Shown one piece after another: positions 1 to 64,000 of a stretch of 64,000 nt of DNA. This DNA comes from Klebsiella pneumoniae. Lineage in GTDB: Bacteria; Desulfobacterota; Binatia; Bin18. Location: the NCBI GenBank assembly GCA_945865755.1, contig CAMBFS010000001.1:3210-67209 (forward strand), given 5' to 3'. The position numbers and the translations under genes were made by a program. Position 1 is the first letter of the stretch. Each line of letters starts with the position of its first letter. The notes below the pieces were generated by a model. That model did not search any database, was not told where the DNA came from, and saw nothing but the letters and a program-made list of their open reading frames with translations.

Positions 1-489
1 GCGAGTACAGGCGAGCATGGCGACGGCTAGCTCTGGGATCATCTGCATGTAGAGGCAGACCCGGTCGCCCTTTTTCACGCCAAGTGATTTCAGCGTATTC
101 GCGAAGCGGCAGACCTGTGCGAGCAACTCCGCGTACGTCAGGTTGCGCGACTCGCCGAGGTCATTGCCTTGCCAGATCAGCGCGGTCTGGGCACCCGCAC
201 CCGCTTCGACATGACGGTCCAGGCAGTTGTACGAAACGTTGAGTTTGCCACCGAGGAACCACTTGGTTTGCGCATCGTGAAAGTCCCATTCCAAGACCTT
301 ATCCCACTTCGTAAACCAGGAGACAAATTTGTCGGCTTGTTCAACCCAGAATCCCTCCGGGTCTTGGATCGACCGCTGATACATCTGTTCGTAGAGTTCG
401 GGAGTGATGGCAGCATTCCCGCGCATGGCGACGGGAACGTCGTAGATGGACTCATTGGGAACCTGTTCTGCCATTCGTGGCTCTGCCAT
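1..489 (-). CDS. acs: Acetyl-CoA synthetase, N-terminal part (runs off window start)
   Basis: Manual translation of minus strand from ATG 489 (upstream AGGAGAGG): ...[12 protein letters not shown]...[18 protein letters not shown]...[47 protein letters not shown]. Confidence 0.92.
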
Positions 490-723
490 TGGGGCCTCTC
501 CTTTTCGTCTAGAAATCGCGCCGGGTGTCGGCGTCGGGCTGGGAACGTAGCACAAAGGGGTGCGGGGGAAAACCGTGAGCGTTTTAGGCGATTTCTGGAA
601 AAGATTCTCCCTGGTAGCCCGGATGGAGCGGAGCGTAATCCGGGGTGCCCTGCGCAGAACCTGGATTCCGCTCCGCTTCATCCAGGCTACCCAGAAACGG
701 GATATTCATTGCAAGAAATCACC

Positions 724-1749
724 TTATGGAAAGACAACTCCGGTTCGGCGCGCGATTTCCTGGGCAAGAGCGAAAAAATCGCGGTACGCACCGCGGACGG
801 CTTGGAGGTGCGCACCAATCGCACCATCAGCGGGTTTTAGGTGAAATATCGGCTTTCGCGCTTCCTGCGCGAGAGGCATGAGACTGCGATAATGTTTGAG
901 CAACGCCAGACGATACGGGTCTTGGTCCACTGAGACCTGGGTTCCCCCCGATTCATCAAGTACGTCCGTGCGATACACTTCCGGAATACGAGCAACCCAA
1001 CGATCGTATGCCTTCACCGGGCGATCCAGACGTACGGAATGTTGCAAGAGCACGTAGCCAACAGGTTGCATCTTGCCTTGAGGAAGCGGGAGATCGGCAA
1101 CAGGATTTCTTACCACCCGTTCTCCCCACTCTTCTCGCCACCGTCGGAGTGTCGGACCGAGGTTGCGTAAACCTTGCAGCGAGAACAAGTCAGGTGAAAG
1201 CGGAATCACAACGTAGTCCGCGGCAATCATGGCGGCACGGTTGATGGCCCCAAGATTCGGCCCGAGGTCCATTAAGACCACGTCGGCCTGGGACTGCGTC
1301 GCCGCCTTTTGCAATATCCTCCAGAAGGCGGAGATCACACGAAAGGCGCGCTCTTTGCGATCCAAACACTCCGGCCAGACCGTGGACAGTTCGTCCTCAA
1401 AGCTGGAAAGCGCGAGATCGCCAATCAGGAGGGCCAGTGGACTTTGGTCGAACAGTGGAAGCTGGTTTTCTAGGGAAACCTGTTCAAGATGAGGGTCAGC
1501 AATATCTCCGGTTCCCCCCAGCAGCGGCTGGATACATCCGAAGATGGTATCGTCATGCCTGTTGTCTGACCACAGTTCAGCTAGGCGGTCCTCATCCAAA
1601 AAGGCCGCGGTCAAATTCGCCTGCGGATCAAGGTCCGCCGCAACCACGCGAACACCCAAATCGGCATATATCCACGCCAGATGATACACGAGAGACGTTT
1701 TGCCGACGCCGCCCTTGTTATTGAAAAAGGCAATGATGGGGACGCTCAT
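724..1749 (-). CDS. ParA/Soj-like ATPase (orphan, no parB nearby)
   Basis: Deviant Walker A NNKGGVGKTS, DLDPQANLT, MDLGPNLG; start overlaps upstream stop (ATGA). Confidence 0.88.
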   Translation of the reverse strand: MSVPIIAFFNNKGGVGKTSLVYHLAWIYADLGVRVVAADLDPQANLTAAFLDEDRLAELWSDNRHDDTIFGCIQPLLGGTGDIADPHLEQVSLENQLPLFDQSPLALLIGDLALSSFEDELSTVWPECLDRKERAFRVISAFWRILQKAATQSQADVVLMDLGPNLGAINRAAMIAADYVVIPLSPDLFSLQGLRNLGPTLRRWREEWGERVVRNPVADLPLPQGKMQPVGYVLLQHSVRLDRPVKAYDRWVARIPEVYRTDVLDESGGTQVSVDQDPYRLALLKHYRSLMPLAQEARKPIFHLKPADGAIGAHLQAVRGAYRDFFALAQEIARRTGVVFP

Positions 1750-2939
1750 GATCGTTTCCTGATAATGGCCAGCACATGAGCCGCTTCGACAACGAACTCC
1801 AGGGGAGGGTTATGATTTTTCTCCAGTTCCTTGCGCGCCAGTGGAATTCCCAGGCCAAACCGCTGGACATAGCCAAGATTTTTCAGCACCTCCGCGATGT
1901 GCGGATTCCGATAGTCCGTGACTCCGGGTTGGCCAAAGTTTTGGCGCGTCACTTGCCCAAAGGGACCACCAGGATTTTGGATCTCAATCCGATCACTGAA
2001 CCAGGAAAAACGCACCGGAGCATTCGTTCCCTCATAGGTTCTATGTAATACCGCATTTCTCAGCAGTTGCTGCAAAGCAACAATAGGGTACTCAGGGTGC
2101 CGGATTTCAGTCGGCTGTGTCGTCAGGTCAGACGCAACCGCGATATGGGCAAGTAAGGTTTCGTCCAACCTTCTGAGTAAATCCGGTAGCGGTCCGTCTA
2201 TTTCTTTTTGGTCTTTAATCGGGTCAGTCAGCTCAGTGCCATCGAAACGCAGGAATTGGACGTAGTCGCCAGGAAGGAATTGTCGTGGATCTTGACCAAC
2301 GGTCAGAATACCTAGCACCGTCGGTCTCGGTTGAGGTTCAACCGTCGTAAACCGCATGGAAGTGAGTTGCTGTTCCACCGACCGTTGATTCTGCTCAAGA
2401 ATGTCAACCGGTAAAGCCGAAGGCAGATACTCCCGACGAAAAAAATCGACATCAAGGTCAGTTACGGTTGCTGACGCTACGGGTTGGATATCAAAGGGAA
2501 TATCTTTGGAGCGACGCTTCTCGGTCAGTCGCCGCTCTTCCTCTGCTGTCGCTGTGGCCCTACGGGGACCGACTCGTATCCAGACACGCCCTTGATAGCG
2601 AACAGGCGGAGCATCGGCAGGCTCCACGGTCACCACCGCCAACTCGCATCCGTTCAACGTCCTCTTTTGTACAGCTATGGTTGGAAAGGGCGTCAAGTTT
2701 CCATCCGAACGCATATCGGCAAGGGTACGCAGGAGTTCATCGGTAACCGCAAGCCGCGCACAGCGGCCATCGTCGGAGACACCGACGAAAAGGACGCCAG
2801 GCTGTTTGTGGTTTGGGAGGTCATTGGCGAACGCACAAATCGCTTGGCGGAGCTTATCCCCATCGGCAGCCGATGCTTTGCGCTCGACGCGGTCGGATTC
2901 ACTATCTCGTAAGAGTGCTTCTAATTCGCGATCATCCAC
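1746..2939 (-). CDS. Schlafen/AlbA_2 domain plus RecG-C-like (HATPase_c_4) protein
   Basis: ESDRVERK...ICAFAN...GVLFVGVSDDG (AlbA_2); LRNAVLHRTY, IEIQNPGG, YRNPHIAE, VQRFGLGI. Confidence 0.85.
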   Translation of the reverse strand: MDDRELEALLRDSESDRVERKASAADGDKLRQAICAFANDLPNHKQPGVLFVGVSDDGRCARLAVTDELLRTLADMRSDGNLTPFPTIAVQKRTLNGCELAVVTVEPADAPPVRYQGRVWIRVGPRRATATAEEERRLTEKRRSKDIPFDIQPVASATVTDLDVDFFRREYLPSALPVDILEQNQRSVEQQLTSMRFTTVEPQPRPTVLGILTVGQDPRQFLPGDYVQFLRFDGTELTDPIKDQKEIDGPLPDLLRRLDETLLAHIAVASDLTTQPTEIRHPEYPIVALQQLLRNAVLHRTYEGTNAPVRFSWFSDRIEIQNPGGPFGQVTRQNFGQPGVTDYRNPHIAEVLKNLGYVQRFGLGIPLARKELEKNHNPPLEFVVEAAHVLAIIRKRS

Positions 2940-3181
2940 TGACGGCTTTCCTCCTCGTGGTTTTGCTCCACGTCATATCGTTCCTTATGCTCGCGCCTTT
3001 TCGTCTATCACAGGCGCACCCAAGAAACAGTGCCGGAGTTCAGGAACGGCCCATACGACCAGCGCTATCGTCATTGCCACACTAAAGAATTCACGGGTAT
3101 GACCCGATATTGCTACTGGAACGACAAGTGGCCTCATCGTCATAATTCGTCTCTTTTGAGCGAGAAGGAAGTAATACCCCC

Positions 3182-5818
3182 ATGAACCACACCGACCCTG
3201 CGTCTATTGTGGACTATTCGACCATAGAGATTCTCATTGTTGAAGACAGCCAAACCCAAGGTGAGCGCGTCAGTTATGTCCTGCACTCGCATGGATTCTC
3301 CCCCACCCTCGTCAATAGTGGAACCGAAGCCTTAGCTTCTATCCGTGCTCGCCGTCCGACCCTCGTGCTGAGTGACGTGGTCATGCCGGGAATGGACGGC
3401 TACCAACTCTGTACGCGGATCAAAAGTGATCCAGCCCTCGCGGACCTCCCGGTCATTTTGATGACCGCCCTCACCGATTCGCGCGAGGTTATCAACGCGT
3501 TGGAGAGCCAAGCGGATGGGTTTATTACTAAGCCGTGCGATGAAGTCTTCTTACTCTCTCGCATCAACTACGTGCTCACCAATCGCGAGATTCGTACGCA
3601 TGCTCATCGCGATGACGCCGTGCGCGTGGTCGTCGGGGAGCGGACGCTGACGCTGACCTCTCGCCCGACACAAATCGTGGATCTGCTGTTATCGACCTTT
3701 GACAACGCGGTCCAGAAAAATCAAGAACTCGCCCACGCCTATCACCTCCAGACGCAGTCCGCTCTCGATATTCGCACGCTCAACGCACAGCTCGAGGAAC
3801 GTTCTCAAGCGCTGGCCCGCTCCGAAGCCAACCATCGCATGCTGTTGAACAGCAATGAATCCGCCATGCTCGTGGTGAACCAAGACCGGCGGATTCTCTT
3901 TCTGAATCTCGCCGCCGAATCCCTGTTACAGCGGCGCGCCGCCGACCTCTCGCACACGATCTTCCCCTTTCTCGTCGTCGTGGGCGCAACCCGCGAAGTG
4001 ACTATTCCCCGCTTGCCCGCGCCCCCAGTGATCTCGGAAATGCGCGCGATTGAAATTCTCTGGGAGGATCAGCCGGCGCTCTTGGTGACGTTGCACGACA
4101 TCACGGCGCGCAAGAAGATTGAGGACACGCTCCAGCAGGCCAAGGAAGCGGCCGAGGCCGCCGACCAGGCAAAATCGAGTTTCCTCACCAACATCACCCA
4201 CGAGATCCGTCTCCCGATGAACAGCATCATCGGCATGAGTGAGTTGCTGTTGGATACCACGCTCAACGACGAGCAGAGACATTTTGCCTCCATCGTCAAG
4301 CGGTCCGCGCAGTCGCTGCTCGGCATCGTCAACCAAGTGCTCGACTTCTCGAAGATCGAAGCCGAAAAGATGGACCTGGAAGTGATTGATTTTGATCTCC
4401 CGACAGCATTGGAGAGTGTCATTGACCTCTTTACCAAGACCTGTGCTGACAAGAACCTGGACTTGACGCTCTTGACCGATCGGGAGGTGCCAACAGCACT
4501 CGCTGGCGACCCCGGACGGTTGCGACAAATTCTCATCAATTTAGTCGGGAATGCCGTCAAGTTCACTGAACGCGGAGAAGTCGCCCTCAAGGTCTCCCTT
4601 GCGGACGAAACGCCCACGCACGCCACGATTCGCTTCGCGGTCACCGATACCGGGATAGGTATGCCAGCGGACCGGATTCCCCACCTTTTCCAAGCGTTTT
4701 CACAGGTGCACACCCCCTCCTCGCGAAAATTTGGCGGCACGGGATTAGGACTCGCCATCAGTAAGCAACTCGTCCACCTCATGGGCGGAGAAATAGGAGT
4801 GGAAAGCGCGCCGGGGCAAGGCAGTGTGTTCTGGTTCACTATTCGCTTGGAGAAACGCTCACCTACCGTCATCGCTTTCAAACCCAGTCTGACGGATCTC
4901 ACGGGGGTACATGCGTTGGTGGTGGACGACAGCGAGAACAATCGAGCGCTCCTCACGCAACACCTCTCTTCCTGGGGCATGCACGTGCGGAGTTGCGACG
5001 ATGGGGTCCAGGCATTAGTCCTGCTTGATACCGTGGCAAAGGAAGGACAGCCTTTCAATGTCCTCGTGGTGGACAGGAACATGCCAGAGATGGACGGATT
5101 TTCGCTCGCTCAGGCCATTCGCGAACAATCCACCTGGAACAACCTCCGCATCGTGCTGCTCACAGCCATCGGACAACGCGGGGACGCCGCCCAAGCCAGA
5201 GAGGCGGGCATTCAAGCCTACCTGACCAAACCGGTTCGTCGATCACAACTCTTTCAGTGTTTACTCGCGGTGCTCAGTCCACAACCAGCAACCAGCGGAT
5301 ACGACGGCCCGCCACTCATCACTCGCCACACGCTTGCCGAGGCGGCAGTCGCGCCGTTGATCTTGGATGAAGACGACCCGATTGTGACCCTCGTTGAAGA
5401 ACCGCACCGTGAAATCGGGCTGCGGAGCCGCATTCTGATCGTCGAGGACGATGAACTCAGCCAGGAGGTCACGGTCCGGACTCTCAAACACCTTGGGTAT
5501 AAAGAGGTCGACGTCGTCGCCAACGGACGCGAGGCTCTGGATATCATGGCCCATCACCCCTACGCGTTGGTCTTGATGGACTACCAGATGCCGGAGATGG
5601 ACGGGTTTACGGCCACCGCTTACATTCGCGCCCGTGACCACCAAATCGGCACGCATACCCCGGTGGTGGCCCTCACCGCACGCGCGAACAAACCAGATCG
5701 TGAACGTTTCCTGGCCGTCGGCATGGATGATTATATCGGGAAACCCTTCGACCGGGACCTGCTCAAAACCGTGGTCTCGCGATGGGTCGGCGCATCGGTC
5801 AACAGCCTCAGTTCATAA
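3182..5818 (+). CDS. Hybrid sensor histidine kinase (REC-PAS-HisKA-HATPase-REC-REC)
   Basis: [18 protein letters not shown]-box, [19 protein letters not shown], two C-terminal receiver domains. Confidence 0.93.
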
Positions 5819-5824
5819 AGTCGG

Positions 5825-7565
5825 TCACGCGGATTCCCACGAGTCCAGGACAATGCCCTCAACAGCACTGAACCCAAGTCGCTCGCCCAACTGACGCAGG
5901 CACGTCACTTGCCGAGCGACAGGTTCTTCGTGCCGACGGCGGGAGAGCAAGTCCCGCAGATGCCGATGACAGAGCCGCGCGAAGAGTGTCTGCGCCCACC
6001 AGAGAGGTTCATCTCCATCATTGACTCGGCTCAAGGATGCGACAGATTGCCTGGTTGGCCACCCCGCGCGGCGCATCGACCCGCGCGGGTTTGACGTTTC
6101 GCAGGTACACCTGGCCCCCATGCCCGAACTCTCGCACATTGCTTGGGGCTTGGCTTAATCGGTCCACGAACTCGGCCTCAAGGGTCGGCTCCCACACCTT
6201 GGCCAATTCCATCGCTCGGGCCGCATAGCGGAGGATTTGCGTGGATTCGAGTCCCGCGATGTCATCGAAAAACCACCCGCAACTCGTGAACATCAACAGA
6301 CGGTGATGTTGCATTTCCAAAAGTTTCAGCGCGAGGGTCTTTTCCTTTTGCGCAAGACCGCGGGTTGCGTGCTGGTGGAAGAACGCATCGATCCGTTCAG
6401 TCGTGCGTTCAAGCAGCACGTCAATGTAGGCGTTTCGTGCCACCCACGGATCACGGAGCAAACCAGCCGCCTGCTGCTCGAAGAGCGGGTCGAGGAGCGC
6501 CTGTAGCCAGTTAAGGGTTTCGCGGAGAGGAGCCCGCCATTGCTGGGTCCAGCCCGATGCGCTCCCCATGTGACACCCGCAATCCGCCCGCCAGCGTTCG
6601 ACACCGTGCGCGCAACTCCACGACGTGTTCTCGTGAATCTCCACTTCCCAGCTTGGGGGATGTAAGGCCAGGTACTCCCCATAGTTGGTGACGCGCGCAA
6701 GCCCACGTCGTTCCAACTCGCGCAGGGCAAAGGCGAGGGCCATTTCCCCGAACCGATGATGATGTCCATACGTTTCACCGTCGGTGGCGACATGGACCAG
6801 TTGCGGCTCATCGGTGTCGGAACGAAAGGCCGCCGTCAGGCGTTCACGAAAATGGTCTCCACTATCAAGCAGTCGCTCGAACGCCACGCCACGTGCGAGT
6901 TCCGCGTTATAGAAAAACAGCACGATCTGTTTGCCACTAGGGAGACGACAGAGATAGGGATGACGGGTCTCGACCGTGTCAGCGTTGACATCGCGCCATT
7001 CGGAGTGAACAAGCGGACGGACCCGTTTCGCCTGGTGCGGCGCGAGGATGGTAAACGCAATACCGTGCGCGGCGAGTGTTTCCAAAGTTGGCACATCAAC
7101 CGCGGTCTCCGGCAACCACATCCCTTCAGGCGCACGGCCAAACCGATGCACGAACTCTCGGACTCCCCAAGCCACATGCGTCTCTTGGTCGCGCGCCGTG
7201 GCCAGCGGCAGAATCGCATGGCCATACGCCTGCGCGATCGCATTCCCGTGTCCAGCGTGCCGCTCCCGGCTCACTCGATCCGCGGCGACAATCTCCGCGA
7301 GCAATTCTGGTTCATGGCGCGCGAACCACGAGGTCAGGGTCGGACCAAAGTTAAAACTGAGAGAGGCGTAATTATTCACGATCTCGGTAATCTGGTCTTT
7401 ATGACCAAGCAACCGCGCCGCGGCATTGGGCCAGTAGCATTCAGCGGTGATCCGCGCGTTCCAGTCATGGTAGGGCGCCGCCGAGTCCTGGACTTCAATG
7501 GTCTCGAGCCACGGATTCTCGCGTGGGGGTTGGTAGAAATGGCCGTGCAGGCAAACGTAACGCAT
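5825..7565 (-). pseudogene. Glycoside hydrolase family 57 / DUF3536-type protein, main ORF 6018-7565; probable C-terminal remnant in another frame to 5825
   Basis: HGHFYQPPRENPW, GMWLPETAVD, ATDGETYGHH, SWSCAHGVERW, MFTSCGWFFDD; second frame LWWAQTLF...LRQLGERLGF resembles the family C-terminus as I recall it. Confidence 0.6.
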
Positions 7566-7584
7566 GTGATGGTGCTCTGGCCGA

Positions 7585-8142
7585 CTACGACTCGGCACTC
7601 CGTACATTGTCGACATATTCCTTCAAGTCGCGTAACGCCGCCACGATCATCGCAAGCGAGTAGCGCGCATTCCGCGGGCTCGTGGACGGAATCACAAACA
7701 CCGACGCGCCACCAAACTGTTGGGCGTGTGTCCCTGGGCTCTTCTCGGTACCACAACAAATCCGATACCCGGTAAGACCAATAAAGCAGATCACGCGCGG
7801 TTGATAGCGTTCAATTTTTTCTCGCAATACTTTCGCGCCACGGCGAAACTCGGTGGTCGACACTTCGTGGATGCCGTGGGTTGGCCGTTTCACGATGTCG
7901 GTCAACCCAATGCCCCATTCTAAAAGACGGGCATCGTCCTCCGGTCCAATCGACTCGGGAGTCAGGCCAGAGAGCGACAGCGCGGGCCAGAACCGATTCT
8001 GTTTATAGGCGAAGTAGTGCCCCACTTGGGCGGAATAGAGCCCAGGGTTGAGGCCGACAAACACCAGGTCGAGCCCTGCGCTCAGATAATCGGGCAGGGT
8101 CGCGGCGGATTTGGCGTTCTTCGAGGTCTTCGGGTGTGGCAT
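7585..8142 (-). CDS. mug: Mismatch-specific uracil/thymine DNA glycosylase (MUG family)
   Basis: FVGLNPGLYSA, GHYFA, NRFW, PSTSPRNA. Confidence 0.88.
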   Translation of the reverse strand: MPHPKTSKNAKSAATLPDYLSAGLDLVFVGLNPGLYSAQVGHYFAYKQNRFWPALSLSGLTPESIGPEDDARLLEWGIGLTDIVKRPTHGIHEVSTTEFRRGAKVLREKIERYQPRVICFIGLTGYRICCGTEKSPGTHAQQFGGASVFVIPSTSPRNARYSLAMIVAALRDLKEYVDNVRSAES

Positions 8143-8171
8143 TGGGTGGTCCAACAAGGCATCGCGAGCGT

Positions 8172-9230
8172 CTATCCGACGATGCCTACGCCTTTACAGA
8201 GCTGTCCATAGTAGCGGTCCAGCGCGCGATCCGACCACACGGTCAGCAGCGACCGGAGCAGAATCCCATACACCTGGGCCCGCGCGATTTTCACGCGGGC
8301 CCGCGGGTCAAGGAGTCGTGACGAGTGACGAATCGCGGTCAATGTCGAGACGCCAATCAGCAGCGGCCAGGCGCACGCCAAGCGCAACCGCCATTCGCGC
8401 CGTGGAATCGCGAGCGTGTAGGCCCACCCTTCGCGATAGTGACTCAGGGTGAGATCGAGCAATTCGTCGATCAGCGGTCGCACCCGCTCAAGCGTCCCGG
8501 CTTGGAGAACCTCTTCGGGTCGCACGCCTAAGGCCGCGAGATCGACGCGCGGGAGATAGCAGCGCCCAATGCGCGCGTCATGGGCGAGATCGCGCAGGAT
8601 GTTGGTCAATTGGAGCCCTTTGCCAAACCGCACCCCCTTGATCGCCATCGCGGCAACGTCCCAGTGCTGTAATGTCGGCAGATGCGCGACCGTGATCTTG
8701 GTCCAGAACTCGCCAACACATCCAGCCACGAAATAGGTATACCGATCAAGGTCGGCTCGGGTCTCCAGCGCCACGACTTTCCCTTCCTCTTCGGCGGGGA
8801 ACACCGAGAGGTCCATTTGCATCCCCTGCGTGAGCGTCAGCACCAACTCACGGATGCGCCGTTGATCGTCCACCGTTTGCGTGGCCAGGAGGGTAAAGCA
8901 CTCCGGCAAATGCGTCAGGAGTGCTCGCTCGCTCGGATTTTGCTGATGATCGGTGAGCTCGTGGAGATCGTGCTGGAGATGCCGCACAGCGGTCGCATCG
9001 TTCTCGGCGAATGCGGTGCGGTAGCGTTCCAGGTACGTCTGGCGGCGGTCTCGTGGCACAATGGCGGTATCCGCGATCGTGTCGGCGGCACGACAAAACA
9101 AATAGGCGAGTCCAAGAGCAGGACGCACGGGACGCGGGAGCACCCATAGGCTCAGATAGAAGGACCGACTGACGCGCGGCAGAATCTGTTGGAAAAGTGC
9201 TGCCGCCGCAGCGGGCTCGACGCTATTCAT
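8172..9230 (-). CDS. Squalene/phytoene synthase family protein
   Basis: VSRSFYLS, CRAADTIAD, YTYFVAGCVG, LQLTNILRDL..D...GRCYLP; start placed at ATG 9230. Confidence 0.88.
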   Translation of the reverse strand: MNSVEPAAAAALFQQILPRVSRSFYLSLWVLPRPVRPALGLAYLFCRAADTIADTAIVPRDRRQTYLERYRTAFAENDATAVRHLQHDLHELTDHQQNPSERALLTHLPECFTLLATQTVDDQRRIRELVLTLTQGMQMDLSVFPAEEEGKVVALETRADLDRYTYFVAGCVGEFWTKITVAHLPTLQHWDVAAMAIKGVRFGKGLQLTNILRDLAHDARIGRCYLPRVDLAALGVRPEEVLQAGTLERVRPLIDELLDLTLSHYREGWAYTLAIPRREWRLRLACAWPLLIGVSTLTAIRHSSRLLDPRARVKIARAQVYGILLRSLLTVWSDRALDRYYGQLCKGVGIVG

Positions 9231-9264
9231 GCGGCCCAAGACATACGCCGCGAGGTTCTCCGCG

Positions 9265-9813
9265 TCAACGGGAAGCGAGCAGACCGGAGGCGCGCAGTTG
9301 CTCCAGCGCCAATCGTCGCATGGAAAACCGATCTTTTTCCTCGGCGGACATTTCGGCGAACGTGCGTTCACTGCCAAGTGGTTGAAAGATCGCATCCCAA
9401 CCAAAACCACCGTTCCCACGGGGAGTATGGGGAATACTCCCCGTCACCGTGCCAGGAAACACACGCAGGATGGTACCATCACAGTACGCGAAGAGCGTGC
9501 TTGCGGTCGCCGCGCGGTTCTCCTCTCCTTGTAAGAGTCGGCAGAGGCCATCGGTCCCTACGGTCGAAAGAAACCACTTCACCAACGCCCCGGGCAAGCC
9601 GTGCCACGCGGCGAACGTAAGGCCCGTGTCTTCCACTAACACGGGCTGTCGCACCTGGGTGTACGCGTGTGTCACTTTGTGGATGACGACGGGCTCAAGA
9701 GCAATGTCTTGAATCTCATCAAGCGCGAGGCTCGCGCGTGTCAACCGCTGTCCGAGCAGGCGCTCGACTTCCGCCAACTTATTTTCACTACTGGTGATAA
9801 ACGTGAGTGCGAT
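9265..9813 (-). CDS. Non-canonical purine NTP pyrophosphatase (HAM1/RdgB family)
   Basis: LTFITSSENKLAEV, LDEIQ, VEDTGL, GLPGALVKWF, FGWDAIF, SMR; start uncertain (see findings). Confidence 0.85.
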   Translation of the reverse strand: MALTFITSSENKLAEVERLLGQRLTRASLALDEIQDIALEPVVIHKVTHAYTQVRQPVLVEDTGLTFAAWHGLPGALVKWFLSTVGTDGLCRLLQGEENRAATASTLFAYCDGTILRVFPGTVTGSIPHTPRGNGGFGWDAIFQPLGSERTFAEMSAEEKDRFSMRRLALEQLRASGLLASR

Positions 9814-9847
9814 GGTGCCGCCCTTTTTTCTCCCCAGCGGGCGAGTG

Positions 9848-10381
9848 TTAGCTTTTCACCCCGTACCGCTGCCACTCCAGCAAATAACAGAGGGTCTCCA
9901 AGGATGGCATGCGGTCGAGGTACACCTTGCCTTGGAGATGGTCGTTTTCATGTTGAATGACCCGCGCGTGGAAGTCGCGGGCCACGAAATCAAGCGGCTC
10001 GCCGTGGCGGTCCAGGGCCTCCACACGCAACTCGCGATACCGCGGCGCGACTCCGCGCATATCAGGCACGCTCAGACAGCCTTCCCATCCGTCCACTGTT
10101 TCCTGGTTGAGGATGGTCACTCGTGGGTTGATGAGGACGGTTAAAGGAACCGCGGGAGCATCTGGATAGCGTGGCGGTTTGTTGACTTCGAGAACGGCCA
10201 CCTGCTGGGACACATGCACCTGCGGAGCCGCGAGCCCCACGCCATCGTATTCGTACATGGTCTCGACCATGTCATTGATAAACTGTTGGAACCGTGGCGT
10301 GGCGATGTCCTCCACCGGGACTTGTTCAGCCACGCGACGTAACACCGGATGTCCCAAACGCGAGACTTTCAGAATCGCCAT
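9848..10381 (-). CDS. def: Peptide deformylase
   Basis: GVGLAAPQV, EGCLSVP, QHENDHLQG. Confidence 0.96.
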   Translation of the reverse strand: MAILKVSRLGHPVLRRVAEQVPVEDIATPRFQQFINDMVETMYEYDGVGLAAPQVHVSQQVAVLEVNKPPRYPDAPAVPLTVLINPRVTILNQETVDGWEGCLSVPDMRGVAPRYRELRVEALDRHGEPLDFVARDFHARVIQHENDHLQGKVYLDRMPSLETLCYLLEWQRYGVKS

Positions 10382-10397
10382 GGTCTTTCCCCTCCTC

Positions 10398-11033
10398 TCA
10401 ACCGTTTTTCCGTGCCGAGGTGTTCGCTTCCGCGGGCTGGAAGGCGTAGACGCGATGCCCTTGCCGATACTGCGCCATAAGCTGCACCACCTCCCAGCGG
10501 TCGATGATGATACATCCCGCTCGTCGTGCCACGTAGCGCGCGAGTACGGTCACGGCTCGGCTGGTCATCACCATCGACCGTTGACATCCGTAGAGACGCA
10601 TGGCGGTCAGGGTTGTGTCGATTTCCGCTGTCGTCACGCGACAGCGCAAGAGGCGACACGCGACACTCTCAGCTCCCCTCGTCATTACCAGAAGATCGGC
10701 TCGACGATTCTCCGCTTGTCGAGCTTGCAAGATCCCGTATCCTTGCGCGCGCAGCAGGTCGGTCACATAGCGCAGGAAGTCTTCTTCGCTCCTGGTTTCG
10801 AGATCAAGCAAAAGAGACAGGTGCTGGCGACGACGGTCCTGCTCTTCATAGAGTTTCCACGCGCCGAGGCCGCCGCCAATCAGCACCACGGCAAGAAACC
10901 AATTCCCGTGGAACACCACCGTGGTAAAAGCAACCAATACCAACGCGGCGGTCACTTTGAACGTGAGGCCACGCACGCTTTTCTTTTGGCGCAGACGCTG
11001 GTCGATTATTGTGGGGATGGCCTGGTCCAGCAT
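10398..11033 (-). CDS. Membrane-anchored Mrr_cat-like restriction endonuclease-fold protein
   Basis: Two N-terminal TM segments; F.RYV.DLL...GY, ADLL, YGC...MVMTS, A..VA......IIDR. Confidence 0.6.
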   Translation of the reverse strand: MLDQAIPTIIDQRLRQKKSVRGLTFKVTAALVLVAFTTVVFHGNWFLAVVLIGGGLGAWKLYEEQDRRRQHLSLLLDLETRSEEDFLRYVTDLLRAQGYGILQARQAENRRADLLVMTRGAESVACRLLRCRVTTAEIDTTLTAMRLYGCQRSMVMTSRAVTVLARYVARRAGCIIIDRWEVVQLMAQYRQGHRVYAFQPAEANTSARKNG

Positions 11034-11044
11034 ATCCGTCCTAC

Positions 11045-12004
11045 TTATGCGCAACACATATCCGGCTCACCCGCCTCATGTCCATGCCATTCAGCTCGCA
11101 GTTCTCGCATGCCGTCAAACATCCGCATGGTATCAAGCGGGAGGTGCAACTCATTGCGAAATTCCTGGTACAATCGCATGATATTCGGCAAGATACGTTC
11201 CGGTTCACGCCACCGGGCATAAATACCGAGCTTCACATCACGGGCGGCCTGTTCGGCGGTCATCCCCGCATCGAAGCGTTTCTTCGCTTCGCGCCGCACC
11301 AAGGCCAGGTACGCGCGCATTTCACGCAGCTCTTTTTTGCCGCCAATCGGACCATGCCCCGGCACAATGGTCTCCACATCCATCTTCAGAATACGATCGG
11401 CGACTTTGATCCAATTGCCAACATGCCCCTGAAAGGCGAGCGGTGTCACATAGTAAAAGGCGATATCGCCGGCAAACAACACTTTGTCCTTGGGCAGGTA
11501 GACGAAGGTGTCGCCAAAGGTGTGGGCTGGCCCCAAATGCCGCAGTTCAACATCACGTCCGGCTTGATGAAAAACCAACCGATCCTCAAAGGTCACTTCG
11601 GGGAGCGCCAACTTCACTTTGGAGAATTCCGCGGCGAACCGGGGGATACGTTTCCGTAGCGACTCAACCTGGAGGCCGGTGCGCGTCATCTCCTCACGGC
11701 AGAAGGTGTGGCTGACAATTTCCGCCTCACGAAACAAGGAATTGCCACCCACGTGGTCAATATGATGGTGCGTATTGACCAGCCGCGTCACTGGTTCGCG
11801 GGTGACTTTCTTGATCTCCGTTATGAACCGCCTCGTCATGGCGGGCACCATGAGCGCGTCAACCGCCATCGTCCCCTCTTTGTCGAGCAGGAGACCCGCG
11901 TTGCTCACGCCGAGTTCGCCATACGCCTGAATGTAGGCAAAGACTTTCGGAGCGACTTCTTCGAGCCCGGTTTTGTACCCTTCGGGAGTAATCCAGTTGT
12001 TCAT
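11045..12004 (-). CDS. MBL-fold metallo-hydrolase (cyclase-like)
   Basis: NTHHHIDHVGGN, AHTFGD, FAGD, PGHG. Confidence 0.9.
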   Translation of the reverse strand: MNNWITPEGYKTGLEEVAPKVFAYIQAYGELGVSNAGLLLDKEGTMAVDALMVPAMTRRFITEIKKVTREPVTRLVNTHHHIDHVGGNSLFREAEIVSHTFCREEMTRTGLQVESLRKRIPRFAAEFSKVKLALPEVTFEDRLVFHQAGRDVELRHLGPAHTFGDTFVYLPKDKVLFAGDIAFYYVTPLAFQGHVGNWIKVADRILKMDVETIVPGHGPIGGKKELREMRAYLALVRREAKKRFDAGMTAEQAARDVKLGIYARWREPERILPNIMRLYQEFRNELHLPLDTMRMFDGMRELRAEWHGHEAGEPDMCCA

Positions 12005-12099
12005 AATTCATCCAAGGAACTGGGATTTCGGATGTCGGATGTCGGATTTAGAGGAAAAATCAACACCCAACACCCAACACCCAACACCCAACACCATCC

Positions 12100-12894
12100 T
12101 TACGCGCGGCTGAAATCCACGCCAGCAAGAAAGGCAAGCAATGTCTGCTGAAACAGGAGCGGTTTTTCCACCGGCACCACATGCCCACAATCAGGAATCA
12201 TCAGCAAGCGTGCGCGCGGAATCCCCCGACTGAGCTTGACGGACCCGCCTGGCGGTGTGAGCACGTCTTCACGTCCTTGGAGAATCAGCGTCGGCGACTG
12301 AATGCGACCCAATTCCGCGGTCCAGTTGTAGGAGCCGATAGCGCGAGCGGCGGCGGCATACGCACGGGGATCGTTGGTCGCGGTGCGTTCAGCCATCGCC
12401 TGTATGGCGTGTGGAGAACTTTTGGCGAAGCTCGGCGCGAACACACGCTGGGCGGCTTCCGTGTTGGAGGAGAACCCACGTTGTTCAATGAGAGTGGCGG
12501 TTTTTTCCCAGGCCGCCCGCGCCGCCTCACTGACCTCACTCGATGTGCTGATCAACGTGAGGGACGACACCAACTCTGGATAGTCGAGGGCAAAGCGTTG
12601 GGCGATGACACCACCCATGGAAATCCCAGCCACGTGGGTTTTGGTAATGCCCAAGGCGCGCACGAGTCCGGCTAAATCGCGCGCGAACAGTGGTGGGGTA
12701 TACGGTCCGGCTGGTTTATCCGACTGCCCGAATCCGCGGACATCCCAGCGCAGGACACGATGAGCACGAGAGAGATCTGGCACGAAGGAGTCCCACTCAT
12801 GCAGACTCCCGCCAAGGCCGTGGATTAGAACGAGGTCGGAGCCTTGTCCCTCTTGTTCATAATGAAGTCGCAGACCGTCAATTGTTGTATCCAT
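12100..12894 (-). CDS. Alpha/beta hydrolase (PcaD-like)
   Basis: LIHGLGG, DVRGFGQS, GISMGG nucleophile elbow, CGH. Confidence 0.9.
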   Translation of the reverse strand: MDTTIDGLRLHYEQEGQGSDLVLIHGLGGSLHEWDSFVPDLSRAHRVLRWDVRGFGQSDKPAGPYTPPLFARDLAGLVRALGITKTHVAGISMGGVIAQRFALDYPELVSSLTLISTSSEVSEAARAAWEKTATLIEQRGFSSNTEAAQRVFAPSFAKSSPHAIQAMAERTATNDPRAYAAAARAIGSYNWTAELGRIQSPTLILQGREDVLTPPGGSVKLSRGIPRARLLMIPDCGHVVPVEKPLLFQQTLLAFLAGVDFSRA

Positions 12895-12944
12895 CTCTCC
12901 CTCCGGCGGAAGAGCCTATAAGATTCACGCTGGCCTGCCAAGAC

Positions 12945-12991
12945 AAAAAAACGCCAGACGGACGAAAAGGAGGGAAACGTCCGCCTGGCGT
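12945..12991 (-). terminator. Probable intrinsic terminator after the 13018-13404 gene
   Basis: acgccagacggacg...cgtccgcctggcgt stem with adjacent A-run (U-run on minus strand). Confidence 0.55.
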
Positions 12992-13017
12992 GGGGCACGA
13001 AGTGTTGTCGTCGATCG

Positions 13018-13404
13018 TCACATTTGCGGAAAGCTCCGCAGGGTTTTCCGCTTCTCTTCAGCGGCGACGTCGTTAGCGCGACAGGCTTCTTTCCGTGCTA
13101 ACAATGACACGCGCAGTGAAGCGGTTTGGAACCCGAAGGTCTCGCTCAGATTGACAAAGGAAAAGGGCCATTCGCGATCATCGTCCAAGAGCCAGGCCTC
13201 TTCTTCCTGAAACTCTTCGGTGTGATGCGCATCAGGGTCCGCGGCCAAGGTCGAGTACCGCTGGAGCCCATCGGTAAAGACCGCCCATTTGAGGACTAAT
13301 TCGTTCGCGGTTTCCCCAGCGGGAACGCGATCCGAGAAAAATTGATTCGATGAGAGGACGTCTGTCCAGTGTAACGAGAGGAACATATTGTCGATAAAAG
13401 TTGT
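13018..13404 (-). CDS. Conserved hypothetical protein
   Basis: E..LKWAVFTDG...EEAWL.DDDREWPFSF.NL.E..G pattern; RBS-like GGAG upstream; start uncertain. Confidence 0.65.
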   Translation of the reverse strand, partial: TTFIDNMFLSLHWTDVLSSNQFFSDRVPAGETANELVLKWAVFTDGLQRYSTLAADPDAHHTEEFQEEEAWLLDDDREWPFSFVNLSETFGFQTASLRVSLLARKEACRANDVAAEEKRKTLRSFPQM

Positions 13405-13715
13405 CATCCTCAGCCCCACTCCTTTCTTCTCGTCTTCGTATGAGCAAAATAGAGGCCAGCTCTACACCCACGGAACGATTCTCTCCACTGTCCATCCTAC
13501 AAGCGAAAAACCTATTGATTTTCTTGAAAAACCAGGCCGCTGTGTCACTCGACCGTGACACCCTCGCGCGCTTGACTTTGGGAAAATACGCGCCAAAATC
13601 ACAACGCTCTTTGGCAAAAAAATAACAACCACAAGGATTTATACCTGCGTGGGGTTGCTTTCAGGGAAACGAGTGCATAGCCTTGGTCAAATTTTCCCTG
13701 ACGAGAGGGAGTATC

Positions 13716-14618
13716 GTGAACGCATCAGTGAAACTTATTGAGCAAGTCGTCCCTGCCACTGTCAGTATTCAGGCCTCGGTTCCGCAGCAGCATCATTCGG
13801 CCATGTTGTTAGGGACGGAGCGGATGGGGTCAGGAGCGATCATTGACCCGACCGGGTACATCCTGACGGTCAACTATATCGTCATTGGGGCAACGTCCAT
13901 CCAGGTTCTTCTCCTTGATAATACCCAGCATGAGGCGGAAATTGCCGCGCAAGACTTCACGACGGGAATCGCGGTCCTGAAAATTTCGGGGGGAAGCTTT
14001 CCTCCCGCTCCTCTCAGCTCTTCCATAGACCTCACTCCAGGCGACGACGTCTTTATGGTGGCCAGCTCTGGTGAAGATGGCGGCAGACGGGTCAGTGGCG
14101 GTGCCATCATGTCCGCCGCGCCTTTTGATGCGTACTGGGAATATGCCACGGACCGCGCCCTGATCTGCACGGCGATGAATCCCGGCCCTGGTGGGGGGCC
14201 GATGTTCGACATGAAAGGGCGCATGGTGGGGGTCACCTCCCTCAATCTCAATGAGGTCGGACGCTTTTCCTTAGCCATTCCCGTCGAACATTTTCTTCAG
14301 CATAAAGACGAACTCCTGCGCTACGGGCGGCGCGTTTCGCAACCATCCCGCGCGTGGATTGGGATGTATTCGTATACCCTCCGGGACCATCTGGTGATCG
14401 CGGGCCTGCTGCCTGGTGGGCCAGGCGATGCGGCGGGATTGAAGTCTGGCGATGTCGTGCTGGCCGTCGACAATCAGGATGTCTCGGATCGTCGCAAGTT
14501 CTACGGGCAGTTATGGGCAAAACGATCTGGAGACACGATCCTCTTTCGCGTCTTTCGCACTAAAGGGATTCGCGACGTCGCCGTCATCTCTGGCAGCGTT
14601 GAACAGTTTTTTGGCTAA
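13716..14618 (+). CDS. HtrA/S1C-like protein with PDZ domain, probably non-catalytic
   Basis: GSGAII, LTVNYIV, MNPGPGGGP, PDZ (GPGDAAGLKSGDVV). Confidence 0.8.
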   Translation: MNASVKLIEQVVPATVSIQASVPQQHHSAMLLGTERMGSGAIIDPTGYILTVNYIVIGATSIQVLLLDNTQHEAEIAAQDFTTGIAVLKISGGSFPPAPLSSSIDLTPGDDVFMVASSGEDGGRRVSGGAIMSAAPFDAYWEYATDRALICTAMNPGPGGGPMFDMKGRMVGVTSLNLNEVGRFSLAIPVEHFLQHKDELLRYGRRVSQPSRAWIGMYSYTLRDHLVIAGLLPGGPGDAAGLKSGDVVLAVDNQDVSDRRKFYGQLWAKRSGDTILFRVFRTKGIRDVAVISGSVEQFFG

Positions 14619-14671
14619 TCCCCGCCGCTCACGCGAGAACATCGACAACGGACACGGGGCAGGTAGGGTCC

Positions 14672-16318
14672 ATGAAAACACACATGCAGCTTGGCGACTA
14701 TCTCGTCGCGTACTTGCAGAAGCTCGGAGTGACCCATCTCTTTGGCATTCCGGGTGATCTCGTCATCCAACTGTTCATGAAATTCGGCAGGCCACGTGGC
14801 ATGCAAATCATAACCTTCTCCCACGAACCGGGAGCAGGATTCGCCGTCGATGGCTATGCCCGCGCGACCGGGCAGCTTGGGGTCCTCTGTGTCACCTATG
14901 GCGCGGGCGGACTCAACGTCGTCAATCCCGTGGCCGGGTCCTTCTCGGAGCGCGTCCCTATTCTGGTCATCAGTGGCGGACCTGGGGAAGAAAAACGCAA
15001 GCTCGGCGTGTTGATTCATCATCAGGCCAAGGAAATCGAGTCACAGCATCGCATCTTCCAAGAGATTACCTGCGCCGCCAAAGTCATCACGGACCCACGG
15101 ACCGCCGCCACGGATATTGATGAGGTCGTGCGCAATATCTGGCTGCACCAACAACCCGGCTATATCGAAATCCATCAAGATATGGTGGACCGCAAAATCG
15201 AAGTGCCCAGGGAGATTCTGGCATGGGACGGCAAGTTGTCGTTCGCGCACTCCGATGCCCATAAAGTCAACGAAGCCGTGCGGGAGACCACCGAACGATT
15301 CAACCGGGCGCGGAAACCGGCGGTGATCGTTGGCATCGAGACGTTCCGCTACAAACTCACGAATGACGTCGTTGATCTCGTCGAAAAGATGGGCGCCCCG
15401 TGCATGAGCACGGTCCTGGCCAAAGGGGCGTTTCCCATGGATCACCCACAATACATGGGCGTCAACATCGGCCAGATTTCACCGCCCCCCATTCGCAAGC
15501 GGGTCGATGCCGCCGACCTGGTGCTCAATCTTGGCACCCTCCTCACCGACATGAACCTGGGGGCACGGCTCCCGCAACTTCCCAAGGACAAATCGATTTG
15601 GGCGGTGCAGAACAAAGTCGATATTAGCTATCACACCTACACCAACGTCACCGTGCGTGATTATGTGAAAGCGCTGCTGCGGGCTCCCCTGAAAACGCAT
15701 CACGAGAAAGTCACCTATTGCGACAATCTCCCCCCACAACCACGAGGGGACCAACGGACCATCCAGGTCTCGGATATGCTGTGGGAGGTGAATAAATTTC
15801 TCCATGGGAAAAAGGGCTATATGGTCGTCGCCGAGGCGGGTGACATGCTGTTCGCGGGGCTCGACATTAAAGTGGACCAGCGCGGCAGCTACTTGGCGCA
15901 AGGTTATTACGCTTCCATGGGCTTTGGGGTTCCCGGTGCGATCGGCGCCCAAATCGGCACCGGGGTGCGTCCGATTGTCCTGTGTGGCGATGGCGCTTTT
16001 CAGATGACTGGGCCCGAACTCTCTCATGCCCCACGGTACAAACTCAACCCCATTGTCGTCCTGATGAACAATAGTGGGTGGGGGATTTTTCGCCCGGTCA
16101 CGGAACGACAGGATCTGCTGAATCTTCCGTCATGGCCCTATGCCACACTCGCCGAAGCGTGGGGCGGCACGGGGTTCAAGGTCAATACCGTGGGAGAGTT
16201 ACGAAAGGCATTAGTCGAGGCGGGCAAGATTCCATCGTTCGTGATTATCGAAGTGATGGTTGATCCGAACGATCTGTCGCCGGTCACACGAAAGTATATC
16301 AAGGCATCGGTGCGGTAA
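14672..16318 (+). CDS. TPP-dependent alpha-keto acid decarboxylase (indolepyruvate/phenylpyruvate decarboxylase family)
   Basis: FGIPGD, HEPGAGFA.DGYAR, GDGAFQMT...NN TPP motif. Confidence 0.9.
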   Translation: MKTHMQLGDYLVAYLQKLGVTHLFGIPGDLVIQLFMKFGRPRGMQIITFSHEPGAGFAVDGYARATGQLGVLCVTYGAGGLNVVNPVAGSFSERVPILVISGGPGEEKRKLGVLIHHQAKEIESQHRIFQEITCAAKVITDPRTAATDIDEVVRNIWLHQQPGYIEIHQDMVDRKIEVPREILAWDGKLSFAHSDAHKVNEAVRETTERFNRARKPAVIVGIETFRYKLTNDVVDLVEKMGAPCMSTVLAKGAFPMDHPQYMGVNIGQISPPPIRKRVDAADLVLNLGTLLTDMNLGARLPQLPKDKSIWAVQNKVDISYHTYTNVTVRDYVKALLRAPLKTHHEKVTYCDNLPPQPRGDQRTIQVSDMLWEVNKFLHGKKGYMVVAEAGDMLFAGLDIKVDQRGSYLAQGYYASMGFGVPGAIGAQIGTGVRPIVLCGDGAFQMTGPELSHAPRYKLNPIVVLMNNSGWGIFRPVTERQDLLNLPSWPYATLAEAWGGTGFKVNTVGELRKALVEAGKIPSFVIIEVMVDPNDLSPVTRKYIKASVR

Positions 16319-16333
16319 GGAGGAACATCAAGA

Positions 16334-16990
16334 ATGAAAATCGCAATTTTAGGCGGCACGGGAGAACAAGGACCGGGGTTGGCTTTACGCTGGGCACTCG
16401 CTGGCGAAACGGTCATCATTGGCTCACGACAAAAAGAGAAAGGGGAAAAAACCGCCGTCGAGTTGAACCAAGAACTCGGCAAGGAACTCTTGAAAGGGAC
16501 CGACAATGTCACGGCGGCGGCTGAAGCGGATATCGCGGTGCTGACCGTGCCCTACTCCGCGCATGTCGCGACCTTGGAGAGTGTGAAAGAACAGCTCAAA
16601 GGGAAAATTTTCGTTGAAGTGTCGGTGCCGCTTGATCCAGAAAACGCTCGCCGGGTCATCATGCCAGCGGCAGGGTCGGCCAGTGAAGAAGCCCAACAAG
16701 TGCTGGGACCAGACGTGCAGGTCGTTTGCGCGTTGCAGAACATTTCCGCCCATTTACTCCGCGATGTGAACGCGGAGATTGACTGTGATGTGCTGGTCTG
16801 TGGCCATAAAGATGCGCGTCCGACTGTGATGAAACTGATCGACAAACTCGGCAAGGGAATTCGCTCCGTCAATGTTGGACCAATCGAAGCTGCTCGTCAG
16901 ATTGAACCGATCACCGCGTTGCTGATTCGCTTGAACATTCTCAACAAAGTGCATTCAGCGGGGATTCGGATCACGGGATTGCCGAAGTGA
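16334..16990 (+). CDS. npdG: NADPH-dependent F420 reductase
   Basis: MKIAILGGTGEQGPGLALRWA, GSR, LTVPY, GSA.E, QNISA, GIRITG. Confidence 0.88.
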   Translation: MKIAILGGTGEQGPGLALRWALAGETVIIGSRQKEKGEKTAVELNQELGKELLKGTDNVTAAAEADIAVLTVPYSAHVATLESVKEQLKGKIFVEVSVPLDPENARRVIMPAAGSASEEAQQVLGPDVQVVCALQNISAHLLRDVNAEIDCDVLVCGHKDARPTVMKLIDKLGKGIRSVNVGPIEAARQIEPITALLIRLNILNKVHSAGIRITGLPK

Positions 16991-16994
16991 TGAC

Positions 16995-17037
16995 AAAAAA
17001 CAACGGCCCTGCCGGGGTAACCCTGGCAGGGCCGTTT
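16995..17037. terminator. Bidirectional intrinsic terminator between npdG and groL
   Basis: aacggccctgcc(17002-17013)...ggcagggccgtt(17025-17036) with flanking A/T runs. Confidence 0.8.
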
Positions 17038-17069
17038 CGTTCGTCGACTAGATCGGATGAGAGGACAGA

Positions 17070-19038
<1,969 letters not shown>

Positions 19039-19173
19039 AGGTCGTCTCCTTTCTCCTTACGAATACTGATTTGACAATTTAAGGACTCTATTGTTGGGGT
19101 TGTCCGCTCGTGTATACCAACCGCGAACGAGCGCAAGTTAATCACCTTCATTCCGTTGTCAAGAGAAGTCGGG

Positions 19174-19446
19174 CTAAAATTTGTGTTTTCTCGCCTCTTC
19201 CTCGGAATACCGCCGATAGAGAACGTCCCATTCGGTGCTCCCAGGGACAACTCGACGGGAGAGGGAGGCAATTTTGCGGCGCACGAGCTCGTCGATTTTG
19301 TCGTCTCGTTGAAAATTCTCAACGAGAAGCCGCTTGACTTCAGTCACCGCCGCCCGTTCATTCACCACCTCGCCTTCGGCGGAGATCACCCGCAAAACCT
19401 GACGCGCCAGGGCGGCAATACGATTATCGGAGAGGTGTATACTCAT
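19174..19446 (-). CDS. DUF507 family protein
   Basis: VRRKIASLSRRVVPGSTEWDVLYRRYSEEE. Confidence 0.8.
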   Translation of the reverse strand: MSIHLSDNRIAALARQVLRVISAEGEVVNERAAVTEVKRLLVENFQRDDKIDELVRRKIASLSRRVVPGSTEWDVLYRRYSEEEARKHKF

Positions 19447-19721
19447 AGGGCAAAGCGGCGTTCTTCAGCGAGGCGTTGTTTAATCATCTGGACGACGCGG
19501 CGTCGATCCACCCCACCTGGAGCGGACCGGAGGTGTTCATCAGCGAGCCGCTCAGCGTCTTTCTCCAGCGCGTCTTCCTGGCGAAAATTGTCGAGCAGGG
19601 TCGCGGTCACCTTGTCCACGACCCCTTTTTTCTCGCCACGCAGACGGATCAGGTTTTTCTCGCTGAGCGTCGTCACCACGCGGTCAGCAATGTGTTGGCA
19701 GGACAACTCCGGCACTCGCAT
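19443..19721 (-). CDS. DUF507 family protein
   Basis: EDALEKDAERL...VDRRR..QMIKQRLAEERRFAL; tandem with paralog. Confidence 0.75.
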   Translation of the reverse strand: MRVPELSCQHIADRVVTTLSEKNLIRLRGEKKGVVDKVTATLLDNFRQEDALEKDAERLADEHLRSAPGGVDRRRVVQMIKQRLAEERRFAL

Positions 19722-19784
19722 GGCCCGCACCATATCCGCCTGCCCCCGCGGTTGGCAACCCCGGCTTGACATGCCCGCGGAGGT

Positions 19785-21041
19785 TTGTCAGGGACATCAG
19801 TCACTGTGCCAACTAAAAAGAACACCCCTCCCACACGTCCACAGACGGATTTTCCCGCTCACCATTGGGATCATATTCTCAGTAGTGTCGAAGAAGGGCT
19901 GCTGGTCATTGATCAGACCCAGGTGGTGCGCTTTCTCAACGCCGCCGCCGAACAACTGCTGGGCCTCTCTCAGGCGCACCTCTTCGCGCATCCGTACCGC
20001 GAGGCGTTCGCGCTCAACCCGTGGATTGTTGACATCATTGAGCGCACTGTCACTTTCGGCGCGCGCGCAACCGCCAGCGAAGGTCTGTTGCAAACTCGGC
20101 TCTCACGCGCAACTCCGATACGTCTCACCTGCTCGCCGATTATCACCGACGAGGGCACCGCGCTCGGCCTGGTGCTAGTATTTCATGATCTCGCGCATCA
20201 AAAAGAGTTCCAGAAAGAAGAGCAGGAGGCGACCCACCTCGCGCAACTTGGCGTCATCGCCGCTGGGCTCGCCCATGAAATCAAAAATCCGCTGGCGGGC
20301 ATTCGCGGCGCGACGCAGCTCTTGCAACGAAAAGTCCTTCACGACCCGTCCGCGGTTGAGTATACAACCGTCATGCTCCGTGAGATTGACCGATTGAACG
20401 GTCTCCTACAACAACTGCTCCAGCTTTCCCCAGCCCCGCATCTCGACCGCCGTCCGCAGAATGTCCACAAAATCTTGGCTGAGGTCCTGCTCCTGGAACG
20501 AGAAACCGCGCCCAAGGGGGCGAAAATCATTCAGCAGTTCGACCCCAGCTTGCCCGACATTCTGGGGGATGAGGCCCAGCTTATCCAAGTGTTTCGGAAT
20601 TTACTAAAGAATGGTTTGCAAGCACTGACCGGAACGCGCGGTGGGGAGCTCACGGTCGCCACACGCATGGCGACGGATTTTCACATCTTACGCGCGAACA
20701 GCCGTCCCTCCGCGGACCCCATGCAATACCTTGCCGGGGCACCGACCGCCTCAGCTCCCCAACGGCACCAGGCTCAAACGACAGACTCCGCCGTGACTTC
20801 GCTTCCCGCGTCTCGCCCGCCCCGGCTCCTTGTGGTCACGTTCTCCGATAACGGGCCGGGAATCGCGCCCGAACATCTGCCCCATCTCTTCACGCCGTTC
20901 TTCACCACCAAAACGCATGGCACGGGCTTGGGCTTAGCCATTTCCCAGCGTATGATCCTCCACCACGGAGGAACGATTCGCGTCGAGAGCACCCCAGGAC
21001 ACAACACCACGTTTTCCGTGTATCTCCCGGTCGCTCCCTAG
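19785..21041 (+). CDS. NtrB-like PAS sensor histidine kinase
   Basis: AGLAHEIKNPLAGIRGA, DPSLPDI, FRNLLKN, PFFTTK..GTGLGL. Confidence 0.88.
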   Translation: MSGTSVTVPTKKNTPPTRPQTDFPAHHWDHILSSVEEGLLVIDQTQVVRFLNAAAEQLLGLSQAHLFAHPYREAFALNPWIVDIIERTVTFGARATASEGLLQTRLSRATPIRLTCSPIITDEGTALGLVLVFHDLAHQKEFQKEEQEATHLAQLGVIAAGLAHEIKNPLAGIRGATQLLQRKVLHDPSAVEYTTVMLREIDRLNGLLQQLLQLSPAPHLDRRPQNVHKILAEVLLLERETAPKGAKIIQQFDPSLPDILGDEAQLIQVFRNLLKNGLQALTGTRGGELTVATRMATDFHILRANSRPSADPMQYLAGAPTASAPQRHQAQTTDSAVTSLPASRPPRLLVVTFSDNGPGIAPEHLPHLFTPFFTTKTHGTGLGLAISQRMILHHGGTIRVESTPGHNTTFSVYLPVAP

Positions 21042-21051
21042 CCATCACCAC

Positions 21052-22491
21052 ATGTCACACGCATCTATTCTCATTGCTGACGATGAAGACCTGATCCGCC
21101 GCGTGCTCGCCGATACCCTCAAAGAAGCCGGGTTTACGGTGGAAACCGTCGCCTCTGGCGATGAGGCGTGGCGCCGGTTGCAAACGGGGGCGTTCGCTCT
21201 GGCTTTTGTCGATATTCGCATGCCACGTCTCAACGGGCTGGACTTGCTCCAGCACGTCCAGGACGCCAAGCTGAGCACGCCGATCATCATTATGACCGGA
21301 CAAACAACGCTCACAAACGCGGTCGAAGCCATCAAACGGGGCGCATTTGATTATCTCCCGAAGCCCTTTGACCTGGATGAGGTCCGCACCCTCACGGCGC
21401 GCGCACTCGAAGCCCGGACTCTCGTCACCGACACCGACCAACCGCTCCCGGCTGTCCACGGACGTGGCGAGCAGATCATCGGACACAGTCCGGCCATGCA
21501 GGCCATCTACAAAATCATCGGTCGGGTGGCGCAAAGCGATGCGACGGTCTTGATCCAGGGCGAAAGCGGCACGGGCAAGGAACTCATCGCCAAGGTCCTC
21601 CATCATTATTCCCCACGCTGGCGTGGCCCGTTTATCGGCATCAACTGTTCGGCCATTCCGTTGGACCTGTTGGAGAGTGAATTCTTTGGACACGAGCGCG
21701 GGGCGTTCACTGGCGCGGTGGAGCGGCGCATCGGCAAATTTGAACAAGCGGCGGGCGGCACCCTCTTCCTGGATGAAATCGCCGACATGCCGTTGGCGCT
21801 GCAAGCCAAATTATTGCGCGTGCTCCAAGAGCGAGAGTTTACTCGCATCGGTGGACGGGAGGTACTCAAAACCGACGTCCGCGTTATCGCCGCGACCAAT
21901 GTGGAGCTCGAAGCGGCGGTGCAGAAACATCAGTTTCGCGAAGACCTGTATTTTCGCTTGCGCGTCGTGCCGATCACCTTGCCGCCGTTACGCCAACGCC
22001 GCGAGGACATCCCGGAATTGATCACCCACGTGATCGAAAAAATTAATCGTGACATGAAGACCTCGGTCACGGGAGTCTCGGCGGACGCGCAAGCACGTTT
22101 AGTGCAGCACCCGTGGCCGGGCAATGTCCGTGAGCTAGAGAACATCTTAGTGCGAGCGGCGGTCCTTGCGCCGGGCCGGATGTTGACGGCGGCGGATCTG
22201 TCTTTACCGCCGACCGCACCACAGCTCCCGGAACATTTCGCGGAACTCTCGCTGGAAGAGACGGTACGTCGCAAACTCAAAGTGCTTTTTCATCAACCAA
22301 ACGCCATGCCACTCGCGGACCTGCATACCCTTATCATCGGCCAAGTGGAAAAGCCGCTGATCGAACTGACGTTGGAGCACACCGGGGGCAATCAACTGAA
22401 AGCCGCCGAACTCCTCGGCATCAACCGCAACACCTTACGGAAAAAAATTACCGAGCTGAAAATCACGACAAAAAAAGGAATCGAGCTGTAG
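21052..22491 (+). CDS. NtrC-like sigma-54 response regulator
   Basis: REC, GESGTGKE, GAFTGA, WPGNVRELEN, GNQLKAAELLGINRNTLRKK. Confidence 0.93.
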   Translation: MSHASILIADDEDLIRRVLADTLKEAGFTVETVASGDEAWRRLQTGAFALAFVDIRMPRLNGLDLLQHVQDAKLSTPIIIMTGQTTLTNAVEAIKRGAFDYLPKPFDLDEVRTLTARALEARTLVTDTDQPLPAVHGRGEQIIGHSPAMQAIYKIIGRVAQSDATVLIQGESGTGKELIAKVLHHYSPRWRGPFIGINCSAIPLDLLESEFFGHERGAFTGAVERRIGKFEQAAGGTLFLDEIADMPLALQAKLLRVLQEREFTRIGGREVLKTDVRVIAATNVELEAAVQKHQFREDLYFRLRVVPITLPPLRQRREDIPELITHVIEKINRDMKTSVTGVSADAQARLVQHPWPGNVRELENILVRAAVLAPGRMLTAADLSLPPTAPQLPEHFAELSLEETVRRKLKVLFHQPNAMPLADLHTLIIGQVEKPLIELTLEHTGGNQLKAAELLGINRNTLRKKITELKITTKKGIEL

Positions 22492-22575
22492 AAGTTTTGG
22501 GGTTCGGGTTTCGGGTTTCAGGTTTTTATCGTCTTGCATTTTTGACTTTTGACTTTTGATTTTTCTTCTTTTTCC

Positions 22576-23217
22576 ATGCAAAACTTCACCTTCCCAAATC
22601 CACTCTATGCCATCACAGACACCCTTGGGCGCGCGGAACTGTCCTATCTCAACCTCGCGGAACACCTCTGCGCCGGTGGGGCCAGACTGATCCAGTTACG
22701 GGTGAAGGACCTCCCGTCGCGCGAGTTTTTGACCCTCGCCCAACAGGTACGCGCGGTGTGCCGTCACTACGGGTGCGTGCTCATCATCAATGATCGTGCG
22801 GACATCGCCCTCGCGGTCGACGCCGATGGTGTCCATGTCGGACAAGAAGACTTACCCTTGGCCGCGGCGCGAAAAGTGCTCGGTCCACGGAAGATCGTCG
22901 GAGTCTCCACACACGATCCCACGCAAGCGCAAGCAGCGGAACGCGACGGCGCGGATTACATTGGCTTTGGCCCAGTCTTCGGCACTACGACGAAAGCCAC
23001 GGGCTACAGCGCCCGCGGGCTGGAGCAGCTTCGCGAGATTCGCTCGCTGGTCCGGCTGCCGATTGTCGCGATTGGGGGCATTACCACCGACCGCGCCCCG
23101 GCGACGCTGGCAGCGGGCGCGGATGCCGTGGCCATGATTAGTGACGTAGTGTTGGCTTCTGATGTAGCGAAGAAAGTGCAGGAGACGCTGGCGGTGCTTC
23201 AAGAGCGTCAAACGTAA
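22576..23217 (+). CDS. thiE: Thiamine phosphate synthase
   Basis: IQLRVK, LIINDRADIA, GVHVGQEDL, GVSTH, GPVFGTTTK, VAIGGI. Confidence 0.95.
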   Translation: MQNFTFPNPLYAITDTLGRAELSYLNLAEHLCAGGARLIQLRVKDLPSREFLTLAQQVRAVCRHYGCVLIINDRADIALAVDADGVHVGQEDLPLAAARKVLGPRKIVGVSTHDPTQAQAAERDGADYIGFGPVFGTTTKATGYSARGLEQLREIRSLVRLPIVAIGGITTDRAPATLAAGADAVAMISDVVLASDVAKKVQETLAVLQERQT

Positions 23218-23289
23218 AAAGAGTCACATAGGAAACGCGAAGGTGGGAGGTTGGACCTTCTTTTTTACGTTTTACGTTTTCGAGCCTTC

Positions 23290-26200
23290 TCAATCCTCTT
23301 CATCCGTAGGAATCGGGCCTGGACTCGGAACGTCTGTTTTTTCGACCAGATTATCAAACCGAGTATATTCCTTACGGAAGGCCAACCGCACGGTGCCCGT
23401 GGGACCGTTGCGCTGTTTGCCAATGATGATCTCGGCGATCCCCTCATCTTGTGAGTCTTGTTTGTAGACCTCATCACGATAGATAAACGCGATCACGTCG
23501 GCATCCTGTTCAATCGCTCCGCTGTTGTGACTGACGATGCCGTCCGCTAACCACGAAGCTGGGCCAGGAACAGTCAAGTCAAAGACATCCGCCTCACCCG
23601 CGGGCTCGATGGTAACAATGGGATCCCAAGAGAGAGTGTCCGGCAAGGTTCGAGCAATTGCCAGCCGGTCGCCGACAGCGAGTTCCGCGACTCGCTTCCA
23701 CCCTTCCGCGCCAAGCAGCCGATGTCGAGCCGTTGCTTGAACATGTCGTCCACTTGCCAGATGAACAGTGAAGATCGGGCGCTCCCCTACCCTCCACACC
23801 CGATCACTGCGCGCTGTTACAATACGCCCATCCGACGAGACAGCCAGGACTTCTGGGGTCGCTCCCACAAGATCACGAATGGGCACCCGCTGACCGTCCG
23901 CCATCGTCACTAGCGTACCCCCAGGAACACATTCCCGAATATCTGACATCATCGGGCGGCGGTCGGCGCGTTGCTCGACCTGACGATTGAGCTGAGACAG
24001 TGCCACCACGGGGATATTCAGCTCTTTCGCGAGCGACTTGAGACCGCGCGAAATTTCGGACAACTCCTGGGTCCGGTTATCTTGCGAGGTCAACCCTCGC
24101 ATCAGTTGCAGGTAGTCGATAATCACCAACCCCAAATTGGCTTCCCGTTTCAAGCGCCGCGCTTTCGCGCGCAGTTCGAGCACGTTTTGCGCCGGAGTGT
24201 CGTCAATAAAGATGGGGGCATCCCCTAGTCGCCCAGCCGCCATCGCCAGCCGTGGAAAATCGCGCTCGCCCAAATACCCGGCGCGGACCTTGGCGTTATC
24301 CACCCGGGCCTCGGAACAGAGCATGCGCATCACCAACTGTTCTTTCGACATTTCCAACGAAAAGACCCCCACGGCGATATTGGCATGGAGCGCCACATAC
24401 TGGGCGATATTCATCACGAAGGCGGTATTATGCACGAGGACATCGTTGGCGATGAAATTGTGCGTCTCTGGAATCGTCAAATCGTACACCTGGTGATCGC
24501 CAATGTACTCGATCATCGAGATCGTATCCCAGTACACATCGCTGGTTGCCAGCGACATCAGGAGTTGCGACTTCAGCACCTGCCCCAAGAGCTGAACGGT
24601 TTCTCGTCGCGGTTGGTGTCGCCCGTTGTGGATATTGTGAGTCACGGGGAGCCCAGCCTGGGCATATATCGCTCTCCACGTTTGTCCAGCACGCGCGGCA
24701 TTGACGAGCGTCCACACTTCAAGGGGCAGCGTATCTTTCGTCCACCCTTGCCGCCGCTTCTCCGCAATGGCCACGACCTCGCGAAGTTTTTCTTCTTTGC
24801 CGAAAATTCCGATGTCGTGAGCAAATGTCAGAATGTCCTGAGCCGCGAGAATCTCCACTTCATACGCGATGCGAAAGGTATTGTCGTAACGAACGTGCTT
24901 CTCTCGGAGTTTGCTCACGATGCCAAAGCGCAGCAGCAGGTGCTGCACTTGTTGGGCGAGTTTGCGCGAGACGGAGGAGTAACTGATAGCCGCTTGTCCG
25001 GTTCGGTAGAAACACGCGCTCCCGTCACAACTAAACAAGCGATTGAGAAGGAGCGCGAGCTTGTCCTTGGGGAGTGTAAACACAACGCCAGGAATGAATT
25101 TCCCAGCAGCTCCCTTTCCCATCAATCCCTGCTCCGCTAACCACTGGGTGAGGCGATTCCCACGCGCGAGCCCTGTGGTGCCTCGCACAAACCACGCAAC
25201 GGGTTTCTGAACGATCTGAGCAAGGTTTTCAAGAAGAGTAGGCACGGGCAATTGCTTTCCCTGCTCAATGGCACAGAGCAAGGCGGGAGACACACCCGCG
25301 CGTATCGCCACACCGCGTTGACTGAGACCCATCGCGTCGCGAGCAAGGCGCAGACGCTGGCCAACCACTTTTCTCACTTGGGTCTTGTCGTCTCTTTGGG
25401 CCGCCACTCGACAGGTCGGCGTCCGTGTCCCCTGACTATCATTCACCGTTCCCCGCAGATCACCAAACCGCACGAGGCTCGCTTGAAAATCCGCCATAAT
25501 CCGCGGGTTACCATTCGTGAAACGCGGACATGCTTGCGTGAGGTCGCCATCGCCTAGCAGATACGCAAGGATTGTAATCGTGTGATCGGGCAGGTCTCCG
25601 GTCCCAAAAACGGGAAGTGTACGCGGAACCGCGATACGCGTCCCGACGGGCAACTCGCTCAGGGGACGCCACCCCCCCACGGTCAGAAAGGGATGCGTGA
25701 AGGTCGTCTCCACTACACGACCAAGGGCTGTTGTCACCCGATAGACCGGCTTGATGCCATCATCCACATAATGACTTGGTGTGGTCGAGTGTAACTTCAA
25801 CCGCGAGTCGAGCGTGAAGAGCTTCGCCTGTCGAGAGCGACAGAGCTGCTCGATAGTCTTGACCTCACCGGTTTGGGCATCGACGATTTCCGCGTCCGCT
25901 TTCAGGCATTTGCCCATGCTCGGCCGGGCGGCTACGATCACCAGGTCCGCGGGCTGAAACCCCGCGGTCATCCGGTCAAGATCAAGAAACCCCGTCGGCA
26001 CCCCCGTCACCATCTCTTTGCGCTCGTAGAGCTTCTCGACGAGTTTGATGGTGTCCATGATCATGTCGCCCAGCTTGAAAAACGCGGGGCGAATGCGTTT
26101 TTCGGACACATCGAAAATCAACCGCTCCGCTTCGTCGAGGAATTGTTCGATGTCTTCCTCGCCGCTGTAGCACCGACTGGCGATCTCGTTGGACACGTTA

Positions 26201-26562
26201 ATCAGACTGCGCAAGACCGCCTTCTCACGAATGATCCGGGCGTAATGCGCCACGTTGGCCGCGCTGGGGACTTTATCGCTCAGTTCGGCGAGATAGATGG
26301 CACCACCAACATCCTGCAACTCTCCTCGTGCTTTCAAGGTGTCGGTTAAGGTGACCAGATCAATAGGTTCATTTTTCTCGCTTAACGAGATCATCGCGCG
26401 AAAAATTTTCCGGTGTGATTCCCGGTAAAAATCCGCATCCGTCATAGCCTCGATCACGCGGTCCAGCGCGTTGGGATCCAGCAAAATACTGCCCAGGACC
26501 GACTCTTCGGCATCCAGGCTCTGTGGAGGAACTTTGCGTAAAGCGTCTTCAAGAATGGTCAC
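23290..26562 (-). CDS. dnaB: Replicative DNA helicase DnaB with two inteins
   Basis: PPQSLDAE, AARPSMGK/TAF, FSLEM, IDYLQL, SQLNR, RE/SGAIEQDAD, KQRNGPTG; GTG start after GGGGAG. Confidence 0.97.
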   Translation of the reverse strand: MTILEDALRKVPPQSLDAEESVLGSILLDPNALDRVIEAMTDADFYRESHRKIFRAMISLSEKNEPIDLVTLTDTLKARGELQDVGGAIYLAELSDKVPSAANVAHYARIIREKAVLRSLINVSNEIASRCYSGEEDIEQFLDEAERLIFDVSEKRIRPAFFKLGDMIMDTIKLVEKLYERKEMVTGVPTGFLDLDRMTAGFQPADLVIVAARPSMGKCLKADAEIVDAQTGEVKTIEQLCRSRQAKLFTLDSRLKLHSTTPSHYVDDGIKPVYRVTTALGRVVETTFTHPFLTVGGWRPLSELPVGTRIAVPRTLPVFGTGDLPDHTITILAYLLGDGDLTQACPRFTNGNPRIMADFQASLVRFGDLRGTVNDSQGTRTPTCRVAAQRDDKTQVRKVVGQRLRLARDAMGLSQRGVAIRAGVSPALLCAIEQGKQLPVPTLLENLAQIVQKPVAWFVRGTTGLARGNRLTQWLAEQGLMGKGAAGKFIPGVVFTLPKDKLALLLNRLFSCDGSACFYRTGQAAISYSSVSRKLAQQVQHLLLRFGIVSKLREKHVRYDNTFRIAYEVEILAAQDILTFAHDIGIFGKEEKLREVVAIAEKRRQGWTKDTLPLEVWTLVNAARAGQTWRAIYAQAGLPVTHNIHNGRHQPRRETVQLLGQVLKSQLLMSLATSDVYWDTISMIEYIGDHQVYDLTIPETHNFIANDVLVHNTAFVMNIAQYVALHANIAVGVFSLEMSKEQLVMRMLCSEARVDNAKVRAGYLGERDFPRLAMAAGRLGDAPIFIDDTPAQNVLELRAKARRLKREANLGLVIIDYLQLMRGLTSQDNRTQELSEISRGLKSLAKELNIPVVALSQLNRQVEQRADRRPMMSDIRECVPGGTLVTMADGQRVPIRDLVGATPEVLAVSSDGRIVTARSDRVWRVGERPIFTVHLASGRHVQATARHRLLGAEGWKRVAELAVGDRLAIARTLPDTLSWDPIVTIEPAGEADVFDLTVPGPASWLADGIVSHNSGAIEQDADVIAFIYRDEVYKQDSQDEGIAEIIIGKQRNGPTGTVRLAFRKEYTRFDNLVEKTDVPSPGPIPTDEED
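23524..23931 (-). mobile_element. Intein 2 in DnaB, mini-intein (136 aa), inserted at RE/SG
   Basis: Starts CVPGG, TARH block B, ends SHN before S; no endonuclease motifs. Confidence 0.93.
24427..25908 (-). mobile_element. Intein 1 in DnaB (494 aa) with LAGLIDADG homing endonuclease, in the P-loop GK/T
   Basis: Starts CLKAD, ends VHN before T; blocks LAYLLGDG and LFSCDGS. Confidence 0.93.
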
Positions 26563-26634
26563 GATTGTCTCCCCCAATCACATCACTCGCGGCTCGGAAC
26601 TTGCGCATTCGCTCTTTTTCTTCTCCGCGTGAGG

Positions 26635-27459
26635 TTAGTCAATCGTCGCCCGCACGTAGGCGAACCGTTGCGAGAGTTGCTCAAGCCCCTCGGCGATCCG
26701 CGGTCCGTACCAACACAACGCCATGCCATCAATACAATAAAAATGTCCAGCGCGACCCGCCAGCGTATCGACCAACGGCTTCAGGTGCTCGACGTGTTTC
26801 GTGGTGAAGGGATACGGCTCGCTCGGCAACACCACCACATCGGGAGCAAGGGCCGCGACTTCTTCGAGCGTCGTGGAGAAGTAACGGGCTGGGTGCCCGC
26901 GAAAAATGTTCTCCCCACCGCAGCACCACAGCATGTTGTCGGCATACGTGTCGGCGTTGAACGCCATCCACGGTTTCCGCCAGATCGGACAGAACACGCG
27001 CAACCGTCGGTGTTGAGCACTCTCAGCCGTCACCCGCGCATACACCGCACGCAGATGGACCACCAGCGGATCACTCGTGATGTGGCAGTCCAGGACATCG
27101 CCCAATTTTTCGATCATGCTGATCCCGTCCGCGACCGTCCGGGGCGCGGTCACGTAGAGCGAAATTCCATGATGAGACAGCCAGGTAAAATCTTCTTGCC
27201 GATTCTCCTCGTCGTTGACGATGACGAGGTCTGGCGAAAGTGAGAGGATCGTCTCGAGTTGTGGGTTCTTGGTGCCGCCGACTTTCACTCTTTTCGCGAC
27301 TTCTTCAGGAGGATGCGTACAGTATTCAGTCACTCCCACGACTCGCTCGCCGAGGCCCAACGCGAACAGGGTCTCGGTCACGCTGGGAACTAAGGACACA
27401 ATGCGCCGCGGCGGGCGCGGCACATCAATGGTCCGGTGAACTTCATCAACAAACTGCAT
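26635..27459 (-). CDS. Helical-backbone metal receptor / cobalamin-binding protein-like
   Basis: RIVSLVPSVTETL, VGGTKNP, EEN, LPSEPYPF, WYGPR. Confidence 0.85.
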   Translation of the reverse strand: MQFVDEVHRTIDVPRPPRRIVSLVPSVTETLFALGLGERVVGVTEYCTHPPEEVAKRVKVGGTKNPQLETILSLSPDLVIVNDEENRQEDFTWLSHHGISLYVTAPRTVADGISMIEKLGDVLDCHITSDPLVVHLRAVYARVTAESAQHRRLRVFCPIWRKPWMAFNADTYADNMLWCCGGENIFRGHPARYFSTTLEEVAALAPDVVVLPSEPYPFTTKHVEHLKPLVDTLAGRAGHFYCIDGMALCWYGPRIAEGLEQLSQRFAYVRATID

Positions 27460-27546
27460 ACCTTCCTCGATTCGATAGGGAGCTTCGTGTGGAAGTCCGG
27501 GAGTCCAAGAGTCTGAGAGTTTCGGAGTCTGGCTTGGCGAATCTCG

Positions 27547-28014
27547 CTACTGGGTACTCCGTGACCGCAGGATGCTTTCGAGTTGTTTCTTTTCGTCAGA
27601 GGTAATTTCGCCCGCATGCGGGGCAGCGACAGGTCTGGTTTCGCTCTGGGGTTTCTTGTCATCGGCGGAGGGGTCACTCGTACGCGGGACAATCGCAGTC
27701 CGGGTCTCGACCTCGGGTTTCTTTTCCTCGGCAGAGGGTTCGCTCGCACGCGGGGCGGTGGCGGCCCGGACTTCGCTCTTCGGTTTGGTCGCGGGTGCTG
27801 CCGCCGGAGTCTTTTTCTCGGACACCACGGGCGCCACGGCGCGCTCGCGGTCGGGACTCTTGAATCGTTGCAATTCCGTTTTCATAAAAAAGATCGAGCC
27901 CAGCGCGACCAATGCCGCGCTATAGCTGACGAACAACAAAATTTTCGGAATGCGCCAACTCCGCTGCTTCTTGCGTCGAGTCGGTGCTCGTCGCGTCGGC
28001 TTTCTTGCTGCCAT
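27547..28014 (-). CDS. Hypothetical single-pass membrane protein with Pro/Ala-rich internal repeat
   Basis: Basic N-terminus, TM, ~22-aa duplicated segment PR.S.PSA..KKP..ETR. Confidence 0.65.
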   Translation of the reverse strand: MAARKPTRRAPTRRKKQRSWRIPKILLFVSYSAALVALGSIFFMKTELQRFKSPDRERAVAPVVSEKKTPAAAPATKPKSEVRAATAPRASEPSAEEKKPEVETRTAIVPRTSDPSADDKKPQSETRPVAAPHAGEITSDEKKQLESILRSRSTQ

Positions 28015-28019
28015 ACCAC

Positions 28020-29294
28020 TCACCTCCCCAAAGCGGGCGGCCAGACCAATGCCACCATCGCTTCCCATCCACTTCGACGCGGCCAGTCATCCACGCCGTT
28101 GTACCACTTGAGTCCCAGCGATTGGAGGCGACGATTGCGCGCCGCCAGGAAAAACCAGAAGCGCGCGGTCGGACCGTAGAAAAACCGCGTCGCGTAATAC
28201 AACCGCGTCAATTTCTTCCCCAGCCACGAGCACGCGACCGTCCGTGTGTACTCAGCAAAATCAAATCGTTTCGTCTGGAACGCCTGTCCCACCGCATGCG
28301 CCGCGAATTTGCCATATTCCAGCGCGAACGAAATGCCCTCCCCCATCAACGGCTCGGCTCCAGCAGCGTCGCCCACTAACAGCACGTGTGGCGCGGCGAT
28401 GGGGCGATTCGGAATATAGCCCGCGATAGGAAAAGCTTGGAACTTGAGGCTTGAGGCTTGAGACTTGAGGCTTGAGACTTGAGATTCAAGACCTTGGACC
28501 TTGGACCTTGGACCTTGGACTAACAAGTTTCGAGTTTCGAGTTTCGGACCAAAAGAGGCGATCTCTTGGGCCAGCATCTTTTGCAGGTCCGCATTACCGA
28601 GTCGCGTGTCTCCCAATGAATAAATCCCGACGTTGACATGCGGAATGCCCTGAATCAGACACGGGAACTCCCAGAGATAGCCTTTGAGTCCTTGGCTAAC
28701 GGGGAGAAAGTTGAAATCGTAGCGCTGTTGTCCAAACCCTGGCCAGGTGGTTGCCGCCACCGGCACATCACACATGATCGCCTTGCCAACCGCCTCGACC
28801 TCACCACCGACCAATTGTCGCCGCACCCGACTGCCCGATCCGTCCGCGCCAACAACGACCCGCGCCTGATAGGTCTCTTTGTCGGTCACCACCACGACGC
28901 CACCAGAATCGCGACGCAGTTCGAGCACTTTCTCGCCTTCGTGGATTTCCGCGCCACGTGCGCATGCGGCCCGCACGAGCAGATGATCAAATTCATTACG
29001 GCGAATGATCGAACACATCCCGGCATCCGCGCAGGAAACCTCATACCCAGGCGGCACCCGGACGTAGGCCCGCTCGACCTGGACGTATGGGATCGACAAC
29101 GGAATCTCCAGTTCGTCGAGGCAGTCAAGGGTATGAGGAATTAAGCCCCCGGCGCAGATTTTCTCGCGTGGGTGCACGGCTTTATCGAGCAACAACACTT
29201 CTCCACGCAACGCCGGATCATTTTTCAGCAAATGCAGCGCGGTCGAACTTCCAGCCGGGCCGGAACCAATGATGACAATGTCACGAGCAATCAC
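28020..29294 (-). CDS. Geranylgeranyl reductase-like FAD oxidoreductase
   Basis: IIGSGPAG, PREKICAGG, GADGSGS, VGDAAG.EPLMGEGISFA. Confidence 0.88.
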   Translation of the reverse strand: MIARDIVIIGSGPAGSSTALHLLKNDPALRGEVLLLDKAVHPREKICAGGLIPHTLDCLDELEIPLSIPYVQVERAYVRVPPGYEVSCADAGMCSIIRRNEFDHLLVRAACARGAEIHEGEKVLELRRDSGGVVVVTDKETYQARVVVGADGSGSRVRRQLVGGEVEAVGKAIMCDVPVAATTWPGFGQQRYDFNFLPVSQGLKGYLWEFPCLIQGIPHVNVGIYSLGDTRLGNADLQKMLAQEIASFGPKLETRNLLVQGPRSKVQGLESQVSSLKSQASSLKFQAFPIAGYIPNRPIAAPHVLLVGDAAGAEPLMGEGISFALEYGKFAAHAVGQAFQTKRFDFAEYTRTVACSWLGKKLTRLYYATRFFYGPTARFWFFLAARNRRLQSLGLKWYNGVDDWPRRSGWEAMVALVWPPALGR

Positions 29295-29447
29295 GCGGGC
29301 AAAGCTACCATAGGTCCGCCATCGGCAAAAGGACTGGCGCGCGCCTGAGTAGGCAACTCACTCGCCGCGGCGGGACGGTGCACGGTTTCACCACCCCCAA
29401 TGCCGCCAGCGTGGGGACCCTTTCAAGGGAACTGCCCTACCCCGCCG

Positions 29448-29614
29448 TGCGCAAAAATACGGCACTCAATGCCCAAGATTTAAGCGAGCTTGGCAATCCC
29501 AGCTTGCCCTTGTGACCGCAATTATGGCGAAATCGCGGCCTTTTCGCTTTTCTACGGGAGGAAAAGGGCTCGCGACACTTCCGAGTAGGACATCGTGTTG
29601 GTACAATCCATGCT
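29448..29614 (+). promoter_or_regulatory. Putative sigma-54 promoter with upstream NtrC-like sites
   Basis: ttGGtacaatccatGCt at 29598-29614 (GG-N10-GC); tgcgc-N7-cggca at 29448-29464 and a weaker site at ~29470. Confidence 0.6.
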
Positions 29615-29656
29615 CTTTCATTCGTAGACTGTTCAACCGCGACCCAAGGATTCATC

Positions 29657-31093
29657 ATGGCTCATTTTAACGGGTACGACACGGGCGACTTTTACGACGA
29701 GATGTTTTTCGCCAGCGCGCAGCCACGCCCCGGTGCGTCTCTCCTTCAGCAGCGCATCGACTCGCTCTCGAAGGGCGAACTGCTCCAGCGTCAGCAAGCC
29801 GCGGAACGCGCGTTGTTGCATCGTGGCATTACCTTCAACGTCTACGGTGACAACGCGGGCACGGAACGCATTTTTCCCTTCGACATTCTTCCCCGCATTA
29901 TCGAAGCCTCCGAATGGGAGTGGATAGAGCGCGGGCTCAAGCAACGGGTGTATGCCCTGAATCTCTTCATCGACGACATGTATCACGAGCAGAAACTGCT
30001 CAAGGATAAGATCATTCCTGAAGAGATCGTCTATTCGGCCCGCTCGTTTCGGCAGGCGTGTGTCGGACTCAATCCCCCGCGTGGGGTGTGGTGCCACATC
30101 ACCGGCACGGACCTGGTGCGCGACCGCGACGGCCAAATCTATGTGCTGGAAGACAATCTGCGGTGCCCGTCTGGGGTATCGTATGTGTTGGAAAGCCGCC
30201 AGATTCTCAAGCGCACCTTTCCGCAAGTCTTTGGCGAGTCCCGGGTCCGCCCTGTGGACGACTATCCCGGCCACCTGCTGGATATGCTGCAAGCGCTCGC
30301 GGCGGACTATATTCAGTCGCCCACTGTGGCGGTGCTGACACCAGGGGCCTATAACTCGGCCTATTTCGAGCATTCGTTTCTCGCCCAACAGATGGGCGTG
30401 GAACTGGTTGAAGGGCGAGATCTGGTCGTCGCCGACGGCCTGGTGCAAATGCGCACCACGCATGGGCTCAAGCCTGTTGATGTCCTCTACCGGCGCATTG
30501 ATGATGATTTTCTCGATCCCTTGACCTTCCGGCCCGATTCCTTCTTGGGCGTCCCTGGTTTGATGGAGGTCTACAAAGCCGGACGGATCGCGTTGGCCAA
30601 TGCGCCGGGGACAGGCATCGCCGATGACAAAGTCATGTATGCCTACGTGCCGAAAATCATCAAATACTATCTCGGCGAAGACAGCATCATTCCCAATGTA
30701 CCGACATACGTCTGTTGGGATGAGAAGGAACGAGGCTATGTGCTTGATCACCTCGACCAGCTCGTCGTCAAAGCCGCCAATGAATCCGGGGGCTACGGCA
30801 TGTTAGTTGGCCCGCATGCCACCCCGGGCGAACGCGCGCAATTCGCGGACCTGATTCGCGCCAATCCCCGCAACTACATCGCCCAACCGACCTTATCCTT
30901 ATCGCGCGTGCCGGTGATCGTGGATGACCATTTCGAGGGGCGCCATGTCGATCTGCGACCATACATCCTGTATGGCTCGGACATTTACGTGCTCCCTGGC
31001 GGGCTCACCCGCGTGGCCCTCAAGAAAGGTTCTCTCGTTGTGAACTCCTCGCAAGGGGGCGGCAGCAAGGATACCTGGGTCTTATACAAATGA
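29657..31093 (+). CDS. Circularly permuted type 2 ATP-grasp protein
   Basis: [58 protein letters not shown]. Confidence 0.93.
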
Positions 31094-31103
31094 GAGAAAC
31101 ATC

Positions 31104-32117
31104 ATGCTTTCACGTGTCGCGGATAGTTTGTACTGGTTGAGTCGCTATATCGAGCGGGCCGAGAACGTGGCGCGGTTCATCGACGTCAATCTGCACCTCA
31201 TATTGGATTTGCCCGCCGGGGGGAGTGAACAGTGGAAACCGCTGGTGATTACCACCGGTGACGATGACCTGTTCGCCAAGCACCATACCGACGCGACACG
31301 AGAGAACGTCGTGCAATTCCTGACCTTCGCGAAGGAGAACCCGAACTCGATTGTGTCCTGCCTGCGGGCCGCGCGGGAAAATGCCCGCTCCGTGCGCGAG
31401 ATCATCTCCTCGGAAATGTGGGAGCAGGTCAACATCTTTTATTTGATGGTCCACGATTCAGCCGCGACAATCCGGGTGCGTGAATCGCCCTACGAGTTCT
31501 TTCGCGAGATTCGCATGGCGAGTCATTTGTTTGAAGGGCTGACCAACGCGACCATGTCGCACGATGAAGGGTGGCATTTTTGTCGGATGGGCCAACTCCT
31601 GGAACGGGCGGACAAAACCTCGCGCATGGTGGACGTCAAGTATTTCCTGTTACTCCCCTCGGTTGCCGATGTTGGCACGCCGTTCGATGACATTCAGTGG
31701 GCGGCGGTGCTCCGCTCGACCAGCGCGCTGGAGATGTATCGGCGGCGCTATCAAGACCTGAGTCCCGACCGCATTGTGGAATTTTTATTGCTCGATCGTG
31801 AGTTCCCGCGCTCGTTGCACTATAGCTTGATCAAGGCCGACGAATCGCTCCATGCGGTCTCCGGCACCCCGGTTGGGAGTTTTCGCAATCCCGCCGAGCA
31901 GCACTTAGGCCAACTCCGATCTGAGCTTGCGTATGCGCAAGTCGCGGACATCATTAGCTCCGGGCTGCATGAATTCCTGGATGCCTTTCAAACCAAGCTC
32001 AACCTGGTTGGCGAGAATATCTTCGCCACATTCCTGGCCTTGCAACCGATCGGCGGAGTCGTGACGGGAACGGCGAGTCAACGGCAGACGGAAGGGAAAG
32101 AACACGGGCGGGTGTGA
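31104..32117 (+). CDS. Alpha-E domain protein (DUF403)
   Basis: MLSRVADSLYWLSRYIERAEN, ARENAR..RE.IS, LERADKT, FPRS. Confidence 0.93.
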   Translation: MLSRVADSLYWLSRYIERAENVARFIDVNLHLILDLPAGGSEQWKPLVITTGDDDLFAKHHTDATRENVVQFLTFAKENPNSIVSCLRAARENARSVREIISSEMWEQVNIFYLMVHDSAATIRVRESPYEFFREIRMASHLFEGLTNATMSHDEGWHFCRMGQLLERADKTSRMVDVKYFLLLPSVADVGTPFDDIQWAAVLRSTSALEMYRRRYQDLSPDRIVEFLLLDREFPRSLHYSLIKADESLHAVSGTPVGSFRNPAEQHLGQLRSELAYAQVADIISSGLHEFLDAFQTKLNLVGENIFATFLALQPIGGVVTGTASQRQTEGKEHGRV

Positions 32118-32179
32118 CCGCGTGGCGACCGCCCCTTCTCCCTCAACCCTCTTGTTTTCCACACACGGAGGAACCGCCC

Positions 32180-32917
32180 ATGATCGAATCCCTCCTGCTC
32201 GCGGTCACACGTATCGCCACGATGTTCGGCCCTCAACATTTGAGCAACGCGACGGGCTTCTTTTTTCAACGTGAGGAGCGCTTGTTCATAATCACCAGCC
32301 GACACGTGGTGCTGGATGAGGAGAGCAATCATCGTCCGGACGGGTTGACGATCGATCTCCATACCGACCCAGAGAATGTCGCGAGCACCACGCAATTTTT
32401 CCTCCCGTTGTATAGCAACCAGCACCCACGCTGGCGGGAAGGAAGCGATTCAGCGGGACCAGTTGATATTGTCGCCTTGGAAATTCAGCGTCCGGCTTTA
32501 CCGGACACGCTCCTCCTGCACTCGTTCACCCCGGAACATCTCGTGGAACAACTCAATGAAATTGAAGTCGGCGCGCGGGTGCTGATTGTCGGCTTTCCCT
32601 TGGGGTTCCATGACGAGTTACATCAGCTCCCCGTCGCGCGGCAAGCTATTATTGCTTCGGCGTTTGGCATCCGGTTTCAAGGACGTGGCTATTTTTTGAC
32701 GGATGCGCGCCTGCATCGCGGAATGAGTGGGGCTCCAGTCGTTACCCGTATGGCCACCGCCCGCTCTGGTCGCGGGGACATGCCGTGGCTGCTGCTGGGC
32801 GTGCACGGCGCGCGCATGGATGTCACCGGCCGTGATGTCTCCCAGGACGAACGTCTGGACCTCAACTGCGCCTGGTATGCCGATATGCTGTTGACGCTGA
32901 CAGAGGACGGAGGGTGA
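32180..32917 (+). CDS. Trypsin-like serine protease
   Basis: TSRHVV (His), VDIV (Asp), GMSGAPV (Ser), IVGFPLG; start approximate (GGAGG before ATG). Confidence 0.85.
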   Translation: MIESLLLAVTRIATMFGPQHLSNATGFFFQREERLFIITSRHVVLDEESNHRPDGLTIDLHTDPENVASTTQFFLPLYSNQHPRWREGSDSAGPVDIVALEIQRPALPDTLLLHSFTPEHLVEQLNEIEVGARVLIVGFPLGFHDELHQLPVARQAIIASAFGIRFQGRGYFLTDARLHRGMSGAPVVTRMATARSGRGDMPWLLLGVHGARMDVTGRDVSQDERLDLNCAWYADMLLTLTEDGG

Positions 32918-33259
32918 TCCCGTATCGCGCATTGCTGAGTATGGCTGGGATGCCCGATTCACACATTGACCGGATGCCCGATTGCAAGACGTGCCCCCGA
33001 ATTCCCGCGGAGAACTTGGCGGCTCAACCGCTTGTTGGATGGCGGCGGCCCCGAACCGCGCTACGCCGCTTCGACATACTTGACATAGCTTGTAGGCTCG
33101 GAGATCGGCAAGCCGTCTTCCACATTCTCAATCGCGGCGGGCGCGTCGGGGCCTTGGGGCTGACGGAGCGAATCGTCGCCAAGGTTCACGGAAACCAGCG
33201 GAACGCCCGTCTACTAATAGATAGGAGGGAAAGCATCTACATATAGATGGAAGTCTCTA

Positions 33260-33504
33260 GGGTGCATCTCCCAAACTGACAAGATAAAAGCCAAGGAACC
33301 ATTCACGTCTCGCTGAAAAATCTCTTGTCAAATCAATGAAATCCAGAAATTTCCATGTTTTCTTCTTTTTAGCCTCCTGGCCTCATGGATACTGCCTGTG
33401 ACCTGAATTAGGCGAAGAGTTCCAGAAAGCCGCAGGAGAGTTGTTTGGGCCTCAGATTTCCGCGTAATTTTGCAGTTCAATGTCTCAGTTCCAGAGATGC
33501 ACCC
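33260..33504. mobile_element. 245-bp non-autonomous element (MITE)
   Basis: TIR gggtgcatctc...gagatgcaccc; 9-bp TSD aagtctcta at 33251-33259 and 33505-33513. Confidence 0.85.
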
Positions 33505-33608
33505 AAGTCTCTACTAAGAGATGGGCCCAGCTCTTAGTAGAGACCAATTGTGACGTTCAATAGTCGTGAGGCAACTTTCAAGAAAATTTCCGATAGACTC
33601 CGAACCCG

Positions 33609-33803
33609 ATGCCACGAAAAATCAGAGAACTCGTCCGAGACCTTGAGCGAGCAGGCTTCGTCAATCGCGGGGGAAGAGGGGATCATAGAAATCTTGAGCA
33701 TCCCAAGGGGATGCGGGTCACTCTTTCGGGGCACCGTGGCGACGACGCGAAGTCCTACCAAGAACATGAGGTCCGCAGGAAAATCCAGGAGGCAAAGTCG
33801 TGA
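33609..33803 (+). CDS. hicA: HicA family toxin
   Basis: L...LE.AGF....G.GDH....HP, 64 aa. Confidence 0.88.
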   Translation: MPRKIRELVRDLERAGFVNRGGRGDHRNLEHPKGMRVTLSGHRGDDAKSYQEHEVRRKIQEAKS

Positions 33804-34012
33804 AAGACAGTGCACGGTATATGAAGCTGGTCGAATGGTCGGACGAGGATCAGTGTTTTGTCGGGCAATGCCCCGGTATTATTGGCCCCTGCTGTCACGG
33901 AGAGGAGGAGACAGAGGTTTATGCGGAGCTGTGCCAAATTGTTGAGGAGTGGGTAGCCCTTATGACCCAAGCAGGAAAGCCTCTCCCACCCTCAACCATC
34001 GGGAAAACGTGA
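33800..34012 (+). CDS. hicB: HicB family antitoxin
   Basis: Y...VEWSDEDQCFVG.CP, GKPLPP; GTGA overlap with hicA. Confidence 0.85.
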   Translation: MKDSARYMKLVEWSDEDQCFVGQCPGIIGPCCHGEEETEVYAELCQIVEEWVALMTQAGKPLPPSTIGKT

Positions 34013-34032
34013 CGGCGCGATTCTTAGCAACG

Positions 34033-34130
34033 GCCTAACCCAGCGCTGCACCGCAGCGCCGCCCGCGCGCGACTCTGCCAAATCTGAAAAGACCCGACGG
34101 GGCGGCTCCCGGTGAGCGGGGGCGTGAGCC
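34033..34130 (+). repeat. attC-like site 1 (98 bp)
   Basis: R'' gcctaac, L'' gct(g)caccg, L' cggtgagc, R' gtgagcc. Confidence 0.8.
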
Positions 34131-34175
34131 TGCTCCAACTAGCCTTTGAGGCTTCTCATCGGTACACTCCCTCGC

Positions 34176-34472
34176 ATGGCGGAACTGCGCTTTGATTGGG
34201 ATCCGAAAAAAAATCGAGACAATCAACGCGACCACAAGGTTGCCTTTGAAGAAGCGAAGACTGCGTTTGCAGACGCCCACGGCCTCTTGGTGGCTGACCC
34301 AGATCACTCGGAAGAGGAAGACCGGTTTCTGTTGCTCGGCCTGAGTGCCAGACTGCGGCTGTTGGTCGTCTGCCACACGTATCGAGAGGAAGACGAAGGG
34401 ATTCGTCTCATTTCGGCCCGCACAGCGGACCGGTCGGAACGGACACAATACAGTAGGCGGTGGAAACGATGA
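34176..34472 (+). CDS. brnT: BrnT family toxin
   Basis: FDWDPKKN..N...H.V.FEEA..AF.D, HS..EDR, IRLISAR. Confidence 0.92.
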   Translation: MAELRFDWDPKKNRDNQRDHKVAFEEAKTAFADAHGLLVADPDHSEEEDRFLLLGLSARLRLLVVCHTYREEDEGIRLISARTADRSERTQYSRRWKR

Positions 34473-34687
34473 GAAGGCATTATGATTTTTCCCAAGCCCA
34501 GCCAAACCCTTATGCGAAGCGGATGAAAAGAGACGTGACCGTAGCTCTTGATGAAGGAACAGTAGAATATTTTGAGGCGCTCGCGGCGGAAACAGGGATT
34601 CCAGGGCGGACGCTTATGAATTTGTACTTACGGGAGTGTGCGGCAAGTCGGAAAAGACTCACCCTGCACTGGAAGCCTGCCGCATGA
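34469..34687 (+). CDS. brnA: BrnA family antitoxin
   Basis: YDFS.A..NPYA, VT..LD...VEYF, LMNLYLREC. Confidence 0.88.
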   Translation: MRRHYDFSQAQPNPYAKRMKRDVTVALDEGTVEYFEALAAETGIPGRTLMNLYLRECAASRKRLTLHWKPAA

Positions 34688-34695
34688 AAAGCGCA

Positions 34696-34793
34696 GGCTA
34701 ACCCGGTGCTGCACCGCAGCGCCGCCCGCGACCGACTCTGCCAAATCCGAAAAGACCCGCCCAAGCGGCTCCCGGTGAGCGGAGGCGTGAGCC
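34696..34793 (+). repeat. attC-like site 2 (98 bp)
   Basis: Close paralog of site 1: ggctaac...gct(g)caccg...cggtgagc...gtgagcc. Confidence 0.8.
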
Positions 34794-34906
34794 GCTTGGG
34801 CGGGTATCGGCCACTGTCGCCGGGGAGTGGCGTAGCAGCGAGGACCGCGGATGAGGGACAGCGCAAACTGCCCACGTGCAGGCGGACAACGGTGTAGGAG
34901 CCCCGC

Positions 34907-35005
34907 GTCTAACCCACGCGTGCTCGTGCCCGCCGCCCGCTGGCGAATTAGACTGCACCTGAAAGGACCCGGCTGGGCGGCGGCCCGAGACCGCAGACGT
35001 TCAAC
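34907..35005 (+). repeat. attC-like site 3 (99 bp, more diverged)
   Basis: gtctaac...gccgcccgc...gacccggctgggcggc...gttcaac. Confidence 0.65.
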
Positions 35006-35031
35006 CCTCGCTTTATTAAGGAAGGAATGCC

Positions 35032-35310
35032 ATGACCGTAAGGCAACCACGTTTGAGTAAAGAAGAACATGCCCGACTCGGTACAGCCATCTACGAACAA
35101 CGAGTGCGCCCGCAAGTCGATGCGGGTAATCACGGGAAGATCGTTGCCATTGATGTAGAGACAGGTGCATTCGAAGTAGCTGAGGATACGCTGACGGCTT
35201 CAGAGCGCCTGCTGAGCCACTATCCAGATGCGCAGATTTGGTGTGTCCGCATCGGCCACCGTGGGGTACACCGGTTTGGGTTGCGTCCCATGGCGGCGGG
35301 CGAGGTATGA
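35032..35310 (+). CDS. Small hypothetical protein of the type usually paired with a retropepsin-like protease
   Basis: IYEQ.VRP......GKIVAIDVETG.FE, P.AQIW..RIG; ATGA overlap with next gene. Confidence 0.75.
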   Translation: MTVRQPRLSKEEHARLGTAIYEQRVRPQVDAGNHGKIVAIDVETGAFEVAEDTLTASERLLSHYPDAQIWCVRIGHRGVHRFGLRPMAAGEV

Positions 35311-35651
35311 TCACGGGGGTCGTCAACACCAATCGAGAAGCGATCCTTCGGCTTGTGGTAGCTGGACCGAGTGGACAGCAGCAGGAAATCGAGGCGATCA
35401 TCGACACGGGCTTCACTGGTTTTTTGACATTACCTCCTGCTCTTGTTGCGGCCCTGGGCTTATCATGGTTGAGTCGCCAACCTGGTATTCTTGCTGACGG
35501 CAGCGTGGATGTTTTTGACGTGTACGTGGCGACGCCCAAGCCACCGATCGAGAAAGTATTGAAACAATTGACCCAAGGCGAGAAGGGAGATTTGTCTGCC
35601 TTTCTTCTCGGTTCCATCCAGCTTCGAGCACGGGTGGAGGAAACCAAGTAG
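35307..35651 (+). CDS. Clan AA aspartic protease (AF_0612-like), C-terminus apparently replaced
   Basis: MITGVVN, IDTGFTGFLTLP, LADGS; sequence after VYVAT does not fit the family as I recall it. Confidence 0.75.
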   Translation: MITGVVNTNREAILRLVVAGPSGQQQEIEAIIDTGFTGFLTLPPALVAALGLSWLSRQPGILADGSVDVFDVYVATPKPPIEKVLKQLTQGEKGDLSAFLLGSIQLRARVEETK

Positions 35652-35675
35652 CGTTCGACGTTTTAGGAGACCTCT

Positions 35676-36254
35676 GTGAAGCTCACCGTCGCCCCGCTCA
35701 CCTCCGAGCGCTGGTCTGACCTCGAAGCGATATTCGCGGGCAAAGGATGTTCGTTTGCGCGTACCTGCTGGTGTATGGACTACCGACTCAGCGGCAAGCG
35801 ACCGGCGCTTGCGCCTGGGCAGACACGGGCAGAGGCGAATCGGGCAGCGCTGAAAAATCTGGTTCAAGGCGGGAGCGTTCCCGGTCTTATTGGTTATCGG
35901 GGAAGCACCCCTGTCGGCTGGGTTTCACTAGCTCCTCGCGAAGAGTACACGCGGCTGAAACGGTCGTCTGTCATGAAAGCCGTGGACGAACAGCCTGTAT
36001 GGTCGGTCATTTGCTTCGTGGTCCCGTCGGAATATCGGGGTCAGGGAATTGCCGAAGCCCTCCTGAAGGCGGCGGTGAATTACGCGAAGAAGAAGGGTGC
36101 CAAGATCGTGGAGGCGTATCCCATCGATAAACCGAGCCGTTCAAACGACAGTTTCATGTGGTTCGGTGCGAAGTCGATGTACGACAAGGCCGGGTTCGAG
36201 GAGGTTGCGCGTCGCAAACCACAGCGTCCGATTGTTCGTTTGAAGCCAGCATAA
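35676..36254 (+). CDS. GNAT family N-acetyltransferase
   Basis: CWCM, PVGW.S.APRE, WSVICF.V...YRGQG, VEAYP. Confidence 0.9.
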   Translation: MKLTVAPLTSERWSDLEAIFAGKGCSFARTCWCMDYRLSGKRPALAPGQTRAEANRAALKNLVQGGSVPGLIGYRGSTPVGWVSLAPREEYTRLKRSSVMKAVDEQPVWSVICFVVPSEYRGQGIAEALLKAAVNYAKKKGAKIVEAYPIDKPSRSNDSFMWFGAKSMYDKAGFEEVARRKPQRPIVRLKPA

Positions 36255-36375
36255 AAGAAAGTATGGAAAACACGCCTCACGCGCCAATGGCGAGATTACA
36301 GACGCCTACTTGGTGCACTACTCAGGTGGCCTCACATTTCTGGATGCAGCGTCCTGGCGCCACTACCTTATCTTA

Positions 36376-37281
36376 TCATCGCATCGGCCCAACCGTTACC
36401 TTAACATCCAAGGTCTGGGTCCCACCGCCATGAATCACCCCACGTACCGGCGTGACATCAAGGAAGTCGCGCCCCCAGCCAATCGTGATGTGCTCCACCG
36501 ACGGCAGCAGATTGTTGGTGGGATCAAAGTCGATCCACCCACAGCCAGGCACGAACAGCGAAACCCACGCATGCGACGCATCCGCCCCTATCCTCCGCGG
36601 TTGGCCCAGTGGCGGATGCGTCAGCAGATACCCACTCACATAGCGCGCGGCCAGCCCCAGCGACCGCAAACACGAAATCATGAAATGCGAGAAGTCTTGG
36701 CACACCCCACGTTTCTGTTCGAAAAACGACATCACCGACGTCGTCACCGTCGTCGCCGCCGCGTCGAACTTGAAGTCGCGATGAATCTTCTCCATTAACG
36801 CGCTGGCGGCCACGACCAGCGGACGCCCAGGAAGAAAACAGTCGCTCGCATACTGCCGCAGATCGCGTTTCACGCGGACATGGGGCGATTCAAACAGGAA
36901 CTGCGTAGCGTCCAGGATGGTCGCGTCAGGACGCCAAGTCGCGCGATAGGCCAACGCCTCACGCACGGTTTCCCAAGGCGGGGTCTCCTCCCCACGGGGC
37001 GGAAGCCGCGAACTCACCTCAATGATCGAGCGCGCGACAACCTCGAGCGCGTCGTGCGCGGTCTCCAGCGCCAGGACGGTCACGGGATTGCCAAAGGGGT
37101 CACACCCCTCGTGCCGGAGTGTGGGCTCGGGCGTCACCCGTACTTCATGACTGTGGACCTGTTGGCACGCGACCGGGCGCGGCGTCAGGTGAAGCTGTTG
37201 ATGAGACAAGGAAACCGGAGCCGAATACCGATAGTGGGTGCGGTGTTCGACGCGGTAGCGCCGGGCGTCGGGTGTGTTCAT
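36376..37281 (-). CDS. Transglutaminase family protein
   Basis: Y.V.H.T.Y.Y, GVCQDFSH, ARYVSGYL, ASHAWV, FDPTN, GRDF.DV.P. Confidence 0.93.
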   Translation of the reverse strand: MNTPDARRYRVEHRTHYRYSAPVSLSHQQLHLTPRPVACQQVHSHEVRVTPEPTLRHEGCDPFGNPVTVLALETAHDALEVVARSIIEVSSRLPPRGEETPPWETVREALAYRATWRPDATILDATQFLFESPHVRVKRDLRQYASDCFLPGRPLVVAASALMEKIHRDFKFDAAATTVTTSVMSFFEQKRGVCQDFSHFMISCLRSLGLAARYVSGYLLTHPPLGQPRRIGADASHAWVSLFVPGCGWIDFDPTNNLLPSVEHITIGWGRDFLDVTPVRGVIHGGGTQTLDVKVTVGPMR

Positions 37282-39806
37282 GCGGCCACACTCGATTGCG
37301 CCCGTTCACCCACGTGGATAAAGAAGCGCTGCGCGATTTCATCGGACAACCCATACGCCGCGCGTTGGCAGGCGGCGAGCAAGGTCACAAGTTCATTACT
37401 CTCCAGTGCCGCCGCGCCCGTGCGGCCCAGCTCGTCCAGTCGCGCGAGGTCAAAATCTCGTAACGCCTGGATCAAAAGCCGCAGGTCGTGCACCGGGCGA
37501 AAGCCTAACCTCTGGGCAAGCGTCGCGAGCGCGCGCCCCAAGCCCACGAGCTGAAACCCGACGGCATGGGGGTTCGATTCGTCAAAGACCAGCAGATCAA
37601 TCACCGGCAGCAGCTCGGGCTGGCGTTGATAGCGGGCGCGATAGGTAATGCTACTGTTGCCCACTTCCAAGAGCCCGCCGAGCGCCGTATCGCGCTTGGC
37701 CGCGGGTCGCACGAGCAGTTGGCGGATCATCGACGCGAGAAACGCCAGCCGTTCAATTTGCCGCCCCAGGAGGAGGAATTGCCAGGCATCATCGCGGGTC
37801 ATGTCATCAAACGCATACCCGGCAAGCGCGGTACAAGCCGGGAGCATGCGGTTCAACACCCCCAGGGCTTCCTCAATGTTGATCGGTGCCGGTTCATGCT
37901 CATGCGCGAGCCGCTGCACCGTATACCAGTTATCCAGCGAGATGCGCTCACGAATCTGCGTCGTACAGTACAGTAGCCGGGCGGTGTTGGCGGGCAGCCC
38001 ATTCTCAACCCGTGGGTCTCCCACCGCGGCCATGACCCAAGCGTCCCCATTGGGCGCGGTGGTGGCCGCGGGGGCTTTCTTTTTCCGTCCGCCGTGAACG
38101 GTGGTGGCGTCGCGGAGCTTTTCCGTATCGCATAAGGCCAGCAGCATGTCCACGCCAAGCGAGTCGGCGGGGTCGTTTTCCACCAGGCGACGCGCGGTCG
38201 CGCGCAGCAAGCGGCCAAAGTCCTCCACCCGCTCGGCGTAGCGCCCCATCCAGAACGAATTCTCCACCGCGCGTGACGGAGAGTATTGTCCCCCCCGCAC
38301 GATATCGCGGGCCGTCACCTGCGGGTGCAACAAGGATTCCCAATTGGTGACCGCACCGTCGAGCACCCAGGTATCCTTGCTTGACCCCCCACGCTGCATA
38401 CTAATGACTTCCGTGTCCGCGTCGGGGGAGACCCGCGTCAACCCGCCGGGCATCACCTCGTAGCCATTGGCGCTCGCCACCGCGTACAGTCGTAAGCCGA
38501 TCGCGCGCGGTTCAAATCGCTGCCGCTTACCGAGCCAGGTTGGCGCATGGGAAAGCCGGACCCATTCCTGCGCGACGTAGGCATGCGGGTTGTCACGCAG
38601 TCGCTTGACCATCTGTTCCTGGGCCGCCGCGTCGAGCCGGTGACCGAAAGTGGCCTCCAGCTTCATGGAGGGAAAGGCGGACTTGATGACGAGATCAGGC
38701 AGATGGGCCACCACATGGTCGAGCGCGGGCGCTTCCCCACACCACCACGTCGCCACCGAAGGTAAGACGAGCGACTCCCCCAAGAGGGCTTGGCAAATCC
38801 CCGGCAGAAACCCCAGTAACGCGGGATTCTCTAGCACACCTGAGCCGAGCGCATTGGCAATGACCACATGGCCGGCCTGAGCCGCGGCAAGCAAGCCCGG
38901 CACCCCCAACGCGGAATCGGCGCGTAACGTCGCGGGGTCGCAGTACTCGTCATCCAGCCGGCGGAGCAGCACATGCACGCGCTTGAGCCCTTCCAGGGTT
39001 TTCAAGTAGACGCGATTCTCGCGCACGGTCAGGTCGGAGCCTTCCACCAGGACAAAGCCGAGGTAGCGCGCCAGGAAGACGTGCTCAAAGTAGGTTTCGT
39101 TGTACGGGCCGGGGGTGAGCAACGCGATCACCGGCGGCTCGCCATTGGTCGGCGCGAGCGCGGCCAAGCGCTCTTGCAGCGTGCGGAAGAAATGCGCGAG
39201 GCGTTGCACGCCGAGTGTCCGAAACAACGTGCCGTGCATCGGCCCCACGATGAGCCGGTTCTGCAACGCGTAGCCGCTCCCCGACGGGCCTTGCGTCCGA
39301 TCCGCCAGTATCCACCAGCGTCCATCCGCGGAGCGCGCGAGGTCACAACTATAGAGGTGGAGATAGGTCCCCCCCACCGGCGGGACACCCCGGCAGGGCC
39401 ACAGATAGTTGCGATGCCCATAGATAATCGCCGGGGGCAGTAACCCCTCGGCCAGCAACCGCCCCGGTCCGTACAGGTCAGCCAAGACCATGTTCAATAA
39501 GCGCGCGCGTTGGGCCACGGCGCGGGCGAGGACATGCCATTCCTCGGGGCCGATAATCAAGGGCAGCACGTCCACTTCCCACGGGCGGTCCGCCCCCTTG
39601 GTATCCGCGTAAATGTTATAGGTGACGCCGTCCTGCTCGACCGCTCGCCGAACGGATCGGGCATGCCGCATCAACTCGGCCTGGCCCATCCGCGACACTG
39701 TTTGCGCGAATTGTTCCCAATGCGAGCGCGGCTGCCCCGCGCTCGCAAACACTTCATCATAGCGGTCAGGCTTGAGGGCGTAGCTCGTGAATTTTGACGA
39801 TGTCAT
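37278..39806 (-). CDS. Circularly permuted ATP-grasp fused to alpha-E domain
   Basis: GVTYN.Y, PSGSGYA, NETYFEH, GGSSKDTWV, then SRAVENSFWMGRYAER, GRQIER, ESNPH. Confidence 0.92.
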   Translation of the reverse strand: MTSSKFTSYALKPDRYDEVFASAGQPRSHWEQFAQTVSRMGQAELMRHARSVRRAVEQDGVTYNIYADTKGADRPWEVDVLPLIIGPEEWHVLARAVAQRARLLNMVLADLYGPGRLLAEGLLPPAIIYGHRNYLWPCRGVPPVGGTYLHLYSCDLARSADGRWWILADRTQGPSGSGYALQNRLIVGPMHGTLFRTLGVQRLAHFFRTLQERLAALAPTNGEPPVIALLTPGPYNETYFEHVFLARYLGFVLVEGSDLTVRENRVYLKTLEGLKRVHVLLRRLDDEYCDPATLRADSALGVPGLLAAAQAGHVVIANALGSGVLENPALLGFLPGICQALLGESLVLPSVATWWCGEAPALDHVVAHLPDLVIKSAFPSMKLEATFGHRLDAAAQEQMVKRLRDNPHAYVAQEWVRLSHAPTWLGKRQRFEPRAIGLRLYAVASANGYEVMPGGLTRVSPDADTEVISMQRGGSSKDTWVLDGAVTNWESLLHPQVTARDIVRGGQYSPSRAVENSFWMGRYAERVEDFGRLLRATARRLVENDPADSLGVDMLLALCDTEKLRDATTVHGGRKKKAPAATTAPNGDAWVMAAVGDPRVENGLPANTARLLYCTTQIRERISLDNWYTVQRLAHEHEPAPINIEEALGVLNRMLPACTALAGYAFDDMTRDDAWQFLLLGRQIERLAFLASMIRQLLVRPAAKRDTALGGLLEVGNSSITYRARYQRQPELLPVIDLLVFDESNPHAVGFQLVGLGRALATLAQRLGFRPVHDLRLLIQALRDFDLARLDELGRTGAAALESNELVTLLAACQRAAYGLSDEIAQRFFIHVGERAQSSVAA
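39759..39806. repeat. Direct repeat copy A (5' end of ATP-grasp/alpha-E gene)
   Basis: 46/48 identical to 46479-46526; 40 bp exact (39763-39802 = 46483-46522). Confidence 0.95.
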
Positions 39807-39988
39807 GGGTGGTATGTCCGGGGAAAAGACAGAAAAATGTGGAGTGTGAAACGACCTTTTTTCTCTTCTCTCTTATCAATTTTGATGATCAAAATCGGTC
39901 ATGGCCGTAAGGTCGCTTTCAGGTTCCTTCTCCCAGCCGGGAGAGGGAGCTTCGAAATCTCCTAACTTAATGCCATTACTCTTCTGCC

Positions 39989-42900
39989 CTACCATGTTCC
40001 ACGGTATTCCCCGGTCAAGGTAACGCCTGCCCAGAAGTAGGGGGCTTGCCAGGACCGCTGTTGATCTTCGAGGACCGCTAACTGGGCGGCCCGGAGGGCG
40101 CTGGCTGTTGTCTGATGTTGCTGCAACTGGCGGTGGAAATGCGTCATCAGGGCTGCGGTTGCCGCATCGTTCACGGTCCACAGTGTCGAAATGACACTAG
40201 GTGTTCCAGCGGAGAGGAAGGCTCGGGTCAAGCCGATAATCTCATCGCCATTACTCTGTGCCCCCAGGGCCGTATTACAAGCTGAGAGAACAACCAGATG
40301 GGTAGCGCTCAGATCAAGACCGTAGATGTCCAAGGCTTTCAGTTGACCAGCGGGCTGATCAGCGGGACTGAGCTTGATGTAACTGAGCAGTGCATGGGTT
40401 TGATTGTAGACGCCATGCGCGGCGAGATGGAGGACTGTGCTGCCGCCAGCCTTCTCATACAGCCGCGTTTTGGTGGCCTCAGCTCCCACCAGCGCTTGGG
40501 TCTGGTACAGCGCGGCAATGGCCTTGGCCTCGGTTGCGGCCTCCGGTAAGGAGCCGTCCGGGTTACCAAACACCAGTATCTGGGGAGTAGTCGCCTGGCG
40601 TTTGGGCCGCACAAAACGCAGGACGCTCGCGCTGGGAGCTAGGGTCAACGCATAGTCCTGCAGGAGATAGCGTTGGCTGGTTTTGTTCCGCAAGGCACTA
40701 AACGGCAAATAATGTAACGGTCCATGCGGTACGATGATCAGATTAGTGTGGCGAATAGCGGATTGGAGAGGCGCGATAAGCTGTGTATGGAGCAGCTCCA
40801 GTGCTGGTGGGCTCGCTCCCTGGGGGTGGGTGAGCAAGTCGTTGAGGGTCCGTACATCGGTGGCCAATTGTCCCTTGGGCACTGGCAAGGTGAACAACTG
40901 AGCCTTGTCCCGGTCGATTACCCACGCGAGGGTCTGTTTGGTGGTGACAAAGTACGAAATGAGAGTGGTGTGTTCATCCAGAAGATCGCGTTGTATCTCC
41001 GCCAGACTGACGGTATGAACGCTGAAAAGCGCGGCGTACTCCGGGTGCGTCTGTTGGAGACGTGCTAATGCTTTGTCGTACTCCTGGCGTTTCTGCTCCC
41101 ACTGCTGACGTATGGTTTGACATGCGGTGTTCTCAGGTTCCTCTCCGCGTGTGGGCTCACTTGGACAGGCGGCGAGACGGTTCTGCAAGACCGTCAGGGC
41201 GCTGCGTAGTTCCTCCATAGGCGCGCGGACTTCCGGTGGCGCCCCGTGGACGGGGAGCGCGCGCTGGCCGAGCTGATTTAAGAAGGCGCGCGCCCGTGCT
41301 CGTTCGGCATACGCAAAACTGCCAGCGGTATCCTGGCCGGTGGCGAGCAATTCAATAACGTGTTCGTAGAGTGGAGTCTGAGCACTGGCAAAGCCGGCCA
41401 CCAAGCTATCGAGGCGTATGGCGCCCTGGACATTCTCAACGGCGTCGATGGCTGCATAATACCACTTGATAGCTTCTGGGAGCTGCCCTTGTTTTTCGTA
41501 GACGGTGGCAATGCCCTGCAAGGCCGTAGCCTGCAGTTCGAGCGGCAGATATTTCTCAACCATCTGATACGTCCGGAGGGCTTCGGAAAGCTGCCCCCGA
41601 GTCAGAAGGTCATGTGCGCTCCGTAGCTGTTGACTGTCATCAAGGAGATTTTCTCCAGGGAGGCAGAATGCAAGCTGTGATTTCGCGGGAAGGCCAGCCT
41701 GTTTTGCCTGTTGGTCTTCTTCGGTTAGGCTCTGCCGCGGAGATTTCCGTGTCGATGCTTCGCGACTCGGCAGACCGCCATGGGTAACCTCAGTACTCGG
41801 TAAATCGACCGACGACGTGGCCTCAACCTGTTCCCACGCCTTGAGGTAATTCTCCCGGGCTTTATCGAGGCGGTCACGACGCGCGAAAAGGTCTCCTAAC
41901 ATATTCAGGCGCGTGATTTCCAGGCGAGGTGGACAGACTATGAGGCGTGTGGCAGAGGGAGCAACGTCAGCTTGCCACTGTAGGAGAGGGGCGATCATTG
42001 GCTGGACTTGTTGCGCCATAGCCTGGGATGTCAGGCCGCCTTCTATCATCATCTTACCTGTGCGATAGCCTCTTATGAACTTCTGATGGTACTCCAGCGC
42101 CATCTTACGCTGTTGCTGCAAGGATTCCTCGACTTGCACGCGATAGCGACAGCGAGTTTTCTCTTCCTGGGGCTTCTGCTGACACTGGGCCAGCATTTCG
42201 GCTAGCAACGGTCCCGGCTCGGGGTGATGCTCTGGCACCGGCACGCGCCGCTCGTTGGGGACAGAGGCTTGGCGCTCCCAGCGTGGGGTTTCTGCTTGGA
42301 ATTCCGCGAGGGCTTCGCGTTGATACCGCTGAAACTGCTTGTCCGTGGAGGAAAGCGGAGGAAGAGGGATATTCTCTTCCTCAAACGAGCTGTCATCGTT
42401 TTCCTGTCGCATCATGTTCAGAACCGCCTCCGGGACCCGGTGAGGTCCAGCAAAGAGGCGGTGACGCATAGCAATAGCCAGCGCTTTGCTTTCCTGCGGT
42501 TTCAGCAGTGGCCGCAGCACGGTCTCCGCCTGACGTAAAGCGTCCTCTGCCTTGAGGTCAGCGCCCAGGCGGACATACAACTTCGCTATCTGGATGAGTC
42601 CTTGCGCTCGGGTCAGTGCTGGGCTGTCTGGCCCCCAGAAAGACTGGGCCGCTTCAAAGTGTGTGAGGGCCTCTTCATAGAGCCCCAGCAAGCGGGCCGA
42701 CAATCCGAGAAAAGTATGGGTCTTAGCGGCAGCATGGCGGTCATCAAGCGTCTGCCAGAGGGCGAGCGCCTCGGTCAACAACTGCCGGGATTTGGTCGTA
42801 AGGCCGAGGTTCTGGTAGGTTTCGCCAAGGCTCGTCAAAATGGCGGCTTCGGCTTGGCGATTCTTGAGATCGCGCGCTAGGTCAAGTGCTAGGCGGTAGT

Positions 42901-43447
42901 GCGCCACGCCTTCCGCCGGATTCATCATTGAACTGGCACGACCGAGTCCGTGCCGGGCCTCGACTTCAGCGGACCGGTTGCCGGCGCGACGTGCCAGGAC
43001 GAAGGCGCGCTCAAACGTCGGAGCGGCGACAAGCGGGACACTGTCTTCGAGCAAGCGTTTCCCCTCCGCAAGTAATTTTTCTACCGGTTGTTCGAGATCT
43101 GTCGCTGAAAGGGTCGTGGACGACGAGTCCTCCGCACGCTGTTTGAGGAGTTTATTTGTTGCCGAATCAAACTTTCCTGTGGCGGGTAATCCATGCTCAC
43201 GTTGGAATTGACGCAGGGCGTCTTGCATCTTCTTCTTCCCGCTACGCTTAACGCCATCTTCGGGGTCAACGTTATCTTCGGAGTCAACGTTATCTTCGGA
43301 GTCAACGTCATCTTCGGGGTCATACCCTTGGGCTTGGAGCGTTTGTTGCGCCTGCACGATGCGCATCGGTTCCTGGGCGGCAACGGTGTTGCCCAGGCAA
43401 CCCCACACCGTCAGGCAACATCCTATCCCCCAAATATATTGGGACAT
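39989..43447 (-). CDS. Exported peptidoglycan-binding / TPR / CHAT (caspase-like) protein
   Basis: Signal-like N-terminus (VAA-QE), PG_binding_1 (L...GYDP...ALRQFQREHGLPATG), TPRs, IVPHGPLHYLPF, LHLAAHG and VLSACNT dyad, APYFWA. Confidence 0.88.
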   Translation of the reverse strand: MSQYIWGIGCCLTVWGCLGNTVAAQEPMRIVQAQQTLQAQGYDPEDDVDSEDNVDSEDNVDPEDGVKRSGKKKMQDALRQFQREHGLPATGKFDSATNKLLKQRAEDSSSTTLSATDLEQPVEKLLAEGKRLLEDSVPLVAAPTFERAFVLARRAGNRSAEVEARHGLGRASSMMNPAEGVAHYRLALDLARDLKNRQAEAAILTSLGETYQNLGLTTKSRQLLTEALALWQTLDDRHAAAKTHTFLGLSARLLGLYEEALTHFEAAQSFWGPDSPALTRAQGLIQIAKLYVRLGADLKAEDALRQAETVLRPLLKPQESKALAIAMRHRLFAGPHRVPEAVLNMMRQENDDSSFEEENIPLPPLSSTDKQFQRYQREALAEFQAETPRWERQASVPNERRVPVPEHHPEPGPLLAEMLAQCQQKPQEEKTRCRYRVQVEESLQQQRKMALEYHQKFIRGYRTGKMMIEGGLTSQAMAQQVQPMIAPLLQWQADVAPSATRLIVCPPRLEITRLNMLGDLFARRDRLDKARENYLKAWEQVEATSSVDLPSTEVTHGGLPSREASTRKSPRQSLTEEDQQAKQAGLPAKSQLAFCLPGENLLDDSQQLRSAHDLLTRGQLSEALRTYQMVEKYLPLELQATALQGIATVYEKQGQLPEAIKWYYAAIDAVENVQGAIRLDSLVAGFASAQTPLYEHVIELLATGQDTAGSFAYAERARARAFLNQLGQRALPVHGAPPEVRAPMEELRSALTVLQNRLAACPSEPTRGEEPENTACQTIRQQWEQKRQEYDKALARLQQTHPEYAALFSVHTVSLAEIQRDLLDEHTTLISYFVTTKQTLAWVIDRDKAQLFTLPVPKGQLATDVRTLNDLLTHPQGASPPALELLHTQLIAPLQSAIRHTNLIIVPHGPLHYLPFSALRNKTSQRYLLQDYALTLAPSASVLRFVRPKRQATTPQILVFGNPDGSLPEAATEAKAIAALYQTQALVGAEATKTRLYEKAGGSTVLHLAAHGVYNQTHALLSYIKLSPADQPAGQLKALDIYGLDLSATHLVVLSACNTALGAQSNGDEIIGLTRAFLSAGTPSVISTLWTVNDAATAALMTHFHRQLQQHQTTASALRAAQLAVLEDQQRSWQAPYFWAGVTLTGEYRGTW

Positions 43448-43491
43448 TATGTTCTCTCCTTCTCACTAGTGTGCACCGTAGCGGTGCATGA

Positions 43492-44702
43492 TTACTGTTG
43501 TTGCCGCTGACGAGCGTCTTCCGTAGCGCGGCGGGCCTCTGCGGCCTCGGCTTCCGCCCCCATGTCGGTGTAGAGAGCGGCGGCTTGGGCAAATGAATCA
43601 GCCGCCTCCTTAAAGCGGTGCGTGGCATAGGACACCCGTCCTACCCCAAACATGGCCGCCGCGCGAGTCGCGGGACTCGGGGACAGCTCCAGAGCGGAGG
43701 CGTAGCTTTGCTGGGCGCGGGGATAGAGCTGGGTTATCAGATAGAGGTCACCCACCATCACCGAGACCTCTGCCGACGCCTGCCGTTGCAGCACTGCCTC
43801 GCAGGTGGCGAGCGCGTCCTCCCAGAGCTTATGCGTGACATACAGCCGGGCTAGGAGGAGGTCACGCGTAGTTTCTTCCACGGGAACGGTCAGCAGGTGG
43901 GCACGTTGTGTCTCGACAGCGGCGCGCTGTTCTGGCGTGAGGAGCGTCAGGTGAGATCTATCGGATGTCGAGGGTTCGGCCATGAGACTGAGACGAGCCC
44001 CAACGCGGAGAAACGCGGGCTGCCCCGGTATCAACGCTTGTTCCGGAGGAAAGGGTGTTGAGCAAACTCTTGGCGTGCGGTCTCCCTGGACCTCAGGGCC
44101 GCAAGTGACCTGGGAGGCGTCTAGACGAAAGGGTGGGTATCCTGTCACAGTAATCTCATATTCCACCGCTTGGGGCACCTGGGTCCACCGGATGGACGGG
44201 GTCGGGGCTCTAAGAGGGTCGTGTGCCGCGGACTGATGATGACCGGGACACCGTCCGTGTTCGTTGATGTCCGATCTTCACCCGGTAACACCTGGGCGCC
44301 AGCGATAGCCAGGACATAGCCGGGCTGCGGACGGACATCGCGATAGAGGCTGATGCCAACGTCCGTGCCCCGCCGACAAGCGCCCTCTGTAACTACCCAC
44401 TGCTCGGCGTTCTCGAGCCAAATCCAATGTCCCGTTGAACATATCAGTCCAGCTTGGACGGTGCCGCCCATCTCTTCGGGTTCTCCCTCCAGCACCGTCC
44501 CAGATTGGAGCACCTGGAGAGGATGGACGCGCCAGGAGATTGTCCCTTCTCTCACCATAATCCGACCTTTTGACTGGGTGAGCACCGCGTCGACCTGCTG
44601 TGCCAGAGCGTTTGCTAAGGAGCCACCCCACCACACGCTCATAAGACTTCCGAGGAGTCCGAGCGTCCTCCAATCTGTTTCACCTCTCCGGCAATTGGTC
44701 AT
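43492..44702 (-). pseudogene. Exported TPR protein split by a one-base frameshift near 44200
   Basis: Signal peptide (ALA-QQ); ISPRHTTLLEPRP continues as SIRWTQVPQAVEYEITV in the next frame; C-terminal TPRs. Confidence 0.7.
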
Positions 44703-44734
44703 AGCTGTCACTTCTCTCCCTCCCTGGTCGCGGG

Positions 44735-45676
44735 TTAAGCACACTGTGCCTCTTTCTCCAGATTACGCAGGTCCTTCTCAGGAACGTGGAGCCACCAGCC
44801 TTCACTACGTGCTTGGAGGTCTCGAAGCCTTTCGCATACTTGCGGATACTGCTTGAGGGCACGGGCTACCCGAGCCAGATCATATTGCACACGCACTTCG
44901 GCTTGCCAATCTTCCGGCGTTTGTGCCCGGAATAACGTGAGTGCGTGCTCAAGATGCTGACCCGCTTCCGCGAGCTGTTGCTCTTCAAGGGCGATTTCTC
45001 CCAAATGTTGATGGAGCTGCGGTATACGGGGATTACACCGCAGTCCATCTGTAAACGCTTTACCCGCGGGTTTCAGTTGTCGAGCATCTTTATACAGAAT
45101 GCCCAAGGCATTGTAGGCTTTGCCACACACTAATACCGGATCATTCTCGATCAGACCTGCACCACCGTTGAGAGGGGGAGCATGTTCCAACTCAGTGGCC
45201 TTCTTGAAGTGGCGCAGGGCAGATTCGAAATCGTTATTGTCGCGCGAGTGGCGCTGGGCATGCAGCTTGCCCAGCGCCAAGTGATACAGCCTGACGTTCT
45301 CGGCGTGCATGATGGCATTCTTGTAATGATCCAGGGCGTTACTTAACTGCCCCTGACCGATGGCAAGCTGGCCAAGGTTAGCGTGCGCTTGACTTAATGA
45401 GGGGAGCCACCAGAGGGCATCCTGGAATGCCTGGGCAGCATAGCGACCCTCACCGGCCATCGCCAAGGTAACGCCGTGATTGTTCAGACTTTGCGCTTGC
45501 CGATGCTTGTAGTAAGTCCATCCCTGCCAAAGGCCGACCCCCAGTGCGAAGAGCACTACACCCACCGCAACCCATCGTAGCCACTGGACTTGCGGTGGGT
45601 CTGGTGAGCCTGATGTCCGCCCCGACGTCTTCGGCTCCTCTCGCGGCGTCGGGGCTAATGAGGGCGCTCGGTCACC
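44735..45676 (-). CDS. TM plus TPR protein; frame open upstream to 45676, probably the frameshifted C-terminus of the nucleosidase
   Basis: Pro-rich linker, TM WLRWVAVGVVLFALGVGLWQGW, TPRs (AHANLG, YHLALG, AYNALG, LHQHLG). Confidence 0.7.
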   Translation of the reverse strand, partial: GDRAPSLAPTPREEPKTSGRTSGSPDPPQVQWLRWVAVGVVLFALGVGLWQGWTYYKHRQAQSLNNHGVTLAMAGEGRYAAQAFQDALWWLPSLSQAHANLGQLAIGQGQLSNALDHYKNAIMHAENVRLYHLALGKLHAQRHSRDNNDFESALRHFKKATELEHAPPLNGGAGLIENDPVLVCGKAYNALGILYKDARQLKPAGKAFTDGLRCNPRIPQLHQHLGEIALEEQQLAEAGQHLEHALTLFRAQTPEDWQAEVRVQYDLARVARALKQYPQVCERLRDLQARSEGWWLHVPEKDLRNLEKEAQCA

Positions 45677-46464
45677 TCAATCAAACCATTGCTGAGCTTT
45701 GCGAGCATCTCAAAAGCGAAGGCACTCGCATGCCCAGAGGCGATACTCTGGTACCCTGCGGCATCCGCTTTGCCCTTGGCATCAACGAGGTCCGAAATAC
45801 CACGAATAATCAATGCCTCGACTTGGTTAGCGTGCGCACCTTGCAGTACGCCAAATCCTTCCATTTCGACCGCGAGGGCATCGCCATAGTTGGTTTGCAA
45901 AAACCGATAGACTTCGGAATGCGTATCGGCAACGACTTTCTCCCCGGCTGCGATAGCTCCCACAAATACTTGCGGCGGCGGAGAAGGGACGACGTTGAGC
46001 CGTTTCAACCAATCGGTTTTCCGAGCTTCCGCCCGTGCCCGCTGGACTAAGCGAAAAGCGGAATTGCCCACGATGGGTCGAGGCAGAAAGGTTGCTTTTG
46101 CTTTGCCAGACTCGTACCCATACACTTTCGTCGCTACGACCACATCCCCTAGTGCAACGTCTTTAAGTCCGCCGCCCACTCCAACAAAAAAAAGAACGTT
46201 CGGCTGGAAATGCTGAATCGCCCGTTCGGCCTCCAACACCGCCGAATTATTCCCCGCACCCATCTCGACAAGCACTACTTCCCAAAAACTATCGCCTGAT
46301 ATGAAGATGCCTCTTTCGTAGACAGTTCCGTGGGGATGCGTTTCTTCTCGGAGGTCAGTCAGGTAGGCTTTTACCGCCTGGTATTCAACGGGAAGTGCGG
46401 TCAAGAGAACAACTCGGCCTAAAAGACGATTCTCCGATTTTTTCTTACTGGGGGACTCGTTCAT
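45655..46464 (-). CDS. PNP_UDP_1 / MTA-SAH nucleosidase-like domain protein
   Basis: LTALPVEY, GAGN, FVGVGGG..DV.LGDVVV, IAAGEKVV, AVEMEG, IRGISD. Confidence 0.88.
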   Translation of the reverse strand: MNESPSKKKSENRLLGRVVLLTALPVEYQAVKAYLTDLREETHPHGTVYERGIFISGDSFWEVVLVEMGAGNNSAVLEAERAIQHFQPNVLFFVGVGGGLKDVALGDVVVATKVYGYESGKAKATFLPRPIVGNSAFRLVQRARAEARKTDWLKRLNVVPSPPPQVFVGAIAAGEKVVADTHSEVYRFLQTNYGDALAVEMEGFGVLQGAHANQVEALIIRGISDLVDAKGKADAAGYQSIASGHASAFAFEMLAKLSNGLIEVTERPH

Positions 46465-46478
46465 TGTGGGTATTCCTT

Positions 46479-46526
46479 ATACCGGTCAGGCTTGAGGGCG
46501 TAGCTCGTGAATTTTGACGATGCCAT
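46479..46526. repeat. Direct repeat copy B; starts a 21-codon leader ORF 46461-46526 on the minus strand
   Basis: Encodes MASSKFTSYALKPDRYKEYPQ versus MTSSKFTSYALKPDRYDEV in the ATP-grasp gene. Confidence 0.95.
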
Positions 46527-46597
46527 TGATGGGTCGTACCTTGAGACTAGAGGCTTGAGACTAGGGACTTGAGACCTTGGACTTTGGACCTTGGACT

Positions 46598-49500
46598 TCA
46601 GCCCTTGCGCAGGTCAAGTGTAAAGGGGAACTCCGGGTCAACCCGCGGTGGAGCGACTTCCAGGCGTCCCTGCGTGTGCCCGATACGAAAGAACCGCGCC
46701 TGGCGGCGACTCTCCGCCTCAAAGGCGTTGATCGGGAACGTCTCATAATGGCGTCCGCCCGGATGCGTCACATGATACTGACACCCGCCCAGGCTGCGTT
46801 CCATCCAGCGATCAACCACATCAATGATAAGCGGCGTGTGCACCTCAATCGTCGGATGCAGCGCGGTCTCTGGTTGCCACGCTCGATAGCGGACCCCAAC
46901 CACGAACTCCCCCACCGTCCCGGTCGGTTGCAAGGGCAGCGGGACCCCGTTGCAGGTGATCACGTGGCGATCCGGTGGCAGCCCGGTCACTTTGACTTGG
47001 AGCCGTTCAAGCGAAGCATCCACGTAACGGACCGTCCCACCCGGTGCCCCTTCTTCGCCCATCACATGCCAGGGCTCAAGCGCGCTGCGCAGTTCGAGCG
47101 TGATCCCGCGGGTGGCGAAGTCGCCATATTGAGGAAAACGAAACTCAAAGTGCGGCGCGAACCAGCGCGCCTCAAACGGGTATCCAGCCTCGTGCAATTC
47201 GCTGAGGACATCGACAAAGTCCAGCCACACGAAGTGCGGCAGCAGGAACCGATCATGGAGTTCGGTCCCCCAGCGCACCAAGCGTGGCGGTGAGTAGGGC
47301 GTGCGCCAAAAGCGCGCGACCAGGGCCCGTAACAACAGTTGCTGGGTCAAGCTCATGCGCGCGTGCGGGGGCATTTCGAACGCGCGCATTTCCAGCAGGC
47401 CCAGCCGCCCGGTGGCACTGTCCGGGGAATAGAGTTTGTCGATACAAAATTCCGCGCGATGCGTGTTCCCGCTCACGTCGATCAACAAGTTGCGCAGGAG
47501 GCGATCCACCAGCCACGGGGGGCAGCGGTCACCATGCGCGCGGGTCTGCCGTTCCATCTCGCGAAAGGCGATCTCGATCTCCGCGACCGCATCGTTGCGG
47601 GCCTCGTCAATCCGCGGGGCTTGGGACGTGGGACCGATGAAGAGGCCCGAAAACAAGTACGAGAGGGACGGGTGATTGTGCCAATAACTCAGCAGACTGC
47701 GTAACAGGTCCGGTCGGCGGAGCCAGGGCGAGTCGGTTGGGGTCGCCGCGCCCAGGGCAAAGTGGTTGCCGCCCCCGGTCCCGGTGTGACGTCCATCGAG
47801 CATGAATTTTTCGCTGGTGAGGCGCGACTGCCGGGCCTGGTCGTACAGAAATGTCGTGCGCTCGACCAGTTCCTCCCAGCCAGCGGCGGGATGAATGTTC
47901 ACCTCGATCACGCCGGGGTCTGGCGTCAGTTGGAACTGCACGAGCCGCGGGTCGCGCGGCGGCTCATAGCCTTCCAGCAGCACGGGCTGCTGCTGGTGTT
48001 CCGCCGTGGCTTCCACTGCGGTCACGATCTCCAGGTACTCTTCCAGCGACCTGACTGGAGGCATGAAGATATAGAGGATGCCGTTACGGACCTCGGCACA
48101 TAACGCGGTGCGGGCGATCCAGTCCGCGCTCTCACCGACTCGTGGCGCGGCCACTCGTGGGGGCGTGGCCACTCGTGGGGGCGTGGGGACGGGAGCACTA
48201 TACTCCGCGACGCTCGTCAGTCCTGTTGGCCTGCGGCTGCTCGGGTGCGTTTCGGGCCATTGCGGGGTCATCTGCGCACGCAGTTCACGATACGGTGACA
48301 GGGGCGCGCGCGGCGCGGTGGGATCGGCTGGATGTAGGTATGGGTAATCTGTCTTTTTCACCCAGGGGAGCGAGTCCAGCGGGAGACGATAGCCCAGCGG
48401 CGAATCCCCCGGAATCAGATGGCAGCGCTGATCGCGCAAAAACCAAGAGCTGGAAATCCACCGATCCGTCGCGGGATCACGTGAGAGCGGCACCGCATAG
48501 CCGACCGCCTGCTTCAGCCCTTGCGAAAAGACGCGGCGCAGGCGTTCCCGTTCCAGCGGATCCTCAAGACGTGAATCAAACAGATCGACATTGCTGGGCA
48601 AGTTGCGTTCGCGCCACAGAAAATAGAGCGCATCCTCGTATGCTGGAAAGATATACTGGGTATCGAGACCCAGCCGGGTCGTCACCTCACGGAGGAACGC
48701 TTCCGCCGTGGCGGCGGTCGCCTGGCCCGGTTGGGATTCGTCGGCGATCAGCGCGTCATTGAGCCAGAGCGGTTCTCCGTCTTTGCGCCAAAAGCAATTG
48801 AGCGACCAGCGGGGGAGCTGCTCCCCCGGATACCATTTGCCTTGGCCAAAGTGGACCAGCCCACGAGCCCCATACTGGTTGCGCAAGCGATGATAGAGGG
48901 TAGCCGCCAACTTTCTCTTGGTTGGTCCCACCGCAGTGGTGTTCCACTCCTCTCCGTCGGGATCATCAATGGCGACAAACGTGGGCTCACCACCCATAGT
49001 CAGTCGGACATCCTGAGCCTGTAAATCCGCATCGACATCCGTCCCCAGCCGCACGATCGTCCGCCATTCTTCCTCGGTGTAGGGCTTGGTCACCCGTGGG
49101 GCTTCCCATATCCGGGAGACCGACATCTGGTGGGAAAAGGTCACCTCGCACGCATCAAGGGTGCCGGTAATCGGTGCCGCGGACGAGGGCATTGGCGAGC
49201 ACGCCAGTGGGAGATGCCCTTCGCCGGCGAACAGCCCCGAGGTCGGGTCCAACCCCACCCAGCCCGCTCCGGGGAGGTACACCTCGGCCCAGGCGTGGAG
49301 ATCAGTGAAATCCTTGTCTGGCCCGGAGGGACCATCGAGTGATTTCACATCGGCTGTGAGTTGAATGAGATACCCGGACACGAACCGGGCGGCAAACCCC
49401 AGATGTCGCAGCAGTTGGACCAGCAGCCACCCCGAGTCACGACAGGAGCCTGACCGTTTCACCAGGGTTTCCTCCGGCGTTTGCACGCCGGGCTCCAGGC

Positions 49501-49981
49501 GAATCACGTATTGAATGTCGCCAGCAAGGCGACGATTGAGGTTGGCGAGAAAGGGCACCATCTCTGCCTTGTCGCGGGGAATCCCTGCGAGATAGCTCGC
49601 GAACAGCGGCGTCGCCGGTTCCCGCGTACAGTAGGGCGCGAGTTCGACCAACAACTCCGGTTCATACGCAAAAGGATAGTGCTCAGCGTACGGTTCCAAG
49701 AAGAAGTCGAAGGGGTTGATGACCGCCATCTCCGCGACGAGGTCGACTTCAACCCGCAACTCGCGCGTCGGTTCGAGAAACATGAGCCGGGCGAGATAAT
49801 TGGCTTGCGGGTCTTGTTGCCAGTTAATGAAATGGGTGGTGGGCAAGACCCGTAGCGAGTAGCTCAGGATCCGCGTCCGGCAATGTGGGGCTGGTCGCAG
49901 GCGAACAACCTGGGGGCCCAGGGTAATCAGTCGGTCATAGTGATAATGCGTCGTATGGTGCAAAGCGATGTGAATTGACAT
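46598..49981 (-). CDS. Transglutaminase plus putative amidoligase (DUF2126) protein
   Basis: SGSCRDSGWLLV, DLHAWAEV, DPTSG, LTMGGEPTFV, TPDPGVIEVN, GTGGGNH, NAFEAESRR. Confidence 0.92.
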   Translation of the reverse strand: MSIHIALHHTTHYHYDRLITLGPQVVRLRPAPHCRTRILSYSLRVLPTTHFINWQQDPQANYLARLMFLEPTRELRVEVDLVAEMAVINPFDFFLEPYAEHYPFAYEPELLVELAPYCTREPATPLFASYLAGIPRDKAEMVPFLANLNRRLAGDIQYVIRLEPGVQTPEETLVKRSGSCRDSGWLLVQLLRHLGFAARFVSGYLIQLTADVKSLDGPSGPDKDFTDLHAWAEVYLPGAGWVGLDPTSGLFAGEGHLPLACSPMPSSAAPITGTLDACEVTFSHQMSVSRIWEAPRVTKPYTEEEWRTIVRLGTDVDADLQAQDVRLTMGGEPTFVAIDDPDGEEWNTTAVGPTKRKLAATLYHRLRNQYGARGLVHFGQGKWYPGEQLPRWSLNCFWRKDGEPLWLNDALIADESQPGQATAATAEAFLREVTTRLGLDTQYIFPAYEDALYFLWRERNLPSNVDLFDSRLEDPLERERLRRVFSQGLKQAVGYAVPLSRDPATDRWISSSWFLRDQRCHLIPGDSPLGYRLPLDSLPWVKKTDYPYLHPADPTAPRAPLSPYRELRAQMTPQWPETHPSSRRPTGLTSVAEYSAPVPTPPRVATPPRVAAPRVGESADWIARTALCAEVRNGILYIFMPPVRSLEEYLEIVTAVEATAEHQQQPVLLEGYEPPRDPRLVQFQLTPDPGVIEVNIHPAAGWEELVERTTFLYDQARQSRLTSEKFMLDGRHTGTGGGNHFALGAATPTDSPWLRRPDLLRSLLSYWHNHPSLSYLFSGLFIGPTSQAPRIDEARNDAVAEIEIAFREMERQTRAHGDRCPPWLVDRLLRNLLIDVSGNTHRAEFCIDKLYSPDSATGRLGLLEMRAFEMPPHARMSLTQQLLLRALVARFWRTPYSPPRLVRWGTELHDRFLLPHFVWLDFVDVLSELHEAGYPFEARWFAPHFEFRFPQYGDFATRGITLELRSALEPWHVMGEEGAPGGTVRYVDASLERLQVKVTGLPPDRHVITCNGVPLPLQPTGTVGEFVVGVRYRAWQPETALHPTIEVHTPLIIDVVDRWMERSLGGCQYHVTHPGGRHYETFPINAFEAESRRQARFFRIGHTQGRLEVAPPRVDPEFPFTLDLRKG

Positions 49982-50173
49982 GGAGACATGTACTCCTCAG
50001 CGGCGGTGATAGTTGGGCGGTTGAGTAGGCGTTCAGCCTTCAGCTCTCAGCTTTCGGCGGTTGATCTTCATCCTCACCTCCAAGCAGGAAAGGAGCCGGG
50101 CAATTTACAGGCCTGCTAAACGCTGACAGCGGTTGATCTTCATCTTCGCCCTGTGGGTACGCACCGCCTGCCC

Positions 50174-50830
50174 TCAGCGCCGCTGGAGTTTCAATTGCAG
50201 CGACCTGGCTTGCACCTGCGCCTCCTTGTGGAGGTCCTCCAAGACGCGGACTGATTCTAGGGTTGGTTGAAAATTGGGCAACTGCACGGTCTGAATCAGT
50301 ATTTGCGATAAACTCTCCAGCGTTCCTCGCTCGGTGTTGAGCACGAGATCGTAATGGATCGGTAACGAGCAATCCATGCCAAACAGCCAGGTGAGCCGCG
50401 CCGCCGATTCCGTATCATAGCGTTTCACTTTGGCTTCCGCCTGAGCCTGGGAGATGCCCTCTTCTTCCGCGACCCGTGCGGCGCGGACCGCCAACGGCGC
50501 GGTGATCCGCACTCGCAGCGCATGCGGCACGTCGCGGACTAACACCGGCGCCGCGCGGCCCGCGATCACCGTGTTGTCGTGAATCGCGAAGCCATAGAGC
50601 GCGGCCCGCAAGAACACCACGTAGCGTTCGCGATCATGGGTAAACCGTTCCCAGATCGTGGGTTTGGTCTCTTCCAGGTGCGCGAGCTTCTCATCCTGCC
50701 CTTCGTGGCGGTCCGCCGCCTCGAGGATGACCTCGCGGTCGATGAAGCGGTATCCCAAGTGGTCCGCGACGGCTTTGCCAATCTGCGTGCCGCCACTCCC
50801 CATTTCTCGTGAGATGACAATGAGACTCAT
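50174..50830 (-). CDS. Cytidylate kinase-like family protein
   Basis: ISREMGSGG, VIAGR, RVRITAPL, YDLVLNT. Confidence 0.85.
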   Translation of the reverse strand: MSLIVISREMGSGGTQIGKAVADHLGYRFIDREVILEAADRHEGQDEKLAHLEETKPTIWERFTHDRERYVVFLRAALYGFAIHDNTVIAGRAAPVLVRDVPHALRVRITAPLAVRAARVAEEEGISQAQAEAKVKRYDTESAARLTWLFGMDCSLPIHYDLVLNTERGTLESLSQILIQTVQLPNFQPTLESVRVLEDLHKEAQVQARSLQLKLQRR

Positions 50831-50926
50831 ACACCGTTCCTCTTTCTCTATCCGTCTACAAACCACAAAGTTGCCACATCTACAAACGGTCTGGTCACGA
50901 CAAGTGGAAACTCGGTAACCATCCAC

Positions 50927-51035
50927 TTATGGCTTGCTACTCCAAATACCCACGCCAGATGTCCGAGCCTCACGTTCAGAGTGCTTGAATTCCTCGTAGT
51001 AACGGAAGGGAGAAGGAGCAATCACACGGGCGACT
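50927..51035 (-). pseudogene. Possible thermonuclease (SNase) C-terminal remnant
   Basis: ARV...PFRYYEEF...EREAR..GVGIW. Confidence 0.4.
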
Positions 51036-51314
51036 GAAATAGGGGATATTGCATGGTTATTACAGCGGTTTGCACTTGAACGAAGAGAGAAAGAAAGTAG
51101 GCCGGAATAAGCGGAGCGTTTCCGGCATGCACGCTCGCGCCGGGAACGGCCTGCGGCCTTATCCCGGCCTACGGAAAGGGATGTCTCCTCGCGCCAATGA
51201 AAACCGCTATAAGGCAAATCTTCCATCAAAACCTGAAATACCATGCAACGTCCCCTATTTCCCACGGCGGATTTCTCCTCAATCGTGACTACTTGCAGGA
51301 AGAGCAACGCGGGT

Positions 51315-51377
51315 GGCTTCCAGGTTCCCTCTCTCGGCTGAAAGAGGGTCAGGGTGAGGGGGATCGAGTGTGATTAC
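51315..51377. repeat. REP-like palindromic repeat; empty-site paralog of the 56109-56304 repeat
   Basis: Reverse complement gtaatcacactcgatccccctcaccctgaccctctttcagccgagagagggaacctggaagcc matches both flanks of the 56155 MITE. Confidence 0.8.
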
Positions 51378-51380
51378 TAA

Positions 51381-52124
51381 TCAATCGCGACTCCGCAACT
51401 TGGTCAGCAGGCGTAGCAGCTCAACATACAGCCAGATGAGGGTCACCATGAGCCCGAAGGCGGCGTACCATTCCATATACTTGGGCGCGCCGTTGGCCGC
51501 GCCGCTCTCGATGAAGTCAAAGTCCAGCACCAGATTCAGCGCCGCGACGACGACCACGAACAGACTGATCCCGATGCCCATCAGTCCGTTCCCATGAATC
51601 CAAGAGACGGAGGCTCCGAAAAAACTCAGGACCCATGTCGCGAGATACACCAGCATGATGCCCCCGGTAGCGGCCACCACACCGAGCTTGAAGTTTTCCG
51701 TCGCCCGGATGAGACCGGACTGGTATGCCAGCAACAAACCACCCATGGTTCCCACCGTCAGGCCAAACGCTTGCAAGGCGATCCCTGGATATCTCGTTTC
51801 CAAAATCGCGGAGATGCCACCAAGAAACAGCCCTTCGAGCGCGGCATACATCGGCGCGGTCACCGGCGACCAGGTCTGCTTGAACATGGTTACCAACGCA
51901 ACCACAAATCCCCCAATCATGCCGCCAATCATCCACGGATAGATCGCGGCCGGGTTCTGCGTGCTCGCAAGCATGTTCCACGGGATGCTCGCGCAGGCCA
52001 GCACGATCACCAGCAGCATCCCAGTTTTCGTCACCGTCCCCTGGATCGTCATCGGCGTACTGATGCTGCCGGAGCCGATTCTCGTGAATGTTTCGGGGGT
52101 GAGGGCTGGATTGCTTGTTCTCAT
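51381..52124 (-). CDS. Bax inhibitor-1/YccA family membrane protein
   Basis: MRTSNPAL, MT.QGTV.KT, YAALEG, LVLDFD, APKYMEWY.AFGL.VTL.WLY.E. Confidence 0.9.
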   Translation of the reverse strand: MRTSNPALTPETFTRIGSGSISTPMTIQGTVTKTGMLLVIVLACASIPWNMLASTQNPAAIYPWMIGGMIGGFVVALVTMFKQTWSPVTAPMYAALEGLFLGGISAILETRYPGIALQAFGLTVGTMGGLLLAYQSGLIRATENFKLGVVAATGGIMLVYLATWVLSFFGASVSWIHGNGLMGIGISLFVVVVAALNLVLDFDFIESGAANGAPKYMEWYAAFGLMVTLIWLYVELLRLLTKLRSRD

Positions 52125-52287
52125 TGTCTGATCCTCCTTACTTTGAGAAACAGGGAAACGGGGAAACGGGGAAACGGGGAAATGGAGAAACGAAGAGTAG
52201 AAGAGATGGTATCCTTTTCGTTCTCTGGCTCTCCCTGTCTCCGATTCTCCCCGTCTCCGATTCGCCGATTCTCGGTTTCCAGTCTTC

Positions 52288-52941
52288 CTACTTGCCAGTA
52301 AACGCCTGTCCCCAGCGGTCCACGCACGTCACTTCTTCGACTGACATGCGCTGCACGGGTCCAAATTTCCCGCGTGGATAACCAATCGGAATCAGCGCGT
52401 ATGTCGAGACATCCTTGGGCAGCCCCAAGACCGCTTGCAACTCTTCGTCATACAACGAGGCTACGGTGGTCAGTGTCGCGCCTAGTCCCAGCGCCCGGCA
52501 GGTCAAGAGCACATTCTGCACGGCGGGATAAATACTGGAGCCCGACAACCGTCCGAGTCTGGCCGCGATATCCGCGGGCATCGGCGGGGCCTTGAGACAC
52601 GCCACCAGCAGCACCGGCACTTCATTCATGTGTTCAGCAAGATACGTGGCCGCATCCAAGATGCGCCCTAACCGCTCTTCACCCAGATGCTCTGGAGCTT
52701 TACGGCTTTTGTACATGCCCTGCACGTCACGCCACCCTTTGAGGTAGACATCTTGGATTTGTTTCTTCACTTCCGGGTTTTTGACCACCACGAACCGCCA
52801 GTTCTGGTTATTCCCACCACTGGGAGCGCGAATGGCCGCATCAAGGATTTTGTGGATCATGGCATCGGGCACCGGATCGGGTTTCAACCGCCGGAGACTC
52901 CGGGTGGAAAAGATCGTCTCAAAGATACCGAGTTCAGACAT
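52288..52941 (-). CDS. Nitroreductase family protein
   Basis: RSLRRLKPDPV, RAPSGGN.Q.W.FVVV, SIYPAVQN.LL..RALGLG, IPIGYP. Confidence 0.9.
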   Translation of the reverse strand: MSELGIFETIFSTRSLRRLKPDPVPDAMIHKILDAAIRAPSGGNNQNWRFVVVKNPEVKKQIQDVYLKGWRDVQGMYKSRKAPEHLGEERLGRILDAATYLAEHMNEVPVLLVACLKAPPMPADIAARLGRLSGSSIYPAVQNVLLTCRALGLGATLTTVASLYDEELQAVLGLPKDVSTYALIPIGYPRGKFGPVQRMSVEEVTCVDRWGQAFTGK

Positions 52942-53130
52942 ACAGGTCTCCTTTCTTCTCTCTACATGAGTGAGCGCCGCCTCTTGTCGATCAAAACTGT
53001 TGCCGCTAGAGTGTCCGGCCATACATTAGCCGGGACGATGAGTTCTGGCCATTGTGCGAGTCACGTCCCTTTCTGTCAAACGTCTAACCAAACAGCGCCG
53101 CCGCACCGCGGTAAAAAGGAGATAGCAGGC

Positions 53131-54066
53131 ATGAAGCGATCATGGAGAGGACACACCAAACTGGTGCTGTTCCTTCTACTGTTCAGTACGCCAGGGTGCG
53201 GTGCACCATCGGGCACCAGCCTGAGCGGTGATGAGTTGCAGAAAAAATATCCCGACGAAAAATATGTCCAGTTGAAGGGTGTGTCGTTGCACTACGAACA
53301 AGAAGGGCTCGGCAGGCCCGTGGTCTTACTCCATGGATTTCTCACGCATTCGGCTATCTGGCGCAACATTATTCCGACATTCACCTATAGCTATACGCTC
53401 TACAGCCTCGACTTGATGGGGTCTGGACTCTCGGAGAAACCGCAAAATCAAACCTACAGCATCGATACCCATGTCGCGCAGTTAGGGCAATTGATCGAGG
53501 ATTTTCATCTCGACAACGCGATTCTCATCGGACACGGAGTCGGAGGCGCCATCGCCATGGTCTACGCCATGCGGAACCCTGGGAAGGTGAAGAAGCTGAT
53601 CGTCATGAACGCGCCGTTGTCGCCTGGCTATTCGGCGACCGGACTCTGGCTACTCAAGACCCCACTCATCGGCGGCATGCTCACGAATGACTGGTTCATC
53701 CAACGCACGCTACGTAGGGGGTTCTTCAAACCCGAATCGTTTCCGGAATCGGTGCTCGACATGTACCTGCAACCGTATCGTGACGACCCAGGAGCGCGGG
53801 TGGCTCTCTTGAAGCAAATAAAAGAGTTGAACCTTGATCCTGTCGTCGAAAAAGAGGTCACTCCCAATCTCGCGAAGTTCCAAGTGCCAACCTTGATCCT
53901 GTGGGGAGCGAACGATCCCTATGTCCCTCTTGATGTGGGGAAGAGCCTCGACACAGTGATTCCAAACGATGAATTTCCAGTGGTCCTCAATACGGGCCAC
54001 TATGAACTGGAAGAACGGCCAGAAGAAACCCGCGCGATGATCAAGGAATTCTTGGATACCCCCTAG
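53131..54066 (+). CDS. Alpha/beta hydrolase-fold lipoprotein
   Basis: Lipobox-like TPGC, LLHGF, DLMGSG.S, GHGVGG, WGANDP, GHY. Confidence 0.82.
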   Translation: MKRSWRGHTKLVLFLLLFSTPGCGAPSGTSLSGDELQKKYPDEKYVQLKGVSLHYEQEGLGRPVVLLHGFLTHSAIWRNIIPTFTYSYTLYSLDLMGSGLSEKPQNQTYSIDTHVAQLGQLIEDFHLDNAILIGHGVGGAIAMVYAMRNPGKVKKLIVMNAPLSPGYSATGLWLLKTPLIGGMLTNDWFIQRTLRRGFFKPESFPESVLDMYLQPYRDDPGARVALLKQIKELNLDPVVEKEVTPNLAKFQVPTLILWGANDPYVPLDVGKSLDTVIPNDEFPVVLNTGHYELEERPEETRAMIKEFLDTP

Positions 54067-54078
54067 ATGTGATACATC

Positions 54079-54540
54079 CTAGATGTGATACATCGGCGTC
54101 GGCAGACTCCGGCGGTTTTGCGCCGCCCGTCTGCCTATCACACTCAGATTCACGCGGTCCATCACGGTCGCGACTTCGTGCTGGACCTCGCTCATCACCG
54201 CGCGTAACCAGCAGTTCTCCGGTGTCGGACATTCCGGACACGTCACCGGGCTCGATTCATTCATACACGGCAGCGGCATCACCGGACCATCGACAGCGCG
54301 GAGGATCGCGCCCAGCGTCACCTCACGCGCGGGTCGTTGGAGCGCATACCCGCCGGCCTTCCCGCGACTACTGTGCAAAATGCCAGCGTTCTTGAGCGCC
54401 AACAGCACTTGTTCCAGAAATTTTTTCGGAATTTTTTCTTGATCGGCGATCTCTTGGATCGACATCTGGGCCGGCGCACCGGGGGCCGCCAGCCGAGAGA
54501 GCGCGCGTAACGCATATTCGGATTTTTTCGACAGTTTCAT
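54079..54540 (-). CDS. Rrf2 family transcriptional regulator
   Basis: MKLSKKSEYALRAL, IPKKFLEQ.L, S.RG..GGY.L, Cys cluster. Confidence 0.92.
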   Translation of the reverse strand: MKLSKKSEYALRALSRLAAPGAPAQMSIQEIADQEKIPKKFLEQVLLALKNAGILHSSRGKAGGYALQRPAREVTLGAILRAVDGPVMPLPCMNESSPVTCPECPTPENCWLRAVMSEVQHEVATVMDRVNLSVIGRRAAQNRRSLPTPMYHI

Positions 54541-55436
54541 CTCAAAGCCCAGGTTTCGGGTTTCGGGTTTCGGGTTCCGAGTTCTAGATTCGGTCCTCGG
54601 TCCTCGGTCTTCGGTCCCTTCTGACTTTTGACTTTTGCCCTTTGACTTTTGCCTTTTGACTTCTCTTCACTCACATTCTCGGAAAACCACTGAAGCTGTT
54701 CTCGAAGCCGCACCACTTCGCCAATGACGATGACAACCGGCGGGGCGAGTTTCACGGCTTCCGCTTTCATCACGATGTCCGCGAGTGTGCCGATAAGAGT
54801 GTATTGCTCCGCCGTCGTGCCTTGACGAATCAACGCGACTGGCGTCTCTGGTGACCGGCCAGCAGAAGTCAAGTGTGACACAATCCGAGGCAAACTTTTG
54901 ACACCCATCAAAACAACAAGCGTATCAACCACGGTCGCCAGCTCGCCCCAGGGTAGTGAGGATTCCTCTTTGTCCGCCTCTTCATGTCCAGTGATAACCG
55001 CGAACGAAGAGGCAATTTTCCGGTGCGTCAGCGGAATGCCCGCATACGCGGGAACGGCAACCGCCGAACTGACACCAGGAACAACCTCAAAGGGAATACC
55101 GGCTTCGACCAAGGTCTGGGCTTCTTCGCCCCCACGCCCAAAGACAAACGGATCACCGCCCTTCAAACGCACAACCACCGCCCCTTGTCGCGCCGAGGTC
55201 ACCAGCAACCGATTGATGCGCTCTTGTGACATGCAGTGTCGTCCGGATTCCTTGCCCACATAAATCCGCACGGCATCGTCCGGCGCTTCCGCCACCAAGT
55301 CAGGATGCACGAGGCGATCATAAATCAACACTTCCGCTTGTCGGAGCAGAGTGAGCCCACGCACGGTGATGAGCCCCGGATCACCTGGACCCGCCCCTAC
55401 TAAATATACTTTTCCGGGATCAAGTTGATGAAACAT
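54537..55436 (-). CDS. cobA: Uroporphyrinogen-III C-methyltransferase
   Basis: VYLVGAGPGDPGL, YDRLV, RLKGGDPFVFGRGGEE, VPGVSS. Confidence 0.95.
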   Translation of the reverse strand: MFHQLDPGKVYLVGAGPGDPGLITVRGLTLLRQAEVLIYDRLVHPDLVAEAPDDAVRIYVGKESGRHCMSQERINRLLVTSARQGAVVVRLKGGDPFVFGRGGEEAQTLVEAGIPFEVVPGVSSAVAVPAYAGIPLTHRKIASSFAVITGHEEADKEESSLPWGELATVVDTLVVLMGVKSLPRIVSHLTSAGRSPETPVALIRQGTTAEQYTLIGTLADIVMKAEAVKLAPPVVIVIGEVVRLREQLQWFSENVSEEKSKGKSQRAKVKSQKGPKTEDRGPNLELGTRNPKPETWALR

Positions 55437-55438
55437 GT

Positions 55439-56074
55439 CTATTTCTCCTCTACGCCCAATACCGTTCGTAATCGGGCAACCGCCGCGTCTCGTTGTCCCG
55501 CGCGCACGTATTGACGAAACGTCGGTTCCTTGAGCGCGCTGGTCCATTGGTCCCCCGTCAGTACTCGCTTTCCATTCCGCACTTCTCGTCGCATGGCCGC
55601 GGCGATCTCCACCAACAGGGTATAGTCCTCACCGACCATTGATTGCAGTTCCTCGCGCATCACCCGCGCGAGCGCGGGGCTCGTCCCGCCTGTTGATACG
55701 GCTATCGCCAAATCTCCACGACGGATCACCGCCGGGAGAAAGAAATCACAGCGAGCGGGATCATCCGCGCTATTGACGAGGACCCCAGCGGCTCGGCCAT
55801 CAGCGAAGATAAGGGCATCAACTGTCGCATCGCCGGTCGTCGTAAACGCGAGGAAAAACCCGTTGAGGTCCCCAGATTGATAGGACCGTGCCACATACCC
55901 CACGACGCCACCATCGACCTGTCGTTGCAAACTCGGTGTGAGGTTCGGGCTAATGATCGTGATCGCCGCCCCAGCCTCGACAAGCCCCACTACTTTCCGC
56001 TCAGCGACCACACCTCCACCGATGACCACACACCGTCGTTGCGTTAGATCAAAAAATACTGGGTAGGCTTTCAT
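55439..56074 (-). CDS. Precorrin-2 dehydrogenase / sirohydrochlorin ferrochelatase (CysG N-terminal/SirC-like)
   Basis: YPVF, VIGGGVVAERK, VNSADDP..CDF..PA, VSTGG.SP.LAR. Confidence 0.92.
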   Translation of the reverse strand: MKAYPVFFDLTQRRCVVIGGGVVAERKVVGLVEAGAAITIISPNLTPSLQRQVDGGVVGYVARSYQSGDLNGFFLAFTTTGDATVDALIFADGRAAGVLVNSADDPARCDFFLPAVIRRGDLAIAVSTGGTSPALARVMREELQSMVGEDYTLLVEIAAAMRREVRNGKRVLTGDQWTSALKEPTFRQYVRAGQRDAAVARLRTVLGVEEK

Positions 56075-56154
56075 ATCTGCTTGTCATCCATTTCGATGAT
56101 CAAAATCGGTAATCACATTCTGATCCCCCTCACCCTGACCCTCTCCCAGCCGGG

Positions 56155-56276
56155 CAATGGCATTAAGTTAAGGGGGTGACTGTCATTGCGAGGAGTCCGA
56201 CGACGAAGCAATCTCCAACAAAACAAAGATTGCTTCGCTGCTCGCAATGACACGGTTGCTTAACTTAATGCCATTG
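56155..56276. mobile_element. 122-bp MITE copy 1
   Basis: Perfect 18-bp TIR caatggcattaagttaag; 11-bp TSD tcccagccggg (56144-56154, 56277-56287). Confidence 0.9.
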
Positions 56277-56438
56277 TCCCAGCCGGGAGAGGGAACCTGG
56301 AAGCGGGCTCGTGACTATTACCACACTTGGTCGTCACCATTCATTCCAGGGCAACAAAACAAAGAAGGTGCCTTCTCTCCGATTCCCCCTCTCTCCGATT
56401 CTCCCCGTCTTCTTTTTCGGGCTCCTCGGCGCTTGCCC

Positions 56439-56505
56439 TTGACACACGAACACCATCTGGGTATTAACACCCTAATCCGATTATGTCTATAGGTTTTATA
56501 GACAT
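56439..56505 (+). promoter_or_regulatory. Sigma-70-like promoter plus palindromic operator upstream of the sulfite reductase
   Basis: ttgaca(56439)-17 bp-tattaa(56462); atgtctata-N5-tatagacat at 56483-56505. Confidence 0.7.
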
Positions 56506-56519
56506 TAAGAAAGGGCGTT

Positions 56520-58265
56520 ATGGCAAACGTTGAAGCGATCAAAATTCAGAGTCAGTTCTTACGAGGCACGCTCGCCGACGACATCCACCAGACCACCAGT
56601 GGGGTGTCCGCCGCCAACGCTACCCTCATCAAGTTTCACGGCTTGTATCAACAAGAGGATCGCGACGCGCGCCAGACCCGTAAGCAGGTCGGCACCACCA
56701 AGGTCCAACAGTTCATGGTGCGCTCCAAGGTGCCAGGCGGGCATCTCACCCCAGCTCAATACCTCGCCCATGACTCCGTCGCCACCGACGTCGCCAACGG
56801 TACCCTCCGCATCACTACTCGACAAGATTTTCAGTTTCACGGGATCCTCAAAGGCGGCCTCAAACACACGATCGCCACGCTCAATCAGAGCCTGGTGACC
56901 ACGCTCGGCGCATGCGGCGATGTGGTTCGCAATGTCGTGCTCTGCCCCTGCGGCGTGAGCGATCAACTGCGTGAGGAACTCTTTCCTCATGCCCGTCAGC
57001 TCTCCACGTATCTCGCCCCCCGAACGAATTCCTATAGCGAAATCTGGCTCGACGGCGAGAAAGCCGCTTCGTTGGAACCCAAGGAAGAAGAACCGCTGTA
57101 CGGGCGCACCTATCTTCCACGTAAATTCAAAATTGGCGTCGCGGTGCCGTGGGACAATTGCATTGATGTCATGGCCCAAGACCTGGGCTTCGTCGCCACG
57201 ACCGAGGGCGACCATCTGCAAGGGTTCACCGTCTATGTGGGCGGCGGTCTGGGGATGACCCACCATAAACCAGCGACTTACCCCGCATTAGGACAAGCCC
57301 TCGCCTGGATTCCTCCCACACTCACCGTGCCGGTCGCGGAGGCCGTGGTCAAAGTCTTCCGCGATTGGGGAGACCGTGAGAATCGCAAGCATGCACGGAT
57401 CAAATACTTAGTGGTCGAGCGTGGCATCGCCTGGCTTAAGGCCGAAGTGGAAAAACATCTGGGCTTCACGCTGGAAGCGCCACGGGCCGTGCCGATTCGC
57501 CAAGCCCACGCGCATCTCGGCTGGATCGCGCAACGCGATGGCCGCTGGTCACTCGGTGTGCATGTTGAAAGTGGTCGCATCGCCGACACGGACACGCAGC
57601 GGAGCAAAACCGCCTTCCGCACGATTGTCGAACGCTTTCAGCCCGACACGCAACTGACCTGCGATCAGAATATCGTCTTCTCGAATCTTCCCGCGGCGGC
57701 GCGAAGCGAAATTGACTCGCTCCTCAAGCAGCATGGTGTTACCCCGGCTGAGAACATCTCGCCGGTGCGTCAGCGTGCCCTCGCCTGCCCGGCGTTGCCG
57801 ACCTGTGGCCTCGCGCTCTCCGAAGCCGAACGCATCTTCCCCGCCTTCTTGAACGAGCTGGAACAGGAACTGGAAGCGCTCGGACTAGAAACCGAAGCGC
57901 CGGTGGTACGCATCACTGGGTGTCCCAATGGCTGCGCGCGACCTTACACCGCTGAGATCGGCCTCGTGGGCCGCTCCGGCGACCACTATGTGCTGTACCT
58001 GGGTGGGAGTCATGTCGGGACGCGGTTAGGTACCGCTGTGGCGGACCTTGTCTCGCTCAAAGAGATCGTCCCGACACTTCGTCCGGTCTTGCTGGCGTTT
58101 CGCACGTACCGATTTCCAGGCGAACAGTTCGGTGACTTTTGTCACCGCCTCGGGGCCGACGCCGTGCGTCAGCTCATCACGCATGCGACCACACTCGACT
58201 CCAGCGCACCGGTTACCACACGCGCGGCGGTGTCTCATGCACAAGAAGCGTCCCCTTTGACATAA
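56520..58265 (+). CDS. Assimilatory sulfite reductase hemoprotein subunit (CysI/Sir family)
   Basis: KFHGLYQQ.DRD, RITTRQ, ACGDVVRN, YLPRKFK, ACPALPTCGLA, TGCPNGC.RP. Confidence 0.93.
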   Translation: MANVEAIKIQSQFLRGTLADDIHQTTSGVSAANATLIKFHGLYQQEDRDARQTRKQVGTTKVQQFMVRSKVPGGHLTPAQYLAHDSVATDVANGTLRITTRQDFQFHGILKGGLKHTIATLNQSLVTTLGACGDVVRNVVLCPCGVSDQLREELFPHARQLSTYLAPRTNSYSEIWLDGEKAASLEPKEEEPLYGRTYLPRKFKIGVAVPWDNCIDVMAQDLGFVATTEGDHLQGFTVYVGGGLGMTHHKPATYPALGQALAWIPPTLTVPVAEAVVKVFRDWGDRENRKHARIKYLVVERGIAWLKAEVEKHLGFTLEAPRAVPIRQAHAHLGWIAQRDGRWSLGVHVESGRIADTDTQRSKTAFRTIVERFQPDTQLTCDQNIVFSNLPAAARSEIDSLLKQHGVTPAENISPVRQRALACPALPTCGLALSEAERIFPAFLNELEQELEALGLETEAPVVRITGCPNGCARPYTAEIGLVGRSGDHYVLYLGGSHVGTRLGTAVADLVSLKEIVPTLRPVLLAFRTYRFPGEQFGDFCHRLGADAVRQLITHATTLDSSAPVTTRAAVSHAQEASPLT

Positions 58266-58318
58266 CTCCACATCCCCAACGCACATACAGCCAGATCATA
58301 GAGAAAGGACAGCGAGTT

Positions 58319-59101
58319 ATGATGGATTCGATCCGTTTGAGCCAGCACGAAGTTGAACGACTCACCGAGCGTTACGATGGACAGTCACCACAAGAGGTGC
58401 TGACCTGGGCGCTGGATCGGTTCGGCTCTCGTCTCGCGCTCTGTACCAGTTTTCAAGCTGACGGCATGGCCATTCTCGATATGGCCTGGCGCATCAATCC
58501 CAAGGTTCGCGTTTTCACCATTGACACTGGACGACTGCCGCAAGAAACCTACGCGTTGTTGGACCGCGTGCGTGAACAGTACGGCATTGAGATTGAGGCA
58601 TACTTCCCGAATGCCACGCAGGTAGAGAGTTTAGTACGTCGTCACGGCATCAACCTCTTCTATCATTCGGTCGAGTCACGACTCTTATGTTGCCAAGCGC
58701 GGAAAGTGCTCCCCCTCAATCGTGTGCTCACCACCCTCGATGCCTGGGTTACCGGACTCCGGCGCGATCAGTCCAGCACCCGTGCCACCATTCACACAAT
58801 CGCACTCGACCATGAACACGGCGGACTCGTGAAGATCAATCCGTTAGCAGATTGGGACGAGCAGCAGGTGTGGAACTACATCCGCCAACATAACGTTCCC
58901 TACCACCCGTTCTACGATCAAGGGTATACCAGCATCGGCTGCGCCCCGTGCACACGACCGACAACCGCAGGTGAAGATACTCGTGCTGGACGCTGGTGGT
59001 GGGAAACGAACACCCCAAAAGAATGCGGTATGCACTGCACCATTGAGAGTGGCCGATTTGAGCGGGAGCTGCTCAAAACCCCCGCTGTTTTAGCGGAATA
59101 A
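58319..59101 (+). CDS. cysH: APS/PAPS reductase (4Fe-4S-type motifs)
   Basis: DTGRL, CC, TGLRRDQ, GYTSIGCAPCT, RAGRWWWE, ECGMH. Confidence 0.93.
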   Translation: MMDSIRLSQHEVERLTERYDGQSPQEVLTWALDRFGSRLALCTSFQADGMAILDMAWRINPKVRVFTIDTGRLPQETYALLDRVREQYGIEIEAYFPNATQVESLVRRHGINLFYHSVESRLLCCQARKVLPLNRVLTTLDAWVTGLRRDQSSTRATIHTIALDHEHGGLVKINPLADWDEQQVWNYIRQHNVPYHPFYDQGYTSIGCAPCTRPTTAGEDTRAGRWWWETNTPKECGMHCTIESGRFERELLKTPAVLAE

Positions 59102-59129
59102 ATATGGCCATCTGGAGAATACCTAACGC

Positions 59130-60032
59130 ATGGAAGCCTTCTTCTCGGACCCAGCAGTGGTCACCCTTATTTCGATCACCCTGTTCGCCGCCGTGGTGAA
59201 TGGCGCGCTTGGCTACGGATTTTCCTCACTGACGGTGCCCGTCGCGCTCCTCTTTTACGCGAACCGCGTCCTTAACCCCGCCCTGGTTCTCCTTGAAGTC
59301 ATCCTTAACAGCTACGTGCTCCTCACCAACCGGGAGAGTGTGCCACGCGTATGGCGGCGGGTGTTTCCCCTCCTCGTCGGGTTGCTGCCCGGCGTCATCA
59401 TTGGCAGTTACATTTTGACATCCGTCCACCCCGGATGGGTCAAATTCCTGACGTATGTCATCATCCTCCCGCTCATTCTCATTCAAGCCGCCGGGGTACG
59501 GAAATACATTCGGGCAGAAAAGATCGTCAGCGTTCCGTTTGGGATCGGCGTTGGAGTGCTCTACTCAGTCACCACGATCTCCGGTCCTCCTCTCGCCTTG
59601 CTGTTCAATAACCAGGGGTATGTGAAACAGGACTTTCGCGCGGGACTCGCGCTCATCCGTATGGCGGAATCGGCTTTCACCGCCATCGCCTATTATTTCT
59701 TGGGTCTCTACACCATGGAAACGCCGCAGCTCATGGGACTCATCCTCCCCAGCGTGCTCATCGGCATTCCTCTGGGTGGGTTTCTCATCCGTCGCATCGC
59801 GACGGAAACCTTCCGTCGCGTGTGCATGAGTTTTGACGCCTGGATCGTGGGCTTCGGCCTTTCACGCACCCTGATTGAGCTGGGAGTGGCAGCAAGTCCA
59901 TCAGCATACGGCGTGCTGGCCGCGACGCTTCTCATTGACGGGATTCTGTTAGCCCGCTTCTTCCTCTTCTCGAATGGGCATCAACCCGAGACCGCTCCCC
60001 AGCCCAACGCTCTGCCTGGCTATTCCGCATAA
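59130..60032 (+). CDS. TauE/SafE family sulfite exporter
   Basis: Multi-TM, VNGALGYGFS, ISGPP. Confidence 0.85.
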   Translation: MEAFFSDPAVVTLISITLFAAVVNGALGYGFSSLTVPVALLFYANRVLNPALVLLEVILNSYVLLTNRESVPRVWRRVFPLLVGLLPGVIIGSYILTSVHPGWVKFLTYVIILPLILIQAAGVRKYIRAEKIVSVPFGIGVGVLYSVTTISGPPLALLFNNQGYVKQDFRAGLALIRMAESAFTAIAYYFLGLYTMETPQLMGLILPSVLIGIPLGGFLIRRIATETFRRVCMSFDAWIVGFGLSRTLIELGVAASPSAYGVLAATLLIDGILLARFFLFSNGHQPETAPQPNALPGYSA

Positions 60033-60096
60033 GACGTGCACCGTACCACGAGTGTGGTACACTAGGTCCCCAACGTTACATGGTTGAGGACCCACA

Positions 60097-61029
60097 ATGG
60101 CACGCCTATTCAAAGACATCACCGAAACAGTTGGTCACACCCCGCTCGTGCGCCTGAATCGCGTGACGCACGGACTACACGCCGAGATTTACGCCAAGCT
60201 CGAATTCTTCAATCCGTTGAGCAGCGTAAAAGATCGGATCGGCCTCAATATGATTACCGCCGCCGAACGGGCGGGAAAAATCACCGCCAAGACCGTGCTG
60301 ATTGAGCCCACCAGCGGCAACACGGGGATCGCCCTCGCCTTTGTGGCGGCGGCGCGCGGCTATCGGCTGATTCTCACCATGCCAGAGTCCATGAGTTTGG
60401 AACGACGCAATCTGCTCCGGCTCTTGGGGGCCGAGTTAGTGCTCACCCCTGCAGCGGAAGGTATGCAAGGGGCGATCCGCAAAGCCAAGGAACTCGCCAA
60501 AAAACATCCCAAGGCGTTCATCCCTCAGCAATTCGAGAATCCGGCCAATCCCGAAATTCACCGCCAAACGACGGCTCAGGAAATCTGGGACGACACGGAT
60601 GGAGCAGTGGATATGGTGGTCAGTGGGGTTGGCACTGGCGGAACCATTACTGGAGTGAGTGAAGTCATCAAACGTAAGAAACCCAGTTTTTGGGTGATTG
60701 CCGTGGAACCGGCGGATTCGCCGGTGCTCGCTGGCGGGAAGCCCGGACCACATGGCATTCAAGGCATTGGCGCGGGCTTCGTCCCGCCGATCCTCAACAC
60801 CACAATCATCGACGAGATTATTCACGTCACGGACGAGGATGCCCTCAAGACGGCTCGTCTCGTGGCACGGCAAGAAGGGATTCCCGCCGGCATTAGCAGC
60901 GGGGCCACGATATGGGCCGCGCTGCAGGTGGCCGCGCGCCCAGAGAGCAAGGGCAAGATGATTGTCGTCATCGTCGCCAGTTCGGCGGAACGGTATCTGA
61001 GTACGGCCTTGGTCGAGGGGCTGTCATAG
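60097..61029 (+). CDS. cysK: Cysteine synthase A
   Basis: [47 protein letters not shown]. Confidence 0.97.
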
Positions 61030-61121
61030 TGTCGTCACTCGCCTATGGAAACGCTACAGCAAAATGTGGAGTGGCAAATGTTCACGAGCGCTCAGCTTTC
61101 AGGTCCCCTCGCCCCTTGGGG

Positions 61122-61243
61122 CAATGGCATTAAGTTAAGGGGGAGACTGTCATTGCGAGGAGTCGGACGACGAAGCAATCTCCAACAAAACAAAGATTGC
61201 TTCGCTGCTCGCAATGACACGGTTGCTTAACTTCATGCCATTG
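61122..61243. mobile_element. 122-bp MITE copy 2
   Basis: 3 substitutions relative to copy 1; flanks do not form a clean TSD. Confidence 0.88.
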
Positions 61244-61287
61244 CCCATCCGGGAGAGGAGTTTTTGCGCGAGAAGACTGGCGCGGAA

Positions 61288-64000
61288 TTACGCGCATGCT
61301 TCACCAAGCTCGGCTAACAGCTCCCGTGCTTCTTTGAGGTCCACACTCTCAAATCCCTCGGTAAACCAATTATAGACCTCAGCCAGTATGCGCCGAGCAT
61401 CGGCGGATTTGCCTTGCTGTTGCCAAAGACGACTCAGACTCATGGTGGCGCGCAGCTCAAACAACTTCGCGCTCTGGCGTCGAGCAATCTCCATGGCCTT
61501 GAGGAAATACGCTTCGGCCTCGACGCAGGGATCAAGGGGCGGGGATAGGGGATCATTTTTGCCTTTTGCCTTTTGACTTTTGCCTTTTGCCTTTTGACTT
61601 TCCTGTTGCAGAGTCAGCACCCCTTTGAGGCGATAGAGCTCGGCTTCATAAAATCGGCCACGATCACGGGCGATGCTCGCTTCCGCCTCATCCAAGGTGC
61701 GGAGCCCTTCATCAATACCGCCAAAACGGGCCAACGCGGCGGCCAGAATGACCGACCAGGCGGGCACGCCGAGGTCAGCGCCCGTCGCCCGCGTATCAGC
61801 TAACCCCTGACGCATTTGCGCGATCCCCTCTTCGATCTGTCCCTGCTCAACGAGCGCACCCCCACGGAGCAGCACCCCCTGCGCACTGTATTGCGCCAAC
61901 CCATGCTCCTCGGCAAGCGCGATGAGTTCGTCCGCGCACCGTAAGGCCACGGCTCCCTCACGCCGTAAGATACGGCATCCGGCTTCATACATCAGGGCGA
62001 CCGCGATCCCGTAGGGGTGTCCAGCCTCACGAGCCCCGGAGAGAGATTCACCGCTACACCGCGCCGCGTGATCGGGAAAGCCAAGACTACAGCGAATGAG
62101 CGCGAGCACGCCCAAACACACGACTTTCGGGTCCGCCATATAGCGGGGATGGTCTTGAGCCGCGTAGAGCACCAAGACCTGCTCCAAGTGCACGAGGGCC
62201 GTGGCCACCTCCCCCCGATAGAGGAGCGTCACTCCTAATGTATGGTGCGCCCACAATAAGAAGACCGGGTCTTCTCGCTGTTGCGCAAAGGCCAGCATTT
62301 GCTCTCCGAAGTCGTATGCTCGCTGCAACTCCCCTCTCACCAAATGGATCAACCACAATCCCACGAAGACCCAGAAAGATTGCGTCGTCTCCCCTAATTG
62401 TTGCGAGAGTTTGCCAATTTGCGCGTAGACTTGCTCCAATTCAGGGGACGACTCGCCCTTGAGCGCCAACAGTGGGCCAATCACAGTAATGTGGAGGGAG
62501 AGTTCCTCACGAGTCCGCGCGGGCGTATCAGGCCAGTGGGTGAGCAGCCCAAGTCCCTTGGTGAAATGTGTAATCGCCTCCTGAAACGCGGAGCGGCGGA
62601 CCGCGTTTTCCGCTGCTTGCTGCAAATAGGAGACCGCACGCGCATAGTCCCGGCCTTGCTCAAAGTGCATCGCCAGTTCCGCCGCCTGCTCTCCAGCCCG
62701 CTCGCTGTACCCCGCTTCCGCCCGCTCGCCAATGCGTTGGTGGAATCGGGCGCGGCGCGCGCCGGTCACTCGTTGATACAACGCCTGCCGATACAACGCA
62801 TGGTTAAAGGCATACTGCGCCGCCACCGTGCCATCGGGCCACTCGCCGACTCCCCCAGGGCGTAAAAACTGATTGTGACGCGCGAGATCCTCGCACCATT
62901 CCTCGACCTGGACGACATCCACCTCCAACCCCGCCGCGACCGCCGCCGTCGAGAACTCGACGCCCGCGACGCTGGCGGCCTCCAACACGCGCTGTTCATC
63001 GTGAGTCAGGCGGTCGATGCGTTTACTGAGCATCTGACGCACGCTTTCCGGCACGCCGACCTCCACCTCGGCCAACGCGCGCGTCAGTTGCCAGCGACTC
63101 TCGCGTTCCACAATCACGCCTTGTGCCACGAGATCATCCAACACGTTCACCATGAACAGCGGATTGCCATCGGTTCGCTGATGAATCAGCCCGGCGAGTC
63201 CAGAGGGAAACGCGTTATGAGCAAATCGGCCATCAAGATAGGTCGCCACCGCTGACGCGGTCAGCAGTGGTAAAGACATCTCTTTCCCCTGCCGATGGAT
63301 TTGTAGCTCATGAATCACATCGCGTAGGCGGTGATCCCCTTGCATGATATCCGCGAAACGATAGGTGCCGATGAGCAAGACCCGCCCGCGTTCACGTCGG
63401 CGCGCGAGGAACGTGAGCAAATCCAAGGTGGCGGAATCGCTCCATTGCAGGTCCTCCAGGACCAGGATCAGCGGGCGTTCGTGACTCAAGGCTTCGACCG
63501 CTTCGGCCATCTCCCGGAGCATACGCTCAGGCGTCGTCCCAGGCGGCTGAGATTGATGGACCGGGCGCGAGGAACTCTCGATCAACCAGGGAATCTGCGC
63601 CAGCCAGGTCGGCGCATAGCGACCGAGCAGCTCGAGCACTCCGCTCCCTCCAGTGGCACGGCACAGCCGTCCTATCGCATCCAATACCGGCATGTAGGCT
63701 TCGCCAGCCCCGTAGTATTCGAGGCATTGGCCGCGCGCAATCCACACCTTCTGGCGCTCCACCGTTTTCAGAAACGCTTCGACCACCGCCGTCTTGCCAA
63801 TCCCCGTCTCCCCCGTCACGAACATGACCTGTCGTTCGCCACGCCGCGCCGACTCCAAGCCGCGCCGGAGTTGGGTCAATTCGTTCTCACGCCCAACCAG
63901 TGTCGCCGCGGTCAATGATGACAGGAGGGAGGGTTTTGCTGGAGCCCGAAACGCTCTCTCGGACCTCACACCATTCGCCCGTTGGCTGCTGATCTTGCCA
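61288..64000 (-). CDS. AAA_16 ATPase plus TPR regulator (N-terminus beyond window end)
   Basis: LVGRE.EL, GETGIGKT, LEDLQWSD, TDGNPLF, F.H.L, TPRs, WFTEGF...DL..A; frame open to the window edge. Confidence 0.9.
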   Translation of the reverse strand, partial: GKISSQRANGVRSERAFRAPAKPSLLSSLTAATLVGRENELTQLRRGLESARRGERQVMFVTGETGIGKTAVVEAFLKTVERQKVWIARGQCLEYYGAGEAYMPVLDAIGRLCRATGGSGVLELLGRYAPTWLAQIPWLIESSSRPVHQSQPPGTTPERMLREMAEAVEALSHERPLILVLEDLQWSDSATLDLLTFLARRRERGRVLLIGTYRFADIMQGDHRLRDVIHELQIHRQGKEMSLPLLTASAVATYLDGRFAHNAFPSGLAGLIHQRTDGNPLFMVNVLDDLVAQGVIVERESRWQLTRALAEVEVGVPESVRQMLSKRIDRLTHDEQRVLEAASVAGVEFSTAAVAAGLEVDVVQVEEWCEDLARHNQFLRPGGVGEWPDGTVAAQYAFNHALYRQALYQRVTGARRARFHQRIGERAEAGYSERAGEQAAELAMHFEQGRDYARAVSYLQQAAENAVRRSAFQEAITHFTKGLGLLTHWPDTPARTREELSLHITVIGPLLALKGESSPELEQVYAQIGKLSQQLGETTQSFWVFVGLWLIHLVRGELQRAYDFGEQMLAFAQQREDPVFLLWAHHTLGVTLLYRGEVATALVHLEQVLVLYAAQDHPRYMADPKVVCLGVLALIRCSLGFPDHAARCSGESLSGAREAGHPYGIAVALMYEAGCRILRREGAVALRCADELIALAEEHGLAQYSAQGVLLRGGALVEQGQIEEGIAQMRQGLADTRATGADLGVPAWSVILAAALARFGGIDEGLRTLDEAEASIARDRGRFYEAELYRLKGVLTLQQESQKAKGKSQKAKGKNDPLSPPLDPCVEAEAYFLKAMEIARRQSAKLFELRATMSLSRLWQQQGKSADARRILAEVYNWFTEGFESVDLKEARELLAELGEACA

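Follow-up and report, generated by a model that had tools for sequence, protein, structure and literature searches.

A foreign 6.7-kb cassette bounded by a duplicated gene start in a conserved three-gene operon of a single lineage

Direct repeats of tens of base pairs that rebuild the end of a gene are the classic mark of integration by a tyrosine recombinase. The CIME concept is known from the streptococcal literature. According to the available part of the source, CIMEs are decayed integrative elements that kept attL and attR and lost the genes for integration and transfer (PMC5704250), and the locus reported here resembles them in that direct repeats bound a cargo without mobility genes. 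However, what identifies a CIME is a cognate ICE or IME that shares its att core and integrase and uses the same gene end, and no such autonomous partner was found here, either in the genome or in viral contigs. A second likeness is to the dusA-specific IEs (IMEVchUSA3) and to SXT/R391 at prfC: in the accessible portion of that account, they also insert in the first codons of a gene, are flanked by direct repeats and keep the downstream frame open with a start adjacent to the element (PMC8409611). On the other hand, the dusA IEs and SXT are 20-100 kb long and carry their own tyrosine integrase and directionality factor, whereas the present insert is 6.7 kb long and has no recombinase. They supply a new promoter and an N-terminus that diverges from the native one, whereas the N-termini here are near-identical and host-like; they use the same site in many hosts, whereas here the site was empty in all other genomes searched.

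Longer segments integrate by illegitimate recombination in Acinetobacter. Double illegitimate recombination (SPDIR) is similar to our case since neither a recombinase nor long homology is needed and junctions lie at short similarities, here a GAA shared at the cargo-proximal edge. The patches reported in the available part of the preprint measure from 3 to ~100 bp (bioRxiv 10.1101/2023.11.22.568220), and the 6.7-kb insert with its 50-60-nt duplication exceeds them. With respect to gene content, the cassette has PNP, CHAT and TPR domains in common with the NTP-dependent conflict systems, in which, as far as the consulted part of the survey goes, PNPase-superfamily and caspase-like (CHAT) domains with TPR are shared effectors or sensors (Kaur, Burroughs, Iyer, Aravind 2020, PMC7159879). 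However, the systems covered in that part have a core NTPase (MoxR-vWA, STAND or GTPase), whereas the cassette had none, and conserved synteny with any described system was not found. Identity of the TPR-CHAT protein with Csx29 of Type III-E CRISPR was rejected (NF041237, 53.6 bits vs a cut-off of 300).

The window, that is, the whole stretch of 64 kb that was analysed, belongs to a MAG (G000; 228 contigs, 3.72 Mb, 84.8% complete) in which the photosystem reaction-centre family was not found. The first-pass annotation had claimed that an insert interrupts the order DUF2126 - ATP-grasp/Alpha-E - transglutaminase, and this gene order was correct, with all genes on the minus strand (Table 1). The three host architectures were co-oriented, their Pfam scores were far over the cut-offs, and their adjacency was broken by the insert. 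The ATP-grasp/Alpha-E protein was 84-91% identical over its full length to those of the relatives G001, G003 and G011, and the last ~490 residues of the DUF2126 protein were 88-98% identical to relatives. The transglutaminase-like gene overlapped the ATP-grasp stop by 4 nt. Comparison with relatives for the empty locus, which had been proposed as a check, confirmed the interruption. Namely, the DUF2126 3' end lay directly upstream of the ATP-grasp gene in 11 of the 20 relatives' loci examined, and none of these 11 junctions was occupied by the cargo. The gap between the two genes was 11-16 nt in the three closest relatives; overall, it was below ~50 nt in ten loci and ~270 nt in one. For genera without an upstream DUF2126, in which recurrent use of the site was also considered, the five genomes tested had nothing that matched the DUF2126 query. 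No relative carried the insert, and accordingly none carried it without the duplication. Since the relatives had the empty locus, the segment was an insertion: a horizontally acquired 6.7-kb cassette entered a conserved three-gene operon once, in this lineage only.

Table 1. Features of the cassette and its host operon (positions and strand in the window)
Feature	Position	Strand	Basis
Transglutaminase-like gene, last of host operon	36376..37281	-	Pfam; ORF coordinates
Circularly permuted ATP-grasp + Alpha-E gene, 842 aa, intact	37278..39806	-	Pfam CP_ATPgrasp_2 6.8e-151, Alpha-E 6.2e-58
Downstream repeat copy, functional ATP-grasp gene start	39753..39812	-	Repeat and relatives alignments
Non-coding insert tail	39807..39988	.	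Repeat-family matches
Cargo gene 4: putative exported PG_binding_1 + TPR + CHAT (caspase-like) protease, 1152 aa	39989..43447	-	Pfam CHAT 2.2e-72, TPR_12, PG_binding_1
Cargo gene 3, C-terminal half (TPR228): Ig-like beta-sandwich + TPR, MtxA_C/DUF928-like	43492..44178	-	Aligns to P0002 residues 178-409, 59% identity
Cargo gene 3, N-terminal half (orf199): signal peptide-like start + beta domain	44145..44744	-	Aligns to P0002 residues 1-171
Cargo gene 2: TPR protein, 276 aa	44735..45565	-	Pfam TPR families
Cargo gene 1: stand-alone PNP_UDP_1 nucleosidase/phosphorylase, 269 aa	45655..46464	-	Pfam 1.9e-30
21-codon remnant ORF from orphan ATG (MASSKFTSYALKPDRYKEYPQ, then stop)	46461..46526	-	Translation
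Upstream (orphan) repeat copy: ~6 nt spacer, ATG + 15 codons, then two imperfectly matching codons	46473..46532	-	Repeat and relatives alignments
7-nt/14-nt tandem array between DUF2126 stop and orphan copy	46540..46607	.	TRF, period 7/14
DUF2126 gene (Bact_transglu_N + Transglut_core + DUF2126 amidoligase), first of host operon, intact	46598..49981	-	Pfam DUF2126 1339.8 bits

The cargo lay in the orientation of the operon. Its composition, also suggested earlier as a check, was foreign: GC3 was 0.54-0.66 vs 0.72-0.77 in the three operon genes, and codon-score percentiles were 2.7-16.5 vs 76-98. The PNP gene was present in two genomes out of 41, with G000 counted. For the CHAT gene, the count was 1 of 56 genomes in the order; for the orf199 piece, it was 1 of 401 genomes in the phylum. 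The PNP protein fell under the cut-off of all NCBIfam nucleosidase models, and PADLOC gave single-protein matches only (PDC-M60C, 1.2e-19; 'Effector PN-superfamily', 4.8e-18). Its nearest relatives were mostly N-terminal domains of long multidomain proteins. The possibility that the PNP, TPR276 and other ORFs were pieces of one PNP-fusion protein was rejected, as tblastn with 79 full-length homologues gave no collinear match past the PNP domain. The orf199 and TPR228 ORFs were the two halves of one ~409-aa protein (the homologue P0002 has 409 aa) that loses frame near 44178-44199, and the same sequence was present in a contig of an independent run (X2 record 6). The structure model of P0002 (pLDDT 86) had the MtxA C-terminal domain (4z29) as its best PDB match. 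In the translation of the CHAT protein, His/Cys motifs were visible by eye, and the hydrophobic N-terminus of the 276-aa TPR protein, judged in the same way, may be a membrane anchor; three of the four cargo proteins look exported or membrane-bound from their sequences. Conserved cargo synteny was found neither in 79 genome loci around PNP homologues, nor in 36 metagenome loci around CHAT homologues, nor on two cyanobacterial plasmids. A literature search, with supplements outside its scope, found no paper for DUF2126 and none joining DUF928 and CHAT.

At the two ends of the insert, we found the start of the ATP-grasp gene in duplicate. Positions 39759-39806 and 46479-46526 were 46/48 identical at a spacing of 6720 nt (mismatches at 39762 and 39803), and ungapped identity was 54/60 (90%) for 39753-39812 against 46473-46532. 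A perfect 40-nt run (39763-39802 = 46483-46522) had only these two matches in the window with up to three mismatches allowed, and none of 100 shuffles gave any match; likewise, the repeat segment occurred at only two places in the whole 3.72-Mb genome. The repeat begins at the ATG of the ATP-grasp gene and contains the start codon and 15 codons, and the orphan and native N-termini have 16 of 17 residues in common. The target gene was kept whole through the duplication of its start. On the upstream side, only 10 nt separated the orphan copy from the first cargo ATG. The PNP ORF started at 46464, and the TGA of the 21-codon ORF overlapped this ATG (ATGA). The heptamer array next to the orphan copy was missing from G001, G003 and G011 and was a member of a dispersed family found at more than 40 other places in the genome. 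At the opposite end, the fragments of local repeat families reported for 39881-39977 were real and lay within 39867-39986, a composite of two BoxC/REP-like hairpin families with ~40 matching places elsewhere in the genome. The fold of the 196-nt cargo tail was not unusual (z = -1.27), and promoter and terminator scans at the junctions gave nothing exceeding shuffles. Cargo genes would most likely be transcribed by read-through from the operon promoter, and the first of them would most likely be translated by coupling.

Our best overall explanation, with a probability of about 0.5, is a cassette acquired by a single lineage together with a duplication of host sequence and now kept as a fixed passenger. 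The bases of the repeat bear on how it arrived. There were three positions where both copies agreed and all three close relatives differed, and four where both copies agreed and both same-genus relatives (G001 and G003) differed. The functional copy had five differences from G001 in the 48-mer, and the two copies differed from each other at two. Such lineage-private bases in both copies fit duplicated host DNA better than a foreign attP. Because both copies share bases lacking in all three close relatives, we tentatively favoured, as a nearly even call, a single insertion without a recombinase in which sequence of the host itself was duplicated; on this reading, the duplication would not be the crossover core of a site-specific element. 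The mismatches between the copies lie towards the ends of the repeat, with none in the central 40 nt, which also fits an att core or a later gene conversion. Similarly, the shared private bases could come from repeated excision and re-integration within the lineage, or from conversion.

For the recombinase-independent insertion, the following course can be proposed. Incoming DNA would integrate at a replication fork in an illegitimate or microhomology-guided manner; alternatively, template switching may have re-entered ~50-60 nt upstream of the exit point. The start of the host ATP-grasp gene would be copied during the insertion. The downstream copy keeps this gene whole, and the orphan copy retains the original start site and opens the 21-codon ORF, whose stop falls on the nucleosidase start. 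A search for Ku in the 84.8% complete genome found none, so end-joining capture was without support. To our knowledge, recombinase-independent insertions with a 50-60-bp target duplication have rarely been documented, and the literature search found no paper on such an insertion of 6.7 kb with a duplication of this kind. The insert today behaves as a fixed, slowly decaying passenger: it had no mobility gene, one of its genes was broken, and small repeats of families native to the genome lay at both ends. Analogous insertions were looked for among 24 low-copy local direct-repeat pairs of the same genome (self-BLAST, with Pfam run around six), and the clearest pair, two histidine kinases, was found to be paralogous domains. 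The best candidate was a 136-nt repeat that included the 3' end of a HAD hydrolase gene, with copies 8.4 kb apart. It was not demonstrable as an insertion because the sequence downstream of the HAD hydrolase gene differed in all relatives.

The main rival, rather unlikely in our view, is a decayed att-type element. An element whose attP contained the first ~50 nt of the ATP-grasp gene would have recombined with the chromosomal gene start, making the repeats attL and attR; its integrase would have been deleted later, leaving a CIME-like remnant, or was never on the element and acted in trans. The direct repeats at both ends, the restored target gene, the foreign composition of the cargo and the core-like pattern of a perfect 40-nt centre with mismatched margins all argue for it. 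There are also precedents in the available parts of the literature, namely 5'-end integration that supplies a new N-terminus in the dusA elements and SXT (PMC8409611) and the CIMEs that keep attL/attR without integration genes (PMC5704250). The genome contained eight Phage_integrase-family matches elsewhere, which speak for this rival; none was linked to the repeat core. As the first-pass annotation had stated, neither an integrase nor a transposase lay inside the insert: no recombinase or transposase domain was found in the five main ORFs, and a further 30 ORFs (all frames, 60 aa or longer) gave no Pfam match at E<=0.01. The search extended to 43 other ORFs of the window, which contained no recombinase or transposase domain, and no integrase or excisionase, nor a remnant of one, was seen in the window or in the insert, whichever frame was read. 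The 10 nt on the nucleosidase side left no space for arm sites. A third, attP-like copy of the repeat was absent from the genome, and viral contigs had no exact match to it. No element related to the insert was found elsewhere, phages had no similar DNA, and plasmids gave only 64-65% matches to the PNP gene. The supposedly element-borne copy had the lineage's private bases and 16 of 17 residues of the native one, whereas in the documented dusA case, as given in the accessible part of the paper, the N-terminus brought by the element was only 61% identical to the native (PMC8409611). The site was unoccupied in all 11 other genomes with the junction.

Excision products were looked for in the contigs of four metagenome runs, in which rare variants are dropped, and neither a 6720-nt skip nor a back-joint at the repeat was seen there. 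One joint from 39948 to 46573 (skipping 6624 nt; X4 and X5 contigs) was considered as an excision product and rejected: it had 18-20 nt on the short side, ended in the BoxC-like hairpin and heptamer families, and was read as another locus. In principle, the 40-nt identical run would allow the insert to loop out, of which no instance was seen. Of the features that define integrative elements, the flanking direct repeats were present, and an internal tyrosine or serine recombinase and recurrent use of an attB were not found. The locus also differed from a transposon or IS: there was no transposase, no terminal inverted repeats of the insert were seen among the 25 longest of the 30 pairs listed, and the duplication was 48-60 nt long vs 2-15 bp. 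The first-pass annotation had proposed an att-like integration that restored its target. The insertion itself, the gene kept whole by duplication and the foreign cargo all stood; for the att nature there was no support, with no recombinase, third core copy or recurrent use of the site found. Thus, an insertion that kept its target gene whole was supported, and an att-like, mobilisable one was not.

Less probable by a good deal is a Campbell-type single crossover or allelic transfer, in which a circle, for instance one that had looped out, or a linear fragment from a conspecific carrier of the cassette would have entered via the ~50-nt homology or the flanking genes, so that the repeat was inherited. 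The private bases common to both copies are consistent with a donor from this lineage, and a perfect identity of ~40 nt is close to the lower limit commonly given for RecA-dependent exchange. However, the origin of the structure is thereby only shifted to a different strain; the contigs of the four runs showed no second strain type (neither an empty one nor one carrying other cargo), and the same-genus G001 and G003 were without the cassette. Marginally less probable again is that the repeats are working att sites of a family of recombinase-less cassettes that land on the first codons of an operon-internal gene and are moved in trans by a tyrosine recombinase of the genome. Such a cassette would carry the translation start of the gene, so the host gene would survive and the cargo would borrow host transcription and the displaced start codon.

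Very improbable is an assembly artefact, i.e., a chimeric MAG contig joined through the shared 40-mer, which the first-pass annotation had named as a danger. The MAG is in 228 contigs, and no single contig among the pieces listed bridged the left junction. Moreover, Logan k=31 contigs ended within the 40-nt run (breaks at 39773/39792 and 46493), which makes graphs with a short k ambiguous at this point. Against this, the right junction was bridged by an independent 1484-nt contig of another study (X4 record 24, 46369-47852), which spans cargo, repeat and DUF2126 without any difference. Two mismatches on the flanks of the shared run set the copies apart, and each had a sensible and distinct context (an intact gene; a short ORF ending on the next ATG). 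In addition, the cargo was detected in six runs of two studies, all lake metagenomes with runs dated 2020-2022. Least probable of all, an ancestral cassette lost precisely in all relatives by recombination across the repeat would leave exactly their arrangement, but it needs independent losses in 11 genomes of several genera and two classes, and the cargo had foreign codon usage and no homologue in the order or phylum samples.

Insertions of this kind are generally regarded as rare, and cases for which the two junctions and the empty site are all available are seldom met. If the duplication was recombinase-free, the locus would be a clean natural case of foreign DNA that entered a tightly packed operon and killed no gene: the start of the target would have been copied, the downstream gene rebuilt and the leftover start reused by the incoming genes. 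If the repeats are att sites, the locus would represent a mobilisable cassette that has no recombinase of its own and sits at the 5' end of a gene; should these sites be working, it would also represent a CIME-like or integron-like entry of conflict genes into housekeeping operons. In practical terms, the finding carries modest weight, as it concerns one locus in one lineage with no sign of present activity. On either reading, the cargo adds to the contexts in which PNP-type nucleosidases and exported TPR-CHAT proteases occur.

The insert was bounded by two direct-repeat copies, an orphan copy upstream and a functional copy downstream. MAFFT alignment and a repeat finder located both stretches where the first-pass annotation had placed them and showed that they were 60 nt long, 90% identical without gaps, and spaced 6720 nt apart. 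Their central 40 nt were identical (39763-39802 = 46483-46522), and the two positions that differed within the annotated 48-mer were 39762 and 39803. With up to 3 mismatches allowed, the 40-nt core matched only these two places in the window, and it had no matches in 100 shuffles. The repeat segment occurred at these two places only in the 3.72-Mb assembly (228 contigs, 84.8% complete), the remaining matches of the repeat query being the adjoining heptamer array. According to genome self-BLAST, the pair was the insert's sole internal similarity besides two small dispersed repeat families. The repeat consisted of the ATG and next 15 codons of the ATP-grasp gene, with weaker similarity continuing for about 6 nt on the upstream side and for two codons on the downstream side. 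The functional copy read MTSSKFTSYALKPDRYDEV..., and the orphan copy was translated as MASSKFTSYALKPDRYKEYPQ-stop. Every gene of the region was on the minus strand.

Features of the insertion locus in the order of transcription (window coordinates)
Feature	Coordinates	Strand	Remark
DUF2126 gene	46598-49981	minus	
7-nt tandem array	46540-46607		
Orphan repeat copy	46473-46532	minus	
PNP_UDP_1 nucleosidase gene	45655-46464	minus	
TPR gene	44735-45565	minus	
Two overlapping ORFs	44145-44744 + 43492-44178	minus	
PG_binding_1 + TPR + CHAT gene	39989-43447	minus	1152 aa
Non-coding tail of insert	39807-39988		182 nt
Functional repeat copy	39753-39812	minus	
ATP-grasp/Alpha-E gene	37278-39806	minus	circularly permuted; true start = second repeat copy
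Transglutaminase-like gene	36376-37281	minus	

The ATP-grasp protein was searched in 41 genomes, 27 of which had a match at E<=1e-50, and 20 of the returned loci were examined by tblastn. The 3' end of DUF2126 was directly upstream in 11 of these 20 (L010, L011, L036, L013-L017, L019, L026, and L027), seven had no DUF2126 within 1.5 kb (whole-genome searches of five of the seven gave zero DUF2126 matches), and contig ends truncated the other two. Among the relatives, the three closest (84-91% amino acid identity; G001 and G003 belonged to the same genus) had 11-16 nt between the DUF2126 stop and the ATP-grasp ATG, with the cargo absent from all three loci. This was the empty locus that the first-pass annotation had proposed to look for. 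The GC and codon profiles, also proposed there, set the cargo apart as well: GC3 was 0.54-0.66 in the cargo genes versus 0.72-0.77 in the three operon genes (genome median 0.675), and codon-usage scores ranked against 1436 long ORFs fell at the 2.7-16.5th versus the 76-98th percentiles. Moreover, the nucleosidase was found in two of 41 genomes (the second match was 66% identical and at a contig end), the CHAT protein in one of 56 genomes from the order (E<=1e-80), and orf199, the N-terminal half of the split cargo gene, in one of 401 genomes sampled from the phylum. It was far more economical to assume that the cassette was gained in this lineage than that it was lost in eleven others.

The nucleosidase matched Pfam PNP_UDP_1 (1.9e-30) and the PADLOC models PDC-M60C (1.2e-19) and 'Effector PN-superfamily' (4.8e-18), and scored under the cut-off of every NCBIfam nucleosidase model. 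Its relatives were at most 69% identical. Among the best 79 loci, retained from 277 confirmed stretches and mostly cyanobacterial with some from Chloroflexota, Acidobacteriota, and others, the PNP domain was in most cases the N-terminus of a 300-1700-aa protein. This agreed with the view, expressed in the accessible text of PMC7159879, that PNPase-superfamily domains are effectors common to conflict systems. The 89-nt spacer between the nucleosidase and TPR genes contained a 17-nt inverted repeat (45554-45606, 88% complementary, 19-nt loop) overlapping the first possible start of the TPR gene.

Judging from their homologues, the two overlapping ORFs were halves of a single broken gene. When orf199 was searched exhaustively with HMMER, 48 proteins matched at E<=1e-3, mostly of 380-440 aa. 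Residues 1-171 of the best outside homologue, P0002 (409 aa), aligned to orf199 and residues 178-409 to the next ORF (59% identity). Therefore, the reading frame broke in a C-rich stretch between 44199 and 44178, and a contig from metagenome run X2 (43517-44417) had the same sequence with no indels listed. A model of P0002 built from 30 aligned homologues (mean pLDDT 86) predicted a flexible N-terminus followed by two beta domains and a TPR array. Among solved structures, the best match was the MtxA C-terminal domain (4z29; E 4.5e-5, TM 0.70 on target), which has an Ig-like plus TPR architecture, and the Atlas leads for the split gene product agreed (MtxA_C, DUF928). Two distant homologues were fused to CHAT-TPR proteins, linking this protein type to CHAT proteases.

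The CHAT protein had a hydrophobic N-terminus, a peptidoglycan-binding domain, and TPRs. By eye, we also saw HLAAHG and LSACNT, which we take to be the His and Cys motifs of caspase-like enzymes. Its identity as Csx29 was ruled out (53.6 bits versus a cut-off of 300). Just past the signal-peptide-like start, an 18-nt tandem repeat (43256-43322, 3.7 copies, 93% matches) encoded an acidic hexapeptide of the DSEDNV type. The NTPase core of described conflict systems was absent from the cassette, and the cargo showed no conserved neighbourhood across 79 genome loci, 36 metagenome loci, and two plasmids. In our reading, the cargo combines a cytoplasmic nucleosidase with a TPR-CHAT protease module associated with the envelope; it is defence- or conflict-like in its components, belongs to no named system, and has partly decayed.

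With respect to origin, we put a probability of roughly 45% on an insertion that proceeded without a recombinase and duplicated host sequence. This was favored because the copies shared bases that relatives did not have, namely three with respect to all three closest relatives and four with respect to both same-genus ones. Each copy was the nearest kin of the other, and within the 48-mer the copies had 2 differences, versus 5 between the studied genome and G001. In contrast, the element-borne N-terminus in the dusA case is only 61% identical to the native one (accessible text of PMC8409611). The cargo began 10 nt past the orphan copy, leaving no space for arm sites, which also favored recombinase-independent insertion. 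The site being unused in 11 of 11 other genomes, and no remnant of a recombination module being found, were counted the same way.

Site-specific integration is the standard source of gene-end duplications. The first-pass annotation had proposed such an att-like event, and an insertion with gene-restoring repeats was indeed present, but recombinase and site recurrence were both absent; we rate this origin somewhat lower, as the main alternative. The earlier statement that no integrase or transposase lay inside held for the five main ORFs, and the 30 other-frame ORFs of at least 60 aa gave no Pfam match at E<=0.01. No recombinase was found among the 43 other scanned ORFs of the window, which belonged to housekeeping, signalling, and two defence-type families (Schlafen-type, STAND). 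No terminal inverted repeat of the insert was among the 25 longest of 30 repeat pairs, a third copy of the repeat core was absent from the genome, viral contigs contained no exact match to it, and no similar DNA was found in phages. In plasmids, similarity was limited to the PNP gene, with 64-65% matches on cyanobacterial ones. Eight Phage_integrase-family matches were located on other contigs of the genome, and help could therefore have come in trans. Base rates spoke for site-specific integration as the usual explanation of such repeats, as did the clustering of differences at the edges around a perfect 40-nt centre. We also found no published example in which kilobases of foreign DNA were flanked by a 50-60-nt target duplication; the accessible part of the SPDIR work gives patches of 3 to about 100 bp (bioRxiv 10.1101/2023.11.22.568220). 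Ku was not found in the 84.8% complete genome, which was counted toward the same origin. In the accessible texts, 5'-end integration with the gene still expressed is documented for dusA elements and SXT (PMC8409611), and CIMEs are remnants without integrase that retained attL/attR (PMC5704250).

Little weight was given to a conspecific source, whether by a single crossover through homology or by transfer of the allele, and the rest was left to artefact, loss, or other events. The stretch was present in six lake-water runs of two studies, and Logan contigs were compared for four of them, the possible source run being left out. In all four, contigs covered the cargo at 99-100% identity, and k=31 contigs ended inside the 40-nt shared run, as expected. 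Record 24 of run X4, from the other study, extended from the nucleosidase through the whole orphan copy into DUF2126 without differences (46369-47852); the left junction was bridged by none among the contigs listed for the four runs. The copies differed at both positions flanking the shared run, and the contexts of both were coherent. We regard an assembly artefact as very improbable.

The cassette had the same orientation as the operon, and neither a promoter nor a terminator was conspicuous at its junctions, an arrangement suggesting that the cargo is most likely transcribed by read-through from the operon promoter. The TGA of the orphan-copy ORF overlapped the nucleosidase ATG (46464-46462 against 46463-46461, reported as three shared bases), and such a stop/start overlap is the usual layout of translational coupling. 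Translation of the nucleosidase would thus be coupled to that of the 21-codon remnant ORF, in which the native initiation region would have been retained. The ATP-grasp and transglutaminase genes were now 6.7 kb further from the operon promoter, with a BoxC-like hairpin in between.

The insert has been in place for some time, since one gene was broken, the genome's own repeats were at its ends, and the copies differed at 2 positions. In its tail, at 39867-39986, two of the genome's own hairpin repeat families (about 40 other places) were joined into a composite, which accounted for the local repeat-family fragments annotated earlier at 39881-39977. Both families had the BoxC/REP-like core CCCTCTCCC-(A/G)GC(C/T)-GGGAGAGGG, the tail copy combining the left arm of one with the right arm of the other; further copies were on contigs C10, C98, C68, C27, C31, C44, C45, and C162 (L040-L048). 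At the other end, a heptamer array whose family had over 40 other sites separated DUF2126 from the orphan copy. It was inserted exactly between the orphan copy and the DUF2126 stop codon, which was TGA here and TAA or TAG in relatives. Its units were of the GTCCAAG / GTCTCAA type on the minus strand, and another array was at 28457-28513. The 40-nt identity would permit rare RecA-dependent loop-out restoring the ancestral operon; an excised form was not seen in the contigs of the four runs, and contigs drop rare variants.

Contig C6 carried another recombinase-less pair of direct repeats (13484-13619 and 21879-22014; L137:1485-1620, 9880-10015), 136 nt long, 90% identical, 8.4 kb apart, and including the final 87 nt of a HAD hydrolase gene. 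The interval between them encoded a NACHT-HEAT protein, an RTX protein, an ECF-type sigma with a zf-HC2 protein, and a Lon_C-like ORF. The downstream flank differed in relatives, and therefore insertion was not demonstrable. A group II intron reverse transcriptase/maturase gene (RVT_1 + GIIM) was on contig C62 (2758-4302; L136). In the window, about 4 kb from the operon, three separate genes for CP_ATPgrasp (478 aa), Alpha-E (337 aa), and a Trypsin_2 peptidase (29657-32917, plus) formed a second, split version of the operon's enzyme type. A DnaB helicase gene (23290-26577, minus) contained an intein with LAGLIDADG homing-endonuclease and HTH_31 domains. Two defence-type proteins were encoded on the minus strand, a Schlafen AlbA_2 + HATPase_c_4 protein (1746-2939) and a STAND-type AAA_16 + MalT-like TPR protein (61288-63969).

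The cassette lacked the defining features of an integrase-borne element (having neither recombinase nor site recurrence), of a transposon, and of the named conflict systems. In its workings it resembles a genomic islet that restores the end of its target gene. We would classify it as an islet at a gene start that is bounded by direct repeats and has no recombinase, a less usual form of a familiar theme. The structure of the insertion is clean and instructive, yet it represents a single event that is apparently inactive.

Follow-up and report, generated by a model that had tools for sequence, protein, structure and literature searches.

The block at positions 39989–46464 of the 64,000-nucleotide stretch of DNA analysed here (the window) is probably, at a likelihood of about 60%, a single acquired cassette that belongs to a recurring envelope module of three parts, a periplasm-sensing receptor–effector whose copy at this site has decayed. 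The gene set is apparently undescribed. Parts A, B and C of the module correspond to genes 1, 2 and 3, which all lie on the minus strand with tight spacing, as expected from the initial annotation of a closely packed, co-oriented unit. The features are as follows.

46475–46526, no strand: left copy of a ~52-nt direct repeat, insertion flank (exact 40-nt core 46483–46522)
46461–46526, minus: leader ORF of 21 codons, duplicating the opening codons of ATP-grasp
45655–46464, minus: gene 1, first piece, predicted cytoplasmic PNP_UDP_1 nucleosidase module of 269 aa (Pfam E 1.9e-30)
45658–45676, minus: −1 frameshift zone of gene 1, bounded by the downstream-frame stop and the nucleosidase-frame stop
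44735–45676, minus: gene 1, second piece (gene 1b), open frame with a Pro/Ser/Thr-rich linker, one TM helix and a TPR ectodomain (TPR models)
44145–44711 (open to 44744), minus: gene 2, first piece, signal peptide and N-terminal beta domain, with the RBS-like GGGAGGGAG upstream
44186–44207, minus: likely −1 frameshift place of gene 2, two CCCC runs
43492–44277, minus: gene 2, second piece, open frame with an Ig/FN3-like domain and C-terminal TPRs
39989–43447, minus: gene 3, 1152 aa, probable signal peptide, PG_binding_1, TPRs and CHAT (Pfam)
43256–43322, no strand: 18-nt tandem repeat, 3.7 copies, within the PG_binding_1 region of gene 3
39755–39806, no strand: right copy of the direct repeat (exact core 39763–39802)

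The three genes are one unit that arrived as a single insertion into an otherwise unbroken operon. The inserted block (~39807–46475, 6.7 kb) is bordered by the ~52-nt direct repeat, which derives from the 5′ end of an ATP-grasp gene. The right copy is the true 5′ end of this circularly permuted gene, and the TGA of the leader ORF at the left end overlaps the ATG of gene 1 (ATGA). DUF2126 and ATP-grasp genes adjoin in all nine relatives that carry both on one contig, among them a genome of the same genus with a 98% identical DUF2126 gene; in the window, 6.8 kb separates the two. The insertion is recent. The family is almost absent from the organism's own lineage: a search found the N-domain in 0 of 300 other genomes of the class and, among 401 genomes of the phylum (400 others and G000), a full-length match in G000 only. 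A Pfam scan of genes 1–3 and their neighbours revealed no cyclase, SAVED or two-component partner in the cassette.

Judged by sequence comparison, the nucleosidase of gene 1 is a mobile effector module and not MtnN. It is 57–71% identical to the effector-type module found fused to STAND NTPases, TIR, SAVED, CHAT and CHASE2, against ~25% identity (by eye; E ~1e-12) to the best solved MTANs, and the housekeeping enzyme was rejected on this difference, in line with the initial annotation. When gene 1 was aligned with solved MTA/SAH nucleosidases, three sequence blocks were conserved, in which we take the catalytic residues of E. coli MTAN (Glu, Glu and Asp) to lie. In PADLOC, gene 1 matched the models PDC-M60C (E 1e-19) and, with E 5e-18, a "PN-superfamily" effector. 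Two other PNP_UDP_1 genes occur in the genome, in contexts that look metabolic by eye. Signal peptides and TM helices were called from hydropathy alone, which places the TM helix of gene 1b at residues 32–50 of its open frame. The helix is followed by ~250 aa of TPRs, and the ectodomain ends with two Cys that are kept in most of nine aligned ectodomains. As TPR models are the only Pfam matches of gene 1b, with no CHASE2 (PF05226), a CHASE2 sensor protein was rejected for it.

Gene 2 is 59% identical to an intact 409-aa relative, P0124, with which both of its pieces are colinear. At E ≤ 1e-3 the family counts 618 cluster representatives (136 of them at E ≤ 1e-10); its typical length is 370–450 aa, and it is without a Pfam model. 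Part B is exported, often lipoprotein-like, and ~400 aa long. Across 40 family members, four Cys are invariant in the alignment, 39 members have an N-terminal hydrophobic stretch (hydropathy), and an Arg in a low-confidence linker is nearly invariant (at least 90%). The structure model of P0124 (pLDDT 86.5) had as its best PDB match the Ig-like and TPR structure of MtxA (4z29; E 3.5e-4, TM 0.71 on the target); according to this model, part B is built like MtxA, from a beta domain, an Ig-like domain and TPRs. None of the 40 members matched the Pfam MtxA models at E ≤ 0.01. DUF928 (PF06051) was not matched by either gene 2 piece even at E ≤ 10, and by a single one of the 40 members with E 0.0066, below the cut-off. 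The gene 2 module also occurs fused behind CHAT-TM-TPR proteins: all eight long single-stretch relatives tested carry CHAT, and a clear hydrophobic segment lies between CHAT and the TPRs in six of nine such fusion proteins (hydropathy). Of the other three, one is cut at the N-terminus and may have the segment, one has the reverse arrangement and one has none.

Gene 3 is intact and encodes, in this order, PG_binding_1 (E 4e-7), TPRs, a region without a Pfam match, further TPRs and CHAT (PF12770, E 2.2e-72). The CHAT His/Cys dyad was correctly annotated, and both residues are invariant in an alignment of gene 3 with five homologues. The proposed peptidoglycan-binding domain was found in the window copy only; PG_binding_1 is absent from the five other partner TPR-CHAT proteins scanned at E ≤ 1e-4. 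Within the PG_binding_1 region, the 18-nt tandem repeat codes for acidic hexapeptides. The signal peptide of gene 3 is weak, with an n-region that lacks basic residues, while those of the homologues are clear (hydropathy).

The domains that had been proposed for gene 1 (nucleosidase, linker, TM helix and TPRs) and for gene 2 (a signal-peptide TPR protein) are all present, but neither gene is a single ORF; each is broken by a one-base frameshift. The TM-TPR frame of gene 1 lies at −1 relative to the nucleosidase frame, with a 22-nt overlap at the nucleosidase end. Gene 2 is split into 44145–44744 and 43492–44277, and its break separates two motifs that are contiguous in intact relatives, including P0124. 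Contigs of the same study from other samples span both breaks with 0 differences and 0 gaps (gene 1 in X2 record 9 and X3 record 17, gene 2 in X2 record 4), at a depth that is low (3–10x) and in a form of data that drops rare variants. Because these contigs carry the same frameshifts, the breaks belong to the DNA itself and did not arise in assembly. With parts A and B frameshifted, this copy therefore most likely no longer signals, and the cassette probably does not act in this genome in the way first described.

It is improbable that the copy still works, either through pieces that act separately (a free nucleosidase plus a TM-TPR protein started within the helix) or through frameshifts that are bypassed by ribosomal slippage or reversed at C runs. 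Both downstream frames are indeed open without further stops (the second piece of gene 2 would need no start codon if read through), each break is at, or close to, a short run of C, and stand-alone PNP modules adjoining partner genes exist (L003). Nevertheless, we saw no X_XXY_YYZ slippery heptamer by eye in either overlap, runs of three or four C are too short for usual phase variation, the first possible start codon of the TM-TPR frame falls within the TM helix, and the gene 2 break splits domains that share a single chain in all 40 aligned relatives. We thus treat the window copy as decayed and probably not working.

Evidence that the three genes belong together came from 14 further loci that carry a gene-2-like gene, of which a metagenome scan supplied 12 and Acidobacteriota genomes two; many of them are on short contigs. 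The same-strand gene upstream of the gene-2-like gene encoded a TPR protein in all 12 loci with visible upstream sequence. One of these 12 genes is cut before its TM region, and in the 11 loci with a visible N-terminus the product was always an [N-terminal domain]-TM-TPR protein. The N-terminal domain of part A varied as follows.

L081: PNP
L082: TIR
L090: Pkinase
L080, L086, L124 and L125: CHAT
L083/84 and L085/89: short or none

The initial annotation had predicted such swapped N-terminal effectors; TIR and kinase were found, and CHAT as well. L081 has the same gene order as the window, namely PNP-TM-TPR, gene-2-like and exported TPR-CHAT. A separate exported TPR-CHAT protein was present in four of the 14 loci (L081, L083, L084 and L090), and in four loci CHAT is itself the cytoplasmic domain of part A, so part C may be optional. 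Gene 1b matched seven of eight TM-TPR proteins of other loci at 27–32% identity (E 5e-8 to 7e-19), and gene 3 matched their TPR-CHAT partners at 37–40% identity (E 1e-79 to 3e-125). Families A and B adjoin in every locus with visible upstream sequence, and the three families travel together.

A chance juxtaposition of unrelated neighbours could be argued from the nearest gene 3 homologues in the species genomes, which have other neighbours. The closest of them, L048 (41% identity), is flanked by MoxR-like and VWA-like genes (by eye), with no relative of gene 1 or gene 2 within 10 kb, and not one of the 25 loci recovered with gene 3 had such a relative. We regard this explanation as extremely unlikely. 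It is already contradicted by recurrence at other loci, by the homology of the partners and by the CHAT fusions of the gene 2 module; all three families recurrently adjoin, in one locus in the same three-gene order, and the genes arrived in a single event. The proposal of one three-gene unit is thus supported both by this insertion and by homologous trios and pairs elsewhere.

As for the trigger, the protease substrate and any immune role of the module, we can only infer them, and the same goes for the earlier proposal that CHAT cleaves or clusters the TPR ectodomain upon cell-wall damage. Part A is a membrane protein that has an enzyme at its cytoplasmic N-terminus (in this cassette, a nucleosidase of the PNP family), then a single TM helix and a TPR arm in the periplasm, and this arm would form a periplasmic sensor together with protein B. 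An event outside the cytoplasm would change the assembly state of part A and thereby switch on its cytoplasmic domain. Cleavage by the CHAT protease possibly reads or relays the outside event, and the nearly invariant Arg in the part B linker is one candidate cleavage site. A PNP or TIR output would lead to nucleotide or NAD breakdown and growth arrest.

Alternatively, the same module may perform ordinary envelope signal transduction with no immune or suicide function, a possibility to which we give rather low odds. The sensed input could then be, for example, a protein in the periplasm, turnover of the cell wall or a signal made by the cell itself, and PNP or TIR would make or remove a small-molecule signal. 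Consistent with this, a Ser/Thr kinase is among the outputs (L090), and in a distant version from a sister family a CHASE2 adenylate cyclase is paired with an exported TPR-CHAT protein and an Ig-TPR protein that is DUF928-like, the paired components sharing a contig in eight of 11 genomes. Kinase outputs and this CHASE2-cyclase version suit ordinary signalling and immunity equally well. Moreover, MtxA, the closest solved look-alike of part B, is reported in an operon with signal-transduction genes (PMC4439547), and Kaur et al. 2020 raise the possibility that PNPase domains make second messengers (PMC7159879). On the other hand, swapping of PNP, TIR, CHAT and kinase domains on a constant scaffold is a pattern reported for conflict systems (PMC7159879, PMC8195603), the effector domains match defence-system models in PADLOC, and a set of genes that is patchily distributed, arrived recently by horizontal transfer and decayed quickly fits the profile of an accessory conflict set. 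Speaking against the main reading, the constant parts had no match among 5027 PADLOC models.

Returning to the receptor–effector reading, we suggest only tentatively that the module is a new class of outside-in bacterial innate immune receptor. A periplasmic assembly of TPR, Ig-TPR and caspase-like protease would detect an entering phage or a breached envelope before any DNA gets into the cytoplasm, and a single membrane protein would directly switch on a cytoplasmic suicide or arrest enzyme drawn from a swappable set of nucleosidase, TIR NADase, caspase-like protease and kinase. If true, the module would amount to a death-receptor pathway in bacterial form, one of whose steps is an extracellular protease.

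The combination of genes had been put forward as new, and we found no published description of the trio, although the source data of the surveys by Kaur et al. may list such architectures. A CHAT protein outside the cytoplasm is not new in itself, because a periplasmic one that controls defence genes, DdvA, has been published (PMC11506125). DdvA–DdvS of Myxococcus xanthus is described as an envelope-spanning system tied to phage defence, with a periplasmic TPR-CHAT that has a His-Cys site; its authors suggest that CHAT proteolysis is switched on by a signal in the periplasm and passes that signal inward (PMC11506125). DdvA joins TPR-CHAT in one chain with a TM helix and, in the cytoplasm, a zinc anti-sigma domain, and its output is an ECF sigma factor set free (PMC11506125). 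In the cassette, by contrast, TPR-CHAT is a separate exported protein, the TM protein has plain TPRs outside and an enzyme inside, and a third, exported Ig-TPR protein is added. A DdvA-type anti-sigma factor was rejected on the separate TPR-CHAT, the absence of any zf-HC2 or anti-sigma match in genes 1–3 and the absence of a sigma gene among the ten neighbours scanned; the gene 3 sequence search did not recover DdvA at E ≤ 1e-3. A Craspase or gasdermin-activating TPR-CHAT was rejected for gene 3, which has a hydrophobic leader and PG_binding_1 and matches Csx29-type chains weakly (E 7e-5). Around gene 3 lie the two remaining genes of the cassette together with DUF2126 and ATP-grasp, with no Cas7-11 or gasdermin among them.

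Like the cassette, effector-swapping conflict systems combine a constant scaffold with variable PNPase, TIR, caspase-superfamily and kinase domains, but their reported vWA-MoxR, GTPase, STAND, EACC1 or TRADD-N cores lie in or at the cytoplasm (PMC7159879, PMC8195603). EACC1 is described as a small protein whose one TM helix is conserved and Gly-rich and whose gene lies 5′ of that for a caspase fusion (PMC7159879); compared on that basis, the cassette TM protein carries ~250 aa of TPRs and an N-terminal enzyme and has an Ig-TPR partner. PCTM and related receptor-like ParA systems are outlined as a type-II single-TM protein that has one domain in the cytoplasm and, in the periplasm, a TPR or other region; the protein is proposed to respond to disturbance of the periplasm or peptidoglycan by activating an effector (bioRxiv 10.64898/2026.10.19.760177). 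There, a ParA NTPase switch forms the cytoplasmic domain, a separate upstream gene encodes the effector, and the systems as outlined include neither a gene-2-like partner nor an exported TPR-CHAT (bioRxiv 10.64898/2026.10.19.760177). MtxA of Magnetospirillum (PDB 4z29; PMC4439547) shares the domain order of part B (signal peptide, beta-rich N-domain, Ig-like, TPR) without a sequence-level match, and it is not known to be linked to CHAT or effector-TM-TPR proteins.

CHASE2 adjoining DUF928 is mentioned in passing in PMC5587647. The sister-family neighbourhood of CHASE2 sensor, DUF928-like protein and exported TPR-CHAT shares the logic of the cassette: a membrane sensor has its output in the cytoplasm and is accompanied by an exported partner of the Ig-TPR type and by a TPR-CHAT protein that is exported or a lipoprotein. 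The alignment of gene 2 with the DUF928-like partner is weak (28% over 110 aa, E 8e-6), and this partner is shorter (~310 aa); the sensor arm is CHASE2 instead of TPR, and the output is a C-terminal adenylate cyclase. Finally, the PNP effectors of CBASS and Detocs type, named Cap17 and DtcC, have a PNP-family nucleosidase domain in common with gene 1, whereas activation in the cassette would need to come through the membrane.

Three genes (39989-46464, minus strand) are made up of five ORFs of at least 180 aa. These pieces and the two genes flanking the cassette are as follows.

Genes of the cassette and its flanks (positions within the window)
46464 (start) to 45655 (stop), minus strand: gene 1, first piece; a 269-aa PNP_UDP_1 domain (Pfam E 1.9e-30)
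45676 to 44735 (open), minus strand, -1 relative to the nucleosidase frame: gene 1, second piece; linker, TM helix and TPRs
44711 or 44702 (start) to 44145 (stop), minus strand: gene 2, first piece; signal-peptide-like leader and beta-rich domain
44277 to 43492 (open), minus strand, -1 frame: gene 2, second piece; second domain and TPRs
43447-39989, minus strand: gene 3, intact; hydrophobic leader, PG_binding_1 (Pfam E 4e-7), TPRs and CHAT (Pfam E 2e-72)
46598-49981: flanking DUF2126/transglutaminase gene
37278-39806: flanking circularly permuted ATP-grasp/Alpha-E gene

The initial annotation had described a co-oriented three-gene unit. This holds for the orientation and for gene 3, which is intact and shares its CHAT His and Cys with all five homologues aligned to it, but genes 1 and 2 are each split between two frames. 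The second frame of gene 1 encodes a Pro/Ser/Thr-rich linker, then a single hydrophobic helix (19 residues, Kyte-Doolittle 1.8), then TPRs recognized by Pfam; because its earliest ATG, GTG or TTG lies within the helix, this frame has no sensible start of its own. The start of gene 2 is preceded by a GGGAGGGAG box. Within gene 3, an 18-nt repeat (3.7 copies, 43256-43322) adds acidic hexapeptide repeats to PG_binding_1, so that the 57 positions of its Pfam match extend across 72 residues.

When the downstream piece of gene 2 was run in a full HMMER search against 1.84 billion cluster representatives, 618 proteins matched at E<=1e-3, of which 136 reached E<=1e-10; most are 370-450 aa long and are matched over their last ~240 residues. 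After the window's own product, the top match was P0124, an intact protein of 409 aa (59% identical), whose first ~170 residues align to the upstream piece of gene 2 and the remainder to the downstream piece; the break separates two motifs that are contiguous in P0124. Judging by these sequences, the two pieces are one broken gene. Across 40 aligned family members, the invariant residues were four Cys, a Pro and one each of Trp and Tyr. A hydrophobic N-terminal stretch was present in 39 of the 40, many with a lipobox-like Cys, and the sole exception appears cut at its N-terminus. Only TPR models of Pfam matched these sequences, save for DUF928 in a single member (E 0.0066); membership of gene 2 in DUF928 was rejected. 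In the AlphaFold model of P0124 (pLDDT 86.5), a beta domain spans residues 41-105 and an Ig/FN3-like sandwich residues 158-260, with a low-confidence linker at 130-150; the model also has four TPR-like hairpins. Its top PDB match was 4z29, the MtxA structure that covers the Ig-like and TPR parts (E 3.5e-4, TM 0.71 on the target). Look-alikes in the ESM Atlas, taken as leads only, were TPR proteins of ~330-370 aa, mostly cyanobacterial; in some clusters, between a fifth and a quarter of the members carry DUF928 or MtxA domains.

The N-domain of gene 2 was found in none of 300 other genomes of the class. A gene 2 profile matched 60 of 401 genomes of the phylum; beyond the window's own genome and partial mid-domain matches in G643 and G666, those listed cover the TPR end only and are generic. 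The family is thus rare in this lineage.

Gene 3 alone was a poor anchor for synteny, because TPR-CHAT proteins are numerous. Its relatives within the class match only at residues about 630-870. The nearest relative in the species genomes (41% identity) lies in a Thermoanaerobaculia MAG, at locus L048, flanked by MoxR-like and VWA-like genes (by eye), and tblastn detected relatives of gene 1 or gene 2 at none of 25 gene 3 loci from these genomes. A search for longer fused relatives of the TM-TPR piece of gene 1 gave only two weak TPR matches.

With the gene 2 family as anchor, 12 loci were recovered from metagenomes (scanned with a 6-sequence alignment) and 2 from two Acidobacteriota genomes, one of them that of L048. 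Upstream sequence was visible in 12 of the 14 (L079-L086, L089, L090, L124, L125), L087 and L088 being too short upstream to judge. In all 12, a TPR protein is encoded directly upstream of the gene-2-like gene on the same strand, and in all 11 such proteins with a visible N-terminus the TPRs come after one or three TM helices. As had been anticipated from the sequence, the architecture occurs elsewhere with the N-terminal effector swapped: the domain before the membrane is PNP_UDP_1 in L081, TIR in L082, a protein kinase in L090 and CHAT in L080, L086, L124 and L125, while two near-duplicate pairs (L083/L084 and L085/L089) have a short tail only. The three families of the window co-occur in identical order in L081 (PNP-TM-TPR, gene-2-like, signal-peptide TPR-CHAT), which has a second, divergent TPR-CHAT gene in addition.

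TPR-CHAT genes also lie beside the pair of TM-TPR and gene-2-like genes in L090 and L083/L084, and L085 encodes an exported TPR protein, truncated at the contig end. A caspase(C14)-TIR gene is found upstream in L082. Downstream of the gene-2-like gene in L088 is a regulator in which an nSTAND1 NTPase is fused to a Trans_reg_C DNA-binding domain, which hints at a transcriptional output variant. In L080 and L125, an exported M48-like peptidase and a membrane-anchored Peptidase_C14 caspase are encoded upstream of the CHAT-TM-TPR/Ig-TPR pair; a metagenome contig and an Acidobacteriota chromosome share this arrangement, and their CHAT-TM-TPR proteins are 71% identical.

The TM-TPR piece of gene 1 matches seven of eight TM-TPR proteins of the recurring loci (27-32% identity, E 5e-8 to 7e-19), and gene 3 matches their TPR-CHAT partners at 37-40% identity (E 1e-79 to 3e-125), on a par with its best matches in the species genomes. 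Nine aligned TM-TPR ectodomains share 13 invariant columns, and two Cys near the C-terminus are kept in most. CHAT was present in all eight long proteins tested that carry a full gene-2-like module (seven CHAT-TPR-module, one module-...-CHAT). A clear hydrophobic segment separates CHAT from the TPRs in six of nine gene-2-module fusions and is possible in a seventh, which is cut at the N-terminus. The families of the trio are co-inherited, with the TM-TPR and Ig-TPR genes strictly adjacent; the Ig-TPR module is found fused behind CHAT-TM-TPR, and the N-terminal domain is swapped.

Longer proteins matching the gene 1 nucleosidase numbered 2680 of 8000 scored candidates (E<=1e-3); the best 120 of these share 57-71% identity over ~90% of the domain, and the named ones are mostly cyanobacterial. 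Their Pfam partners include PF13191, PF00931, PF05729, TIR_2/SEFIR, PF03781 and PF18145, four of which accessions we take to be AAA_16, NB-ARC, NACHT and SAVED, and the module is also fused to CHAT (P0020) and CHASE2 (P0049, P0110). PADLOC models matched it as PDC-M60C (E 1e-19) and as a 'PN-superfamily' effector (E 5e-18). In contrast to its identity to immune-type fusions, solved MTA/SAH nucleosidases match the domain at E about 1e-12 only, and it does not group with MtnN; the blocks aligned with these structures are conserved and presumably carry the catalytic Glu, Glu and Asp. The comparisons point to an effector-type module.

A cyanobacterial origin of the window genome was ruled out, as PsaA/PsaB were unmatched in this 85% complete genome. 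It has two other PNP_UDP_1 genes in contexts that look metabolic by eye, and the PNP gene on contig C195 was rejected as a second PNP system, being by eye a housekeeping-type phosphorylase with unrelated neighbours. The gene 1 module was present in only one of 40 relatives (G019, of the same family), with other partners. There (L002/L003), a PNP module of identical type is fused to an unrelated soluble C-terminal region, and a second, stand-alone PNP type adjoins the gene of a large protein, probably a STAND-type NTPase, in which a P-loop motif is visible by eye. The trio shows that the PNP effector module of the widespread cyanobacterial type can be coupled to a membrane receptor.

A more distant version occurs within the class in a sister family, where exported or lipoprotein TPR-CHAT genes accompany those of a CHASE2 adenylate cyclase and of an exported protein of 310 aa. 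This protein has a weak DUF928 match and aligns to gene 2 (28% over 110 aa, E 8e-6). Of 300 class genomes, 11 gave a match to it, and in 8 of these a TPR-CHAT match lies on the same contig. The neighbourhood, with exported TPR-CHAT, CHASE2 adenylate cyclase and 310-aa DUF928-like TPR protein in L027 (G207:C64) and L030 (G043:C171), appears recurrent in that family. In two other loci of the family, L025 (G027:C38) and L026 (G227:C92), two to three lipoprotein TPR-CHAT genes stand in tandem; they are preceded by a zf-HC2 anti-sigma-like gene and one for CHAT-DUF4384, and a DUF4384 protein or M23 peptidase is encoded nearby.

The DUF2126 and ATP-grasp genes adjoin in all nine relatives that have both on one contig, including a same-genus genome with a 98% identical DUF2126; the gap is about 14-60 nt in eight and <400 nt in G015, against 6.8 kb in the window. 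The first ~50 nt of the ATP-grasp gene are present twice (39755-39806 and 46475-46526, with an exact 40-nt core), and an ORF of 21 codons arises from the upstream copy, its TGA overlapping the gene 1 ATG. From the adjoining flanks and the repeated 5' end, we conclude that the three genes arrived together, recently, as a single insertion. The cassette splits a conserved operon of DUF2126/transglutaminase, ATP-grasp/Alpha-E and transglutaminase genes (36376-39806, 46598-49981). The ATP-grasp gene retains its own start, and the relic of its first codons serves as the gene 1 leader ORF. Tandem repeats of 14 and 7 nt (2.6-4.9 copies) run across the DUF2126 stop region beside the insertion boundary (46540-46607). 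A shorter paralogue of the ATP-grasp gene, likewise circularly permuted, is encoded on the other strand at a distance of 6 kb (29684-31084; G000:C1:32893-34293), with 37% identity over residues 13-482 of the first; the paralogue pair is also present in relatives.

The stretch is present in lake-water metagenome runs from two studies. Contigs from other samples of the same study showed 0 differences and 0 gaps at both frameshift sites, that of gene 1 being covered by X2 record 9 (45523-46155) and X3 record 17 (45632-46194) and that of gene 2 by X2 record 4 (43517-44417). Among the other contig sets, X1 is possibly the source sample and hence dependent, and X4 does not reach the gene 1 site. Given this agreement, at contig depths of 3-10x that would hide rare variants, we conclude that both frameshifts are present in the population's DNA. 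Short C runs occur at or near both sites; programmed frameshifting was discarded, as no slippery heptamer was found by eye at either. The frameshifts would uncouple the parts, leaving a free 269-aa nucleosidase, an untranslatable TM-TPR region and a truncated Ig-TPR protein. Together with the recent arrival and the rarity in the lineage, they make the window copy look like an acquired cassette in early decay, and its experimental use is limited by them.

As the enzymes need cytoplasmic substrates and have no leaders, while the Ig-TPR and TPR-CHAT proteins have leaders and conserved Cys, we infer that the enzyme of the gene 1 protein is cytoplasmic and that its TPR arm and both partners lie outside the cytoplasm. 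At rest, the TPR arm may form a complex with the Ig-TPR protein. A periplasmic event would alter this complex, possibly through cleavage by the CHAT protease, and the changed assembly would switch on the cytoplasmic domain. Caspase-like proteases of this group are known to cut after basic residues, and in the Ig-TPR protein a candidate site is the nearly invariant Arg of the low-confidence linker (at least 90% of 40 members). Complex prediction for the L081 TPR ectodomain with its own gene-2-like partner gave 'no answer' (score 0.00), which counts neither for nor against binding. Kinase and cyclase outputs suit immunity and ordinary signalling alike.

To our knowledge, nearly all known bacterial immune sensors read their signals in the cytoplasm. 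The domain layout of the module is defined, intact copies with four different outputs exist in nature, and the point mutants to make are obvious (CHAT Cys, PNP/TIR catalytic residues, linker Arg of the Ig-TPR protein); the idea of periplasmic sensing with a cytoplasmic effector is therefore directly testable. The trio also gives a first context to a large exported MtxA-like family without a Pfam model. How cells notice envelope attack is described as an open question (PMC11506125). The available text of PMC7159879, PMC8195603, PMC10907252, PMC5587647 and a 2026 ParA preprint (bioRxiv 10.64898/2026.10.19.760177) holds no description of the trio; supplementary tables may list architectures. The portion of that preprint available does describe ParA-TM proteins with a periplasmic TPR region as receptor-like, and refers to a caspase-based system, as yet unpublished, that includes secreted proteins. 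We rate the trio as belonging with known effector-swapping, receptor-like conflict or signalling systems, not as a new category. Like the Ig-TPR protein, MtxA is exported and has the identical domain order, and, in the part of the source available, is encoded with signal-transduction genes (PMC4439547). For the TPR-CHAT component, the published precedent is DdvA, a periplasmic TPR-CHAT protein proposed, in the text available, to start inward signalling for phage defence (PMC11506125).
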